From an uncultured Methanolobus sp. (GTDB taxonomy: Archaea; Halobacteriota; Methanosarcinia; Methanosarcinales; Methanosarcinaceae), in assembly GCA_963675495.1 (NCBI GenBank), contig OY776215.1, positions 160,001-224,000 of the forward strand: a stretch of DNA of 64,000 nucleotides, read 5' to 3'. Positions 1 through 64,000 of this stretch are shown here, piece after piece. Position numbers and translations under genes: made by a program. The notes under the pieces were generated by a model, which had not been told where the DNA came from, ran no database searches, and was given only the letters and a program-made list of their open reading frames with translations. Position 1 is the first letter of the stretch. The number at the start of each line of letters is the position of its first letter.

Positions 1-2
1 AC

Positions 3-86
3 GTAGTTCAGGCAGATATAGAAACCAGTAATGGAGTGATTCATGTCATTGATAAGGTAATACTACCACCTTCTATGACAAGTTAA
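3..86 (+). CDS. Fasciclin (FAS1) domain protein, 3' end only
   Basis: Manual translation VVQADIETSNGVIHVIDKVILPPSMTS* matches the FAS1 H2 motif NGVIHVIDxV. The gene starts before the window. Confidence 0.85.
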   Translation, partial: VVQADIETSNGVIHVIDKVILPPSMTS

Positions 87-221
87 TAGGTTTAATTAAC
101 CTATTTTCTACATTTTTTCTAAAATTTCATCTTGATTAATAGATATCTGTATCATCAATAATCAGTCTCTATGAATGTTGATTAAGCGTGATATGACGTT
201 TATCTGTAAGGTCATACCAGT

Positions 222-1577
222 TCATCTCCTGTCAACTAGCCTTTTCGGTCTGCCTTTGATACGATAGAACTCTAGTTGTCCAGGTCCTGTATAGTTGAAA
301 ATGATGTTCAGAATTCCCTCTGAATGCGCATTTTCCAGATTTTTCTTGTATTTAAAAAAGGATTCCCGGAAATTATTTTCTATGACACTTTTGTCATATT
401 GATCGAGATCATTGCATTCCATGCTTACTCTAAGGGTTGTCTCTCCCTCATCATCTCCACCATAAAGGAAGGCTTCATACTCACCTGTAAGATATTCCAT
501 ATTCTCCCTCTGGAAAACCCCTTTTTCAATATCAACACGGTTAAAAGGAGTTCCAGATACCCAAAAAGTCTCAGCTTCCCTTTCAGGATTCATGATCTTC
601 ATGTGTGTCCTTCCACATGCGCATTTGTCACGTGTCATTACAACCGTTGTATCTTCGGTATCATAGTTCAAAAGAAGGTTGCCACTTTTAGCCCCTACTG
701 GAAGTAATGTTGTGAGCACCATTCTCCCACATTCTCCGTCCTTTACAAATTTGCTCATTTGAGGATCATAAACATCCAGATGTAACAAGTCTTCTGGAAC
801 ATGTAAACCACTTATGTCACTACATTCTCCGCACATGGTACCTTCGGTGCTACCATAATTGTTGAATACATCACAGTTCCATATCTCAGAAACATATTTG
901 CGTGCTTCTTCTGGAAAACTTTCCCCGCCCACCACAAGACGCTTAATGCTCGATTCTGTGGGATCTATACCTTCGGTTTTCATTCTTTTTGCCAAACGTA
1001 TAAATTTGAAGATACTACCTACAATAGAAGTTGGTTTGTAAGATTCCATTATCCTTAAGGGGAATGTGCATTTACCTTCAGGTATGATGCTCATGCCTAT
1101 GCTTTTGGCTGCCAGTGTCATGGTATTAGCACCAATATTCATCCCATAAGAAGCACACACTACTAGCCTGTCCTCCTCATTGAATCCTTGGGACACAAAA
1201 CTCCGTGAATACTTTTCTGCGTATCTTTGCCAATCGTCCCATGTCAGGAAGAAAGATTTCGGTGTTCCGCTGGTCCCACTTGTTTCATGGACAGTGAATA
1301 CATCTTTCCAGTCAACAGACTTAAAAGCAAAATCATCAATTTCAGGCGGCTGGTTCTCTCGAATAGTCTTACCTGATATAATAGGAAGTTCAAGTAGGTC
1401 TTCATGGGATCTTATATCAGAAGGTTTTATTTTGTGCTCCTTGAACCATTTTTTGTAGAAAAGTGAGTTTTCAGCAGCATATTTAACAGTGTATCTAACC
1501 CTTTCATCGACAATGGCATCTAGTTCTGCTCTTTCCATGGTCTCAATTTCTGAATTGTAATATCTTCTTTCATCCAT
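222..1577 (-). CDS. ftsA: Coenzyme F390 synthetase (phenylacetate-CoA ligase-like adenylate-forming enzyme)
   Basis: 451 aa with TSGTSGTPK P-loop, YGSTEG motif and C-terminal KGRPKRLVDRR typical of methanogen F390 synthetases. Confidence 0.8.
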   Translation of the reverse strand: MDERRYYNSEIETMERAELDAIVDERVRYTVKYAAENSLFYKKWFKEHKIKPSDIRSHEDLLELPIISGKTIRENQPPEIDDFAFKSVDWKDVFTVHETSGTSGTPKSFFLTWDDWQRYAEKYSRSFVSQGFNEEDRLVVCASYGMNIGANTMTLAAKSIGMSIIPEGKCTFPLRIMESYKPTSIVGSIFKFIRLAKRMKTEGIDPTESSIKRLVVGGESFPEEARKYVSEIWNCDVFNNYGSTEGTMCGECSDISGLHVPEDLLHLDVYDPQMSKFVKDGECGRMVLTTLLPVGAKSGNLLLNYDTEDTTVVMTRDKCACGRTHMKIMNPEREAETFWVSGTPFNRVDIEKGVFQRENMEYLTGEYEAFLYGGDDEGETTLRVSMECNDLDQYDKSVIENNFRESFFKYKKNLENAHSEGILNIIFNYTGPGQLEFYRIKGRPKRLVDRR

Positions 1578-1762
1578 GTTGTATCGACCCCATTAATCAG
1601 ATATTTTCTTAATTCTTCAATTACGTCAATCATATGGTTACTGTCATTTCAAAGCATATTACAATATAATTCCAGCACATTCACTGTAATCAATTTTCTT
1701 CATTTTCACAGGTTCAATATGGCCTTGAAATAATCGATGCTATCTGAAAAAAAGAAAGGAAA

Positions 1763-2032
1763 TTACATTCCTTTCGAAACCATAAGTTTTATGAAATCTG
1801 TGGATTCCATAACAGGAGAACTGTCTATATAACAAATATCGGACCATGGAAGGCTAAATTCAGCGTATGCTTCTGGACTTTCGGTTTCATAAAGTATGAA
1901 ATATCTTCCTCCATTAAGGTCCATCCACTGGTTAATTATTTTAATATTTGCTGGTGGTTTCAACTCCTTAAAGTGTTCAACTATTTTTTCACTATCTTTT
2001 GGTTCCCATGTGCTTATACTAAAAAATAACAT
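1763..2032 (-). CDS. DUF3303-family small protein
   Basis: 89 aa; MLFFSISTWEP...QWMDLNGGR...W pattern. Confidence 0.65.
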   Translation of the reverse strand: MLFFSISTWEPKDSEKIVEHFKELKPPANIKIINQWMDLNGGRYFILYETESPEAYAEFSLPWSDICYIDSSPVMESTDFIKLMVSKGM

Positions 2033-2066
2033 TTCTTCCTCCTATAATGATAATAATAATCTATTT

Positions 2067-2267
2067 TTATTTCTTGGTAGCAGCGAAATATATCATATAA
2101 ACTGCTGCAAGACCTACCAAAATGTAAACTATTCTGGATATCATTGACATTTCACCGAAGATTGTTGCTACAAGATCGAAATCAAATGCCCCGACAAGAC
2201 CCCAGTTTAGACCTCCAACAACAACTAAGGCTAATGCTACTAGGTCAACAGTTTTAAACATCCCCAC
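2067..2267 (-). CDS. DUF378 small membrane protein
   Basis: LVVVGGLNWGLVG...FDLVA...RIVYILVGLAAVY signature. Confidence 0.9.
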   Translation of the reverse strand: MGMFKTVDLVALALVVVGGLNWGLVGAFDFDLVATIFGEMSMISRIVYILVGLAAVYMIYFAATKK

Positions 2268-2448
2268 TTTCTCACCCCCTGTGGAATTGTTAAAATAACT
2301 TTGGAAATAAAACTATATAAATATGATTCATTATTCTTTAAATATTATAAATTAATTTTTACTATTAGTTATCTGTGTTTACTATCTTAAATAGTATGAT
2401 GCTAACCATGGCAGTATATCAGTTCACACTTGACATTAATATTTTATA

Positions 2449-3243
2449 CTAACTTTCTCTTTTTGAAATCACAAGATATGTGCTGGCAGCAAGCAACAAA
2501 AATATGCAAATAGATGTGGTTACAATAACTGCAAAATATTGGCCACCAAATCCTTCAGGCAACACATGCTTTAATAATATTCCTACATAGGCCCAAACAA
2601 TAACAAGTCCATATGCGACATCTCTGTTTTTTAGCATCGTTTTGGCTCCGATAATGAATCCAAGAAAAATAATTATAACAGCCCAGGTTTCCTCGGCCAG
2701 ACCAAAACCATTCCAATTTAAACTGACAAGAAGTACAGTAGCATTAGCAATTGTTGCCACTGTGATCCATCCAAAATACACACTAAATGGGAGTCGTATA
2801 AACAAATATTCACTTTTAGAAAGCTGTTCACTGTTTATCGTCTGATTAATCAAGATCAGGCAAACAAGGATTACAACCATCAAAACCATAGATAATGGAA
2901 TAATTTCATAATGCCACGAGAATATCCAGGCCGCATTGGCAATAGAAGAAATAGAAAATAGTATTCCAATATTATTCAATAGATCATTCTTGAAAGCACT
3001 TGAGTTCCCTTTAAAAATATCAAGCTGATAAAGTGTATATGCTCCCAACAAAAAATATATTACTCCCCAAATTGCAAACGTGAATCCTGCCGGAGCAAAA
3101 AGATTTTCATAAGAGTCTGAAAGTTGGCCTGTAGTGACATCGTTGATCGGTAGAATGTTAGCTAGGGCATTGACAGTAATCATGGCCAAAAAAGTTACTA
3201 GCACGACAATTCTAATCATTGTAGTCTTATATTTCCTTTCCAT
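2449..3243 (-). CDS. TspO/MBR-like (tryptophan-rich sensory) membrane protein
   Basis: About 8 TM helices; FAPAGFTFAIWGVIY and PFSVYFGWITVATIAN motifs. Confidence 0.7.
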   Translation of the reverse strand: MERKYKTTMIRIVVLVTFLAMITVNALANILPINDVTTGQLSDSYENLFAPAGFTFAIWGVIYFLLGAYTLYQLDIFKGNSSAFKNDLLNNIGILFSISSIANAAWIFSWHYEIIPLSMVLMVVILVCLILINQTINSEQLSKSEYLFIRLPFSVYFGWITVATIANATVLLVSLNWNGFGLAEETWAVIIIFLGFIIGAKTMLKNRDVAYGLVIVWAYVGILLKHVLPEGFGGQYFAVIVTTSICIFLLLAASTYLVISKRES

Positions 3244-3395
3244 GACTTTTCCTTTCCTATGAATAACTATGGCTTTAGATAGACTGAAATGTCACTACTG
3301 CAAATCCATTCTAGCAACCATATATTGATTGCGAAGTAAATAAGTATTTATATTAAGCCTAAAAAACACAATCTGTTGTTCTCATACATGTTTAT

Positions 3396-3992
3396 TCATA
3401 CTTCTGTTTGTAGTAATTTTTTGAGTGAAATGAAGTGCTTATCGATAAAGACTCCTACAACAATTAAAGCCATGGTAATCCAGATCAACTGCATTATTCC
3501 AGATTGTAGATCTGTTCCTATTAACCAGGCATGAATTAAAATCAACAAGAAAGCTATGTAATTAATGTAATGGAACTTAATCCATTTCCTTCCAAGATTC
3601 TTTCTATACAACCCAGCTGAAACAGCTATTATTATTAAGTAGAATGCGGGTCTTCCGGCAAGCTCTAAAAAATCCATTACTGGATGCAACACTGGAACAA
3701 AAACGGATACACTTTTTTCTTCTAATGCAAATGCAATAGGATGTAATATCATTAGAAAAATACCAACTCTGGCAAGGAAATGATGTATTGCAATAAACCC
3801 TTTTCCAAAGACTTTTTTCATCTGGATCATGTATTCAGATGACAGTATTGCTAAAAAAATAAAGAAATATGCAAATAATCCCGTAGCTCTATCAACCATA
3901 AGCAAAGGATTTTCCTTTTCTTGAAAAAGCGAGAGTATGAGAATTCCAGAAATTAGAACAACAAATGACAGTATCTTAATTTTGGTTTGCAT
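3396..3992 (-). CDS. Ferric reductase-like transmembrane (heme b) protein
   Basis: Conserved His in TM helices (AIHH, ILHP, KFHY, LIHA). Start moved to ATG 3992 behind a GGTGG RBS. Confidence 0.7.
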   Translation of the reverse strand: MQTKIKILSFVVLISGILILSLFQEKENPLLMVDRATGLFAYFFIFLAILSSEYMIQMKKVFGKGFIAIHHFLARVGIFLMILHPIAFALEEKSVSVFVPVLHPVMDFLELAGRPAFYLIIIAVSAGLYRKNLGRKWIKFHYINYIAFLLILIHAWLIGTDLQSGIMQLIWITMALIVVGVFIDKHFISLKKLLQTEV

Positions 3993-4173
3993 TTTTGACC
4001 ACCTATATACTAGGAACTTCAATCCAACACCTTTTCTAGCGTTCCAGGAGATGAGGTGAAAAGACATAAAGTAAAAGCCTACAAACCAATCTACCTGAGC
4101 AAGCCCACTCCAACATGCCAATTTTACAATCTCTTTTCCCTTATATATTCATTTTTGTGTTAGATTAAGTATC

Positions 4174-4830
4174 ATGGACTATGAACGAGAGCTTGTCCGC
4201 AATGTCCGCAGGGAATTTGGCTCCAAGACCTACGTGAAACAACTGGACAATATTATCACTGAGATCATCAAACAATCACTGCTGTATGCAGATAATCAAC
4301 TGAAGCAGATGTCTGCAGCTGCAATCGAAGAGTCATATGTATTAACAGAAGAAGCTGTGAGGACATCCACAGAACTGGCAGATAATGTTGTAGAATCTAT
4401 TGTTTTGGTGCTCAAAGATGAAGCAATCTATACGATGCACCCCAACCAGCTGGCCAAAAGGATAGTAGACCTCTGGGAAGGAGAACGATACAAGGCAGTA
4501 AGATTTGCCAGGACTTTCACTGCAGATGTTGCCACCTACATAACTGTTTACAAGTATCGCCAACGTGGAGTTGAATATGTTGAATTTGATGCTGAAATTG
4601 ATGACAGAACAAGTGATCAGTGCAGAGCTTTGCACGGAACAGTGTTCAATCTATCAAATGGTTCCGTGGATCTGTATCGTCCTCCGCTCCACCACAGCTG
4701 CCGGAGTGGTCTGAAAATAATCCCCATCACTTTACAGATAGACACGAATAAATCATTTGAAAATAGAGATTTCAGCAGGTATGAAAAAGCGTCCAAGGAG
4801 ATTGACGTTTTCAATAAAAATATCGTATAG
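4174..4830 (+). CDS. Phage head-morphogenesis / minor capsid protein (Mu gpF / SPP1 gp7 family), orphan and probably degraded
   Basis: ARTF...DDRTSDQCRALHG...PPLHHSCRS motif set. A more protein-like tail continues in another frame to about 4907, suggesting a frameshift. Confidence 0.8.
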   Translation: MDYERELVRNVRREFGSKTYVKQLDNIITEIIKQSLLYADNQLKQMSAAAIEESYVLTEEAVRTSTELADNVVESIVLVLKDEAIYTMHPNQLAKRIVDLWEGERYKAVRFARTFTADVATYITVYKYRQRGVEYVEFDAEIDDRTSDQCRALHGTVFNLSNGSVDLYRPPLHHSCRSGLKIIPITLQIDTNKSFENRDFSRYEKASKEIDVFNKNIV

Positions 4831-5251
4831 ATAAATTCGTGCTTGATGCTGACTTCGGGACAAAATTTGCAGGGGTGAAAGGCCTAAGTATATTAGTGGA
4901 TGTTTAACTTTGCCGCTTGATAGTGGGAGATATTCTTTTTCTTCTCTACCTTTTCTATTACCCCACGCTTTCTATATGACTATCTGATGTTTGCACGAGG
5001 GGAAAACGATGAAGATATTGATGTTTGTACCTATGAAAACTAGTCTCTAGGTGAAATTTGCACATGTGAAGCTTCTAAAGTTTATTTTTGTATTGAAAAA
5101 TGGATTTCTATGTTTCATATAGAATATATCTCATCATAATTATAATCGTCATTTCAACTTTGTTTGGAAAGTTTTATATGCACACTTAATAACATGTCCA
5201 TTAGTTTGAATATTCGACATGTTTCCTGAACATTACAATATGGTGGTATAT

Positions 5252-8200
5252 ATGAAAAACAGATTACAGATTGCAAAAATTCAAAGTGGGAAGTTATTGT
5301 TGACCCTTTTTGTACTTTTGATGTTAGCATTTGTTGTTACAACAAGTGGATGTTTGGATAACGATGGTGGAATCGGTGAAGCCGGAACTATTGATGAAGT
5401 AGAAAATACTAATGGAATAGATTCTGAAGACCATGGTTCAGATGGGTCTGAAGAGGCAGGAGATAGCCAGAATGACTCATCAGAAAAAACCTATTTCGGT
5501 GCGCCTGAAATCAATGAAGAGCCTGAGCCGTTAAATCAACCTGTTGTTCTAAAAGTACTGAATCCAATAACTTCTGGTGGTAAAAAGAGTTCTTCTTCAG
5601 AAATCTCAATTCCAGCACCTGTACTTGTAACCGGGATAACTGTTACAGGACCAGGATCTGCTAGCAGTGTGATAATTGATCAGACACTTCAAATGAATGT
5701 GGATGTATTGCCAATAAATGCAGCTAATAAAGACGTTACATGGTCTGTCATAAATGGGACAGGCAATGCCACTATCAATTCAACTGGCTATCTGAGAGGT
5801 AATGAACTTGGAACAGTAACTGTGAAAGCAACTGCCAATGATGCATCAGGTACCGAAGGATCACTTCTTATCACAGTAACTGAACCTCCTGTGCTTGTAA
5901 CAGGTATCACATTAACAGCTGCTGGCTCAGTTACTAATGTTATTAATGGGCAAACTTTGCAAATTAATGCAGATGTTCTTCCCTTAAACGCCACTGATAA
6001 AAGTATTAACTGGTCGCTTACAAACGGAACCGGAAGCGCCATGATTGATTCAAATGGTTTACTAACTGCTATCACCGTGGGAAATGTTACCGTCAGGGCA
6101 ACAGCTAACGATGCATCAGGTGTTGAAGGTACTATGAAGTTGACAGTAGACCCTTTACTTGTAACCGGGATATCTGTGACAGGGACAGGATCAGCTACTA
6201 TGCTTATTAATGGCCAAACCCTGCAAATGAATGCATCCGTAGTTCCAGTGGATGCAACTGATAATAGTGTAACCTGGTCCGTTATAAACGGAACCGGCAA
6301 TGCCACAATTGATTCTAACGGTTTACTTACAGCAAGAGGTACAGGAAATGTAACTGTAAAAGCAACAGCCAACGATGCTTCAGTTACAGAGGGAACATGT
6401 GCGATAACTGTGACTCCTATGATCTATACAGTATCATTTGACAATAATGGTGGCGACACGGAAGCTAACCCCCTCAACAAAGACATTGCTGAAGGTTCAA
6501 CAGTTGACTTCCTGCCTTCAGAACCAACAAAAATCGGCCATAGCTTTGAGGGTTGGAACAGTCAGTCTGACGGTCTTGGCACATCCTTTAACGCATCTAC
6601 CGTTGTGACTGGGGATATAACAGTCTATGCAATGTGGGAGCCTATTAATTATACAGTTACTTTCGATAAGAACGGTGGTGACGTTGATGCTTCCCCAACC
6701 AGTGACACTGCTGACTATGGTACCACTCTTGCTTCGTTACCAACCTCACCAACAAAGACCGGCCATACCTTTGAAGGCTGGAACACCGAGTCCGATGGCA
6801 CTGGTACTTTCTTCACGACTGCAACCGTTGTGACTGGAGATATCACAGTCTATGCAATGTGGGAGCCTATTAATCATACAGTTACTTTCGATAAGAACAG
6901 TGGTGACGTTGATGCTTCCCCAACCAATGACACTGCTGACTATGGTACTACTCTTGCTTCGTTACCAACCTCACCAACCAAGACCGGCCATACCTTTGAA
7001 GGCTGGAACACTGAGTCCGATGGTTCAGGTACTTCCTTCACTACTGCAACCGTTGTGACAGAAGACATCACAGTTTATGCAACGTGGGAGCCTATTAATT
7101 ATACAGTTACTTTCGATAAGAACGGTGGTGACGCTGATGCTTCTCCTACCAGTGACACTGCTGACTATGGTACTACCCTAGATTCATTACCAACTGCACC
7201 AACAAAGACAGGCTATACCTTTGAGGGTTGGAATAGCCAGTCTGATGGTCTTGGCAGTTCATTCACCAGTTCAACAGTTGTGACAGAAGACATCACAGTT
7301 TATGCAACGTGGCAACTTGCTATATATACTGTTATCTTCGACAAGAACGGTGGCGACATTGATGCTTCTCCAACCATTGACACTGCAGACTATGGTACCA
7401 CTCTTGATTCGTTGCCAACCGCGCCGATAAAGACGGGCCATACTTTTGAAGGCTGGAACACCGAGTCCGATGGTTCAGGTACTTCCTTTACAACCTCAAT
7501 AATTGTGACTGGAGATATCACAGTCTACGCAATGTGGGAGCCTATTACCTATACCGTGACTTTCAACAAGAACGGTGGTGACGCTGATGCTTCTCCTACC
7601 AGTGACACTGCTGATTATGGTACAACTCTTGATTACCTGCCTACAGAGCCTACCAAAGAAGATCACAGCTTTGAGGGCTGGAATACTGAATCCGATGGTT
7701 CAGGTACTTCCTTCACTACTGCAACTGTCATAACTGATGACATCACTGTCTATGCAATGTGGGAAGAGATTATCCTTGTGCCAACAGGGACATTGCTCGA
7801 TGCAGCTCAGGGTTCAGATTTCACCGGTGTCCTGTACACCAAGGATAGCAAACTGTACTATAACCAGGTATCTAATGATAAATGGAGTGGAGAATCATGG
7901 ATAGGTAATGGAACATCTGGAAGAATTGCTATTGACAGTTCGGACAACGTTCATGCTGCTTATACAACAGATGGGAAGATCGGATATCGTGTCTTTGATG
8001 GAAGCAGCTGGGGTGTAGAAGAGCTTATTCTCTCTAACAATGGCGGTTCCTGTTCCAAACCGGATATTGCTGTGGATGCCGATGGGGATGCTCACATGAC
8101 TTATACTGACTCTAGAGGACAACTTGGTGGTTACTCGGAGAAAGGTGACATTATGTATACAAACTCCTCAAGTTCCTTTGTTAAAACAGTAGTGTATAAT

Positions 8201-8776
8201 GGATATTATGAGCATTTTGGTGGCGCAGACTATTATGGTATGTATTACCTCAAAGGTTCTTACATCACAGTTGATGAATATAAGAACTATTACATATTGA
8301 CCCATAGCCAATCGTATTCAAAATGGATGGGTGGAGCTGATAGGGCTTATACTGTTGTTGTATCATCAAACCTTGGTACCGGTTCAACTTCGACGGTGTA
8401 CACTGATGTACTGGGTATCTATGATATCATTACAAGAGATGGAAAGCCATACGCTCTTTACAAAAATAGTGGTATTCAGTCTTCCGAACTGTCTGTGAGT
8501 GGAGGTGTCATTAGCTTTGTCAATCCAACACCAGCATCATCTGCAGCCTCTGCTTATTCGCATGATGTACTCTCTGGGAATATAGTTGTAGGTAGCAAAG
8601 ATGGAAGTAACCTTCAGACAAGCTACAATGGAATTTCTGCAACTAACAGCTCCATAGTGGTTGGAGGTAACGCAGTTTCAATCGTCAATGATGGAGCAAA
8701 CTTCTATGTGTTCTACACTGACAATGCAGACAGCAATATCAAGAAGATGCTAGTACTTCCTCTTGCACCAGCATAA
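5252..8776 (+). CDS. Large surface lipoprotein: 3 Ig-like (Big_2) domains, 6 InlB B-repeat (Flg_new) domains and a beta-rich C-terminal domain
   Basis: Signal/lipobox TTSGC; VLPxNAxDKxVTWS repeats; YTVTFDKNGG...PTKTGHTFEGWN...ITVYAMW repeats. ATG 5252 follows GGTGGT. Confidence 0.85.
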   Translation: MKNRLQIAKIQSGKLLLTLFVLLMLAFVVTTSGCLDNDGGIGEAGTIDEVENTNGIDSEDHGSDGSEEAGDSQNDSSEKTYFGAPEINEEPEPLNQPVVLKVLNPITSGGKKSSSSEISIPAPVLVTGITVTGPGSASSVIIDQTLQMNVDVLPINAANKDVTWSVINGTGNATINSTGYLRGNELGTVTVKATANDASGTEGSLLITVTEPPVLVTGITLTAAGSVTNVINGQTLQINADVLPLNATDKSINWSLTNGTGSAMIDSNGLLTAITVGNVTVRATANDASGVEGTMKLTVDPLLVTGISVTGTGSATMLINGQTLQMNASVVPVDATDNSVTWSVINGTGNATIDSNGLLTARGTGNVTVKATANDASVTEGTCAITVTPMIYTVSFDNNGGDTEANPLNKDIAEGSTVDFLPSEPTKIGHSFEGWNSQSDGLGTSFNASTVVTGDITVYAMWEPINYTVTFDKNGGDVDASPTSDTADYGTTLASLPTSPTKTGHTFEGWNTESDGTGTFFTTATVVTGDITVYAMWEPINHTVTFDKNSGDVDASPTNDTADYGTTLASLPTSPTKTGHTFEGWNTESDGSGTSFTTATVVTEDITVYATWEPINYTVTFDKNGGDADASPTSDTADYGTTLDSLPTAPTKTGYTFEGWNSQSDGLGSSFTSSTVVTEDITVYATWQLAIYTVIFDKNGGDIDASPTIDTADYGTTLDSLPTAPIKTGHTFEGWNTESDGSGTSFTTSIIVTGDITVYAMWEPITYTVTFNKNGGDADASPTSDTADYGTTLDYLPTEPTKEDHSFEGWNTESDGSGTSFTTATVITDDITVYAMWEEIILVPTGTLLDAAQGSDFTGVLYTKDSKLYYNQVSNDKWSGESWIGNGTSGRIAIDSSDNVHAAYTTDGKIGYRVFDGSSWGVEELILSNNGGSCSKPDIAVDADGDAHMTYTDSRGQLGGYSEKGDIMYTNSSSSFVKTVVYNGYYEHFGGADYYGMYYLKGSYITVDEYKNYYILTHSQSYSKWMGGADRAYTVVVSSNLGTGSTSTVYTDVLGIYDIITRDGKPYALYKNSGIQSSELSVSGGVISFVNPTPASSAASAYSHDVLSGNIVVGSKDGSNLQTSYNGISATNSSIVVGGNAVSIVNDGANFYVFYTDNADSNIKKMLVLPLAPA
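6425..7770 (+). repeat. Six tandem ~225-bp (75-codon) intragenic repeats encoding InlB B-repeats
   Basis: Units start near 6425, 6650, 6875, 7100, 7325 and 7550 with high DNA identity. Confidence 0.9.
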
Positions 8777-8967
8777 GGTAGCAAATGCTCAGATAGATAA
8801 AAAAACGGAATTTTTAGTATTCAGGATTTTTCCTGAATACTTATTTTTAAGTATAATTGAATTGAAGCTAAGGTTTTTTAAATTTGTTTGAATTTCCCTT
8901 TTATGTCAGATGGCGAGAATTTCCACAAATACTTAAAATTATGATGTTAACATAATATATGAATTGG

Positions 8968-9192
8968 GGTTTTGCAGAATCGAATCAGTATAAACTGGTT
9001 TGAGAACAACTAATTAAACGTGAGTTAAGGTTTCGTTGTTTTTTCTTTGTATATTGTGTGGGGTCCTTGATCACATTAACGTTTTCATTTGTACAATCTT
9101 TTTATACCCGTTGTATTATATCAGGAGTTGTGCATGTGACTTCTCTGATCATGAATATAAGCAAAAAGCAAATCGAGACATTTTACAGAGCC
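8968..9192. mobile_element. Degenerate MITE / IS remnant of the GGCTCTGTAGAA-end family
   Basis: Left end GGTTTTGCAGAA at 8968; right end TTTTACAGAGCC at 9181-9192. Confidence 0.45.
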
Positions 9193-9210
9193 GTATATTT
9201 AGTCACGCGT

Positions 9211-9521
9211 AAACATTTCAATTTATGTTACATCTATTATTTTTGAACACCTATATTATTAAATATGTTAAGTACATACTTTTAAATGTTACACATTGCC
9301 AAATAAAAAGCATATGTGTGCAGAATAAAAGGTATCTAGGACTGGGGTAATAGATGCCTGAATTAATAAATGTAGGGTATTTATTTTTGGAACAAGGGAG
9401 CGAGCAGTGGGGCGATGATAACTCCTTTTGATTAGTGTGAGCTTTATTTTATAATCGGAGTGGTTAAATGATTTTATGTGAATGTGGAGAATTTGTCAAA
9501 AAATCAATATTTAAAGATTAT
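9211..9521 (+). repeat. ~310-bp direct duplicate of 62102-62416 (promoter, structured leader and gene start)
   Basis: Colinear by eye, e.g. GGAGCGAGCAGTGGGGCGATGA(T/C)AACTCCTTTTGATTAGTGT and ATGATTTTATGTGAATGTGG occur in both copies. Confidence 0.9.
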
Positions 9522-9542
9522 GTGAATATTTTGGATCTATAA
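9468..9542 (+). pseudogene. Truncated paralogue of the 106-aa gene at 62363
   Basis: MILCECGEFVKKSIFKDY, then similarity is lost where a MITE-derived segment begins. Confidence 0.8.
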
Positions 9543-9794
9543 TGTTCTATGCAGTGAGAGTTTCTACATAGCTCAATTTCTGCTATGTTTTTAGAATTTG
9601 TAAATTGATATTGTCTGTTATGCTCTTACAGAACTGAAATAATATTCCTGTCTTCATATAGAATTAATTGTAAATGTACTTATTTAAGTACTATTTAAGT
9701 ACTATTTAAGTGTATCTAGGACTTATTTGCAACTAAATCTTCATACATTTGTAGCAAACAAGCAAAAAGTTTGTACGTAGAATATATCTACATT
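9529..9794 (+). repeat. Copy 1 of a ~225-bp non-coding repeat joined to a MITE end
   Basis: TTTCTACATAGCTC...TTGATATTGTCTGTTATGCTCTTACAG...AAAAGTTTGTACGTAGAATATATCTA; matches 13195-13417 and the reverse complement of 31053-31304. Confidence 0.9.
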
Positions 9795-10121
9795 TAAGGT
9801 GTGTGCCTGCTTCGGGCATACTGCTCGAGAGTAGCCACTTACTTACGGGTTTCTGATGTACAGCTTTGCTCCACATACCCATTAATGTTTTTGAATACCT
9901 TTATCAGACTGAATAGTTAACAAATAAGTGGGTTTTTAAGCCAAAATTCTAATTAGCCAACCTCGTCAGTTCGTTGAGTAGGAATTGGAAAAAAGATGAG
10001 GCAGGACTTATCTGCCGGATAAGTGATTACATTTTTTAAATGCTGCAAAAATAAGGTCCAAAATAAGGACAGTGAGGTATTTTCTGGATATACCTCACTT
10101 ATATGGTGTTTTGTTTACGTA

Positions 10122-12326
10122 TCAGTCATCGTCGCCGCTGAAACGGGCAGATTCGTGGCAGTTGCCGCACGAGTTGGGCATTATGTCCGCATCCCGTGTG
10201 GAAAAAGGCACTAGTGCAGAGCTCTGGCCTGGCCACACCACATCGAACACATGGGATCCCGCGTTGCCCTCAGCCACAGCACTTTTACCGTCCGCATCGA
10301 GAGCCAGATGCCACTGGGCATCGTCATTCACGTCCTGAAGTTTGCCGATCTTCGGCATGTGGCACGAGGTGCACCTGCCTATTGGTAAGTTCTCATCGGT
10401 CGGGGTATAGGGGGCAACACCCATGCTTGCTTTCTCTTCCATGTGCTCGGCAACCGCACGAGCCACAGTGTCAAGAGCCATGAACCCATCTTCTCTGGTC
10501 ATATTGAGCAAGTCTTCTTTTGCAATATCTTCAAATGGCTCGTGGCTCGCATGGCAGGCCAGACACAGCATGTTGTCGTTATAGGCAGCTTCCTCGAACT
10601 TGACATCATCCACCTCAAGGTCTGGAGCACCCAGGGTGTGAGCGTCGTGGCAGGTAAAGCAGGTAAGCTTTTCGAACGGGTTGTCGTAGTGAACCGAGCG
10701 ACGCATCTCAGAAAGCATTTGGGAGTGCGACCTGGCGTGGGTCTGGTCGGGCCAGCTGTGGAATGTGCCCTCTTTCCAGATTCCGGAATAATCCTGCAGA
10801 CCGGAAGTGGGTTGATCATAATTGAAGTAGAAGTCTTCGATTTCGTACACGCCGGGCACGAAGAAACCATAGCCCAATGAGCTTTCGTAGTTGCCGTTAT
10901 AGGGGTATTTGTGAATACCTTCGGGGGTAGCACTTTTGCCCGCATGGGATCCGTGACACTGGCCACACAGCTCATTGCCTGCCTTGACCGTTAGATATTC
11001 GGGTAAGATAATCTTGGTTTTATCCCCGTTCTCCGCGTGATCCGAGCCGGGGCCGTGGCAGCTTTCGCACGTTATGTCGAGATCTTTGAACTCGAAGTTC
11101 GTGGCAACCTGTTTAGCATCGCCCGGTTCGTGGGCGTCGTCAAAATCTTGCTTCTCGATCTTTGCACCTGTGGCGTGGCATCCAGCACAGTTACGTGACA
11201 TGGTGTTTGCAGGGTAAGCCCAGTGTCCGGGGCTCTTCTGCCAGAACTTGGGTGCAGGCACATCGTTGGGACCCAGAGCGTCGCTATCCACAGGGGTGCC
11301 GTCCTGCATGAGGTACACGGGCATATAGGCTATGTAGTCTGTGTAGTCATCCTCAAGCCAGTTGGTCACATTGTTATCTTTGGCCCACTGGCGAACCCAA
11401 GGCACATCCTGCATCCTGCACATGTAACGTTGCTTGCCTTCGCCGAAGTTAGGGTGGGAGTCGTTTTGTTCATGATTGGGATCTGCCCATCCCTCGCCCC
11501 AGTTCCCCTGTCCTCCAATGGTGGCTGCCACAGGGATGAAAATGGGATTCTCCTCAGGATCGTACGTTCCGGTATCCTGTTCATCCTTCCAGGCGAAAAT
11601 GTCCCCGTCAGGCCCCGAGCAGTCGAGTTCGTTCTCGGTCAACTTCGTATCGCTTTCCGGATAGAATTTGAAGAGATACTCTTGCTCTCCTTCTTTATCC
11701 CGGGTGCAAAGGACCACGTTAACGAGACCTTCGCCATCCTGGGGGTCCTGCACCATTAGAAGGTCGCCATTGGGATCTCGGGGCAGCACTTTGTCACCGG
11801 GTTCGGGCCACATGTCAGGATAGACCATCTGATTGGTACCCTGAACCACGAAACGCGAATGTGCTGCTGCATCCCCGGTGCCATCATAAGTTTCGAACAG
11901 GTCGGACCAAGCTTTGCCGTGGCACATCTGGCATGTCGCCATGCCAACGTAGGTCGACTGGTTGCTCGGCCTGCCCGAAAGAGTAATCATGACATCAGAA
12001 ACCGTCGAACCTGATTCGACAGGGATCGACTTAAGAGTTTCACCGTCCAGGTACACTTCCGATGGTGAAGTTACGTAAAGATATACTGAGCCGGGTTCGA
12101 CGTTGGTAAGTTTGAAAGATCCATCAGACTTCGTAGTATCGGTGGCTGTTTGTCCCACCACCTGTACGATGGCATTTGATACAGGATTCATTTTGACATC
12201 CAGGATCTTCCCCTGAACCGTTTCGACATCTGGATCATTAGTTTCTGGCTTCTGTGAGACACACCCCGCTATAACGATTACTATTAATGAAAATAATACT
12301 AACAGTCCTATTTTACTCATTTTCAT
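10122..12326 (-). CDS. Octaheme c-type cytochrome lipoprotein with an N-terminal carboxypeptidase-regulatory-like domain
   Basis: Eight CxxCH motifs (CQMCH, CAGCH, CESCH, CGQCH, CFTCH, CLACH, CTSCH, CGNCH); lipobox VIAGC; visibly higher GC than its flanks. Confidence 0.9.
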   Translation of the reverse strand: MKMSKIGLLVLFSLIVIVIAGCVSQKPETNDPDVETVQGKILDVKMNPVSNAIVQVVGQTATDTTKSDGSFKLTNVEPGSVYLYVTSPSEVYLDGETLKSIPVESGSTVSDVMITLSGRPSNQSTYVGMATCQMCHGKAWSDLFETYDGTGDAAAHSRFVVQGTNQMVYPDMWPEPGDKVLPRDPNGDLLMVQDPQDGEGLVNVVLCTRDKEGEQEYLFKFYPESDTKLTENELDCSGPDGDIFAWKDEQDTGTYDPEENPIFIPVAATIGGQGNWGEGWADPNHEQNDSHPNFGEGKQRYMCRMQDVPWVRQWAKDNNVTNWLEDDYTDYIAYMPVYLMQDGTPVDSDALGPNDVPAPKFWQKSPGHWAYPANTMSRNCAGCHATGAKIEKQDFDDAHEPGDAKQVATNFEFKDLDITCESCHGPGSDHAENGDKTKIILPEYLTVKAGNELCGQCHGSHAGKSATPEGIHKYPYNGNYESSLGYGFFVPGVYEIEDFYFNYDQPTSGLQDYSGIWKEGTFHSWPDQTHARSHSQMLSEMRRSVHYDNPFEKLTCFTCHDAHTLGAPDLEVDDVKFEEAAYNDNMLCLACHASHEPFEDIAKEDLLNMTREDGFMALDTVARAVAEHMEEKASMGVAPYTPTDENLPIGRCTSCHMPKIGKLQDVNDDAQWHLALDADGKSAVAEGNAGSHVFDVVWPGQSSALVPFSTRDADIMPNSCGNCHESARFSGDDD

Positions 12327-12656
12327 TCTTTTTCCACCCCTTCTTTTCCGGTAACTATTCACCCACTCGTTAACGGCGTTAATCATGTAAAAATTGACTA
12401 CAATAAGTTATAATATTAGCGCCTCCTTCAACAAGGTCTAAATCATCGGGTGTTTTTTTCACCGGAAAACAGTGAACTTTATCCTTCCCTCAATTACAAC
12501 AGGTTCTCTGTGCTTTCTCCTGCTCAAAGAGATGATAAAGCACTCTCTTCCTAGTTTTGTCATCCAACAGCTGCCCAATATAGAAAGAACCATGGAATGC
12601 AGAACTTAGCTCCATAAGCAATATTTAGACAACATTGCTATATATCAAAAGCAGGT

Positions 12657-13039
12657 GTGAAAAAAGCGGGCATAGCTGCAAAGGATAACTCAATTACCCT
12701 GAAAAAAATGGTACAATCTCTTATCCTCAGGGTAGTCTGTCAGGAGCAACTTCACGGTTATGGCATCATAAAAGCAATTGAGCACCTAAACGAGGGTAAA
12801 CACACCATCAAATCAGGCACCATGTATACCACCCTGCGCAGGATGGAAAAGGAAGGTCTGCTGGAATCCTTCTGGGGAGGAAGTGATACAGGACCTGACA
12901 AGCGCGTATGTAAGGTTACCATGGATGGAAGCATCTCAAGGAGTGGCTTGAGATGCTCGTGGAATGGAAAAGGATGATGGAAAAGATTATCTTATTCTAT
13001 GGTCAGGAATTCAGAGGTGATAACAGTGAAGATATTTGA
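12657..13039 (+). pseudogene. PadR-family regulator, frameshifted near 12925
   Basis: HGYGIIK...GTMYTTLRRMEKEGL motif; the natural C-terminal helix KHLKEWLEMLVEWKRMMEKI is in another frame. Confidence 0.75.
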
Positions 13040-13190
13040 TGTAATAGATGAAATGAAAGGAAGGCAGCCTGCAGAGGGAACAAGATCGAACCTGCTATAC
13101 GAAGCAGGCGAGTTTAACTTAAGAAGGATAGAACTCTCTCCCCAAGATGAAATCCTCCCATGTAAGATGGCATATAATGTTGTTTTCAAT
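13026..13190 (+). pseudogene. Probable cupin-like gene, 5' fragment cut off by repeat copy 2
   Basis: LYEAGEFNLRRIELSPQDEILPCKMAYNVVF, after which the sequence switches to the repeat/MITE end. Confidence 0.45.
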
Positions 13191-13194
13191 AGTT

Positions 13195-13417
13195 TTTCTA
13201 CAGAGCTCAATTTTTCCTATATTTTTAGAGATTATTAATTGATATTGTCTGTTATGCTCTTACAGCACTGAATTAATATTCCGGTCTTCATATTAAATTA
13301 ATTGTAAATGTAATTATTTAAGTACTATTTAAGTGTATCTAGGACTGATTTGCAACTAAATTTTCACACATTTGTAGCAAATAAACAAAAAGTTTGTACG
13401 TAGAATATATCTATATT
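13195..13417 (+). repeat. Copy 2 of the ~225-bp non-coding repeat with MITE end TTTCTACAGAGCTC
   Basis: Colinear with 9561-9794. Confidence 0.9.
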
Positions 13418-13535
13418 CCAAGTATCACATAGTGTCCATCATGTTACTTTTTTCTTAAAGATTCAATTTTTTGCTTTAACTTTTTATTGTTGGCTATTGG
13501 AACGGTTCCCCATTTATATCCGTGCTCCTCCTCTG

Positions 13536-13805
13536 TTATTCCATGTTTTTTGAGATATTCTTGAGCCCCAACTGATCGCTAACTCCCAGCTCCAACTCAG
13601 AACCAATATTACCAACAATGCCATTAACTACGCTAGTGGACCTGTCACGTACATCACCTGAGTTGGCAGCTATGTAATGATTGATGAACTTGCGAATATC
13701 ATCGTAATCCTGGAATTTCTTGCCGTGTATTCGCTGACGTAGTTTATCCTGCTTGTCCACGGCAGTGAAATTAGATCCCTTGAGAACTTGCACAGGCATA
13801 TTCAT
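13536..13805 (-). CDS. Hypothetical 89-aa protein, third gene of the PASTA-protein operon
   Basis: ORF with an AAGGA RBS, 41 bp after the PASTA gene. Confidence 0.6.
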   Translation of the reverse strand: MNMPVQVLKGSNFTAVDKQDKLRQRIHGKKFQDYDDIRKFINHYIAANSGDVRDRSTSVVNGIVGNIGSELELGVSDQLGLKNISKNME

Positions 13806-13846
13806 CGTCCTTTCGCATATTCATCGTCCTTTCTTTTTACTTTTAA

Positions 13847-16231
13847 TTACTCCGTCCGCTCATCTTTAGTAATCATTAGCACTACATGAGAATTTCGTGG
13901 TACTTCTGTGTTAGCAAAGGGTGCTGTTTCTAAAACGTGACTTTCAGATCGCTTGTCGCTAGCTACAAGACTTGTCTCTACTCGTAAAGAGAACTCCTCT
14001 AATATTGCAGTGGCCTCATTCACATTTAAACCAGTAACATCAGGCACTGCGACAGGACCACTGGATACAATCAGGCTGATAGCCTCCTCTTTCTTTACTG
14101 TCGTACCTGGGTTGGGGAACTGGTTGAGTACTGTATCAAGCGGCTCCAAAGCATCTTTATACGTGACCTTATCGCTGATAACCAGCCGCGTTCTATCAAG
14201 TATTTTTTGTGCTTCTTCCAATGACATGCCTTCTACGTTTGGAACAATTATTCCCCCTGGCTCTACTTCCAAGCTTGGTCCATTGCCTATTAACTGAGTG
14301 CGTAAACGCATGGCTTCTACCTTTGTCAGACCCAGCCCTGAACAAAGCTGGTAGAGTTCGATACTAAGAGCTTCTTTGCGCGTTTTAGCGTCGAATAATG
14401 TGTCTAAACGTAACCTAATTTCTCGATCCAGTCCCTCTATTTGATCAAGAGAGAGATTATAAGAATCGTCGTTAGGCATTTGATTCAAAGCCTCCCTTAT
14501 TGGCTCCTGAACGAATGATGCTTCCTCGAGACCGACTTCTCCATAAGGTAAGCGGTCAGGTGAGGAAAGGCTCTCGATCATTTCATTACCAATTATTTCA
14601 ACAAGCTGATTTGCCGCTGCTACATGACTAAGATTAGTACCGGCTGGATTATCCATTTGCTCAGGTATGCCGATTTTGTTCTGCCATGTAAGGAAGTCCT
14701 GTTTATCTTTGGCTATATGTAAAGCTGAAGAAGTAGTACAATTTGTTGTGGTACGACCTGTAAGGAAAAGATCACCGGATTTTTTGTGTATAGTTTCGAA
14801 TATGATTTCTGCATTTTGTACTCCAACATTTTCATTATTACCTAATACTGCAGTAATCAATCCCATCAGATGACCTGGACTTTCTCTGATCCAATTACCA
14901 GTATCATCTAAATACCAGCATCTTCTGTCATTTGACTTACCAATACCAGGCATAAGAATTATTTGGTCATAATCTGGAAATGCACTGCTCAGATCACCTT
15001 TCTTATAGGCTTCTATTAATTTGGCCCGTTCATCCAGAGCAAGATCATTCCATCCTCTTCTAAGACATATTTGAATCTTATTCTTATTCTTCCTTTTCAA
15101 ATGGAAAATTGCATCATAACCGGTCTTTAGCGTATAGTTGCCTAAATCATCCCAGCGTCCATACACGATTTCTTCTAACCATTTGGCATGTTCGTTTTTA
15201 TCATCTTCATTTAATCCTAAAGCGAGTGTTGTCTTCTGAAGGTTACTGCTAACGTATAAATCACTTCTTGGTATAATCCGGGGCCAGAAAACTGTATCCA
15301 TTTCAAGATGCGCTGTTTCTAAGGTAGCTTCAACACAAATATGGGGTATATCTTTTGGGCGTTCGACAACCAAGAAAAATTCCTGAATACCTTCAAGTTT
15401 CCTTGGGCCATTAACAAATGTGTATTCGGAGTCCATTATATGAGGACGAGGAAGCACTAGAGACACAACACGATTCGTACCCAGATGGTAAGAATTGAGC
15501 AATGTGTACATGTGAGACAAATTTGTTGTGTACGAATAGTTCTCTCGTTTCTCACGCGAGTAATCGGCAGTAGTTTGATCAACGGTCTCGTGCCTTGTCC
15601 CTTTCTTGTAGCTGAGTTTAGCACCGACACCAGCTGTTTTTTCACTACCGTATTTGGCCCATGCTTCTGTGCCAAACTCTGAATATTCCAAATCGGTTGT
15701 GCCTTTTTTTGTGTTAATACCGGAACGTGATTGAGATAGAATTTGACTTCCCTCAGTTGAGGATTCGTACATCTCCCTTTTTTTTGGTTCAAAATCTAGT
15801 ATATATGGATATTTCTCAATAGGTGGAAGTGGTTCCTGAGTATCACCTGGGAATACTGCAACCTGGAGCATAGCACCGTAGCAAGGATAATATGCCCGCA
15901 CAGTCTGATTGAAATTTTGCCAAGGCTTCCATTTCCAGAGTGGTAATAGATCTTTAGGTTGCATATGAACTTCAACAAGGTTTCCCTCATTGTCGTAGCT
16001 ACCTTCATTTTGTAAACCTGTTATAGTACAGCTCACTTTTATGTAAGTAATGATACGATCATCGAACTTTTGTTCATCTTCAGTAGGCTCATAAAAAAAG
16101 ACCGCAAGCGAGGACCTCCACTTTGGAGGATATTTGCGATCCCCCGCTTTAGGGTCCATCATGTCTTTACTAGTTCCCAGTCTCTTCCATGGGATGTCAA
16201 CCGGCAAAGACATCAAATTTGAAGAAGTCAT
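13847..16231 (-). CDS. 794-aa protein with two C-terminal PASTA domains and an uncharacterised, possibly pore-forming, N-terminal region
   Basis: VPNVEGMSLEEA...VLNQFPNPG...SLIVSSG and VPDVTGLNVNEA...APFANTEV PASTA repeats; no signal peptide. Confidence 0.8.
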   Translation of the reverse strand: MTSSNLMSLPVDIPWKRLGTSKDMMDPKAGDRKYPPKWRSSLAVFFYEPTEDEQKFDDRIITYIKVSCTITGLQNEGSYDNEGNLVEVHMQPKDLLPLWKWKPWQNFNQTVRAYYPCYGAMLQVAVFPGDTQEPLPPIEKYPYILDFEPKKREMYESSTEGSQILSQSRSGINTKKGTTDLEYSEFGTEAWAKYGSEKTAGVGAKLSYKKGTRHETVDQTTADYSREKRENYSYTTNLSHMYTLLNSYHLGTNRVVSLVLPRPHIMDSEYTFVNGPRKLEGIQEFFLVVERPKDIPHICVEATLETAHLEMDTVFWPRIIPRSDLYVSSNLQKTTLALGLNEDDKNEHAKWLEEIVYGRWDDLGNYTLKTGYDAIFHLKRKNKNKIQICLRRGWNDLALDERAKLIEAYKKGDLSSAFPDYDQIILMPGIGKSNDRRCWYLDDTGNWIRESPGHLMGLITAVLGNNENVGVQNAEIIFETIHKKSGDLFLTGRTTTNCTTSSALHIAKDKQDFLTWQNKIGIPEQMDNPAGTNLSHVAAANQLVEIIGNEMIESLSSPDRLPYGEVGLEEASFVQEPIREALNQMPNDDSYNLSLDQIEGLDREIRLRLDTLFDAKTRKEALSIELYQLCSGLGLTKVEAMRLRTQLIGNGPSLEVEPGGIIVPNVEGMSLEEAQKILDRTRLVISDKVTYKDALEPLDTVLNQFPNPGTTVKKEEAISLIVSSGPVAVPDVTGLNVNEATAILEEFSLRVETSLVASDKRSESHVLETAPFANTEVPRNSHVVLMITKDERTE

Positions 16232-16232
16232 T

Positions 16233-16400
16233 TTATTTACCCCCTACAGGTTCGATTTTATGAAATACATTATTCTCTATCGAAGTATGGTCTGCTACTT
16301 GTCCGGCGCTGTTGTGAACGCAATTGCTCATGTGGTTATCGCATTCATTAAAAGCTAAATCCATCAGAAAGCAAATCATTATATTATGTTCATTTCTCAT
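16233..16400 (-). CDS. Hypothetical 55-aa Cys/His/Asn-rich peptide coupled to the PASTA gene
   Basis: GGGGAG RBS before ATG 16400; stop lies 1 bp before the next ATG. Confidence 0.45.
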   Translation of the reverse strand: MRNEHNIMICFLMDLAFNECDNHMSNCVHNSAGQVADHTSIENNVFHKIEPVGGK

Positions 16401-16806
16401 TTCTACTCCCCAGAAAAACCATTTATAAGTAATAAATAAAATTTTGTGCATCATTCAAAGTTAAAAATATCAAAGTTATTTCAATGCAAACAAACATCTT
16501 CGGTTTAATTTCAGTTTTTTTAAAACATTTAATTATATATTTCTCATTTGCAAAACATTTTGCGAAACAAAGCTAAGTAAAAGAAATACTAATTAAAAAA
16601 AGAAAGTATAGCACTAAGATGATTGCTATTCTAATCAAGGACAAATACCTGAACATTGTGCTTAATCAACTATTAGCAGTGTCAAGGACAAGAATTCATC
16701 TGGTCCACATAAGTCCATTTTGCCACAGAGACAAGAGGCGGAAAAAAAGTTAAGTTTAAATAAATTGAGAGATAAAGTGGTGAGCAAGGCACCACTTATT
16801 TTTTCT

Positions 16807-17442
16807 TTACTCGGTAAAGACAACGTTGACTTCTTTAACATCCCAGAGAGATTCTATCTTTTCAAGGACCTCTTCTTTGATATTTGTTGCAAACTGGTGG
16901 TTAGATGGCAGGTCAATAAGTATCCTTACAACACCATCATTGATCTCCATTTTAGTCACAAGTTCGGTCCTGACAATGTCAAGTCCGGCCATTGGGTTCA
17001 TTACATGCTTCAACCTGCTCCTGATAACATCTGGTGTAGTTGCTTCCTGTTCGGTTACAAGACCGTGCTTTTCCTCATAATCACGGATAGCAGCCCTCAG
17101 ACCTTCAACTGCCAGCACTGAGCAGTGTGCTTTAACAGGTGGTAGACCTCCAAGTTCTTCTGTGGCTTCCTGCCATGAGATCTTTTTTGCTTCTTCTATG
17201 GTCTTGCCCTTTGCAAGTTCTGTAATGATGGAAGCTGTGGCAATGTTGGAAGCACATCCATATGATTCGAATTTGATATCATCAATTACCAGTGTATCCG
17301 GGTTGACCTGCAAGTAAACAGCGACCATGTCCCCACATGCAGGACTTCCTTCAAGTCCTTTTCCATCTGGCTCTTCCATTTTCCCTACGTTACGGGGGTT
17401 CTTAAAGTGCTCAAGCACCTTCTCAGTATATGGGAATTTCAT
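16807..17442 (-). CDS. iscU: Fe-S scaffold IscU/NifU with a C-terminal DUF59 (SufT/MIP18-like) domain
   Basis: YTEKVLEHFKNPRN, ACGD, YGCAS and KAHC motifs; extra domain LKHVMNPMAGLDIV. Confidence 0.9.
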   Translation of the reverse strand: MKFPYTEKVLEHFKNPRNVGKMEEPDGKGLEGSPACGDMVAVYLQVNPDTLVIDDIKFESYGCASNIATASIITELAKGKTIEEAKKISWQEATEELGGLPPVKAHCSVLAVEGLRAAIRDYEEKHGLVTEQEATTPDVIRSRLKHVMNPMAGLDIVRTELVTKMEINDGVVRILIDLPSNHQFATNIKEEVLEKIESLWDVKEVNVVFTE

Positions 17443-17451
17443 CTTCTCACC

Positions 17452-18618
17452 TCATTTGTTAAACAGGGGACTGATTGCCCTTAGCTGGGTCACTACTTCT
17501 TTCATTGCATCTACAATAGCGTCTACATCTTCCTTGCTGTTGTATCGTCCGAATGTGAATCTGATTGAACCGTGTGCACGTTCGTGGTCACCACCAATAC
17601 CCAGTATCACGTGGCTTGCCTCAAGTGAACGGCTAAAGCAGGCTGATCCGGTACTCACTGCAAAACCTCTCATATCCAGATGTAGTGTCATTGATTCACC
17701 TTCAACATAGTGGAAAGTTATATTGGCATTTTGTGGGGTTCTTTGTGTTCTGTTTCCATTGAGTGTCACATGTGGGATCTCATCAAAGACCCTCTTAATT
17801 GTGTAGTCCCTCAGTGATTTGAGGAATTCAGTTTCTTCTGTGGTTACAAGTTCCACAGCTTTTGCAAAACCCACTGCACCAGGGATATTTTCAAGTCCTG
17901 CGCGGCGGTTTGTTTCCTGGAAACCTCCATCCATCCATTTCTCAAGCGGTGTGCCTTTGCGAACATACAACGCTCCGACACCTCTTGGGCCATGGATTGT
18001 GTGAGCTGACATGGTAATCAGGTCCACAGGTGTTTTTGATACATCTATTGGAACACGCACGTAACTGTGTGTGGCGTCAGTATGGAACAGTACATCCTTT
18101 TCCTTGCATATCTTTGCAATTGCATCAAGATCCTGAAGAGTGCCAATCTCCTGATTTGCATGCTGAATGGATACAAGGACAGTGTCATCACGTATCTTGC
18201 TCTTAAGTTCTTCAATATCTACAATTCCTTCTGCATCAACACTGATATAATCTACACTGTAACCCTTTTTCTCAAGGTTTTTCGCAGTGTTCAGGACAGA
18301 GAAATCTTCAATTTTAGACACTATGATGTGCTCTCCCTTCTTTTTCTTCAAAGCAGCTATGACGCCTTTGATAGCCATGTTACTTGACTCGGTCTCTCCA
18401 GATGTGAACACAATTTCCTCTGCTGAAGCACCCAGGGATGCTGCGATGGTTTCTCTGGCTTCCTCCAGTCCTTCTTTAGCTTCAATCCCCATCGAGTAAC
18501 CAAATTCGGATGTGGCCACCGCATAGGTGTCAAAGTAATAGGGTTTCATTGCATCCATTACTTTTTCATCTAATCGGGTACTGGCAGAATTATCAATATA
18601 TATCATTTTATCGAACAT
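17452..18618 (-). CDS. iscS: Cysteine desulfurase
   Basis: IYIDNSAST, FTSGETES, FHTDA and STGSAC motifs. Confidence 0.9.
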   Translation of the reverse strand: MFDKMIYIDNSASTRLDEKVMDAMKPYYFDTYAVATSEFGYSMGIEAKEGLEEARETIAASLGASAEEIVFTSGETESSNMAIKGVIAALKKKKGEHIIVSKIEDFSVLNTAKNLEKKGYSVDYISVDAEGIVDIEELKSKIRDDTVLVSIQHANQEIGTLQDLDAIAKICKEKDVLFHTDATHSYVRVPIDVSKTPVDLITMSAHTIHGPRGVGALYVRKGTPLEKWMDGGFQETNRRAGLENIPGAVGFAKAVELVTTEETEFLKSLRDYTIKRVFDEIPHVTLNGNRTQRTPQNANITFHYVEGESMTLHLDMRGFAVSTGSACFSRSLEASHVILGIGGDHERAHGSIRFTFGRYNSKEDVDAIVDAMKEVVTQLRAISPLFNK

Positions 18619-18668
18619 CTATTTCTCCTCTGAAATTATTCCTACTTTCAAAAATGTAATTGATACTC

Positions 18669-19088
18669 TCATATGAAAAGTGTTATCTTAGCGTCTTTTG
18701 CTTCCATTATATAGGTGCCTACCGCTCCATATTCATCTATCCATTCCCGGTTTAGTTGTTCTGGTGCGATTCCCATGATCTCCATGGTCATCTCACAGGC
18801 AATGACCTTTCCGCCAAGTTCCTTGTAATCTTCCATCAGTTTGTCAAGTGAAACAACGTTGGCTTTTTTCATCCTGCTTTTGATCATCCATTTTCCAAGC
18901 CCAAGGAAATTCATCTTGGATAGAGGACCTTTATCGAGTCCGTTCTTCTTCAGACGTTCCAATCCCCAGAATGTAAAGAAAAGAGAAGCATCCATGCCCA
19001 TTGAAAGTGCACCGTTTGCAACTATCATGGCGCTGTATATTTTGTCAATATCCCCACTGTGAACTATTATTACGGCCTTTTCAGCCAT
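18669..19088 (-). CDS. DsrE/DsrF-like (DsrE2) sulfur-relay protein
   Basis: FFTFWGL and IACEMTM motifs; start reassigned to ATG 19088. Confidence 0.85.
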   Translation of the reverse strand: MAEKAVIIVHSGDIDKIYSAMIVANGALSMGMDASLFFTFWGLERLKKNGLDKGPLSKMNFLGLGKWMIKSRMKKANVVSLDKLMEDYKELGGKVIACEMTMEIMGIAPEQLNREWIDEYGAVGTYIMEAKDAKITLFI

Positions 19089-19098
19089 ATAATTCCCC

Positions 19099-19320
19099 CT
19101 AACGCTTGATACGTATTTTCCATTCATCGTTTTTATCTTCAACTTCCGTAACTTCAAGTCCCATTGCCTCACAGGCCATGGGTATCTCTTTTTTGGAAGC
19201 AGGATGGGTGCCAACTATGACAATTTCATCGCCAGGCGCAGCTTTTTTAATGGCTTTACGGCATTCCACAAGAGGGACTGGACAGGTTTGTCCTCTAACG
19301 TCAATATTCGTTTCAGTCAT
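19099..19320 (-). CDS. tusA: Sulfurtransferase TusA/SirA family
   Basis: DVRGQTCPVP motif. Confidence 0.9.
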   Translation of the reverse strand: MTETNIDVRGQTCPVPLVECRKAIKKAAPGDEIVIVGTHPASKKEIPMACEAMGLEVTEVEDKNDEWKIRIKR

Positions 19321-19585
19321 ATGATCTCCCCTTTTCTATATCTGTTACTGGATAACTTAAATGTTCCTAACAACCAATACTATGAATTTTTAGATATTTA
19401 ACAATTGTGAATCGAAATTTATTATTAATATATGAGTAAATATCGCATCTCATAACTTCGGGAATGATTGAATGAAACCGTATTCAAACGAACATTTTGT
19501 TTTCATTGTTATGAAATGCATTTTGTGATCGTAGTTCCCAGCTAAACTCAAATCATCTTGTGTAAAAAGTATCTATCATATGCTA

Positions 19586-20434
19586 TTAGGCTGAAATGAA
19601 CACAATTGCAAGCATGGCAACAGCTACTCCTATCCATTGTTTTGAAGACAATTTTTCTTTTAGTATCAGCCATGCAAGCAACACTGTACCTGCAGGGTAG
19701 AGGGATGAGAGGATGGAGGCAATATCGAGTCTGCCTGCCTGGGAGGCCAGTGCAAAAAAGGTGTTTCCTCCTGTGTCAAAGATTCCTGCAATGATAATTA
19801 CAGGAAGGATATTTTTAGGTGGGAGGTACACCTGTTTGCTTAATGCAATAAATATAATTAATGTCACCACAGCTGCTATTCTTGCAGCAGTAAGGGGCCA
19901 GAGTACAGCCGTATCGCTGACCTTGTCAATGGATATGAAAAACAGTCCGAATCCCATTCCGGCGACCAATGGGAGCACAAGGTCTGTGCGTTTGATCTTG
20001 CTGTTTTCGTCTCCTCCACCGGCAATGAGCCAGACTGCTACAAGTGCAAAAACAAAACCGACTATTTGGTGAACAGCAGGCAATCCTTCATAGAATGAAC
20101 CGTAGATCACAGGTACAGTAGCAGCTATTACTGCGGAAATTGGTGCCACAAATCCCATCCGACCCTGCGAGAGACCACGGTAAAGTGCCAGAAGTCCGAT
20201 GCTGATGAAAACTCCGGCAACAGCTCCCCAAATCATACCGCCAAGGGGTGGCACTTTCTCTGCCATCAGATAAGCTGAAGCTGCAAGAAGAAAAACTCCG
20301 ACTAGTTGAGTTATCAGAACAACACTATAGACATTTGCACGTTTGGAGGCAAATCCACCACTGAAATCTCCGGCACCCCAACATATAGCTGCCACAAGTC
20401 CAAAGAAAACCACAAGAAATTCAGCAGGTATCAT
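19586..20434 (-). CDS. EamA/DMT family transporter
   Basis: 10 TM helices; WGAGDFSGG and SSLYP...LKEKLS motifs. Confidence 0.85.
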   Translation of the reverse strand: MIPAEFLVVFFGLVAAICWGAGDFSGGFASKRANVYSVVLITQLVGVFLLAASAYLMAEKVPPLGGMIWGAVAGVFISIGLLALYRGLSQGRMGFVAPISAVIAATVPVIYGSFYEGLPAVHQIVGFVFALVAVWLIAGGGDENSKIKRTDLVLPLVAGMGFGLFFISIDKVSDTAVLWPLTAARIAAVVTLIIFIALSKQVYLPPKNILPVIIIAGIFDTGGNTFFALASQAGRLDIASILSSLYPAGTVLLAWLILKEKLSSKQWIGVAVAMLAIVFISA

Positions 20435-20547
20435 CTATAATCCTCTGGAAAATTAATAAATTGAAGCTATTTAGTTTTATGCAGTCTGAAATGTTCTTGA
20501 ACGATTGCTACACTTGTGAACAGTCTATTAGTTTATTCAGGATCCAT

Positions 20548-22059
20548 CTATTCTTTCAGGATCTTGCGTATCATCATAAGTCCGGCAAGATTCACAACTC
20601 CAATAAGGGTTCCCCCTATAATATAACGTGGCTTTTGATAGGGGTTATTGCTTGTGGGTTGTTTTGACGAGCTGAACATATTCACAATTGTGCTGGATTC
20701 TGTGTTTATGGTCTGTTCCATTACGTCATCTGAATCTGATGTGGATACATATTTTATAACATAATCAGTATCCTGCTCCAGTCCAACCAATGAAATAGTA
20801 TCCTGGATGGTTCTTTCAAAAAGTATCGCGTCATTTTTCATCAGGATGAGTTTTCCTTTTTCAGGAACATTGACTTTTAAATTCACATATTCTTTGACGG
20901 GAATTACTGTACCATCAGCAGCCCTCAGATTTCCAGGAAGGTTTAGTATTTCAAGTATTGTGGGTGCGATATCTTCCTGTCCAAACTGGCCTTCTATCAC
21001 GCCGGCATCAACATCTTTTGCTGCAATTACCAGCGGTACCTTTTGTGATTCAGTCATTACGGAATACTTATCAGACTGGTGTCCTCCACGTGAGTCTGAT
21101 GTTGGAAAACTCATACCATGGTCGCCGGTAAGTATAAATGCCATATCATTCTTCCGGCATGTCTTGTAAAGATCCATGGTTGCATTGTCTATGCCTTCTA
21201 TAGTTGCAATGTACCCGCTATCCTTTTTGTAGTGACCTGCACAATCCACAGCCCCTACGTTTATTGTGAGGATGTAGTATTGGTCAGGGTACTCATTTTG
21301 CATCATATCGATCAGGTCAATGGCAGTTTCAATAGCCCATACATCATATGTGTCGTATCTTTCCAGTGAGCCTTCGGGATACTGATCAAGTTGTTTCTGT
21401 AATTTCAGGGACTGTTCCTGCATCATGCCTGCAACGTCAAGGGCTATGCTTTTGTCTGTCCCGGAAAACATATTTGTTTCTGTGACCATTTCCGGTTTGT
21501 TTATTGAGTTGTCCACATCGTGAATTATCACATTCTGCTTGCTACGCATGCCTGAAGAATCCCCTTTCTCCATGATGGCAAAAGTGAGATATCCATTATC
21601 ATGTGCTACATCATACATTGTCGTTCCAAAAGAACTCACGAGTTCACTATCTGCTTTTGAGTATCCTGTGGCTATAACAGAGTGCCCTCCTTCTGTGAAT
21701 GTCTGTGGGGCTACCACGTCCAGCACTCTGCAACTCTGGTCAAATATTTGCAATATATTTTCAGGTTCAGCTTTATCCAGTTCACTGCCATCAATAGCAT
21801 GAGGTGTATACTCTGGATAGACATAACAGGAACTGAGTCCATCAACAATAAGAATGACAGCGCCATGTGGTGTGTTTACAGGATTTATTTCCACAGTTTC
21901 GCTTGCACTACAGGTAGGAATCAGGAACAAGAGTAAAAAGAAAATTGCACAAAACCGAAAGGCTCTAAGCCTGTACCTGCTGTATCCAGTGTATTTTAAA
22001 CACTTATGCTTCATTCCGTTTTTTCCGACTGTCATCTCTTCATGGAAGAAACTTTCCAC
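20548..22059 (-). CDS. Alkaline-phosphatase/sulfatase-superfamily exported enzyme with a C-terminal membrane anchor
   Basis: LIVDG, VDCAGH, TGDHG and DIAPTIL motifs; signal peptide; true start probably slightly downstream. Confidence 0.8.
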   Translation of the reverse strand: MESFFHEEMTVGKNGMKHKCLKYTGYSRYRLRAFRFCAIFFLLLFLIPTCSASETVEINPVNTPHGAVILIVDGLSSCYVYPEYTPHAIDGSELDKAEPENILQIFDQSCRVLDVVAPQTFTEGGHSVIATGYSKADSELVSSFGTTMYDVAHDNGYLTFAIMEKGDSSGMRSKQNVIIHDVDNSINKPEMVTETNMFSGTDKSIALDVAGMMQEQSLKLQKQLDQYPEGSLERYDTYDVWAIETAIDLIDMMQNEYPDQYYILTINVGAVDCAGHYKKDSGYIATIEGIDNATMDLYKTCRKNDMAFILTGDHGMSFPTSDSRGGHQSDKYSVMTESQKVPLVIAAKDVDAGVIEGQFGQEDIAPTILEILNLPGNLRAADGTVIPVKEYVNLKVNVPEKGKLILMKNDAILFERTIQDTISLVGLEQDTDYVIKYVSTSDSDDVMEQTINTESSTIVNMFSSSKQPTSNNPYQKPRYIIGGTLIGVVNLAGLMMIRKILKE

Positions 22060-22552
22060 ATAATAAAGTTTCTATTTGAATCTACTTTTTATTCAATGAT
22101 ATAAATGGAATCTGATGTATTTTTTGTATTTTGGTTCGGTGTGTGGAACTATATTTAGTTACATATTTTTCTGATTTTGTATATACTTCAAAATATGTTT
22201 GGCGTAATAATATTTAGTTACATTCATTACAATTTAATAAATATGGGGCTATCATTAAATTTTGTAAAAAAGTAAACAATTATATTTAACTATTTTTATA
22301 TATTACTTTTTAGCTTATATTTGATAGAGGTTGCAACAACAAAATACTAATATTAATCTATCAAAAATAGTGCAGTGAGTTACTGCAAATCATGGCTACT
22401 TAACAAATTTACTAATAAAGATATCACTTAACATTGTAAACATATTATATGGTTTCCTTGTTTCAAAAGACACGTAAACAAAATATTATTGTTCTCAAAG
22501 TTCTGTATTAGTAATAGAACTGTGCAAAAAGGGTATGTTTTCCAAAAACGAG

Positions 22553-22597
22553 TTATTCAATAGTATGCAAGAATACTGGTGTTCTGATTTTCACCAT
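22553..22597 (-). CDS. 14-aa micropeptide MVKIRTPVFLHTIE
   Basis: Codon-aligned paralogue at 24867-24911 with synonymous and conservative changes. Confidence 0.55.
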   Translation of the reverse strand: MVKIRTPVFLHTIE

Positions 22598-23044
22598 CAC
22601 AAAAAATCAGTAGCATTAGAATTGGCGTATGTTTTTATTTTGATCAATAAATCTATATATGTATGCTATAAGCTTGCCATATAAGTTTGTGTCAATTAAA
22701 AGTTAAATGTAATCGTCCTTATTCTATATTTCACTGATAATTGGGAGAATTTAGGCGTAGTCAGCCTTGCATACTTAATAAGCGTTCTTTTTTGGGAGGT
22801 TACAAAGGCATGAGTACTGACTATGTGCAATAGAAAGCTTAAACTTGAAACGATTATTATAATACATGCGTAATCCGAGAAGTATTTCCAGCATAAAAGA
22901 TGAAGAAACACATCTCAATGAAAAAAAGAAAGGCTATTGCAAACTCTCTTAGGCGTCTTCCGGAACCATCTAGGGATAAATGACATTAAAAATAATGCAA
23001 CAGCCTAGTTAAAAATTACAAAAAATATACAACCCTGCAAAATT

Positions 23045-24175
23045 TCACTCCTCACTTTTCACTCCATCCTTCAGGAAAAGTGACAAAACCATAAAAACAG
23101 CACTCAAAACAAACACTGCCTGGTAACCCAGATTAACAAATAATCCTGCGAGAATTGGCATGAATGCGAGTCCTGCGTAGGTGTATGTATTGAAGATCCC
23201 CATGGCAAGTCCTTTGTCAAAAGGCATGTGGGATACGGCTATTGGCAGTCCTATCATTCCTGTTCCTGAGCCTATGCCCAGTAGTGCGAAGCCTAAAAAC
23301 GGGAATTCGGTGGCTATTATCACACCGGATGCTGCCAGTAGAACTCCTGTGAATACCATTTTATTATATTCCAGGTTCATTCTTCCGACAATGATATTGG
23401 TGGCCATTGAACTTGCATAAAGTATGGCGATTGCAATGCCAAGTTCTGGTTTGCTTAGGGTGTCCTTGCTGTATTCCGGATAGAAAGCAAGCATCACTCC
23501 TGTTATTCCGAAAATCAGGAATGCTGTGATCCATATGCGCAGAAATCTTATGTCGAATATTTTATTGATTATCTTCCTGGCATTTGATACAGGGGTAGTC
23601 TTTCTGACTATTGTTTTAGTAGGCTCGTTCTTTGTAAATAAAGAAGGTAGACCAATGGATAATATTAGTGCAGCTACAATGGTGAACAGGATGATTCCGC
23701 CTTTTATTGACCATTCAGCTAAAAATCCTGACGATAAGACTCCTACAGCAAGACCGGCATTTAGCAGAAAATTGAACTCTCCGATGTAGCGGTTCTTTTC
23801 CCGGAAGCCAGAAAGTATTGCATAGGCTGCTGGGAAGAATGCTCCACAAGCGATGCCTTCGATAAGTCGGCCAGCGATAAGCAGGTATATATTTTCAGTA
23901 AAAGTAAGTACCATTCCTGCAAAGAAAGTGAGTGCAATTGAAAGCACAATGAATCTTATATACTGATAGGCATCCGCCAGTAATCCAAAGGGAATCATGG
24001 TGAGTAAAGCGCCAATGAAGTAACCTGAAAATAATAATGTACTTATAAGGCTACTATAGTTTGCCTGTCCGCTTGAAGATATTTCAGGCAATACCGGAAT
24101 AACAGAATTAGATAATGCCATAATTAGAAATACTGTCGAGTAAATCAAAAACCGGTTTTTTTCCATATATTTCAC
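23045..24175 (-). CDS. MFS transporter
   Basis: About 12 TM helices; PFGLLAD and GRLIEGI motifs. Confidence 0.85.
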   Translation of the reverse strand: MKYMEKNRFLIYSTVFLIMALSNSVIPVLPEISSSGQANYSSLISTLLFSGYFIGALLTMIPFGLLADAYQYIRFIVLSIALTFFAGMVLTFTENIYLLIAGRLIEGIACGAFFPAAYAILSGFREKNRYIGEFNFLLNAGLAVGVLSSGFLAEWSIKGGIILFTIVAALILSIGLPSLFTKNEPTKTIVRKTTPVSNARKIINKIFDIRFLRIWITAFLIFGITGVMLAFYPEYSKDTLSKPELGIAIAILYASSMATNIIVGRMNLEYNKMVFTGVLLAASGVIIATEFPFLGFALLGIGSGTGMIGLPIAVSHMPFDKGLAMGIFNTYTYAGLAFMPILAGLFVNLGYQAVFVLSAVFMVLSLFLKDGVKSEE

Positions 24176-24866
24176 CTGTTATAGGAATATTCAATAACAT
24201 GGCATACTATTTAGGTTTAGAAGTTGTAATTTAATGATTAAGTGCCTGTTGAATATTTTGCTATGAAAAACTCTCACAAATTCATATATGTATAGTAAAG
24301 TATATACTTCTAAAAAATGTCGAAAAAAGTGAGTTCAAAGAATTTAACAGACTTATTTAGCATATAGTTTATTATCTATATTTAGTAGTAGTATTGTAAA
24401 AAAAATAGTTCATAATTGTAATATTATTATTTAAAATTTAAATTTAATAAAAAAGCTCTAATTTTATAAGCTTATATTTATATTATATTTATTAGTTTGC
24501 TGAGTATAGACTAAACATACAGATTAATTATTTATAAAAATATAGGGATAAAAATAATAACATTTATATAAAATTTTACGATATAGTAAATAAATTAGTA
24601 ACTTTCAACAAATATTAATTCTAAAAACTTATTTTATTATAATGTTATATTTTCTGACAATTTGTGCTCACTTTGCTTCGTGTAATATATTTCATTTACG
24701 AACCATTGTTTTAATTATGGTTTGGTGACTGATTATAAGTAAATATCTTTTTATTAAGGCAAATTTCGATTTAACTTTGCAATTCTACAGTTTCAAAGAC
24801 TATATGAATAAGGTGTGCATTATATCCGGTATAATTTTCTTTACTATTATTGTATAGATCCTGGTG

Positions 24867-24911
24867 ATGGTGAAGGTCAAGACTAGTGTATTCATACATA
24901 CTATGGAATGA
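24867..24911 (+). CDS. 14-aa micropeptide MVKVKTSVFIHTME
   Basis: Paralogue of 22553-22597; shares the downstream AAAACATACCCTTTTT. Confidence 0.55.
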   Translation: MVKVKTSVFIHTME

Positions 24912-25501
24912 CCAATTTTAGAAAAACATACCCTTTTTAGGATTTTTGAGAAATCCAATAATCCGTTCATATATACTATAAGAATATGGATTTTTTATGT
25001 TTTTACGCTTTGAGATCAGGAAATCCATGCAATATTTTTTTTAAAGTTCTTGAAAAAAACATTTTTAATAATATTATTAAGTTCCCGGATTTTTAAGCAC
25101 TTTTTATATTATTGGCGTTAGTTTTAGTTTAGTTTTTTCGGCGTCCGACCTATAGACTAAACATGTTGAAAACTATTATATAAAAATAGCATAATTTAAT
25201 TGGTTCTGAAACTACATGACAGTTTAAAGAAATTAAGCTAAATAACTGCAAGTAATAATAAACATCTAATTTTATTAGAATTTTAGCGACTTGTTGGGTA
25301 AATCGGGAAAATTGCCGTTTTTGTTCGTAATTGTACGAAAACAACCGTTTAATTAAGTATATCTTTATAAATATAAGTTAATAATATTCTATTATTATCA
25401 CATTGTAATAATTAAACGTAACAAAATATTGTTACATTGCATTATACAGTAAAGTATATACTAAAATCAAAGAAAATGTAACTATATTCAGTTACATTTT
25501 A

Positions 25502-25639
25502 CTATTTTGGAGACACTTTGAAGTTTTCACAACTTTTAACCCGGTTTTCAATACTTCCTAATTTATACCAGACAGATGCATTAATCAGCAAACTTGCACC
25601 AGTGGTTAAAGATAAGATCATTGTTTCAATTTCCGGCAT
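25502..25639 (-). CDS. 45-aa single-TM protein (virus-like)
   Basis: MPEIETMILSLTTGASLLINASVWYKLGSIENRVKSCENFKVSPK; overlaps the upstream gene and has a GGAG RBS. Confidence 0.5.
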   Translation of the reverse strand: MPEIETMILSLTTGASLLINASVWYKLGSIENRVKSCENFKVSPK

Positions 25640-25805
25640 TGTCCTTATCTCCTGTTGCAAAGTAGTAAGCCACCACGGACCCTGTAAGAGTCAATAATTC
25701 CGTACATGGTATTTGACCAGCAGTAAAACCAATGCAAGAACCTGTTAGCAAAAGTGCCAGAGCTGCCCGGATACTTCTTTTAGGTAAGTTAAAAGCCATG
25801 CTCAT
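25626..25805 (-). CDS. 59-aa two-TM holin-like protein
   Basis: MSMAFNLPKRSIRAALALLLTGSCIGF...LLTLTGSVVAYYFATG; GGAGGT RBS; overlaps both neighbours. Confidence 0.55.
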   Translation of the reverse strand: MSMAFNLPKRSIRAALALLLTGSCIGFTAGQIPCTELLTLTGSVVAYYFATGDKDNAGN

Positions 25806-26145
25806 TTAATACCTCCTGATATCGCTTTTTTAATCTGTTCCGTGTGTATAGGTCACACTCTTTTGAGCTTACCAAAGCACCCCGGAGTAATCCCCACGGG
25901 TGCATTACATGGCCTTTTTTCTTGATGTGCTTAAGCCCGTATTCATGGCCTAATTCATGCAGTAAACGCAATTTCCAATTAAGAACCTTACATATCACAA
26001 TTTCCTTACTGGAATGGTAACAAATACCTAAAGCCAAAATGCAAGGATATCCGCTATCTGTGGGCTTTGTTAGGTACTTGAAACCGTGACGTTTAAACTT
26101 GTAAAGGAAAAAGGGAAGTAGGCCCATTATCTTTATTTTGTACAT
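25789..26145 (-). CDS. Small metzincin-like Zn metallopeptidase
   Basis: HELGHEYGLKH (HExxHxxGxxH) followed by the Met-turn VMHP; GGAGG RBS. Confidence 0.75.
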   Translation of the reverse strand: MYKIKIMGLLPFFLYKFKRHGFKYLTKPTDSGYPCILALGICYHSSKEIVICKVLNWKLRLLHELGHEYGLKHIKKKGHVMHPWGLLRGALVSSKECDLYTRNRLKKRYQEVLNEHGF

Positions 26146-26160
26146 GTCTACCCTCCAATT

Positions 26161-26430
26161 TCACGAAAATGAAGGGGTTGCTATTGGTTCTGAAAACGAA
26201 CCAAGCATTTTAAAGTTTCTTACTTCTGCATAGTAATTTGCATCTTTTACTACATGTAGCTCTACGATATCGCCTGCTTTTATTCCTGACACATCAAGGG
26301 TTTTTGTTTTCCATGATCCAGATGATGTTCCATAATTTACAGTATGTAGAATTTCGCTATTGACCTCTATTGTGAAAGTACATATTGGGTATGTATCAAA
26401 GTAATATTCAAAGGTAAACCTTACTGCAAA
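26161..26430 (-). pseudogene. 3' fragment of a beta-rich protein (possible viral tail/receptor-binding protein)
   Basis: Open frame FAVRFTFEYY...WKTKTLDVSGIKAGDIVEL...VRNFKMLG...* with no start codon. Confidence 0.45.
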
Positions 26431-26525
26431 AACTAAGTTATAATGTATTTATATTATAACAAAAAAAATGCCTACGCAGGTTAAAATGCCCGTCGTGAGA
26501 TTTAAATAAGGTGCCTGAAATGGTT

Positions 26526-26590
26526 AAAAGGGGGAAACACCAGTAGTTGCACTGGTGTTTTTGTGAACCACCCCATTTAATGCCCCATTA
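26526..26590 (-). ncRNA. Candidate sRNA A1 (G-rich 5' segment, terminal hairpin, pyrimidine tail)
   Basis: TTTAAATA box near 26608-26615; 10-bp perfect stem AAACACCAGT/ACTGGTGTTT; CCCCCTTTT tail; paralogous to A2. Confidence 0.45.
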
Positions 26591-26709
26591 ATAAGTAATA
26601 TTGTTCAGTATTTAAAATAACTGGGTTGTATTTTTTAATGACACTAAAATTTCAATAGTCTTTAAAACACCCGTCGATAGATTAAAAAAAGTTGCTTGAT
26701 GTGATTATA

Positions 26710-26777
26710 GAAAAGAACACCGATAATAATTATCGATGTTCGTGTGGGGTTTGGGGGGTGGTACTTAAAAAAGTACA
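26710..26777 (-). ncRNA. Candidate sRNA B1 (C-rich anti-SD segment between two hairpins)
   Basis: TTAATATA box near 26800; GUAC..GUAC 5' stem; CACCCCCCAAACCCCAC; long stem with a U-G pair that forms only on the minus strand; U tail. Confidence 0.45.
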
Positions 26778-27734
26778 AATTACACTAATGAACTACTATT
26801 ATATTAATGGATAGGTTTCTGATTGGAAACTTACATTACTGAAATAATTCCCGTATCCTTACCTAGGGGGATAGGTCTTAAAACTTCGGTTTTCATCGAC
26901 TAAAACATAGTGGTAAGGTTCCAGTGCTCGGACTTCATCCATAAACCCTAGCTTATTGATTTCTTTTAATGATAATTGTTTTTCCCCACCAACCTAAAGA
27001 ATATCAAATAACGGGCAAGTTTTACAAGAACAATGTTAAGCTGTGTGGGTCTTCTGGATCTATAGCCAGTTGCTAACTTGAAATGATGGTTAAAGTCGTT
27101 AAGTCCCCTCTATTTGGCCAAATTTCTTTTTTTAGTTAACTTGCAGTCAAAAAAACCAATGGTAAGTCCTCTTTATTGGTCATAGCAGCGTGGGACACTA
27201 GTAGATATTTTTATATTTAGTTCCACAAATTATATATTTCTAATATGTAACACTACTATTAATGTTTTTGAATTTATTTCCTAATTAGGACAATTAACTA
27301 TATTTTGTCCATCGTGCAAACAGAATAATTATCCTTTTGAGGATAAAAATAACCCAATCTTAAAAATAATTTTGTATGCATTTATATGCAACAACGAATT
27401 TAACCTATTTGGGTTAAAACATCTGTACGTGAATTAAGGACATTAGCCAAATATGGACAAAACAATAAGTGTTTAGTAGGGTAACTACTCTCCAATTTGA
27501 TTAGATAATAGAAAGAGAAATAATACTATTTTAATAATGTGTGTATTTTTGATAATGATATTATCAAAATACCTAGCGTATTATTTATTAAATAAAATAA
27601 ACGTTTATTTTGTTAGAAAGACATTCAACTGGCACTTTTTAATTACAATGTATTGTTTAGTAGTTTGATAGATTTGTCATTGTTAAGTGTATAAATAATA
27701 AACAATATGAAATAATAGAAGAAATTTAAACCTT

Positions 27735-27802
27735 AAAAAGGAATGCACCAGCATTTAAACTGGTGCTTTGTGATACCAACCCCTATACTATGCCTACCAC
27801 AT
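27735..27802 (-). ncRNA. Candidate sRNA A2
   Basis: TTAAATAT box near 27823-27830; GGGGTTGGTATCACAAAGCACCAG..CTGGTGC..CCTTTTT, colinear with A1. Confidence 0.45.
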
Positions 27803-27953
27803 CTGTATATTTAGAATGCATTATATTTAACTACATTGGCAGATATACATGTCAGGTAAATAAAAAATTCATCTATATACTTGTTCTATAAATGCCAATT
27901 ATTTAAGTGATTGTTACTACAATAAATGTTTAACAAATCAATAAAAATCTCTT

Positions 27954-28030
27954 AAAAAAAAAGTATCATTAAATGAAATCAGTTTCCTGAAATGATATTA
28001 AATGAGGGTACAAAGGTGGTACTAGGTGAA
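27954..28030 (-). ncRNA. Candidate sRNA B2
   Basis: UCACCUAGUACCACCU anti-SD segment sharing GUACCACC with B1; UCAG-GAAA-CUGA GNRA hairpin inside a longer stem; long U tail. Confidence 0.4.
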
Positions 28031-28468
28031 ATACGTTATATAATAGGTCTGATTTAATTTCCCATTTCAAAAAACACAAATTGGTTTTGTTCCCTCATTA
28101 TTTTATTGTATGCAAATGTTGCTATTTAAATTTATTGTATTATTTTAGGATTTTGGATTCCATTTTTTCTTAGTCTAAAACCTAAGGTATAACAAAAAAC
28201 AAACCACTATATTAATTTTAATAGTATGATTATAAATAAATCAAGTAGTATTTTTCACTAATATTTGGTTTCAAAACTCCCACCAGACACAATGTACAAA
28301 TGTAAATATAAAAATAGTATAATACAATACATACTTTTTTGTTTTTTTAATTTAGTTACGGGTGACAGTATATGAATATTTCAAATAGTTATATTTAAAA
28401 AATTTTATATATAAAGTTACTGATGAGTTTGCATTCATCGCACAAATAGCGAGCACACAAATTCATGA

Positions 28469-28981
28469 TTAAATATTAATTTGAAGCCCAAACAGATCTT
28501 TAAAATCTGCATATTTTTTTCTGGCTCTGTAAAGATATTGTCGAACATATTTTTCACCACGGACCTTTGCATACATGGAATTTATCTCGGCAGGGGTGAA
28601 AACAGCCTTTAATTTTTTATTGTCGATATCATCAAGAAATTTAAGATTATTGCTGCTTTCCACATCGAAAAATTGAGATATTAACTCCTCATCCTTCCAT
28701 GTCCAGTCTTTGTCATATATAATAGCAAATAGCTTATTGCATGAATTACATTTTGCCGCCACTATCATTCCATTTTCATAGGAATGATAACTGATACTAA
28801 CTACATTTGAATCACAATGACTGCAAACCCCAATAAAATTCATGTCAATACTTTGGGGTTCCAGATTCACACTGTCAACTTGCATTACATTTTTTTCAAT
28901 ATCGTACCTGATATCCATATAGTCACCAAAAAACTGAGAGATATAAGAAAATGTTTTTATCATATTAGGCTTTTTTCTCAT
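28469..28981 (-). CDS. Hypothetical Zn-ribbon protein
   Basis: CSHC...CNSC; C-terminal YVRQYLYRARKK. True start probably MDIRYD near 28918. Confidence 0.7.
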   Translation of the reverse strand: MRKKPNMIKTFSYISQFFGDYMDIRYDIEKNVMQVDSVNLEPQSIDMNFIGVCSHCDSNVVSISYHSYENGMIVAAKCNSCNKLFAIIYDKDWTWKDEELISQFFDVESSNNLKFLDDIDNKKLKAVFTPAEINSMYAKVRGEKYVRQYLYRARKKYADFKDLFGLQINI

Positions 28982-29077
28982 TTCGATATATTAATTCACC
29001 TCATACTATAAAAATTTAGAAACATTTATATGGATTAAATTCCATATAAAAGATTGTGCTATATATGGGGTGAAGTA

Positions 29078-29401
29078 ATGGACTCAATTCGCGCAAAAAT
29101 AAAACGAAGATTACAAAAGTTCATCGAACTCGATTGTAATGGACTCCGTAGTCATATATTGTCGCTGTTCTTAAATGCAAAAGAGACAACTGTTGATGAA
29201 TTACACGCAAATATCGCTCAAAAATATGATATTTCGCGTAGTGCTGTGGCATCAATGGTAGGTTACATCTATTCAAAATTAGGTGTGCTTAGATCTCATA
29301 AGGAATCTTATAAGACTCCTATAGTTTATTCTTTGAAAGAAGAATATGTGGATCTTATCAGAAATACACTGGAATCACAATCAGCAGTCTCAAGCTGCTG
29401 A
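29078..29401 (+). CDS. DUF2551-family winged-helix protein
   Basis: RSAVASMVGYIYSKLGVL motif; ATG 29078 follows GGGGTGA. Confidence 0.75.
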   Translation: MDSIRAKIKRRLQKFIELDCNGLRSHILSLFLNAKETTVDELHANIAQKYDISRSAVASMVGYIYSKLGVLRSHKESYKTPIVYSLKEEYVDLIRNTLESQSAVSSC

Positions 29402-29424
29402 TATTTATTTAGGCTTGATAGTAA

Positions 29425-29829
29425 ATGTCTATCGTAAAGAATGCTCCACGTACATCCACTACGTTAGTTGTACGTTCTGATTCTAATTCTCGTATAACAC
29501 ATTCCAGGGACCCGTACTACAATTTAATGAGGCGACTTTTTCAGGAAGAGGCAACTGCTATTCGTGGCCAGAAATTTCTTATGATGGTTGAAGATCGCCA
29601 AAAAAGTGGAGATCCTATCAAAACAAGTGAATGGGAATCATTACTTGCAGAGCTGGATATAGGACGCGCTTCATTTTATGCCATGCGCAATAAATTGCTA
29701 GGCGCTGGCCTTATTTCTCACAAAAATCAGGAATATCGTCTATCAGGACAGTTCAGTAAAGACCTGGTAGACATGGCTAGATGGTGGTGGACTGCAATTC
29801 TCGATGAAAATCCGGAAGGACTTGAATAA
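29425..29829 (+). CDS. Conserved hypothetical archaeal protein, probable winged helix
   Basis: ELDIGRASFYAMRNKLLGAGLI HTH-like segment. Confidence 0.7.
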   Translation: MSIVKNAPRTSTTLVVRSDSNSRITHSRDPYYNLMRRLFQEEATAIRGQKFLMMVEDRQKSGDPIKTSEWESLLAELDIGRASFYAMRNKLLGAGLISHKNQEYRLSGQFSKDLVDMARWWWTAILDENPEGLE

Positions 29830-29886
29830 GCATCCTACCGATACCTTAATATCTAACCTTTACAATTAAGGGAATGCATTCACCAT

Positions 29887-29959
29887 AGCCCGGTAGTGTA
29901 GTGGTCAATCATGCAGGACTCTGGATCCCGCAACCTCGGTTCGAATCCGTGCCGGGCTA
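29887..29959 (+). tRNA. tRNA-Gln (anticodon CTG)
   Basis: AGCCCGG/CCGGGCT acceptor stem, CT-CTG-GA anticodon loop, GGTTCGAATCC T arm; 73 nt, no encoded CCA. Confidence 0.95.
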
Positions 29960-31052
29960 TAAAAATTATTTAGATAGTCCTCTTCTAAATGCGTTTTTTA
30001 TGCTTTACATCTACAAGAAAGTCACATACGTTTAGGGTGTTTTGTGCGCAACTCAAAGAGTGAGCTTTAAACTTAGTTTTATTAAATGTTGTGTTAATTA
30101 TTGACAATAACTTCTTTTTGAGACAAATTAACCAAGGAATAAATTCCCTACTATATGTACAGAGAGAACGTAAGCGTTCAATCTATGATTGTACGCTGGA
30201 GTTGGAACGGTAAGCACCCTCTTGGGTGTGAGGACGAAGGCAGCGACCCCTTCTTAGCCCTAAAACAGTTCGCTATAAGTGACTTTCATATTTTCCATCA
30301 CGTGAAAACCATCTACGCTTATATTATTTCTACTGGATTTTTAAGGCTAACTGATCAGTTTGAGACAAGTTCCTGACGTGTGCCACTTTCTTATTGTTTT
30401 ATCCCGCAGCTTTTTATTATTGAATCTACTTATCGTCCCTCGGTTTTATTGGTCAATGAAGATGCTTTTTCTACTGCACATGATTTACATATGATACTTA
30501 TAGAATACATGTATACGTTGAAGATACTTCAAGAGTGATTCTTTACTTAACTTGATAACATCTTTGCATTAAACTAAGTTTTTATAATGATATTTTTTTG
30601 GTTTGTGTTCTTTTCGAACTTATCCGGTGCTCGAACACAATTAATCTCGAGGATTTGCTCAGATGCCCACAGAGAGAAGATATTGTGGAATAGATGTGAG
30701 TCTACCATTTAGATGGAGTCGATTGAAATAGCTTTATTATTGAATATGTTTTACAATGTCTATTAATCTAAAGAAATTGTTAGCTTTTTTGCATCAACAC
30801 ACGTTTATACCTAAATTTTAAGAGTTGCTAATCTTAATAAGGAATGTAACTGTTATTTAGAATTGCAAGCTATATTGCAACTACAGTCACATGCTTTTAA
30901 CGTATGTGTTTTTTGAATTAATACCTTTAAGATATTTGATTTTGAAAAAGAAATGGACGATAAGGTTATGAATTGCCTATCAATCAAAAATCTGCATACC
31001 TTGAGTTCATAATAAAAGAAAATGTATTGTCTTGACGTATGGCATTTCTATT

Positions 31053-31260
31053 AATGTAGATACATTCTACGTACAAACTTTTTGCTTGTTGTTACAAATG
31101 TGTTAAGATTTAGTTGCAAATCAGTGGTAGATACCTTTAAATACTATTTAAAAAAGTACATTTACAATTAATTTATATGATGGTATGAATATCATTTTAG
31201 TGCTGTAAGAGCATAACCAACAATATCAATTAACAATCTCTAAAAATATAAAAGAAATTG
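31053..31260 (-). repeat. Copy 3 (inverted) of the ~225-bp non-coding repeat
   Basis: TTCTACGTACAAACTTTTTG...CTGTAAGAGCATAAC..ACAATATCAA is the reverse complement of copies 1 and 2. Confidence 0.9.
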
Positions 31261-31387
31261 GGCTCTGTAGAAACTCTCACTGTATAAAACATTATAGGTC
31301 CAAAAAATCGTAGCTTGTGATGCAAATGTTGAAACTTAATCTAATTTTCATATATATAAGTTGATTTGAGAGGTATTCTAGAGAGCC
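31261..31387. mobile_element. MITE (~127 bp)
   Basis: Terminal inverted repeats GGCTCTGTAGAA / TTCTAGAGAGCC. Confidence 0.7.
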
Positions 31388-31462
31388 GGATTTTTGCCTA
31401 ATCATATGGTATCATGGATTACCTGCTTTCTGGAATTTTCACTCACAACATTGTACGAAATA

Positions 31463-33829
31463 TCAGTAAATGCTCTTGTTTTTTATCTTGGACTTTCTGT
31501 TATTTTTTTCGGCACGTCTGTCTAAATATTTCTCAAAATGCTCAGGATAACCTGATTCAATTTCATTTTCAAATGACTTTTCCAGCAGATATCTATTATC
31601 TCCAAGAAACCATCTATGATATAATGGATCTTCATTAACCATTTGTACTATTTCTGAATTGGCTAATTGTTGATTAAGATGTGATTTTAATACCGATCTA
31701 TTTCCTTCTTTTTTAGGAAGAACGTCATCAAAGATACCATCTTCATAAAAATCAGGGTTCATGATTACATTATTTAATTCCCCAAAAAGCTCTTTTACAA
31801 AAGACATAGAAGGCCTCACAGCATCGTTAATAAAAAGTACCTTATTTTGCATTTGAGTTGAGAACATGTTTCTGATATATGCAAATTTACTATTATCCGA
31901 TTTTAGTTTCAAAATCATTGCAACAGGATCTTTGATATGACTGACTTTCAAAACCTCTAATTCTGAATTTATTTTTAATTCTGCTTTTGAATATACGGTG
32001 GTGTTTGACTCGGACTTATACTCTGCCAGGAAACTGAGCTTATAGCGAATCTCGTAAAACTGTTTTAACTTTATTTGTAAAAAAGTAGGTTCAATACTTT
32101 TGAACTCTGTGAAATCCATATTGTCATACCAATCCTTGAATAAAGTGTGCTCAAATTCACGAAAATTTTGGATAGTAAGATTTGGCTTATATGTTGACAT
32201 TATTTGACTATGGTCTGGGTATTTTGCGTGTTCCATACCAGCACATTGTACAATTCCCTTTTTTAATATCTTGGGATACACCAACAAATTAATAACTGCT
32301 ATATGGATAAGTTTCGTTAAAAAATCACTATTCTCTAATTTGTCTCTGTCGAGAATGGATAAATTGAAACAATCCCACTCCCCGTTCAGTAATTCATTTA
32401 ATGCTAAGGGGGATGTGTGTATAAGAGAGAGTACAGGAACAATTATTTTTTCATATTCGAATTTTTGATAATGCTCAGTTAGTATAGTATCAAAATTATT
32501 ATTTATAAATTCATTATTCAAGTTTTTTATACCAGAGTGTTTCAAAACTTCTTTTTCCATTATATTATAACAATTATCAATATTTCTTATCATAGATTCG
32601 AGATCATAATCTCTATTGTACTCCTCCATTAGTTTTTCAAGACTATCTGGAAGATTTGAGTACATTGCTTTAAGGTCCTCAAGTAACTTGGCTGAATAAT
32701 TTGGATTGTATTCATCTTTATTAATATCAATCTGACTCTTCCATTTATCTTCAAATTCATTCATCTCTGCACTGTAATTATCAGATAAATAATCGTTAGA
32801 TAGCCTTAGGAAACTCTCTATTTCTCTGAGTTTTTCCAGTATTTGTTCATTATAACTCAACACTGTTCTAAGCACCTTTGAGAACGAAATTGCATTATCA
32901 CCATAAAGCAAATAGTAGAAAGTATGAAAATTATCTTCTTTTATGCGGTTGATTTTTTCTATATTCGACATTCCATCACAAAATACTGGTAATTGCAGTT
33001 TCACATCTTCAAGTGGGGATCCAAACGATGGTGATACATATGAACGAGAATCATCAAATCGTTCAATTAATCTAACAGCTAAATTCTCATAATTTTGTAG
33101 TCCACTTTCGATAGAGTTAGTTGAATCATTAACCATTTCCAAAAATCCATTGCAAAATTCTGTCAAGTTATTAATGTGTGAACGTTCAGTTTTTTTTGCT
33201 TCTTCCTCAAACCTGTTAACCATTGATTCAATGATTTCAGTAACATCTTTTTTGCCTTCAGATATACCATAGTTTTTCTCATCCAGGTCTATCAGGCGTT
33301 GAGCACTTTTAAGGTCAAAATCCATGGGTGAAAAGAAACGAGTGATTGTCACTCCTTTTTCAGCCAATACTTCTCTTATGAGAGAATCATTAATGTTGTA
33401 AGTAAAATAGTAATTATCTAGAAGATCCATTGCTTCAGGATATGATAGAGATTTATCCAGATATATTTTTTTAAAACTGCCTTCGAGTATCAATTTGATA
33501 AGTATTCTAAAGGATTTTATTTTTGAACTTAATGAATATGGAGTAATATCCCCTCCCTTTAAATGTTCACCTGGTTCTTTTTCGAGTTTTTCCAAGATTC
33601 CCATGTCTGCAAACAATTCACATGCTTTGATTGCAGTAACTCTTGTCATTTCTTCGATGGTTCTTTCGATTTTTCCTGGATATGTTTTGAAGTGAGATAT
33701 TTCTTCTTTATTATTCCGTTTTTTGTTGCCAAGATATATTTCAATTTTTTTACTTTCTTCAATAATAAAATATTCAAGAATCCTCCACTGCTTCTCAGAA
33801 ATACGTTTTTTGGTATTTTTGTCACTCAC
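31463..33829 (-). CDS. Large hypothetical protein with a probable N-terminal winged-helix domain
   Basis: Long AT-rich ORF; ISEKQWRILEY...MTRVTAIKACELFADMGIL HTH-like segment; GTG 33829 follows GAGGGA. Confidence 0.7.
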   Translation of the reverse strand: MSDKNTKKRISEKQWRILEYFIIEESKKIEIYLGNKKRNNKEEISHFKTYPGKIERTIEEMTRVTAIKACELFADMGILEKLEKEPGEHLKGGDITPYSLSSKIKSFRILIKLILEGSFKKIYLDKSLSYPEAMDLLDNYYFTYNINDSLIREVLAEKGVTITRFFSPMDFDLKSAQRLIDLDEKNYGISEGKKDVTEIIESMVNRFEEEAKKTERSHINNLTEFCNGFLEMVNDSTNSIESGLQNYENLAVRLIERFDDSRSYVSPSFGSPLEDVKLQLPVFCDGMSNIEKINRIKEDNFHTFYYLLYGDNAISFSKVLRTVLSYNEQILEKLREIESFLRLSNDYLSDNYSAEMNEFEDKWKSQIDINKDEYNPNYSAKLLEDLKAMYSNLPDSLEKLMEEYNRDYDLESMIRNIDNCYNIMEKEVLKHSGIKNLNNEFINNNFDTILTEHYQKFEYEKIIVPVLSLIHTSPLALNELLNGEWDCFNLSILDRDKLENSDFLTKLIHIAVINLLVYPKILKKGIVQCAGMEHAKYPDHSQIMSTYKPNLTIQNFREFEHTLFKDWYDNMDFTEFKSIEPTFLQIKLKQFYEIRYKLSFLAEYKSESNTTVYSKAELKINSELEVLKVSHIKDPVAMILKLKSDNSKFAYIRNMFSTQMQNKVLFINDAVRPSMSFVKELFGELNNVIMNPDFYEDGIFDDVLPKKEGNRSVLKSHLNQQLANSEIVQMVNEDPLYHRWFLGDNRYLLEKSFENEIESGYPEHFEKYLDRRAEKNNRKSKIKNKSIY

Positions 33830-33969
33830 TATACATCCCTCTTTTAATGAAACTAATTGTAAAGCTTTTTTTAAAATCATTTACAAATACAATTCTCTAA
33901 GTGTTTACTTCTTTGAAAACTATTTATATATTTCTAGGAAATTAGAACTATCAACTAAAGGAGGTTAGA

Positions 33970-34080
33970 ATGATGGATAAAAAATCAGATTGTGACAACC
34001 ATGCAAACCAGTGTAATCCGAACAATGACGCGTACTGGCAGAGCCGTGGTGAAGATGCAAAACCAGATGACAGTGAATAA
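33970..34080 (+). CDS. 36-aa microprotein MMDKKSDCDNHANQCNPNNDAYWQSRGEDAKPDDSE
   Basis: Strong GGAGGT RBS; more GC-rich than its flanks; below the ORF-track cutoff. Confidence 0.7.
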   Translation: MMDKKSDCDNHANQCNPNNDAYWQSRGEDAKPDDSE

Positions 34081-34143
34081 AAGTGTAAGTAATAATTGTA
34101 GAACAAAGGAAAACGTTGTTGAACATAGATTAGGAGGAATATA

Positions 34144-34266
34144 ATGTCAGGTAAATCAATGGATTCTAAAGCAGCATCAAGGATACAGTCAAGCTCAGAC
34201 AAGTCAGGATCAAATCAGGGTTTCAAGGCCCGTGCAATGTCTGCAGCATCCAAAAACAAAAAATGA
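34144..34266 (+). CDS. 40-aa basic microprotein MSGKSMDSKAASRIQSSSDKSGSNQGFKARAMSAASKNKK (SMP/LEA-like motif)
   Basis: AGGAGGA RBS; AASRIQS...FKARAMSAA pattern resembles the seed-maturation-protein repeat. Confidence 0.7.
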   Translation: MSGKSMDSKAASRIQSSSDKSGSNQGFKARAMSAASKNKK

Positions 34267-34312
34267 AGTTACCCCAGCTTCATTTCACTTTCTTTTATCA
34301 GGAGATATTACA

Positions 34313-35049
34313 ATGATAAGCGACATTAAAAATGAAAACTTGAAACAAAATGCTTTGGCAGTATTGATTGATGGCGACAACACTTCATACAGGTGTTTGA
34401 AGCAAATATTCAACGAGGTTGCAAAGTATGGTACAGCAACTATCCGCAAAGCTTATGGTGACTAGACATCCCAGGAACTGGCTCCATGGAGAGAGGTGCT
34501 TCAAGAATATGCAGTGCACCCAAGTCAGCAGTTCAGAAATGTAGGCAGTAAGAACTGTACCGACAGTTCACTTATCATAGAAGCCATGGACATTCTCTAC
34601 AACGAAAAGATCGATGGTATTGTAATAGTCTCCAGTGACAGTGATTACACACGCCTTTCTATGCGTTTTAGAGAAGAAGGTTATTTGTTCTGGGTATTGG
34701 TCGCAAACAGACTCCCAGGCCATTTGTAACGGCCTGCAGAAATTTTGTTTACGTTGAAAACCTCATAGACAAGAATGTAGAAAAGGATGATATATCAGAC
34801 AAAATTGAAGCAAAAAAGAAACAAGTATCTAAAACTCGAAAGATACTGGAAAATGCATATGAAAAACTCTCTGAAGGAAATGAATTGATACTGTTGTCAA
34901 AAGTCAGCAATATGCTGAGAAATCTAAATCCTGACTTTGATCCCCGTAATTATGGTTATTCCCAGCTTAACAAACTGGTTGAGGATGCAGGTGGATTTGA
35001 ATTGGTAAAAAAGAAGAATCATTTATACATGCGAAAATCGAGTTCCTGA
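34313..35049 (+). pseudogene. NYN-domain RNase with a C-terminal OST-HTH/LOTUS domain, disrupted
   Basis: LIDGDN, YGD*, KNCTD, SSDSDY and FDPRNYG motifs; TAG at 34463 replaces the conserved Trp; 1-bp deletion near 34681. Confidence 0.85.
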
Positions 35050-35171
35050 TCGGTTCGCTTCTGATCAGTACTATACATGAGATTGATATAATCTCTATTT
35101 TCTTTTAATTTTAAATCTTCAGGAAAGAGTAAAAGCACAAGAAAATAAGCAGTTTAACTGTCAAACTTAGA

Positions 35172-35306
35172 TTATAAATAATAACATGTATCTTCAGTCT
35201 GCTGGATAACGGAACCTGATGTAAAACATATATCAATATTCTTTATCTCTTTCACCACAGTTGATTTTTCAATCTCTCTTACTCTCGTAAAACAGATTAT
35301 TCTCAT
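35172..35306 (-). pseudogene. Decayed P-loop nucleotide-kinase 5' fragment
   Basis: MRIICFTRVREIEKSTVVKEI: three single G>A changes separate it from GVRGIGKST. Confidence 0.5.
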
Positions 35307-35366
35307 GTTTTCATAACATTGGTATTCTAATCGGTATGCAATGTTTGCCAAAAAGAAAGGGCCGGT

Positions 35367-36266
35367 TCAATTCCAGTCATAGTTACCTCCCCTTTTGTGA
35401 TACTGATCAGCATCCACCAAATCAGTAAGTTCCATGTATTCCAATGATTCAAAAGGAATTGAAGAACGCTGCTTGTCATTGCTCAAAATAATATCCCCGT
35501 CTGGACCAATTATCAAATAGGAGTTCAGCATATCATTTGCTGATTCAAATGTAGGTGTTTCACCATTGCTGAGCACCATTCTTCCATTTATGTTCATGAA
35601 TGTGTCAAATTCTTCCTCAGTGAGGAGCAGATCAAGTGCATCATCATTCTGTCCCTTCATGTGAAGTACCTGGAATACCTTCCATCTCTCAGGATGTAGT
35701 GATAATATGAAATGTGTCATATCTTCGGAATAATTCAGTTTGGTAACTGTAGTATTTATCTTCAGCTTCATACCATATTTCCGTACAAATTCAGAAACTT
35801 TGCGTACGTGTTCAACATGGTTTCCATCTCCTCTTCCTAGTTGTTTTTGAATTTCCTCATCAGAAGAGTCAATTGATATACCAACCCAATCCACATAACG
35901 GCTCATTTCCTTGAGCTTATGTTCATTGAGCAAAGTTGCGTTTGTAACAATACTGACAGTGAATCCTATATCTTTTGCCATCTTTAAAAGATAGCTTAAA
36001 TCCTTGTATAGTAGAGGTTCTCCACCTGCAAAATTAATCTTCGTGATACCTTTGGACTTCAATGTCTCAAGCTTATGCTTAGCATTTTTAAGGTCTTTGA
36101 ATTCCCCACTCATATTTTTGTAGAAGCAGAACCTGCATTTATAATTACAATTCATGGTAACATGCCAGTTAACAGATTTTATCTCTGCATTTGTTATCGA
36201 ATCGAAATCAGAAATAGTATCTTTAAAATCCACTCTGGTAGGTATATCTACTAATGAACCACTCAT
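35367..36266 (-). CDS. Prokaryotic viperin (antiviral radical SAM ddhNTP synthase)
   Basis: SVNWHVTMNCNYKCRFCF, KINFAGGEP, GRG, KINT, RWKVFQ, SYLI and RGGNYDW are all viperin hallmarks. Confidence 0.95.
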   Translation of the reverse strand: MSGSLVDIPTRVDFKDTISDFDSITNAEIKSVNWHVTMNCNYKCRFCFYKNMSGEFKDLKNAKHKLETLKSKGITKINFAGGEPLLYKDLSYLLKMAKDIGFTVSIVTNATLLNEHKLKEMSRYVDWVGISIDSSDEEIQKQLGRGDGNHVEHVRKVSEFVRKYGMKLKINTTVTKLNYSEDMTHFILSLHPERWKVFQVLHMKGQNDDALDLLLTEEEFDTFMNINGRMVLSNGETPTFESANDMLNSYLIIGPDGDIILSNDKQRSSIPFESLEYMELTDLVDADQYHKRGGNYDWN

Positions 36267-36658
36267 TTACTCACTTCTTATGTTAAATTATAATAAAAAT
36301 ATATTTTTAAATTGTTTTTTATATATAAATACATTTTTATTAGAAAGTAACTTGTAATAGATAGTATTCACACATCCAAAAATGAAGTGAGAAGAGAGTA
36401 CCTCAAATTTCTGAGCCAAAACAAGACTAGTATTATTAGAGAAACATAGTATATGTTAGAAGAATTATGGCTGAGAATATGGCCTGTCCAATATGTGGAA
36501 CAAAGAAGGTGTTAGCGAAAATCGATGTTCCTCACCATTAGGAAGAAGAGTTAAAAAAGAAGATCTTAAGATGGCATTTCCTGACTTCCATCGAGCAACT
36601 CAACTCATCATATACATAGTGTTTTTTCAAAATATGCTTTCAATATCATGTTTTGAAA

Positions 36659-37708
36659 TTATTTCAATCCCCAATGACCGTTTCCAACCATGTAAAATAT
36701 GTCAAGATTGCCAGCCTTATAAGAACCTGTACCACTTGAATGCAATGCAATAGTCTTTCTGACACTATTTTTCCAGGAAGGTGTTAGATTCATATTATCT
36801 CTTTTTTCAATCTCATTGAATATATCTTCATTTTTTGCATCTCCACCTAACGTATCAAGTACACTGATTATTTCTTCAAGCCATGTATGTTTCGAAGATA
36901 ATTTTCTTGTATCAATAATAGGTGAAACAGGTTTTGTTGATACAACTGAAACAGGCTTTATAGAACTATCTTTTTCTTTATTTGTTAATGTTTCAATGAC
37001 AAGTTCAAGTGCAAATTTTTCACCTTGAGAGAGACTTGCATCTCTTGCATGTTTGAAAACAATCGTATTATATTGGTACGCTCTGTCATCTGAACTGATT
37101 AGAAGAGGTTGTTTACATCTTAATTGATAGTCAAGTATGCTTTTTAATGATGGTGATCTGTTTTTTGTATCAAGCGATAATCTGAAATTTTGGGTGAAAT
37201 AACGAGTTGCAAACATCCCCATCAAAATGATACATTTGGGTTTCATTGTATTGATGATCTCATCAAAATACATCTCAGCACATTTTAGGTCAGGTGCATT
37301 ATCTCTTCCACCAGCACCTTTTCCTGGATAACAATTTGCAGTATGCAACCAAAATACGCTTTTTTGCCACTTTTTCATTGCCTCACTTGGTTCGTCCTCA
37401 GGATATACCTTTGGAAATAAGAGATCTTTGAAAAAGGAGTTATTCATAGAACTCAATTCGTTGTCTGCCCATGCTTGTTTGGAAGGTGCTTGCGATATGA
37501 ATAAAATATCTTGTCCTCTCCAATCATCAACTAATGGTTTACCTTTTTTCAGTTCATCTGCACTGATTACTCGATTACCTTTTGTTCTCAAAGGATTCGT
37601 ATACTCATGAGTGTAACAAGCTAAGTTACAGTTACGTATTTTATTAACAATCTCTGTCATTGCTTTATCTTTTTCATTTTCATGAGTATCAAATGGCAAA
37701 TCAAACAC
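36659..37708 (-). CDS. Uracil-DNA-glycosylase-superfamily protein with a C-terminal winged-helix domain
   Basis: ILFISQAPS and NCYPGK...P...C motifs; C-terminal LGG...IFNEI...WKNSVR...GHWGL wHTH. Confidence 0.7.
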   Translation of the reverse strand: MFDLPFDTHENEKDKAMTEIVNKIRNCNLACYTHEYTNPLRTKGNRVISADELKKGKPLVDDWRGQDILFISQAPSKQAWADNELSSMNNSFFKDLLFPKVYPEDEPSEAMKKWQKSVFWLHTANCYPGKGAGGRDNAPDLKCAEMYFDEIINTMKPKCIILMGMFATRYFTQNFRLSLDTKNRSPSLKSILDYQLRCKQPLLISSDDRAYQYNTIVFKHARDASLSQGEKFALELVIETLTNKEKDSSIKPVSVVSTKPVSPIIDTRKLSSKHTWLEEIISVLDTLGGDAKNEDIFNEIEKRDNMNLTPSWKNSVRKTIALHSSGTGSYKAGNLDIFYMVGNGHWGLK

Positions 37709-37884
37709 CTACTTAATGTAAATAAAAAGGATATGTTATAATCAAATAACGAATGATATATTATTCAAGCTTCTTCTTAAAAATTTCGATTCATATATAA
37801 TGTTTAAAGTACCTATTTTATAGAGTCGATAATAATACTAATATTAGTAATTATTATCTCACTAATTTCAGCGTAGGTGTCAGA

Positions 37885-40446
37885 ATGCAAGAATCTATCA
37901 ACCTTATCCAATCACAAGCTACTAAATTAAAAAAACTGGAAGAAAATGAAAATTATCTTTTCGAACAATTAAACACCCTCGACGCTGATACTATAAGCAA
38001 GCTAATCAGTAATTTTGAGATTGAATACTTCCAGCCAGTTAACCTCTTACGTTTTGAAATCTTGCAGCACATAAAAGATAAAAAGATAGTGACACCTGAA
38101 TTAGTTGAAGAGATTAAGGATAAGATAGTAGCAAAAGATAGTGGTTACTTTTCAAAATACGGTGAAGCATTAGTAAACGGATTGTTGAATTATCCTGTAA
38201 AAAAGAAGACACCATTTGTGAACTGGAAGAAATATTATAGTATTTGTTTCCCATTTTTCTATCTTCCTAAAGACAAAATAGAATCTGACAATGGTCTCGA
38301 GAAAATTACAAATTATCTCATTAATACATTGGAATTGAAACAATACAAAACTCATATAGTCGGATTTGAAGGAGCTCAGAATTATGGCGCTTCATTTTGC
38401 TGGATTGCTTTGTTTCCAAATAAAAGGGTATCTCACAAGAAAGCATACCAGTTGTTTTTACGTATAAATAATCTGACAATTGATGCTGGTGTTTTTCCTG
38501 GATCGGATATAAATGACCCCTCTTCGAATACAGTTGATGAGTTTAATACTGTAGAGGAAGTGCTTGATAAGCTGCAAAATTCCAGAGAAATGGCTCAAAG
38601 TAAAAATGATTCACTAATTGATTATTGGAAATTTGCGCCAGGAGAAAATGGTAGTCGCTGGGAAGAATTTTATGAGTTAGGTATAATGGCAATTGGTTGG
38701 GATAATTTAGATGACCTCACTAATTACGCAACTGAAGAACTTGCTGATTCCTTAAATGTTGAGAATTCTTCCACCTCAAATCAAATATGGAATATTGAAA
38801 ATTTCAGAGATACTAGTATTGGTGATATAGTTGTAGCAAACAAGGGAAGAAGTAAGTGTTTAGGAATTGGTGTCATAGAGGGAGAATATATTTTTGATAA
38901 CAAAAGAACTGAATACAAGCATATTAGAAAAGTGAATTGGGTCATAAATGAGCTTGTAGATTTTGATAAAACAATTTTTAGGCCAGATACATTTTCTCCC
39001 ACTCTCAAATGGGAGACTATTAAAGGGAAATATATTAGTGTAAATCCTTCTTATGAAGATGTTTTCAACAACATAGAAGCAGGAAAAGTTGTTTTACCTC
39101 CTGCAAAGGTGTTGCCAAATGATTCAGGAACACAGAATTATTGGTGGCTGAATGCAAATCCAAAAATTTGGAAGATTGACAGTTTTGAGTTAGGTGACAT
39201 TCAGTCTTATACATCACATAACAACAAAGGCAACAAAAGAAGGGTGTACAAGTATTTTGAAGAAGTAATGCCTGGAGATCTAGTAATTGGATATGAAAGT
39301 TCCCCGATAAAGGAGATTAAAGGAATATTTGAGATTACAGAAAAACTACATTATGATGATATTGAAGGCGAAATAATCAGCTTTGAGATAAAGGAACTGG
39401 TTAAAGATATCATTAGTTGGGATGACCTAAAAGAAACTAAAGGTTTAGAAGAATGTGAAGTCATTAAGAACAATCAAGGTAGCTTATTCAAGTTAACAGC
39501 TGAAGAATTTGAAATAATAAGAGATCTGATTGACGAACGGAACATCAATAATGAAAAAGAAAAAGAACTATTGGACATAAAAGAATATTCCTTTTTTTCA
39601 GATGCAGATAAACCATTTATTGAAGAAGCTGAACTTAACGACATATTAGATTCTCTCGAAATCAAAAAGAACATTGTACTACAAGGTCCTCCTGGTGTCG
39701 GAAAAACTTTTGTTGCGAAAAAAATAGCTTATGAAATTATGAAAAAGACCGATGATACAAAAATTGAAATTGTCCAGTTCCATCAGTCATATTCATACGA
39801 AGATTTTATACAAGGCATCAGGCCATCAGAAAATACCTTTAAGGTTAAAAATGGTGTTTTTCATAATTTCTGCAAGAAAGCAGAACAAGACCCCGAAAAT
39901 AAGTATTTCTTCATAATTGATGAGATCAACAGAGGAAATCTCAGTAAAATTTTCGGAGAACTAATGATGCTGATAGAAACTGATAAGAGGGGCAAATCTA
40001 AAGTTCACCTGACTTATTCTGAAAAAGATGATGCTCCATTCTCTGTTCCAGAAAACCTTTATTTGATTGGTACGATGAACACCGCTGACCGTTCGCTGGC
40101 TATTGTTGATTATGCTTTGAGGAGAAGATTTAGGTTCATCCCATTAAAACCAAAGTTCAATAATAAATTTATTGATTTGCTAATTTCACAAGGTTTCTCA
40201 AAAGATTTTGTACTTGCTGTTATAACAAAAATCAATTCATTGAATGATAAAATCCAATCTGATCGAAACCTTGGAGAAGGATTTCAAATTGGTCATAGCT
40301 TTTTCTGTACCAATAATGTGAATAAGCCTGAAAGAGAGTGGTTTGAAGATATTGTGAAATATGAAATTGCACCACTTTTGGAAGAATACTGGTTTGATGA
40401 CATTGAAAAATCGAAAGCTGAAGTAAGACTGTTATTGTCTGAGTAA
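37885..40446 (+). CDS. mcrB: McrB-family AAA+ GTPase with EVE/PUA-like reader domains
   Basis: GPPGVGKT, QFHQSYSYEDF, IDEINRG and MNTADRS motifs; YWKFAPG and YWWLNANP domains. Confidence 0.92.
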   Translation: MQESINLIQSQATKLKKLEENENYLFEQLNTLDADTISKLISNFEIEYFQPVNLLRFEILQHIKDKKIVTPELVEEIKDKIVAKDSGYFSKYGEALVNGLLNYPVKKKTPFVNWKKYYSICFPFFYLPKDKIESDNGLEKITNYLINTLELKQYKTHIVGFEGAQNYGASFCWIALFPNKRVSHKKAYQLFLRINNLTIDAGVFPGSDINDPSSNTVDEFNTVEEVLDKLQNSREMAQSKNDSLIDYWKFAPGENGSRWEEFYELGIMAIGWDNLDDLTNYATEELADSLNVENSSTSNQIWNIENFRDTSIGDIVVANKGRSKCLGIGVIEGEYIFDNKRTEYKHIRKVNWVINELVDFDKTIFRPDTFSPTLKWETIKGKYISVNPSYEDVFNNIEAGKVVLPPAKVLPNDSGTQNYWWLNANPKIWKIDSFELGDIQSYTSHNNKGNKRRVYKYFEEVMPGDLVIGYESSPIKEIKGIFEITEKLHYDDIEGEIISFEIKELVKDIISWDDLKETKGLEECEVIKNNQGSLFKLTAEEFEIIRDLIDERNINNEKEKELLDIKEYSFFSDADKPFIEEAELNDILDSLEIKKNIVLQGPPGVGKTFVAKKIAYEIMKKTDDTKIEIVQFHQSYSYEDFIQGIRPSENTFKVKNGVFHNFCKKAEQDPENKYFFIIDEINRGNLSKIFGELMMLIETDKRGKSKVHLTYSEKDDAPFSVPENLYLIGTMNTADRSLAIVDYALRRRFRFIPLKPKFNNKFIDLLISQGFSKDFVLAVITKINSLNDKIQSDRNLGEGFQIGHSFFCTNNVNKPEREWFEDIVKYEIAPLLEEYWFDDIEKSKAEVRLLLSE

Positions 40447-40450
40447 ATCC

Positions 40451-41488
40451 ATGTCCATTCCAATTCAGAATATCTACTACCTTTTGTGTTATGCATGGAA
40501 CAAGCTTGATGAAAGCGATATTGTAGATGTCAAAGCAATCAGTATTACTGAACTTGTTGATCTATTTGCAAAAATATTAGCTAATAGTACTTCCAGATTG
40601 CTAAAACAGGGTTTGGATCGTTATTATGTTGAACATGAATACGTTGTAAATGGAATAAAGGGGAAATTAGACCTTACTGCTTCTGTAAAAAGAAATCTTC
40701 TTCCTTCAAATAGAACCGTTTGCCATTACGATGAATTTGATTATGATATCTTACACAATCAAATTTTAAAAACAACGATTTCCAAACTTATTAGGACGAA
40801 TGGCCTTGACCCTAAATTAAGAGATGAACTACATCGAATTTTAATAAAACTCCCTCCGATTTCGGAAATTTCAATTCGGCACTCTCATTTTAGTCAAATT
40901 CGATTACACAGGAATAATTACAATTATGATTTTCCATTAAAAGTGTGCCAAATTATCAATGAAAATTTGTTTATTGATGAGTCATCGGGAAATTACAAAT
41001 TTAAAGATTTCTTGCGAGAAGAAAAGGCAATGGCAAGATTATTTGAGGCATTTATTAGAAACTTCTATAAAGTAGAACAGTCCGAATTTAAAGTAGGAAG
41101 AGAAGATATAAAATGGAAATTTGTAGCTGAAAAAGAGACGCCTATATCGATGTTGCCTAAAATGTCCACTGATATTTCATTGGTATCATCCTCAAGAAAA
41201 ATAATAATTGATACCAAATATTATAAAGAAGCTCTTAAGGCTAGATTTTCGCAAGAAAAAATAAATTCCAACAACTTGTACCAGTTATTTTCTTATTTAA
41301 TAAATCAGGAGTCAGAGTCGGATGCCAAAACTCTGAACTGTGAAGGTATTCTGTTATATCCAGCTGTTGAAAAGGGCTTTGATTTTTGCTATAATTATGA
41401 AAATCATAGAATCAGAGTGATGTCAATAAACCTTAATCAAGAGTGGTATGATATCAGGAAGGATTTGTTGGAAATACTCTCTAGATAG
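40451..41488 (+). CDS. mcrC: McrC restriction nuclease subunit
   Basis: IPIQNIYYLLCYAW, TDI...IIDTKYY, LYQLFSY and GILLYP motifs. Confidence 0.93.
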   Translation: MSIPIQNIYYLLCYAWNKLDESDIVDVKAISITELVDLFAKILANSTSRLLKQGLDRYYVEHEYVVNGIKGKLDLTASVKRNLLPSNRTVCHYDEFDYDILHNQILKTTISKLIRTNGLDPKLRDELHRILIKLPPISEISIRHSHFSQIRLHRNNYNYDFPLKVCQIINENLFIDESSGNYKFKDFLREEKAMARLFEAFIRNFYKVEQSEFKVGREDIKWKFVAEKETPISMLPKMSTDISLVSSSRKIIIDTKYYKEALKARFSQEKINSNNLYQLFSYLINQESESDAKTLNCEGILLYPAVEKGFDFCYNYENHRIRVMSINLNQEWYDIRKDLLEILSR

Positions 41489-41490
41489 AG

Positions 41491-41535
41491 GGCTCTGCAG
41501 AAATCTATAATTATCAATATCATGAAACAGTAACT
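41491..41535. mobile_element. Truncated MITE end between mcrC and Gabija
   Basis: GGCTCTGCAGAAA followed by ATCAATATCATG, also found (inverted) inside the 59419 MITE. Confidence 0.5.
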
Positions 41536-41649
41536 AAATATTATTGAAGATAATAACACATTTTAAGATATAGTTAACTTTTGAGAATATCATCAACATT
41601 AACAGATTTAATATAGTTATAATTTAGAGATGGTGGAGATGGGTAGAAA

Positions 41650-43713
41650 ATGATAATTGAACAGTTATTTATTGCAAATTTTAGATGTTTTGGACCGGAT
41701 GAAACAAAAATTGATTTTGGTGATTTAACTACTATAATTGGTGCTAATAGCAGTGGCAAGTCTGCATTATTAAGTGCTTTGCTTAAATTATTTGGCAGAA
41801 CTGGAAAAGAGAGAGAAATTAAAAGATCAGATTTTCATATTCCTATTGGAAAGAAACCAGAGGAGATTGTTGAAAATAGCTTATATATTGAAGCAACAAT
41901 TTCTTTCCCTGAGTTGGTTAAAGATGAAGAATATGCAAAAAAAACAGTTCCTAGCTTATTCCGAAAAATGGTTGTGCATGAACCTGATGGTGATCCATAT
42001 ATTAGAATTCGTTTAGAAGCTTCTTGGAAGCAAAGCAATTCACCTGATGGAGAAATCGACTCAAATATATCGTTTATTAGTATTTCAAGGGATGAAGATG
42101 AAGAAATATCTAATGAAAATAAACATATTGCAAAATTAAGTGATATAAGATCTAATATTCAAATGATTTACGTTCCTGCTATTAGAGAACCTTCAAAAGA
42201 GTTAAAAAATGCTTCTGGAACTATACTTTGGAGAATTCTAAATGGTATTAATTGGCCTGAAGACATCAATGAAAAAATAAACAAACAAATGGAACCTGTA
42301 AATTCTATTTTTGATTGTCAACAAGGAGTTAAAAGAGTACAGGAAATCATTCAGACCCAATGGAAATCCTACCACAAAGATTACAGATATACAAAAACTA
42401 AAATCAAATTTACTAGTAGCGATTTAAGTGATATACTAGATAAGATTGACATAGAGTTTTCACCAACAGAAATTCCTAAATCATACAATATTGATTCTCT
42501 AGGAGAAGGTTTAAGGTCTTTGTTTTATCTATCCCTCGTAAGTTCTTTACTTGATGTTGAATTTGAAGCTCAATCTAACACCGAGCAGGATATCTTTGAT
42601 TTATCGCCTCCCGCTTTAACAATTCTAGCTGTCGAAGAACCAGAAAACCATATATCTCCTCAACTATTAGGTAAAATAATTGATAATATCGAGAAGATTT
42701 CTGAAAAATGTAATTCTCAAGTATTTTTGACTTCACATTCACCTTCAATAGTAAAGAGAATAAAACCTGAAACAATTCGTCATTTAAGAATAAATAAGAG
42801 TAACTTATGTACTGCGATAAGTACAATTACTCTTCCTCCTGGAGAAAATGAAATACACAAGTATGTAAAAGAAGCAGTTACTAGGTACACTGAAATTTAT
42901 TTCTCTAGACTAGTTGTATTTGGGGAAGGAGATTCAGAATCAATCATAATTCCAAAAGCTATTGAAACATTGGGTTCAAAAGTAGATTCCGCTGGAATTA
43001 GTGTTGTGCCATTGGGTGGTAGATTTGTTAATCATTTTTGGAAATTATTAACTAACCTTGAGATACCTTATATTACATTACTTGATTTGGATTCAGAAAG
43101 GGCAAAAGGAGGATGGGAAACTATAAAATATGCAATTACTCAACTCATAGAAAATGGTCACACACTTGAAGAAATATGTGATTTTGAAGAGTGTGAATCA
43201 CTGTCTCAGGGTATGTTTGATTCAATGCACAACAGATTATTAAAAACTGATACTGACAGAAGTAAAATCAAAAAATGGGCAGAACATCTTGAGAAATTTG
43301 GTATTTATTATTCTTTTCCTCTTGACGTTGATTTTTCAATGCTTAAGGCTTTTGAAGAGAGTTATAGAATCCCTTCTCCTGGTGGCAGAGGACCTACTAT
43401 TCCAGACAAAAATACTAAGCCATTTGAATATGCTGAAAAAATGGAAAAATGTATTCGTCATACTTTAAAAGAAAGTGGAGGAGATGGCAATACTTACTCT
43501 GATAATGAAAAAGAGTTTATGCTCTGGTATCCTTATTTATTCCTCGATCATGGTAAACCTAGTACTCATATTTTAGCAATGAATAGATTAGATGATGCAG
43601 TCTTCAAAGAAAAGATGCCTGATTCTTTAAAGAGAATGGTTGATTCAATTAAAACCGAATTAGAAGACGATTACTTATCTACTCTCTGTGAAATAACTGA
43701 ACAGGGTGATTAA
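41650..43713 (+). CDS. gajA: OLD-family ABC-ATPase/TOPRIM nuclease (Gabija GajA-like)
   Basis: GANSSGKS, LGEG, EEPENH, TSHS; TOPRIM GEGDSE and DLD. Confidence 0.85.
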   Translation: MIIEQLFIANFRCFGPDETKIDFGDLTTIIGANSSGKSALLSALLKLFGRTGKEREIKRSDFHIPIGKKPEEIVENSLYIEATISFPELVKDEEYAKKTVPSLFRKMVVHEPDGDPYIRIRLEASWKQSNSPDGEIDSNISFISISRDEDEEISNENKHIAKLSDIRSNIQMIYVPAIREPSKELKNASGTILWRILNGINWPEDINEKINKQMEPVNSIFDCQQGVKRVQEIIQTQWKSYHKDYRYTKTKIKFTSSDLSDILDKIDIEFSPTEIPKSYNIDSLGEGLRSLFYLSLVSSLLDVEFEAQSNTEQDIFDLSPPALTILAVEEPENHISPQLLGKIIDNIEKISEKCNSQVFLTSHSPSIVKRIKPETIRHLRINKSNLCTAISTITLPPGENEIHKYVKEAVTRYTEIYFSRLVVFGEGDSESIIIPKAIETLGSKVDSAGISVVPLGGRFVNHFWKLLTNLEIPYITLLDLDSERAKGGWETIKYAITQLIENGHTLEEICDFEECESLSQGMFDSMHNRLLKTDTDRSKIKKWAEHLEKFGIYYSFPLDVDFSMLKAFEESYRIPSPGGRGPTIPDKNTKPFEYAEKMEKCIRHTLKESGGDGNTYSDNEKEFMLWYPYLFLDHGKPSTHILAMNRLDDAVFKEKMPDSLKRMVDSIKTELEDDYLSTLCEITEQGD

Positions 43714-45583
43714 ACTGAGATTGTCACAGGCGGATTGGAAACCATCAGATGATTTCATTTTAGAAACAAATGCTTTAGACATTGCAAAATCATCAAGAAA
43801 TTATAGTGTGACAGCTGGCCCAGGAGCAGGCAAGACGGAATTGCTTGCACAAAGGGCCTGTTTTTTGTTACAAACTAATGTTTGTACAGAACCAAGAAGA
43901 ATACTTGCAATTAGTTTTAAAAAAGATGCAGCTAAGAATATTGCAAACAGAGTTAAAATGAGATGCGGTGATGAATTATCTGAAAGGTTTGTATCTTTAA
44001 CTTATGCTTCATTTGCCAAGGAAATCCTTGATCACTTTAGAAAAGCTCTTCCAGAAGAGTATAGGCCCTCGCAAGAGTATGAAATTATGTCACATAATGG
44101 CGCGATTACAGATCGCTTTTTAGGTTCCTTTGATTCACATTCCAACTTAAATATATCAACTGAAGAGATAAGAAACCTTCCAAAACACTTGACAATTAAT
44201 AAATTACCCTTGAATCATGGTGCAAATTGGGATTTAAATGAAGTAATACTTAAAATATGGGAAAGATGCGTAAATTCAGACTCTGAAGAATCAAAGTTAA
44301 CTTTTTCAATGATTACAAGATTGAGTGAGTTTTTAATACGTGAAAATAAGAAAATCCATAACTCTCTAATTGCAACCTATAGTCATGTTTTTTTGGATGA
44401 GTTTCAAGATACAACTACTGATCAATATGATTTAATTAATACATGCTTTTTAGGAACAAACACGATATTAACTGCAGTAGGTGATAAGAAACAAAGAATT
44501 ATGATGTGGGCAGGCGCAGATGTAAATGTATTTGAAAAATTCAATATAGACTTCCAAGCAGAACCTTGTGAATTAATGATGAATTATCGATCAGCTCCCA
44601 GACTTGTTGAAATACAAAAAATATTAATTGAAAACATGAGTGAAGATAATAACAATATATCTGCACATAATAGATGGAGTAATGATGATGGGATTTGTGA
44701 AATTTGGAATTTTGAAAATAACCAGAGTGAAGCAGAAATACTTTCTGCAAAAATAAATCAATGGATTTTAGAAGATAGTTTAAATCCTGAAGATATATGC
44801 ATTCTTGTGAAGCAAAGACCAGATACCTACTATGAGCTTTTAGCGAGTAAGTTAGACATATATGGTGTAAAAATTAGGAATGAAAGTTTATTGCAGGATT
44901 TGATATCTGAAGAATGTGTAAACATTTTGTTAGAGATAATTTTGTGTGCTTTTTCTAAAAGTTCAATACAAGAATGGACAAATACTAGAAATCTTCTTAG
45001 ATTGACAAGATTCATTTCACCAGAAGAATCCGATTTTAGAAGGATCCAAAAAGTTGATGATGAATTTGATTTGAAAATTGAAAATATTATTGATTTATTA
45101 GAGAAAGTTTCTACCAAAATCGAATTGAGAATAGTTTTACATGATATTATTGATTTTTTCGGAAAAGAAAATTTATTCAACCTCTATCCTCAATACAAAC
45201 AGGGCACATTTTTCAACCAAAAAATCAATGATTTATCTGAATATTTGTGGAATGAATATTTATTATATAATGATTGGGCAGAATCTGTTTACTCATTACA
45301 GGGAAAAGATGCAATCTCCCTTATGACAATACACAAAAGTAAAGGTCTTGAGTACAACACTGTAATCTTTTTAGGATTGGATGATGAACAGTTTTGGACC
45401 TTTAGAAGGCAACCTGAGGAAGACACCTGTGCTTTTTTCGTTGCACTCTCAAGAGCTAAGGAAAGAGCAATTTTTACTTTCTGTAAAAGAAGAAATAATG
45501 GTAGATCCATTAATCGGTCAAATATCAGTTCTCTATACAGCATGTTAGAAGAATCTGGAATCGTTGAGACTCGCACTTTCTGA
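43706..45583 (+). CDS. gajB: UvrD-like helicase (Gabija GajB-like)
   Basis: AGPGAGKT, DEFQD, VGDKKQ, NYRS and TIHKSKGLEY motifs; overlaps gajA. Confidence 0.85.
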   Translation: MIKLRLSQADWKPSDDFILETNALDIAKSSRNYSVTAGPGAGKTELLAQRACFLLQTNVCTEPRRILAISFKKDAAKNIANRVKMRCGDELSERFVSLTYASFAKEILDHFRKALPEEYRPSQEYEIMSHNGAITDRFLGSFDSHSNLNISTEEIRNLPKHLTINKLPLNHGANWDLNEVILKIWERCVNSDSEESKLTFSMITRLSEFLIRENKKIHNSLIATYSHVFLDEFQDTTTDQYDLINTCFLGTNTILTAVGDKKQRIMMWAGADVNVFEKFNIDFQAEPCELMMNYRSAPRLVEIQKILIENMSEDNNNISAHNRWSNDDGICEIWNFENNQSEAEILSAKINQWILEDSLNPEDICILVKQRPDTYYELLASKLDIYGVKIRNESLLQDLISEECVNILLEIILCAFSKSSIQEWTNTRNLLRLTRFISPEESDFRRIQKVDDEFDLKIENIIDLLEKVSTKIELRIVLHDIIDFFGKENLFNLYPQYKQGTFFNQKINDLSEYLWNEYLLYNDWAESVYSLQGKDAISLMTIHKSKGLEYNTVIFLGLDDEQFWTFRRQPEEDTCAFFVALSRAKERAIFTFCKRRNNGRSINRSNISSLYSMLEESGIVETRTF

Positions 45584-45626
45584 TATCATACTTATCCTAT
45601 AAACAGATTAAGTTATAATTAAAAAT

Positions 45627-48335
45627 TCACCATCCCTTCAAAAGATGTTGTTTCTTCTCATTATCATCAAGCACCTTCGCACAGGATTCCCAGTCAATAG
45701 AGACCGGTTTATTATACCGTATTTCAAATGGATGCCTCGGAGGTATCTCGTCAATGGTTTTCATTGCATCATCTATCTTATTCAATGCAACATCTACCCA
45801 TACATCCTCAAGTACATCAGGTATCTGGCCAAAAAGCGAGTTGATCTTTTCAAGCCTCTCTGAAAGAAGTTCATGTACTCTGTCCTCTACTGAACCCTTA
45901 TAGCGCATATTGTAGATCCACACGTCATCATAGACTTGGCCAATACGCTGTATCCTTCCTTTTCTCTGTTCAAGTCTTGTTGGGTTCCAGGGTAAATCAA
46001 GGTTAATGAGTGTACCGAGTGTCTGAAGGTTCAGACCCTCACTGGCGGCATCCGTTCCAAGTAACAGTTTTATTGTGCCTTTGCGTACAAGTGCCTTGAT
46101 CTCTTCACGTGATGCACGCTGGAATGTTCCATTTTCTATGATACCAGAACGATTGCTTCCTGCATATATGCCAATCTTCTCTTCGGTTAACTCTTCTTTT
46201 AGTTTATCGGCAAGCCACTGTATAGAATCATAGTATTGTGAAAAAATGATGCAACCCCGCTCAAGCCATCTATCGTTCTTCAGAATATCCAGGACTTTTT
46301 CATATTTAGGGTCGGTGTCCATATGCTCATTAATTATCTGAGCGAACCTTGACAACAGGAATCTTTCGGCTTCAGACATGTTTTCAAAGAGCTCACTTCT
46401 CTGAACATCTTCTTCTTCTTCTTCGGAATCAAACTCTGAATCCTTGCGAACTCCAAGCATTTTATTTGCAGTGACTTTTCCTGCATATAATGTACTTCCA
46501 ACACGTCTAAGAAGAAGGGTTTTTAAGAAGCCTGTACCTTTTGCCCTTTCGCTAAGTAACTGACAGAACTCTTCTGCAGCCTTATATGCATCCTGAAGAT
46601 ATATTGGGAGAGGAATCGCATCCTTATCGTCCTCTCCGAACAGTTTGACCTCGATCTTCTGAATGTATGGCTCTCCTGTTTCAGGATTCTTGGTATTTTC
46701 AAGGAAATCCCTTGTTCTTCGTACTATATGCCTAATGTAAGGGTTATGATTCTGAAAAAAGTCATCTTTCATTCTTTCAAGTCTTGCTCTATCAGGAGGA
46801 CTGAGCTCAATCCACCTTCCTGAATTTGTAACTGCCACAGAATCAGGAAGTGAAAGAGAACTTCTGATAATCTGATAATCTAATCCTTCTGAAGTCGGAG
46901 GCAAGGGGTTAGCTATGTAATTAAAGAGTCCATCTTCATTTATATCCAAGGGCTTATTTCCTTGGATCATATCCAAAGATATAAATGGCTCTTTTATCCA
47001 AGTGCTACGTCTGTTACCTAAAACAGATTCATTTCCTCCACTTCCAAGTATGGATAGAAGATCGTATGCTTCGATAGGGTAGAGCTGTACAGGTGTTGCT
47101 GTTGCCAGAAGCATACTTTTACTATTTCCTGCAATCTCCTGGAGGAAAGCAAGAAGGTTATTTGGTTCCGCTCCTTCATTCTCATGTGTAGGACCGAGAT
47201 TCTTCCTTCTGGCCCTGTGAGATTCATCAACGATAATGCAGTCGTATTTTTTTGACTTTAATAAATCTGGTATGTTCGACCTTTCGTTCCCATAAGAATG
47301 GATTATTAGGCCATACGAGAGGATACCAATCCTACGAGGACATTTTAGTATGCCTTCTTCACCATATTTTGGATATTCGATCCCTTCTTCATCTACCCAC
47401 CTGCCATTGTCCCATACTGCAGATGGAAGGTTTAGGTGCTCTTTCATCTCATCCTGCCACTGCCAGCGCAGGGTTGCAGGTGTGAGAATCAATATGGGTT
47501 TATCTCCAGTAAGAGCGATCAACTGTGCTGTCATTGCCAATTGTAGTGTTTTGCCAAGCCCTACCATGTCTGCAAGGACGAAGCGTGCTCCATGCTTTGT
47601 TTGATGGGCCTTGAATGCAATGTCTATGAAGTATTTCTGATGCTCCCAGAGTCCGAGTTCATTCCTGTAAACCGGACTTTCTACAATCGCAGATGCAGCT
47701 TCCGGTTGTTTCTGCCATTCGATGAGTGATGGTATAACTTCACGTTTTGCAATCCTTCCGATGTCTTCAATTATGAATTCTGCAAGCACCTTATAGTCCG
47801 GATGGTTCCACAGGGCATCAAACTCTTCCTGCACCCAGTTAATGGCATCGTCGGAATCATCTTCCCATACAAGCTCATAGTTACGTTTCCAGGCGGACAG
47901 TGTCTCATTGATGCTTCCCATGAATGCAGTTTTTGTCCCATCGGTCTTTGTTATGACCCCGGCTTTCCCATGGATCAGCCCGAATGACTTGTCAGGAAGC
48001 ACCCTTACCTGAAGTTTCCCGGACTTCAGATACTTGTAAAGTTTCGCAAATCTGCCACGAGCTTTCTCATCAACCTTTTCAGGTTCCTCTGCACACCACT
48101 CTTTCCGTATAGCTGCAAGAGCAGCACGTGCAGTTTTCACATCTTCAGGTTCAAGCTGTGAGTTACACACAACCCGAACAGTCCCTTCAACCGAATCCAG
48201 CGCCTCTCCCGCAACCTCAAGAATAGATGAACTGAAATAGCCTGCTATTCTATCATATTTCTTAGCACCTTCAAGGCGCTTGTTAAGGAACGTTGCATCC
48301 AGAGGTTCCCGGCGGGATGAGAAACGTTTGATCAA
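45627..48335 (-). CDS. PLD-nuclease / SNF2 helicase fusion of the restriction-like (DUF499) system
   Basis: IHGKAG...GSINET PLD motif; DMVGLGKT, DESHR, SEGLNLQ and WNPTRLEQRKGRI helicase motifs. Confidence 0.9.
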   Translation of the reverse strand: MIKRFSSRREPLDATFLNKRLEGAKKYDRIAGYFSSSILEVAGEALDSVEGTVRVVCNSQLEPEDVKTARAALAAIRKEWCAEEPEKVDEKARGRFAKLYKYLKSGKLQVRVLPDKSFGLIHGKAGVITKTDGTKTAFMGSINETLSAWKRNYELVWEDDSDDAINWVQEEFDALWNHPDYKVLAEFIIEDIGRIAKREVIPSLIEWQKQPEAASAIVESPVYRNELGLWEHQKYFIDIAFKAHQTKHGARFVLADMVGLGKTLQLAMTAQLIALTGDKPILILTPATLRWQWQDEMKEHLNLPSAVWDNGRWVDEEGIEYPKYGEEGILKCPRRIGILSYGLIIHSYGNERSNIPDLLKSKKYDCIIVDESHRARRKNLGPTHENEGAEPNNLLAFLQEIAGNSKSMLLATATPVQLYPIEAYDLLSILGSGGNESVLGNRRSTWIKEPFISLDMIQGNKPLDINEDGLFNYIANPLPPTSEGLDYQIIRSSLSLPDSVAVTNSGRWIELSPPDRARLERMKDDFFQNHNPYIRHIVRRTRDFLENTKNPETGEPYIQKIEVKLFGEDDKDAIPLPIYLQDAYKAAEEFCQLLSERAKGTGFLKTLLLRRVGSTLYAGKVTANKMLGVRKDSEFDSEEEEEDVQRSELFENMSEAERFLLSRFAQIINEHMDTDPKYEKVLDILKNDRWLERGCIIFSQYYDSIQWLADKLKEELTEEKIGIYAGSNRSGIIENGTFQRASREEIKALVRKGTIKLLLGTDAASEGLNLQTLGTLINLDLPWNPTRLEQRKGRIQRIGQVYDDVWIYNMRYKGSVEDRVHELLSERLEKINSLFGQIPDVLEDVWVDVALNKIDDAMKTIDEIPPRHPFEIRYNKPVSIDWESCAKVLDDNEKKQHLLKGW

Positions 48336-49048
48336 TCGTAATACTCTCCTGCATATTCTGCTTCACATTCCAACTTAAATGATAAATCTTCATGTATTTC
48401 ATCGCGGATACAATCAAGCATTAATGAAATCCAATCAACAACTAGTGAAAGATTTTGGATATTGAAAACTTGAACAGACCCATCAGATAGCATCGCATTG
48501 CCATTTTTGTCTACAGGATATCGGAATGATTGTGCTGTGTGGTCTTTTGAAATTTCTTTTATAAAATGACCTATTGTATTTAAATCATTATTGTATTCGG
48601 ATCTATCTGAATATTTATCTCCAAATTTCATCTTTAGTAGAATATCTTTGCATTCAGACCACAGACGGATTAAATCATGACCAGTGGAAAAGGAATTATT
48701 ATTATCTATGAGTCGCCTGCCGTTAATTATGATTTCTTTCATTATTAGTTCTAAGTAATGATTAAAGAGATAGAATATTGGATATCCAAATGTATTGGAT
48801 GCAAAATCGCCCTTTTTCACACTTTCTATTAGTTGCTTAACAGCTTCCAAATAACCATTGGAATATGCACTCCAAGGACTTCCCATGCTAATCTTAAAGG
48901 TCTCATAATTTAGGTCTTCATTTTCATTAAACACATGACATTCGTTATATACAATACCTTCAAGGCTCCAATTATCCTTAGAATAATCATCTGATTCGAA
49001 TAACTTCAAAGAGCAATCAGGTCGGTCAGGAACTTTAGAATCATACAT
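48332..49048 (-). CDS. Hypothetical (HEPN-like) protein inserted in the operon
   Basis: HYLELIMK...GHDLIRLW...SFRYP; ATG 49048 overlaps the methylase stop and its own stop overlaps the helicase TTG. Confidence 0.65.
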   Translation of the reverse strand: MYDSKVPDRPDCSLKLFESDDYSKDNWSLEGIVYNECHVFNENEDLNYETFKISMGSPWSAYSNGYLEAVKQLIESVKKGDFASNTFGYPIFYLFNHYLELIMKEIIINGRRLIDNNNSFSTGHDLIRLWSECKDILLKMKFGDKYSDRSEYNNDLNTIGHFIKEISKDHTAQSFRYPVDKNGNAMLSDGSVQVFNIQNLSLVVDWISLMLDCIRDEIHEDLSFKLECEAEYAGEYYD

Positions 49049-51941
49049 GGTCCTGCTCCACAACAACCGACAGCATCTTTGCAGCCTTAGAGTCTTCCTG
49101 CCACTGCTCCATGGCATCGTTCATTCCCAGCGAAGCGAAGTACCTGAGTAGTTCCACGATCTCCTTCCTCTTCTCCCAGTACCCCGGATATTCTCGTAGC
49201 CACACCTTACCTGCTGCAGTATCCTCTTCCTGTCTTGTCTGACGAATTGCGAACAGTATACTCCTCACAAGTGATGATGAGAAGCCTTCCCCACCAACAT
49301 CACGGTCCTTAAATTCCAAAGCTGTCTTGAGCCTTGTCTCATTTGCTTTCCCGCTCTGCTGCAGGTTCTTATATTCCCTAATACCAAATCCACGTGCAAG
49401 TTCCTGATAAGCTCCGGTCCTGTATTCTCCATGACTTTCAAGCTCAAGCCCCTTTAGATAGAACCTCTCTTCAGGCATGAGTTGTTTCCAAACCCACGAG
49501 TCAATACCTGCAGGCACAAGATAATCACAGGCAATCTTTACCGCATTCTCAATGACTCCCTCCAGAGGGTTCCTCTCTCCCTTCCCTCTCGCACGGCTAA
49601 GCTCACGCTCGATATCAATATCCTCTATCTGTTTGTAACGAGTAAGCACACGCAAAGCAGCTGCATAAGCCGCAAGCTGGTAGTCAGTATCCCCAAAGTT
49701 AGGGTCTTCCTTGTCATCGATCTCCAGCATTGAATTTAGCTGGTTTTTGACTTCCTCTTCAACTTCTGGGTAGATCTCGTCAAGGAATGCAACATCGTCT
49801 GAGGACTGTTTACGAAGGACCAGAAGGACAGTTCCCTGGACATAATTTCCTTTTTTAATTCCAGTTGATTCTGTTTCTGTTGCAATACACCATGCAGCTG
49901 TCACTTGTAATCCGGCAGCCCATAAAATCATTGCAAGATCAGCCCAGACATTTGTGTCTTGGTGAGTGAACATTACAACTTGAGCACCGTTTTCAGGCAT
50001 ATGATTAGTAAGGTTCCTATACACTTCCACCATACTTTTTCGGAATTCTTCATCTGAACCTTTTATAGCAATAGCACGTTTTGAATCGATGTTCCAATTA
50101 GGAAACAGCTCTTTCAGTGATTTTTGATACCATGCAAGGAAAAACTCAGACAATTCATGATAGTTAATTGCGTCGGCATAAGGTGGATCCGTAATCCAAA
50201 ATGAGTTATTATTGTCAATAGACCTTGCATCTTGAGAATACAATGTTTTTTGCGTATTTACCTCGAAGGAATTAAAAGATATAAAAAAAGGATGTTTTAA
50301 CAAACTCATCCCACGATTCGCAAAATTATAAACGGTGTTCAACGCTTGATTGTAATATGTCTGTGATGTGCCTTCTTTTCCTGATTGCGGATACCATCGG
50401 GATAACTTGCTACTCCAATCGCAGCATTTTCCAATCCCAAGTAATATTGAAATTTTCTGAATGTCAGAATACTCTTTCTTATGCATTTTCTCTTTACAAA
50501 GTGATGTGAACATTAACTGTCTAGGAGTAAATAGGTGATGCCAGTGTGTCCATCCACGTGTCCTTATGGGTTCATTTGTTTTTGCTCCATCTTCGATGTT
50601 TAAGTTTGGCAGGTATCCCATTTCCTGCCATTCTACAAACCTGTCATTTAATAATTTAAGTACTTTGTTTTCATTTTTGATATCGTGTTCGTTAGGTGCA
50701 AGATAATGTTTTCGTATGTTTTCTTGCCCTTTATCGTTTTGATATTGTTCAACCCATCGAATACAGTATAAGCGCTCTTGAAAAACATCTTCTTTTCTGG
50801 GAACGATATCATGATTCTCCCAAAGACGTAGACCTCCCTCATAATCACGTCTTAGGGTCGTTATTGCAATTGGTGATTTGTGTCCAGGACAATCATGATT
50901 TGGACAAATTACCCGACTATTCTCGATTGTCTTGTTTTTGTTAGCCAGTTTAATATCTTCTGCCGATGCTTCCTGCTGAAGCACAATATTGTATCGTTGA
51001 TTATCGTCATCAGGATCAAGTTTCACTATTACTTTTGAGTATTCACTAACAATCATTGTTGGAAGAAGAGGAACTTGCCAACCACATTCAGGGCATGTTA
51101 CCTCTGAGCAGTAAAGATAAGCATCAGCACGCCAACCTTTATCATTGTGCTCGATGCCCAATTCAGTAACTTGTTTGTCCACGGCATCGTAAACTTCTTG
51201 CTGGGCCTTTCGTACTTCATCTACAACCTCTTCTCCACCACCAATTATGTTCAATGATGCCCATGTAAGGAGAGCAGCAACAGGATTTAAGTCAGATCCA
51301 AAAACATCACAGCCGATACGAGCAGCTTCAAATGGAACACTGCCCCCACCACAAAAACAGTCTCCTACAGAAGGTCTTTTTCCAAATTGCTGCTTGCCAA
51401 GCTCTTCAACAAGTTCAGGGATTGTAGATGCATTAGTTCCAAGATACTCATTAATTTCTTTCCATGTTTCCACTGAGGGGCCATTAATCTCTTCTGGACG
51501 GTAAGAATAAGCTAGGCGTTCATCATAACCCATACGAAGGAAAACCATCTTTTGAAGTCCTTCTTTCTCTTCTGATGAAAGTCCGCGGCGAATCCTATCA
51601 CCATCAAAATAATCATTTTTCTCTCTGTGAATCAGATATTCTTTCAACACTCTACCCGGAATGTTTGTCTTTTTCCTTTGCCACATCCCCTCATCGTCCA
51701 TTGTCAGGAGTTTTAGGAATATTTCACGGTCTTTTGTGGGGTTATCAGTTGCAGGGAGAAGTAAACCCAGAACAGCCGCTCTTACAAGAATCAATGGTTT
51801 CCTTCCCCACCATTTTCCTAGTCCTGTGAGTGTCTGGCTATAGTTCGATTTCCTCTCCTTGTAACTCTCCTTGGAAACCTTGGAAACAGGAAATTGTGAT
51901 TCAATGAACGACTTATTAAAAGGAATACTATCAACTGACAT
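49041..51941 (-). CDS. DUF1156 amino (adenine) DNA methyltransferase with Zn finger
   Basis: KWWGRKPL, DCFCGGGS, TDPPY and CPECG/CPNHDC motifs. Confidence 0.9.
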   Translation of the reverse strand: MSVDSIPFNKSFIESQFPVSKVSKESYKERKSNYSQTLTGLGKWWGRKPLILVRAAVLGLLLPATDNPTKDREIFLKLLTMDDEGMWQRKKTNIPGRVLKEYLIHREKNDYFDGDRIRRGLSSEEKEGLQKMVFLRMGYDERLAYSYRPEEINGPSVETWKEINEYLGTNASTIPELVEELGKQQFGKRPSVGDCFCGGGSVPFEAARIGCDVFGSDLNPVAALLTWASLNIIGGGEEVVDEVRKAQQEVYDAVDKQVTELGIEHNDKGWRADAYLYCSEVTCPECGWQVPLLPTMIVSEYSKVIVKLDPDDDNQRYNIVLQQEASAEDIKLANKNKTIENSRVICPNHDCPGHKSPIAITTLRRDYEGGLRLWENHDIVPRKEDVFQERLYCIRWVEQYQNDKGQENIRKHYLAPNEHDIKNENKVLKLLNDRFVEWQEMGYLPNLNIEDGAKTNEPIRTRGWTHWHHLFTPRQLMFTSLCKEKMHKKEYSDIQKISILLGIGKCCDWSSKLSRWYPQSGKEGTSQTYYNQALNTVYNFANRGMSLLKHPFFISFNSFEVNTQKTLYSQDARSIDNNNSFWITDPPYADAINYHELSEFFLAWYQKSLKELFPNWNIDSKRAIAIKGSDEEFRKSMVEVYRNLTNHMPENGAQVVMFTHQDTNVWADLAMILWAAGLQVTAAWCIATETESTGIKKGNYVQGTVLLVLRKQSSDDVAFLDEIYPEVEEEVKNQLNSMLEIDDKEDPNFGDTDYQLAAYAAALRVLTRYKQIEDIDIERELSRARGKGERNPLEGVIENAVKIACDYLVPAGIDSWVWKQLMPEERFYLKGLELESHGEYRTGAYQELARGFGIREYKNLQQSGKANETRLKTALEFKDRDVGGEGFSSSLVRSILFAIRQTRQEEDTAAGKVWLREYPGYWEKRKEIVELLRYFASLGMNDAMEQWQEDSKAAKMLSVVVEQDHV

Positions 51942-51968
51942 GTTATCTCCTGATATTAAAAAATTAAA

Positions 51969-52604
51969 TTAGAAATCGAGTAAACTGCCCTGCTTTTTCT
52001 TTTCCTGGTCTGTGACTTTTCCCTCATCATCCAGGCTTGCGATAAGACCGACACGTTGCTCTGCTTTAGCAGAGTTGATTGGATTGTTACATAGGGCAAA
52101 CCTGACCGCTGTTCTCCAGCCGGTGTTCCTGCCTCGCAGTGCCTGACCTGTTGCAGCGTTTGTCATGGTATAGAGCCACCAGCGTTCTTCCGGGAGAAGA
52201 CCAAGCCAATTTGCAACAGCTGAATGGATACGACCGGGGTCTGCATCCTCAATAGCCCAGCCAAGAAGAACAAGCTCTTTTCCGAACAGACGAGAAACTG
52301 GTGTAAGGCCTCTTGCCTTCCACCGTCCTTTCTTGTATCCAGTCTCTTTCAAGCGGCGGTTGAATTCAGAGGATACAGCATCTGCAATTCCATCCCATTT
52401 AACCCTCGGGAGGAAAACTCGCAGGCGTTCATCACTCTCATCCTTCACTGCACGTATCTTACCCTTCCACATCTCACTATCCCAGGACATGTGCTCGGAT
52501 ATCTGCACATCTCCGGTGGGGGAAGGAACAGACACAAGGAAATAATGCTCCGACTCAGCCGGCTTGAATCCAAAACCCTCTACAACGGAACTTTCACGAC
52601 TCAC
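51969..52604 (-). CDS. DUF3780 protein
   Basis: GFGF, FNRRL, GKELVLLGWAIE and PEERWWLYTMT motifs. Confidence 0.85.
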   Translation of the reverse strand: MSRESSVVEGFGFKPAESEHYFLVSVPSPTGDVQISEHMSWDSEMWKGKIRAVKDESDERLRVFLPRVKWDGIADAVSSEFNRRLKETGYKKGRWKARGLTPVSRLFGKELVLLGWAIEDADPGRIHSAVANWLGLLPEERWWLYTMTNAATGQALRGRNTGWRTAVRFALCNNPINSAKAEQRVGLIASLDDEGKVTDQEKKKQGSLLDF

Positions 52605-55600
52605 TGAGTTACCTCATCCATATTGATACTAGCTTTCTCTGCATCTGCAAAATCCTTCATGTCCTGACCTGTTGTAAACTTAATGCTTCGAGCATCAATC
52701 CCTACTTGTCCGTCAGAATAGACCTCTCTTAAGGATTCAATGAGTTTCTCAATCTGCTCACCTGAAAGCTCAATCCCAGAGTCCACATTAAGCTCTATCC
52801 AACTTTTACCTATGATGGATAATCTTGCCTCGGGAACACGGGCATTATACTTCTTAAGATGGTCAGTAAAATCAAATGTATCTTTTGTAGCTTTGATACT
52901 GAGAGTGTGTTTCCAGGTAGCTGGCTTCTCTAGACTAAGTCCTGTTTTCTCCGCCTTCCAGTCAATGTCGATCCTGAGCTGCTCAGACTCAACGCCTTCC
53001 TTTTCAGCAATAGCAAGTACAATTCTTACAGACCTGTCTATCTCAAAAGGACTTGTGTATATCCCGCCGGCATTCTTGGGATTGGAACCATCTGTTGTGT
53101 ATCTTATAGTAGCACTGGCAGGAGCTGCCTTCAATTCCACCGTTTTCTTATCCCCATCGCCAAAAACCCTTTTCTTCAAAGTGACCGAATTGCTCCAGCT
53201 ATACTTTTCACCGGCTTCATGGAGACCTTTGGAATCAACACAAAGGAAAGAAACACGCATATCCTTTATCGCTAAATTCTGGTAATCAGTAACCTTAGCA
53301 GAAGCAGTGGTTGCCTCTCCACCTACATCATAGTAGACCGTGTCCCCATTAACAGGTATTACCTTTAAAATAACGTCTCCGGTCTCCTCATCTCTGTTCC
53401 ATTCCATTACCTGAACCGCTGTGGAAGGCGCCGGGAAAGGACCCTTATCAACATATCCTCCGTCAATTCTCCACTGCTCTTTCCTTAACATCTCATCTTT
53501 CAGGTTATCAAGGGCATTAGGATGATGCCATTGCCACTTGGTAAGGATGGCTGCACGCTTTTTGATCTCAGACCACTGCATGTTCTGCTGGGTAAAAAGA
53601 CGTTGTTCGCACTTTTTCCTAAACGTATCTCCATCAACTTCAATAGTGAATTTCTGCTTATCAGTAAGCGTGCTTCGTATCAGGTCCTCTCCACGACACT
53701 TGTTTCCTTCAAAGTTCATGGTCAGATCAGTAACACGCAGATCGTCATTGTGTGGATAATGCAGGCGAGTGAATGTCTCCCGTGCAGAACTTAACAATCG
53801 ATGAATAATATTATCCTTAAGATCCTGAGCAATAATCCTCTGGGTATCGTCAGACCTGATACCACTGCTATCCATATCTGCCAGAATGGATTTGATGGCC
53901 TTGTACTCCTTACCAACAGAAATCAGGTTGTTCATAGTATCTCTTTGACCGGAGATGAAGCACACACGATTCTTATAGTCCAGCGCCTCATAGAATTCAT
54001 TTAGATGCGGGTGTAAAGCTCCACCATGTGGCTCATATAACACCAATTTGACTTTATCCTGACTTATTGTAATATCATCAACAGCAGGAAGTACTTGAAG
54101 CTCCTGATAACAATCTTTCCTCTCAGATACAAAAATAGCTTGCAGGAACTCTTTTACATCCTTTAATGCTGCTTCCCTTCCATATGACTCTGCAAGTGAC
54201 CTCAGACGAGCTACAAGGTTCTCTGTGTTCTTGAAGTACACTTTTCCATTGTTTGCCCGATGCAGATACCAACAAAGCTGGCTCTCAAGGGTTGAAATCA
54301 TATCAGGAAGTGTGGCAAGATCTCGTCCGGGAGCTGCAATATCTGTTATTATCTCAGACGTTGTCAGACCAAGCACGGAATTCTCAACGTTCGCAAGAGA
54401 TGCCATCAAGATCAATTTAGAGATATCCTGGGCATCAGAACCACTACGTTTCAGATCCTCCATCTCTGCAACAGAATCTCCATCTGATGCAATATCATGG
54501 CTTATAGCATTACCAAGAGTAGAATTGATCAGATTAATCTCAGCGCTCATCTCCGGATTATTAAGGTCGATCATGTGAGGATGGATCAGAATCGCATTCT
54601 TAGCACCTTCCGATTCATAAAGATGTGATACCAGAACACGCATGAAACGAATAAGTCCTCTTGTCTGCTGGAACCCTGGATTCTCCCTAAACCGTGCATA
54701 AAGGTCCTTAATTGCAGGATGGAACGGGTAAGAATCCCTCACCTGCTGAACAATCTTATCAGGTGAAACATGGGTCAGATCCATTTGTCCCGCTTCTTTT
54801 ATAATGTCCCCATATGCCTGTGCAATCGATAAGATAGTATCGTCATCTGGAAAGTCAGAGAAAATACGCTTCTTAAGAATCTGATATACCTCGTCAGTAT
54901 TAAGTCCGACAGGCTCAATGTTCACAGAACCCCTTCCAACTTCGTTTTCGAAATCATGAAGTGCCTGACTTATCTGCTGGCTTCCACTTTCATATGTGGC
55001 TTTAAGGTCTGAAAGAACAATGGATACCTGTGATAATTCATCTGTTCCAAGTGCAACCAACAGATTTGAAAGCGCCGTCTTTGTAACGACAGAAAGATCA
55101 GTATTTCCGATTGATTTAGATTTAGCATTTTCAAAATAAGGAGGGAGTTCATCAAGAAGAATCAATAGTTTTTGACCTTTCAACAGATTGACCCATGCAC
55201 TTTTTCCAGGTGCCTGCAACGGCGAATAATAGTCTTTGAAAAAATCCTTTTTTCCTATTTGCTCGGCAATGGACCCCCATATACCATAAGGTGCGTCACT
55301 CTCACGCCCATTGAATACAACAACATTGATAGGACCAAGAACATTCTTTGCAAAACTCTCGCCCATTACTTTCTCTCTAATCTCAGGATACTTTGCAAGA
55401 AGGGCAAGTCCAATCATACAGTGGGTCTTACCGCCACCCATTGCCTGGGTTAACTTAAAAATAGAAGAATCAGATTCATTTGCAAATCTCCTAAAAACCT
55501 GCTTAAAAAGAGACTTCATTCCTTCAGTTAGATAATTTTCTTCAAAGAAATCATAAGGATCGATCTTGCTCTCCACTACATCAGAGATATCAAGGACCAC

Positions 55601-55663
55601 ATCCCTTCGATTTCTGTCAAAAATTGAATCGCGCACTTTACATAAGCTTTCAATTGATTGCAC
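52601..55663 (-). CDS. DUF499 AAA+ ATPase with a C-terminal Fn3/CHB_HEX_C-like domain
   Basis: QAMGGGKTH, LLDE, SYPFHP, FQQTRG and YTTDGSNP motifs. Confidence 0.9.
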   Translation of the reverse strand: MQSIESLCKVRDSIFDRNRRDVVLDISDVVESKIDPYDFFEENYLTEGMKSLFKQVFRRFANESDSSIFKLTQAMGGGKTHCMIGLALLAKYPEIREKVMGESFAKNVLGPINVVVFNGRESDAPYGIWGSIAEQIGKKDFFKDYYSPLQAPGKSAWVNLLKGQKLLILLDELPPYFENAKSKSIGNTDLSVVTKTALSNLLVALGTDELSQVSIVLSDLKATYESGSQQISQALHDFENEVGRGSVNIEPVGLNTDEVYQILKKRIFSDFPDDDTILSIAQAYGDIIKEAGQMDLTHVSPDKIVQQVRDSYPFHPAIKDLYARFRENPGFQQTRGLIRFMRVLVSHLYESEGAKNAILIHPHMIDLNNPEMSAEINLINSTLGNAISHDIASDGDSVAEMEDLKRSGSDAQDISKLILMASLANVENSVLGLTTSEIITDIAAPGRDLATLPDMISTLESQLCWYLHRANNGKVYFKNTENLVARLRSLAESYGREAALKDVKEFLQAIFVSERKDCYQELQVLPAVDDITISQDKVKLVLYEPHGGALHPHLNEFYEALDYKNRVCFISGQRDTMNNLISVGKEYKAIKSILADMDSSGIRSDDTQRIIAQDLKDNIIHRLLSSARETFTRLHYPHNDDLRVTDLTMNFEGNKCRGEDLIRSTLTDKQKFTIEVDGDTFRKKCEQRLFTQQNMQWSEIKKRAAILTKWQWHHPNALDNLKDEMLRKEQWRIDGGYVDKGPFPAPSTAVQVMEWNRDEETGDVILKVIPVNGDTVYYDVGGEATTASAKVTDYQNLAIKDMRVSFLCVDSKGLHEAGEKYSWSNSVTLKKRVFGDGDKKTVELKAAPASATIRYTTDGSNPKNAGGIYTSPFEIDRSVRIVLAIAEKEGVESEQLRIDIDWKAEKTGLSLEKPATWKHTLSIKATKDTFDFTDHLKKYNARVPEARLSIIGKSWIELNVDSGIELSGEQIEKLIESLREVYSDGQVGIDARSIKFTTGQDMKDFADAEKASINMDEVTQ

Positions 55664-55820
55664 TTATACCCTCCATGGGAATTTGAAATATAATATTTTC
55701 AAAATAATTTTATACATTAAATGTGGTTAGATTTATATGAGGATTTCGATTTATTCTTAAAAAACTATACACCAGATTGTTGTTTTTATCATGTTTTTAT
55801 CTTCATAAATCCAAAAAGCA

Positions 55821-58800
55821 TTATTCATAGTTCCACCCACATATCCCCGTATAATCGCAGAACCGGCAATTCGGCTTCCCCGTCACCTCAAAGTCTTCCT
55901 TCAATATCCTGTCCACAATCCCCTTGATTCTCTCAACCACAACTCCAACACTCTCCTCACTCACATCCACCATCCTCAGTTCAGCAATCTCAGGATGGAC
56001 ATACATATGACCAGCCTGTACCGGTAACTTGTCATACTTCTCTTTCACAGCTAGGCAATACAAAGCCATCTGAACATCATCTTTCAATTTGTTCTTACTC
56101 AGGTTACTTTTGCCAGTCTTGTAATCGATGACGATATAATCTCCATTAGGAGTCCTGTCAAGACGGTCTATAAAACCTCCAAAGTGAGCTCCATCAAGGT
56201 CGAGTTCGAACCATTCTTCAACTTCGACTGTCTCATTGGGATTATCCTTCTCAAAATCAAACCAGAACTCAAGCATCTTCTGCATCTTATTGTATTCCTG
56301 TTTCTCCTGGGTTTCGGAATCAAAGTTGGGAGATTCCCATGAAGTGTTCAGCATGTCCTTTGCCATGCTCAAGTCAAATGATCCACCCTGCATCTCAAGC
56401 TTTGCCATCTCCTCGAGGACAGCGTGAACATCTGTACCAACCTGGAAGAATGTCTTCTGGGGAGTTGGGATATGTAGTATCGACTGGAACTTGAACTTGA
56501 GCGGACAGTCCTCGTATGTCTTTATCTTTGAAGCTGAGAAACGCATTTCAGGATTCACAAGTGCAGGTACTTTGTTATCCACCAGGTCCTGCAGTTCAAT
56601 AAGATCCCTGGTATCGAGATTCAAAAGCTCATTCAAGTCAAGATTATCAGGATTTCCACTCTTCTCAAGCTCCTTCAACTGAGCAAGCAGTACCAAGGAT
56701 TCAAGTGCATGCTTTAGTTGTCCCTGCTTTGTGTACATATTAATGAGACTTTCCTGTTCTGTCATTTTTCTCATTAATGGAGAATCCGCATTCGTGTCCA
56801 GTTGTTGTTCCACCTGCTCGACTTCAATTAACTCTACCAGCGGATTACTGGAAAACCCGATGTCTTCCAGGAACTGACTGGGTTTCACACCCCTCACATT
56901 GCCAGCATACCTCTCTGGAAAAACAAGATACAGATGCTCCTTTGCACGGGTCATGGCGACATATGCAAGTCTTCTCTCCTCTTCAAGATGCAATACTTTT
57001 TCATCCACATCCCGCTGCACACCTTTTATAAGCTCAAAAGGCACCGTGAACTTCTTACTCTTGTATTGCAGGGGCAGATGCCTGGTGGCCATATCACAGA
57101 CGAATACCACCTTTGCCTCTTTACCCTTGGATTGGTGAATGGTCATGACCTTTACAGTATTATCATCAGTTGACTCACCACCCTCTATCTCAAGGTCAAA
57201 GACAAGTTCCAGATGCTCCATGACCAGTTCAAACTCAGCACCACCGTCTATCAATTCAAGATCTTCCACTATCTTGACCAGGGAATTCAAAACCTCGATG
57301 TTCCTGCGGGAATTCTTGCTGTTCTCATGTACCTGTGAACGGTAAAGGTCTGTTATGTTCATCAGCAGGTGCTTCAGGGTATCCGAAGGAAGATGATTCT
57401 TCTTGTATTCGATCATCTCCTGCAATCTCGCAAGTATGGACCTGACAAGGTCTGCCTGTTCAAGGTCAAGTTCATCCAGATGATGCAGCAGTACAGAATA
57501 GATTCCATCACCCTGCATATCATCCGCTTTTCTGAGTTTGCCTGCCATTATATTGATCATCTGCAAGGTATGCTCTGTCACTCCTTCCCTGGACAGTATC
57601 TTTGCAAAAGCAATACCATTGTTAAAAGGGTCTGCAACAAAACGCATGTAAGCCAGAGCTTCCTGTATCAACGGAAAATCGCTGATCTGCAGGCTGCCAA
57701 CATATTCTACCGGGACCATATGACGTTTCAGAGCTTCACTGAACTTTTTTCCATCAGCTCTTTTACGGGTAAGTATGTAGATGTCCTTTGCTTCGACGGA
57801 TTGCTCATCCATTAGCCTGCATATCTCATCTGCAACCCATTCTGCCTCACTCACATCGTTTGGTGCCTTTACAAGCTTAACAGGACTCTCTCCACCATTG
57901 TTCGATACAAGTTGCTTTTCCTGTCTGTCAGGATTCTGCCTGATCAATTCCTGTGAGAGATCAACTATCGGCTCTGTTGACCTATAGTTCACTCCAAGAG
58001 CTATTTTCTCAAGGGATGGATAGAACTCAGCCAATTGATTTATATTTGAAAGATAAGCACCCCTGAATCTGTAGATACACTGGTCGTCATCAGCCACGCA
58101 CGTCAGGTTGCCAGCACCTGCCAGGAGATGTACTAGGTGCAACTGGGCATAGTTTGTGTCCTGGAACTCATCGACCAGAATGTAATCATAAAGCTGTTGT
58201 ATCCTTTTTCTGGCAATCTCATTACTTTCTAATAACCTGCATGCCAGGGTGATCATGTCATCATAATCAATGAAATTGTTATTCCATTTGTATTCCTGAT
58301 AGTGATGGTAGAATTTTGCAAGGTCTGCAAGTTTTTGTAACCTATCTATCTGATCTGCATCCATTTCTCCTTCAGATGACAATTGGCCTTGTACATATTC
58401 GCCTAGCTCTTCAGGAGATATCAGCTGGTCATGGAATTGTGAAGTACCTTCCAGCAGACTTTTGATGAGGTCTGAAGGCATTGTTGGAATCGGGATATAT
58501 TCAAATTTGAATGAATCAATATTCTTTATTCCCCACACATGTGAATGTTCCTTAGATATCAGACGAATACCGTGGTTGATACCCATATCCAGAGAGAAAT
58601 CCCTGATGAGATCATTGCAAAATGAATGAAAAGTAGAAATTGTAATTCCGGTTCCAGTACCTATTTTTTTCTCAATTCTGTTTTGCATCTCATCTGCAGC
58701 TTTTTCAGAGAACGTGAGAGCAAGTATCTTTTCAGGAGCAAAACCACTTTCTATTAACTGCAGTACTTTTTCGGTTATCGTTAGGGTCTTTCCAGAACCG

Positions 58801-58910
58801 GGTCCTGCAAGGATCAGAAGAGGTCCAGAAGTGTAAGATACTGCATTTAATTGATCATCGTTAAGTTCTGTACTTTTCAATATTACCTCTCCTTGCCACA
58901 TCGTTTGCAT
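55821..58910 (-). CDS. UvrD/PcrA helicase fused to a PD-(D/E)xK nuclease with Fe-S cysteines
   Basis: AGPGSGKT, DEFQD, YVAMTRA; CPLKF...IDRLD...IDYKTG...CRFCDYTGIC. Confidence 0.9.
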   Translation of the reverse strand: MQTMWQGEVILKSTELNDDQLNAVSYTSGPLLILAGPGSGKTLTITEKVLQLIESGFAPEKILALTFSEKAADEMQNRIEKKIGTGTGITISTFHSFCNDLIRDFSLDMGINHGIRLISKEHSHVWGIKNIDSFKFEYIPIPTMPSDLIKSLLEGTSQFHDQLISPEELGEYVQGQLSSEGEMDADQIDRLQKLADLAKFYHHYQEYKWNNNFIDYDDMITLACRLLESNEIARKRIQQLYDYILVDEFQDTNYAQLHLVHLLAGAGNLTCVADDDQCIYRFRGAYLSNINQLAEFYPSLEKIALGVNYRSTEPIVDLSQELIRQNPDRQEKQLVSNNGGESPVKLVKAPNDVSEAEWVADEICRLMDEQSVEAKDIYILTRKRADGKKFSEALKRHMVPVEYVGSLQISDFPLIQEALAYMRFVADPFNNGIAFAKILSREGVTEHTLQMINIMAGKLRKADDMQGDGIYSVLLHHLDELDLEQADLVRSILARLQEMIEYKKNHLPSDTLKHLLMNITDLYRSQVHENSKNSRRNIEVLNSLVKIVEDLELIDGGAEFELVMEHLELVFDLEIEGGESTDDNTVKVMTIHQSKGKEAKVVFVCDMATRHLPLQYKSKKFTVPFELIKGVQRDVDEKVLHLEEERRLAYVAMTRAKEHLYLVFPERYAGNVRGVKPSQFLEDIGFSSNPLVELIEVEQVEQQLDTNADSPLMRKMTEQESLINMYTKQGQLKHALESLVLLAQLKELEKSGNPDNLDLNELLNLDTRDLIELQDLVDNKVPALVNPEMRFSASKIKTYEDCPLKFKFQSILHIPTPQKTFFQVGTDVHAVLEEMAKLEMQGGSFDLSMAKDMLNTSWESPNFDSETQEKQEYNKMQKMLEFWFDFEKDNPNETVEVEEWFELDLDGAHFGGFIDRLDRTPNGDYIVIDYKTGKSNLSKNKLKDDVQMALYCLAVKEKYDKLPVQAGHMYVHPEIAELRMVDVSEESVGVVVERIKGIVDRILKEDFEVTGKPNCRFCDYTGICGWNYE

Positions 58911-58980
58911 TGCGTCTTTTTATTCCGTATAACAATAGACCTATTATAAAATATATTAATGTATTGAATTTATTTTACAT

Positions 58981-59175
58981 GGGAGTAGAGTCATCATTTT
59001 AATCAGGAAATTCTTCTTGGTTCTTGAAGACCAGATGTGTGACTGGGTTCCGGGAGAAGGGAGTAGCTTGGATAGAGTAGATGCACTTGTATGGGCATTG
59101 TCGGAGCTTAGCAAATCAAGGTACGGACCGCAGAAACTGAACATGTCAGCAGCTATCAAAACAAGAGTGAGGTAG
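58981..59175 (+). pseudogene. Terminase large subunit, C-terminal nuclease fragment
   Basis: LEDQMCDWVPGEGSSLDRVDALVWALSEL; an upstream RVHH-like motif is broken by a 1-bp loss. Confidence 0.75.
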
Positions 59176-59178
59176 TCT

Positions 59179-59385
59179 ATGAGGCCAAAACTCTATGCAA
59201 TCGTGAGCAAGAATACGACCACAGTGCTTTGCAGAGTGATGAAGGAGCAGGATTGCAACAAGAGCCAAGCAGTGGACTTTATTGCGGAATATTATTCAAA
59301 AATGCAGAACGATTTGAGGGAGAAGCAAGTGGAAGGGACTGCAGAGTTTGCGATTGAGAAGTTGAAGTTGAATCAGTTGGTGTAG
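59179..59385 (+). CDS. Small hypothetical protein, probably viral
   Basis: GAGGT RBS; starts 3 bp after the terminase stop. Confidence 0.55.
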   Translation: MRPKLYAIVSKNTTTVLCRVMKEQDCNKSQAVDFIAEYYSKMQNDLREKQVEGTAEFAIEKLKLNQLV

Positions 59386-59418
59386 AGTCTAGAGGTTGGA
59401 ATGAAATGCCACGTTTTT

Positions 59419-59547
59419 GGCTCTGTAGAAATTCTCAATATTCTTATGATAGTAAAAATAAATATTTTTAAATGTACTGCATGATATTGATGAATTTCGT
59501 TTATTTAATCAAAATGATGTTGATTAAGATAAATTTTCTACAGAGAC
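59419..59547. mobile_element. MITE (~129 bp)
   Basis: Inverted repeats GGCTCTGTAGAAA / TTTCTACAGAGAC. Confidence 0.7.
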
Positions 59548-59555
59548 TTATCTTG

Positions 59556-61475
59556 TTATTTTTTTAACATTCCTGTAAGCAATTTTTCAAATTTACCAGG
59601 AGACAATGGCATACTTATCGGGGTTTGCATTTCGATTTCAACATCATTGCCTTTTATTTTACTGACAGATGGGGAAATTAGTACAAATATCAAGAACAAT
59701 TCATACAGAATAATAACAGTGTTGTTGACTTCAGAACTAATAAGGGGTTTATGCAAAATACTTACAACTGGAATTGTAACTAAAATCAACAATATTCCAA
59801 AAATAAACTTTCTGAGTTTAGAATTTATTGGCGAGTCACACCACCAGTTCCACCAATTAGTATTAGCATGATAATCCCATATATTAGATAACAATTCATT
59901 GGCAGATTTGCAGATATTTGCTAAATCATCGTCATAATTTTTGATTTTATTCTTCCTGATTAGATTGCTAAATATATGCATTTGTCTTTTAATTCTCGGA
60001 TAATTCTCGATAAAATTATTTATTTGTCTTTTGATCCTCGGATAATTCTCTATCAATTTATTTACAGCATTTTTTTTTCTACATTTTTTTAGTTTATCAA
60101 CTTCAATAAGATAATCATTTGCCGTCTCTTTGTATTTCTTCAGATTGTCGACAGCAGTAAGATAATCGGTTATTTTATAATAAAAAAATCCAAGAAAATA
60201 GTAAACATTAGGCTTCCTTTTGTCATCAATAGTATACAACATTTTCTCCAAATTTCTTATAATTGAAATAATTCGATCTTGATACTCCTCCCGGTTTGAA
60301 GAATATTTAAGTTCTGCATTCAAGTATCTAGCATAAGCATCCCATAAAAGTGGTGTATTGGCATCTACATTAAAAAACATTGATTTTTAAAAAAAAGAAC
60401 TTGCGTCGTGATATGTTTTATTTTCTATGGCAATTACACCTTTAAGGAACCACAACTGCGATTTTTCTTCCGGTTCTATTGAATCAATTGTTAGTGCATT
60501 CGACAGTTGCTTCGAAGCTTCATTAATTAAACCTTTTTTCAAATAAATCTCTATTATTGCAATGTCTGAATTGATTTTTGTTTTTCCTTTATTGATACTG
60601 CTTGTTTTCTTAAAAGCTTCCAACGCTTTGTTATATTTTTTAAACCTATATAGGAGATACCCTTTATTGTACCATGCCTCTGCATAATCCTGCTTAATTT
60701 TTATGGCCTCTTCAATAGCTTCCAGGGCGCTTTTATTTTCATTGAGCTTGTATAAGGTATATCCTTTATTATTCCATGCCCGTGAAGAATAGATTTTTAA
60801 ACGGTTATTCTTTTCAAAAGATATTACATTTTTAAAAGCTACCAGAGCTTCTTCGTATTTTTCACATCTATATTGAGCAATGCCCTTTCCTATCCATGCC
60901 TCTGCATAATCCTGCTTATTTTTTATGGCTTCTTCAATAGCTTCCAGTGCTTCTCTATAATTACCATATTTAGATTGAGCAATGCCTTTTCCTAACCATG
61001 CCTCTGCATAATCATGCTTATTATTTATGGCTTCTTCAAAAGCTTCTAGAGCTTCTTTATAATTACCAAGTTTAGATTGAGCAAATCCTTTGCAATAGCA
61101 TGCCTTCCCACTTTTAGAACTAAATGCATTTCCAAAAACGTTAACTACTGTTTTATACTTGTCATGTTCTCCTAGGATAATACATTCGTTATTCAATTCC
61201 TTTGAAAAACCCTTTTCAAACGCTATGGCCTCTTCGAAAGCTTCCAGTGCTTCTTTATCATTTTTAAGCTCACTTAGAACAATACCTTTGTTATACAACG
61301 CTTCTATAAAATCCGGCTTATTTTCTATGGCCTTTTCAAAAGCTTCCAAAGCCATGTATTTATTGCCTTGCTCATATCGGGCAAATCCTCTGCCATTCCA
61401 TTTTCTTGCATCTTGATTGCAATATAACGGACAAAGACCCGTATTGAGCAACTTATCATTATTAGAATTGTCCAT
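59556..61475 (-). pseudogene. TPR-repeat membrane protein split by an in-frame TAA (60387-60389)
   Basis: AWxxKG...ALEAFEEAI repeats; ...ASSFF*KSMFF... reads in one frame; two C-terminal TM helices. Confidence 0.75.
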
Positions 61476-62101
61476 ATCGACCCAGATCATTTGTAAATAG
61501 AATATAATATGCTCTCTAACAATTAAACTCTTTTTACTAACAAAGTATAATTTATGTTGGTTTTGCAAATTCTGTCAGGATGACTTTATACTCGAAAAGA
61601 GAATATGTATGTAAATGACAAAATCTATCCCATTGTCATTAAATTGCATGAGCGATTCTGTTCTACATGTGCTCTTTTAAAGTCAAAAGCAATTACATAC
61701 AAAGTGTGAAAAGAATAGGCATCTTGACAACATTTGGAGGATACCAGAACTTCGATACTGATAATCGGTTCAAGTACTACCAACAGCTTTCAACCTGCAC
61801 ACCTCATGTTTCCACATCTCTGAACAAACTGGCATTTCCCTGATAAAGGACCTGCAGTTCCATGGAACCGGTTCCAAGATTATTAAATATTTTGAGCAAT
61901 GGTCTGCCAAGGTCAATTTCCTTGAGCAGGTGCAGACACTTGCCAAGCATCCATGCAGAACCATACATGGCATTAATCATCGGAAATGTTCCAGAAAGTA
62001 CTGACGTCAATAGAATATCCATTCATCTGAAAACCTCTAATTATTGATAAAAACAAAAGATAGAATCGATGAATCTATAAACCCATACATTAAGCATCCA
62101 C

Positions 62102-62362
62102 AAACAGTTAAATTTATGTTACATCTATTATTTTTGAATGCCCATATTTTTAAATATGTCCAATACATACATTTAAACGTTACACATTGTCAAATAAAAA
62201 GAATTTGTGTGCAGAATAAAAGGTATCTGTAACTGGGGTAATGGATACTTGAATTAAACAAATGTAGGATATCAATTTTTAGAACAAAGGAGCGAGCAGT
62301 GGGGCGATGACAACTCCTTTTGATTAGTGTTAACTGTATTTTTACGAATTTTGGGTGGTTAA
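62102..62362 (+). promoter_or_regulatory. Promoter and structured 5' leader (two hairpins with UGGGG loops)
   Basis: TTTAAA box near 62172; stems 62221-62250 and 62286-62320 keep their pairing in the duplicate at 9330-9428. Confidence 0.5.
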
Positions 62363-62683
62363 ATGATTTTATGTGAATGTGGGGAGTTTGTAAAAAAATC
62401 AGTATTTAAAGAATATATACCTTCTACAGTAAATCCTTCTACAAGAACAATAGGCCATGAAAAATGTGGCATGATTTTCAATTTTTTTGATGATAGAGTC
62501 TCTAAAAAATACTCATCCAGAAAGGAATTGAAGATTCTGGCCGGACGTTTTGCAGAACAAAATAATATGGATGAGGAAATGACTGGAAGATTTTTATTGG
62601 AAGTTGATAGATTAAAATCTTGCGGGAATATGTTTGACCACAGAATAATTCTTGAGGCGTGCAAAAAGTTGTCGCAAGATTGA
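62363..62683 (+). CDS. Small hypothetical protein with CxC...HxxC putative metal ligands
   Basis: MILCECGE...IGHEKCG; GGGTGG RBS; truncated paralogue at 9468. Confidence 0.75.
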   Translation: MILCECGEFVKKSVFKEYIPSTVNPSTRTIGHEKCGMIFNFFDDRVSKKYSSRKELKILAGRFAEQNNMDEEMTGRFLLEVDRLKSCGNMFDHRIILEACKKLSQD

Positions 62684-62691
62684 ATTCAGAA

Positions 62692-62883
62692 GGTGTCATC
62701 ACTAACATCTGTGTTGAAGGGACCGTAAAGGAAGCTTTCGATTAAGGTTATCATAATATTGTACTGAGTGATTGCGTTGCTTCGATTAGTGAAGAGGCAC
62801 AGAATTTTGCCATGAATTTTATATTTCTGAAATTTGGCAGTGTTTGTATTTCAGAAGAGCTTAGATTGTTTGAATCTATTTAA
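62692..62883 (+). pseudogene. Isochorismatase/cysteine hydrolase 3' fragment
   Basis: GVITNICVEGTVKEAFD*GYHNIVLSDCVAS. Confidence 0.75.
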
Positions 62884-62974
62884 ATTTTTAAACCTGTTAT
62901 TTTTTGTCCTTTTTAAATTAAATCTTGAATAAAATAAGTGTGCAGTTTATGATTTATTCCTATGAGGTTGTTTG

Positions 62975-64000
62975 ATGTTCAACACTACGAACGAATCCAA
63001 TGACAAAAAAGAGAATGATGTCTCGGGCAAAAAACAATTTCCTTTACCATCATTGTCCTTACCAAAGAGTGGAGGGGCAATTCGAGGTATCGGAGAGAAG
63101 TTTACTGCAAATCCCGTGAATGGAACTGGTTCTCTTAGTGTTCCAATCTTCACATCACCCGGTCGCTCAGGCTTTGGCCCACAACTGTCACTCTCATATG
63201 ATTCCGGTTCTGGCAATGGGCCTTTCGGCTTTGGATGGAGTCTTTCATTGCCTACCATAACCCGCAAGACCGATAAAGGATTGCCCAGGTATCAGGATGA
63301 TGCTGAATCAGATGTATTCATAATCTCTGGAGCAGAAGATCTAGTACCTGTTCTTAAAAAAGATGAGAATGGGAATATAGATTTTGATGAACAGGAAAGA
63401 GGCGATTATGTTGTTCGTCGATATAGACCACGCATTGAAGGTATGTTTGCCCGAATCGAACGTTGGACTCATAAAACAGACCCTCTAAAAATCTATTGGC
63501 GTTCGATCTCAAAGGATAACATTCTCACAGTATATGGACGAAACAAAGAATCTCGTATTGCTGATCCTGTAGCTGAAAGTCAAATCTTTAGCTGGTTGAT
63601 CTGCGAAAGCTACGATGACAAAGGTAATGCCATTATCTACAATTATGATTATGAAAAAGAAGACGACATAGAAGTTGATTTATCTAATGTCTATGAACGC
63701 AACAGGCTGAGAACAACTAACCGTTACCTTAAACGTATTCTTTATGGAAATCGACAACCTCTTCTTCTGGATATTGATAAACCCAGTTTCCGAAAGTCCT
63801 ATACGGAAAAACCTAATCCTTCTTCGACAGAATGGATGTTTGAGCTTGTTTTTGACTATGGTGAAGGTCACTATAAGCTTCTACCCGATGACAGCACAAA
63901 AAAAGAGTCTGAACAGCACCGATTTGTAGAAGCTTCTGTCATGCCAACCGGCACATGGACTCCTAGACCTGATCCCTTCTCTACCTATAGAGCAGGCTTT
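62975..64000 (+). CDS. SpvB/TcaC N-terminal domain protein (toxin-complex TcB / RHS type), runs off the window
   Basis: Manual translation: LPKSGGAIRGIGEKF...GRSGFGPQLSLSYDSGSGNGPFGFGW...RPDPFSTYRAGF. Confidence 0.92.
   Translation, partial: MFNTTNESNDKKENDVSGKKQFPLPSLSLPKSGGAIRGIGEKFTANPVNGTGSLSVPIFTSPGRSGFGPQLSLSYDSGSGNGPFGFGWSLSLPTITRKTDKGLPRYQDDAESDVFIISGAEDLVPVLKKDENGNIDFDEQERGDYVVRRYRPRIEGMFARIERWTHKTDPLKIYWRSISKDNILTVYGRNKESRIADPVAESQIFSWLICESYDDKGNAIIYNYDYEKEDDIEVDLSNVYERNRLRTTNRYLKRILYGNRQPLLLDIDKPSFRKSYTEKPNPSSTEWMFELVFDYGEGHYKLLPDDSTKKESEQHRFVEASVMPTGTWTPRPDPFSTYRAGF

Follow-up and report, generated by a model that had tools for sequence, protein, structure and literature searches.

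The 40-residue protein P2, together with P1, a 36-residue protein that is its frequent partner, is probably a portable accessory module of defence genes acting on nucleotides or nucleic acids, as judged by comparing sequences and gene neighbourhoods. Both are encoded in a stretch of 64,000 nucleotides from an uncultured Methanolobus sp. (the window), where they face an intact viperin gene. The features of the locus, by position in the window, are:

31463–33880, minus strand: family A gene, 805 aa, N-terminal winged helix, divergent from P1-P2.
33915–33930, plus strand: promoter-like element found by eye, an A-rich run followed by TTTATATA at 33923–33930, about 40 nt 5' of the P1 start.
33960–33964, plus strand: Shine-Dalgarno GGAGG of P1, 5 nt ahead of the ATG.
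33970–34080, plus strand: P1, 36-aa acidic microprotein with a DNHANQCNPNNDAYWQSRG core, pI 4.4, charge -5.4.
34133–34137, plus strand: Shine-Dalgarno GGAGG of P2, 6 nt ahead of the ATG.
34144–34266, plus strand: P2, 40-aa basic microprotein, single SMP-type repeat, pI 10.7, charge +6.5.
34313–35049, plus strand: NYN-LOTUS (OST-HTH) RNase pseudogene downstream of P1-P2 on the same strand, PF01936 and PF12872.
35367–36266, minus strand: prokaryotic viperin, intact, 299 aa without stops, CNYKCRFC radical-SAM motif, convergent with P1-P2.

An open reading frame of the size of P1 or P2 is by itself uninformative, since 10 kb of this DNA holds 103 frames of at least 25 aa. The two are judged real because of their conservation and codon-position patterns. 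When homologues are compared by codon position, the third position accounts for 272 of 475 differences in P1 and for 927 of 1728 in P2, and in both synonymous codon differences outnumber non-synonymous ones. GGAGGTG-type sites precede the P1 homologues in seven of the seven loci examined, and the TTTATATA string of the promoter-like element, which may resemble the archaeal BRE/TATA consensus, is also kept in Methanolobus vulcani. By these patterns P1 and P2 are genuine conserved protein-coding genes in a Methanolobus defence island. The initial annotation had described two intact frames with strong ribosome-binding sites, and the coordinates, the sequences and both GGAGG sites are all present. 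It had also called them unannotated and missed by gene callers, which the records do not support: a protein collection that draws on NCBI and ENA already contains the exact sequences of both, from the 2,874,008-bp contig, and the P1 orthologue of M. vulcani has a RefSeq accession and is labelled hypothetical protein. Neither P1 nor P2 matched a family in Pfam, NCBIfam or PADLOC.

Viperin is among the few immune enzymes common to prokaryotes and animals, a nucleotide kinase is the partner gene known for it, and Bernheim et al. reportedly found in 2021 that the prokaryotic enzymes (pVips) make ddhNTP chain terminators. The copy in the window scores 261.8 bits on NCBIfam NF038283 (viperin_w_prok; cut-off 180), covering model positions 2–280 of 281, and 264.5 bits on the PADLOC pVip model; Pfam finds Radical_SAM and Fer4_12 only. 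The three cysteines of its CxxxCxxC motif (C40, C44 and C47) are invariant across an alignment of 11 viperins. Between P2 and viperin, the partner in the operon resembles known NYN-LOTUS proteins in combining NYN with OST-HTH and differs from them in being broken. Aligned at the nucleotide level with the M. vulcani orthologue, which is intact and encodes 262 aa, the gene shows two lesions: an in-frame TAG at 34463–34465 that replaces a conserved Trp codon (TGG) and, after about 34680, the loss of one nucleotide. The middle piece of NYN scores 58.5 bits (cut-off 24.2) and the OST-HTH 40.1 bits (cut-off 23.8), and the N-terminal piece, at 21.9 bits on NYN, falls under the cut-off of 24.2. Intact orthologues are found 3' of P2 or facing it in genomes G099, G124 and G059 and at loci L151, L161 and L240. 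The domain matches and the NF038283 score thus agree with the earlier reading that P1 and P2 lie ahead of a same-strand NYN/OST-HTH gene and face an intact viperin. That reading also held that P1 and P2 had stayed intact while the NYN gene and a kinase decayed. The decay of the NYN gene is evident from the two lesions, but a decayed kinase is not: tblastx, blastn and six-frame reading detected no kinase remnant in 35040–35380, and that interval has only a weak match, to sequence lying 3' of viperin in M. vulcani. With P1-P2 intact and the NYN-LOTUS partner decayed, the remaining working partners in the window are likely viperin and family A.

Family A matches no family in Pfam, NCBIfam or PADLOC, and its homologues flank P2 in other genomes. 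Seven strong matches of full-length type are found in 151 genomes of the order, six of them with P2 adjacent. The AF2 model (pLDDT 76.9) matched only a MarR-like winged helix (E>=0.26) and, over residues 330–452, a generic four-helix bundle (Z 11.3). For a second rare winged-helix family, B, the model matched only tandem winged helices (E>=5e-3). The searches used the whole large models, undivided into domains, and from these matches no functional assignment is made for either family. Family B occurs in three of the 151 genomes, each time with P2 directly downstream; in two cases its stop codon and the P2 start overlap, and in the third the frame runs on into P2. The same start/stop overlap with P2 is found at one family A locus.

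P2 and viperin tend to be found in the same genomes and at the same loci, in counts where related genomes are not independent. Among 401 genomes sampled from the phylum, viperin is present in 15 of the 23 with P2 versus 10 of the 378 without it; viperin occurs in 25 genomes altogether, with 15 holding both genes, 8 P2 alone, 10 viperin alone and 368 neither. In that sample the two lie within about 5 kb of each other in 14 genomes, at 15 of 31 P2 loci, and the close pairs span eight genera in five families. A P2 HMM places P2 within 1.5 kb of viperin at 12 of 30 viperin loci. Across prokaryote genomes a strong viperin match is adjacent at 13 of 79 P2 loci, and 25 of the 79 lie beside viperin or a gene of family A, family B or the NYN-LOTUS type. 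The gap between P2 and viperin is often 65–235 bp, widening to about 1 kb where the layout is divergent. At least five layouts recur: viperin followed by P2; viperin divergent from a 260-aa gene that is followed by P2; family B, P2 and viperin in a row; P2 transcribed away from an operon of family A and viperin; and P1-P2-NYN facing a convergent viperin, as in the window.

The enrichment of homologues near viperin or NYN genes that had been set as a test is therefore seen for P2, in these counts and in the fusions described below, but P1 alone shows no link to viperin. Viperin lies beside none of 93 P1 loci, and the single viperin locus with P1, among 30, is that of the window itself. Nor was viperin found at any of 14 Asgard P2 loci, and the HMMs detected no extra copies of P2 or P1 within 1.5 kb of the viperins of five genomes (G146, G136, G030, G039 and G140) or near one family A gene (G025). 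Viperin does not need P2, as 10 of the 25 viperin genomes in the phylum sample are without it. Conversely, P2 is not specific to viperin, as 8 of the 23 P2 genomes are without viperin and some P2 loci are housekeeping-like, with MatE, CorA or purine genes close by. It is also conceivable that part of the linkage reflects the inheritance of whole operons.

P2 is also found joined to its neighbours, in proteins that are gene calls on metagenome contigs. Three clusters of viperin-P2 fusions (P0119, P0122 and P0136), with 47–53% mutual identity, score 234–260 bits on NF038283. P2 is further fused to an NYN domain of PF11977 (P0098), to the winged-helix family B (P0085) and to a Zn-ribbon. It forms the extreme C-terminus of 97 of 120 longer proteins, and a P1-like motif precedes it in 66 of the 120. 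A Shine-Dalgarno-like 'KGGE' linker in the fusions points to the mere loss of a stop codon; the fused frames may also be sequencing errors.

From its matches P2 is best described as a single-repeat member of the lineage of SMP (seed-maturation-protein/LEA) domains, and its strongly basic sequence of about 40 residues suggests a helical hairpin. In a search of 5.8 billion sequences the P2 profile matched SMP proteins at E values from 1e-9 to 1e-3, including a Volvox protein named 'SMP domain-containing' (P0174, E 1.2e-9), a Mucor protein with PF04927 (P0180, E 4.2e-8) and the proteins P0178–P0194, for which PF04927 was precomputed. ESM Atlas clusters with 18–19% SMP members point in the same direction, as a lead only. 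In the reverse direction, Pfam's own SMP model (PF04927) matched 0 of 31 members of the P2 family at E<=10, and had no match to P2 of the window at E<=1. The proposal that the second motif resembles the SMP/LEA repeat is upheld by the retrieval of eukaryotic PF04927 proteins with the P2 profile. The eukaryotic proteins so retrieved share the pattern AASRIQS...G.F.ARAQSAA with P2; P2 differs from SMP (LEA D-34) proteins in consisting of one repeat of about 40 aa, in being prokaryotic and in lying in defence islands or being fused to defence enzymes.

Plant SMP proteins have a protective 'molecular shield' role, and LEA-type proteins or hydrophilins are recognised by more than 6% Gly and high hydrophilicity. 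Glycine accounts for 3 of the 40 residues of P2 (GRAVY -1.09) and for 1 of the 36 of P1 (GRAVY -1.93). One alternative takes the two for general stress hydrophilins, LEA-like protectants that play no part in immunity and merely accumulate in the variable islands where viperin also lands. The SMP/LEA homology of P2, the extreme hydrophilicity of both proteins, the P2 loci that stand alone amid housekeeping genes and the very wide spread of the P1 family, mostly unlinked to P2 or viperin, are all consistent with it. Accumulation of this kind would not be expected to yield the short P2-viperin gaps, the start/stop overlaps of P2 with family B and at one family A locus, the recurring in-frame fusions to viperin, NYN and winged-helix proteins or the association between genomes, and we regard general stress protection as an unlikely account of the two genes.

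P1 occurs in 8 of 151 genomes of the order, in at least 489 metagenome matches and at 13 loci on viral contigs, where a search for P2 found none. Neither gene was found in the order sample's four genomes of one genus (g7). Adjacency and the fusions tie P1 to P2. P2 recurs beside the rare families A and B and beside PLD-like, TPR and helicase proteins, and one TPR family is found downstream of either P1 or P2. At five loci (L014, L015, L036, L039 and L017) a leader with a perfect palindrome and GGAGGTG is conserved before P2 or P1, and a unit of leader, P2 and P1 follows a family B gene in one Methanoperedens genome and a family A gene in another. It could be argued from the leader and its recurring unit that P2, alone or together with P1, serves as a small mobile cassette or a leader-type element, useful through its RNA or translation (coupling or attenuation of its neighbours) and not through the peptide. 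Both proteins are conserved across phyla with a near-invariant core, and P2 is conserved over its entire length. This amino-acid conservation, which for P2 extends over archaeal phyla, bacteria and eukaryotic SMP proteins, speaks against such an element, as do the excess of synonymous changes and the use of the P2 peptide as C-terminal domain of larger proteins, so that a role in RNA or translation alone is improbable.

Two further readings take the peptides as products that act on, or are acted on by, the neighbouring protein. Small genes that adjoin winged-helix (A, B) or TPR proteins recall the RRNPP and arbitrium systems, in which a small peptide gene adjoins an HTH or TPR protein, and P1 and P2 might signal to their neighbours in that manner. 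They differ from such peptides in being strongly hydrophilic, with no hydrophobic or signal segment for secretion, and in varying little across phyla, the opposite of signals that diversify in specificity; as P2 is moreover found fused to enzymes, signalling of this type is highly unlikely. It is hardly credible that P2 is a RiPP-like precursor and the radical-SAM enzyme next to it the maturase, as a short peptide gene beside a radical-SAM gene and the defence system HXS, with its rSAM-matured peptide effector (PMC13128918), might suggest, given that the enzyme scores as viperin well over the curated cut-off, that it is without a SPASM domain (Pfam SPASM under its cut-off and SPASM-type maturase models far under theirs), that P2 pairs equally often with non-rSAM proteins and occurs fused to enzymes, unlike the HXS effector, and that it is conserved across its full length.

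The preferred reading remains that of an accessory module. In archaea and a few bacteria P2 stands beside its partners, is translationally coupled to them or is fused to their C-termini, and these partners are viperin, NYN RNases, the winged-helix families A and B, and Zn-ribbon, PLD-like and TPR proteins. P1, an acidic microprotein with an NPNN motif, adjoins P2 or is fused to its N-terminus. As to mechanism, it is possible, though we hold it only tentatively, that basic P2 tethers or gates the partner enzyme by binding a conserved polyanionic target of the cell or the virus (RNA, ribosome or DNA), with acidic P1 masking or tuning P2. A wider and more doubtful conjecture would make the SMP microdomain an ancient immune adaptor, free or as a C-terminal tag, that either docks viperin, NYN RNases and other effectors on a universally conserved polyanionic hub, the ribosome or viral RNA, or seeds a protective state or a condensate. 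P1 would then be its switch, and a prokaryotic defence-associated module would be the ancestor of the multi-repeat SMP/LEA proteins found in plants, algae and fungi.

A close precedent is the pairing of pVip with a kinase, where a second gene is likewise kept beside viperin or fused to it; P2 differs from the kinase in being an SMP-like protein of 40 aa and no enzyme. Excerpts of the survey consulted give a kinase alongside 5% of archaeal viperins and 12% of bacterial ones (10.1101/2023.09.13.557418), and neither these excerpts nor those of PMC10732462 mention a small viperin-partner protein. Outside the preprint's supplementary neighbourhood tables, searches of the literature on viperin and its possible small or LEA-type partners, in archaea and elsewhere, likewise found no account of a P2-type partner, and six sequence motif strings occur in no paper.

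In this sample P2 lies within 1.5 kb at 12 of 30 viperin loci and accompanies archaeal viperins more often than the 5% reported for the kinase, and it is sometimes fused to the enzyme. If P2 modulates viperin or other effectors, it would be an extra component of a conserved antiviral pathway and would provide the first cellular context for the SMP/LEA domain. Analysis of gene neighbourhoods that is aware of small open reading frames can expose accessory parts of defence systems, and P2 looks like an overlooked part of this kind in the antiviral defence of archaea.

The P1 and P2 genes, encoding an acidic microprotein with an NPNN-type core and a basic one, lie in a defence island adjoining a tRNA-Gln gene.

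Features of the island (window positions)
29886-29960, tRNA-Gln(CTG), then about 1.5 kb (region 29886-31460) lacking long ORFs, up to the first island genes
31463-33880, minus strand, family A gene (805-aa winged-helix protein without known family), upstream of and divergent from P1-P2
33970-34080, plus strand, P1, 36 aa, GGAGG 5 nt before the ATG
34144-34266, plus strand, P2, 40 aa, GGAGG 6 nt before the ATG
34313-35049, plus strand, broken NYN + OST-HTH/LOTUS gene (NYN-LOTUS), starting 46 nt 3' of P2
35367-36266, minus strand, intact viperin, convergent with the P1-P2-NYN-LOTUS operon; 261.8 bits with the prokaryotic viperin model NF038283 (cut-off 180), 264.5 bits with PADLOC pVip
36659-37708, minus strand, 349-aa protein between viperin and McrB; weak uracil-DNA-glycosylase-superfamily match (23.4 bits, just below the 24.3 cut-off)
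37885-41488, McrB-like GTPase with N-terminal EVE domain (853 aa; NF008457 326 bits, below cut-off; PF01878), then McrC (PF10117)
41650-45583, OLD-family ATPase/TOPRIM gene (AAA_15, OLD-like_TOPRIM) overlapping a UvrD-type helicase gene, a pair which we take to be Gabija-like by domain content
45627-51941, minus strand, additional island genes of defence type: PLD-SNF2 helicase (902 aa), 261-aa ORF without family, 966-aa DUF1156 protein

The tRNA-Gln border region may be the integration border of the island. At the Methanolobus vulcani locus a phage-type integrase adjoins the family A gene. The initial annotation was right in describing two intact ORFs with strong ribosome-binding sites, in an operon with a NYN/OST-HTH RNase that faces an intact viperin, and in regarding the NYN gene as decayed. 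Relative to the intact M. vulcani orthologue (262 aa; 74% nucleotide identity to the window gene), a TAG at 34463-34465 replaces a conserved Trp codon and one base is lost after ~34680. TAG can be read as pyrrolysine in Methanosarcinales; even so read, the gene would remain split between LOTUS and NYN because of the frameshift. The decayed kinase also proposed was not recovered: no kinase remnant was found in 35040-35380. Visual inspection places an TTTATATA box, resembling the archaeal BRE/TATA consensus, about 40 nt 5' of P1.

Reading frames this short abound (10 kb of the window hold 103 with 25 aa or more), so that the existence of the P1 and P2 ORFs is by itself no proof of genes. The 2.87-Mb genome has one copy of each, and they occur in 8 (P1) and 13 (P2) of 151 genomes of the host order (the order sample). 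Genomes from many archaeal phyla and from some bacteria yielded 79 P2 loci; for P1 there are at least 489 metagenome matches and 13 viral-contig loci. Third codon positions account for 272 of 475 differences between homologues in P1 and 927 of 1728 in P2, and synonymous codon differences exceed non-synonymous ones (175 vs 159 and 637 vs 560, respectively). Together with this conservation and the GGAGGTG-type sites 5' of nearly all copies, the pattern indicates that P1 and P2 are coding genes. Contrary to what had been claimed, they are not unannotated: both exact sequences are on record in the protein collection (NCBI and ENA sources; 2,874,008-bp contig), and RefSeq lists the P1 orthologue of M. 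vulcani under an accession for a hypothetical protein. Two acetate-CoA ligase sequences, including the representative, share the 90%-identity protein cluster of P2, apparently an artefact of clustering proteins this short.

P2 is strongly basic (pI 10.7, charge +6.5), with the family consensus M.KK.M..KAASRIQS.ADKSG.NQGFKARAQSAASKNKK. The Pfam model of the SMP (seed maturation protein/LEA) domain, PF04927, gives P2 no score. A profile of 31 P2 sequences, compared with longer proteins, retrieves eukaryotic proteins with PF04927 or named 'SMP domain-containing' (Volvox, E 1.2e-9; Mucor, 4.2e-8; further fungal, algal and coral proteins), and every repeat of the matched SMP proteins can be aligned with P2. 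For these reasons P2 is interpreted as a relative of the SMP/LEA domain with a single repeat, in line with the resemblance first noticed.

In the phylum sample (401 genomes) viperin scored above the cut-off in 25 genomes and P2 was present in 23 (both in 15, P2 only in 8, viperin only in 10, neither in 368). The two lie within about 5 kb of each other in 14 of the 15 genomes with both, and 15 of the 31 P2 loci are within about 5 kb of a viperin, at distances from 135 bp to 5.0 kb (13 loci below 2 kb); the close cases span 8 genera and 5 families. No P value is given for this linkage because kin are not independent; by chance, far less than one case of two rare genes lying so close in a 3-Mb genome would be expected. 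HMM searches of 30 viperin loci detected P2 at 12, no more than 1.5 kb away, and P1 only at the window's own locus. Across all genomes a strong viperin match adjoins P2 at 13 of the 79 loci, some of which come from the same genomes as the order sample. P2-linked viperins are only 37-46% identical to that of the window. The layouts comprise viperin followed by P2 (gaps of 65-235 bp), viperin divergent from a conserved 260-aa gene followed by P2, family B (a second rare winged-helix family) followed by P2 and viperin, a family A-viperin operon divergent from P2, and the window type, with P1-P2-NYN-LOTUS convergent with viperin. The ~260-aa protein beside viperin, often directly 5' of P2 (L098:5129-5908, L102:309-1088, L123:5127-5906, L137:4018-4800, L141:133-915, L012:14412-15191), has as its only match a weak one to HFX_2341_N, seen in a single member; in genome G230 its frame enters P2 without a stop, giving a 344-aa open frame. 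Three tandem P2-like genes in genome G415 (G415:C1:2175478-2175883) are separate from those close to its two viperins.

The partnership also takes the form of fusions, which are gene calls from metagenomes and need checking. The P2 domain is the extreme C-terminus in 97 of 120 longer proteins that contain it. The fusions comprise three viperin-P2 clusters of 333-342 aa (P0119, P0122 and P0136; 47-53% mutual identity; NF038283 241, 260 and 234 bits, respectively), a Zc3h12a-type NYN RNase-P2 protein (P0098), a family B-P2 protein (P0085) and several proteins that join a Zn ribbon to P2. A P1-like NPNN motif is N-terminal to P2 in 66 of the 120, mostly in proteins of 100-120 aa that frequently have a Gly/Arg-rich start. 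Fusion linkers frequently read 'KGGE', a translated Shine-Dalgarno site, and the fusions therefore probably arose through stop-codon loss.

Viperin is one of several neighbours. Family A is rare (7 matches in 5.8 billion proteins; 7 strong matches in the order sample) and P2 adjoins it in 6 of the 7 strong matches. Family B, with two winged helices and two Cys/His sites, is likewise uncommon (1.84 billion proteins include 48 representatives; 3 of 151 order genomes) and has P2 immediately downstream in all three; its stop overlaps the P2 start at L036 and L039, and at L014 it continues in frame into P2. In structure models of both families, winged helices were the only functional fold recognised. 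PLD-like proteins of 830-944 aa are directly upstream of P2 at 8 loci (L104, L114, L116, L118, L121, L122, L129, L142), ending ~230-260 bp 5' of it; Thermoplasmatota-type genomes are among those that carry them, and a single protein of the family has a weak S1/CSD-TOTE match. Further recurrent neighbours are TPR or SEC-C proteins, SF1 helicases, NACHT and DEAD/MZB proteins, and a sugar-epimerase, GT4 and rSAM-SPASM cluster; some P2 loci resemble housekeeping regions. The genes 3' of P2 at L037:9986-16376 encode a B-box/rhodanese protein, a Zc3h12a-type NYN RNase, an NDP-sugar epimerase, a GT4 'conflict-system' glycosyltransferase and an rSAM-SPASM enzyme, and similar epimerase clusters are 3' of P2 at L149 and L153.

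P1 alone is frequently 5' of a ~560-aa TPR protein homologous to the one 3' of P2 in Myxococcales. This TPR(-SEC-C) family (~560-650 aa; L126:6214-8163, L173:320-1999, also L176, L178, L187, L193, L227) has P2 5' in Myxococcales-type genomes and P1 5' in many metagenome contigs. Among 93 P1-centred loci, many on short contigs, P2 was found at 4, family A at 3, NYN-LOTUS at 1 and viperin at none. The proposed co-occurrence with viperin or NYN genes is borne out for P2, by the adjoining viperins and the fusions to viperin and NYN; P1 on its own has no link to viperin. P1-like proteins with a tandemly doubled NPNN motif occur on viral contigs (L253-L262) and in one Methanolobus genome (L016:9977-10177), and at L017 P1 lies among phage-type capsid genes. 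A conserved leader precedes P2 or P1 (approximately L014:3377-3420, L015:10259-10300, L036:9945-9985, L039:9950-9985, L017:2105-2140), with a perfect palindrome, TTATTGCAATAA, ATCATTGCAATGAT or TTCATCGCGATGAA, ~12-25 nt before GGAGGTG; the leader-P2-P1 unit is 3' of a family B gene in one genome and of a family A gene in a congener.

The P2 sequence is almost constant whichever protein accompanies it, and P2 is also found standing alone, which makes tailoring to each partner unlikely; recognition of something universal is more likely. The partners (viperin, NYN, PLD, helicases, winged-helix proteins, Zn ribbons) all handle nucleotides or nucleic acids. Our best proposal, a tentative one, is that P2 would tether or regulate its partner as a small docking or gating module directed at RNA, the ribosome or DNA, and that the acidic P1 (pI 4.4) would be its counterpart. 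It is rather improbable that P1 and P2 are generic stress hydrophilins hitch-hiking in islands. That P2, with or without P1, is a mobile leader-type cassette agrees with the conserved palindromic leader and is improbable all the same. Signalling peptides are a very improbable reading of P1 and P2, and a RiPP substrate a slightly poorer one of P2.

No published description of a P2-viperin partnership was found in the literature covered, and the P1 and P2 motif strings did not occur in papers. The passages covered from two broad studies of viperin evolution (10.1101/2023.09.13.557418 and PMC10732462) name kinases as the sole viperin partner, the first giving 5% of archaeal viperins. Of the suggestion that both microproteins are partners of viperin-type immunity, the part concerning P2 is supported: in genetic terms P2 genuinely and often partners viperin and RNases of the NYN type, and P1 partners P2.
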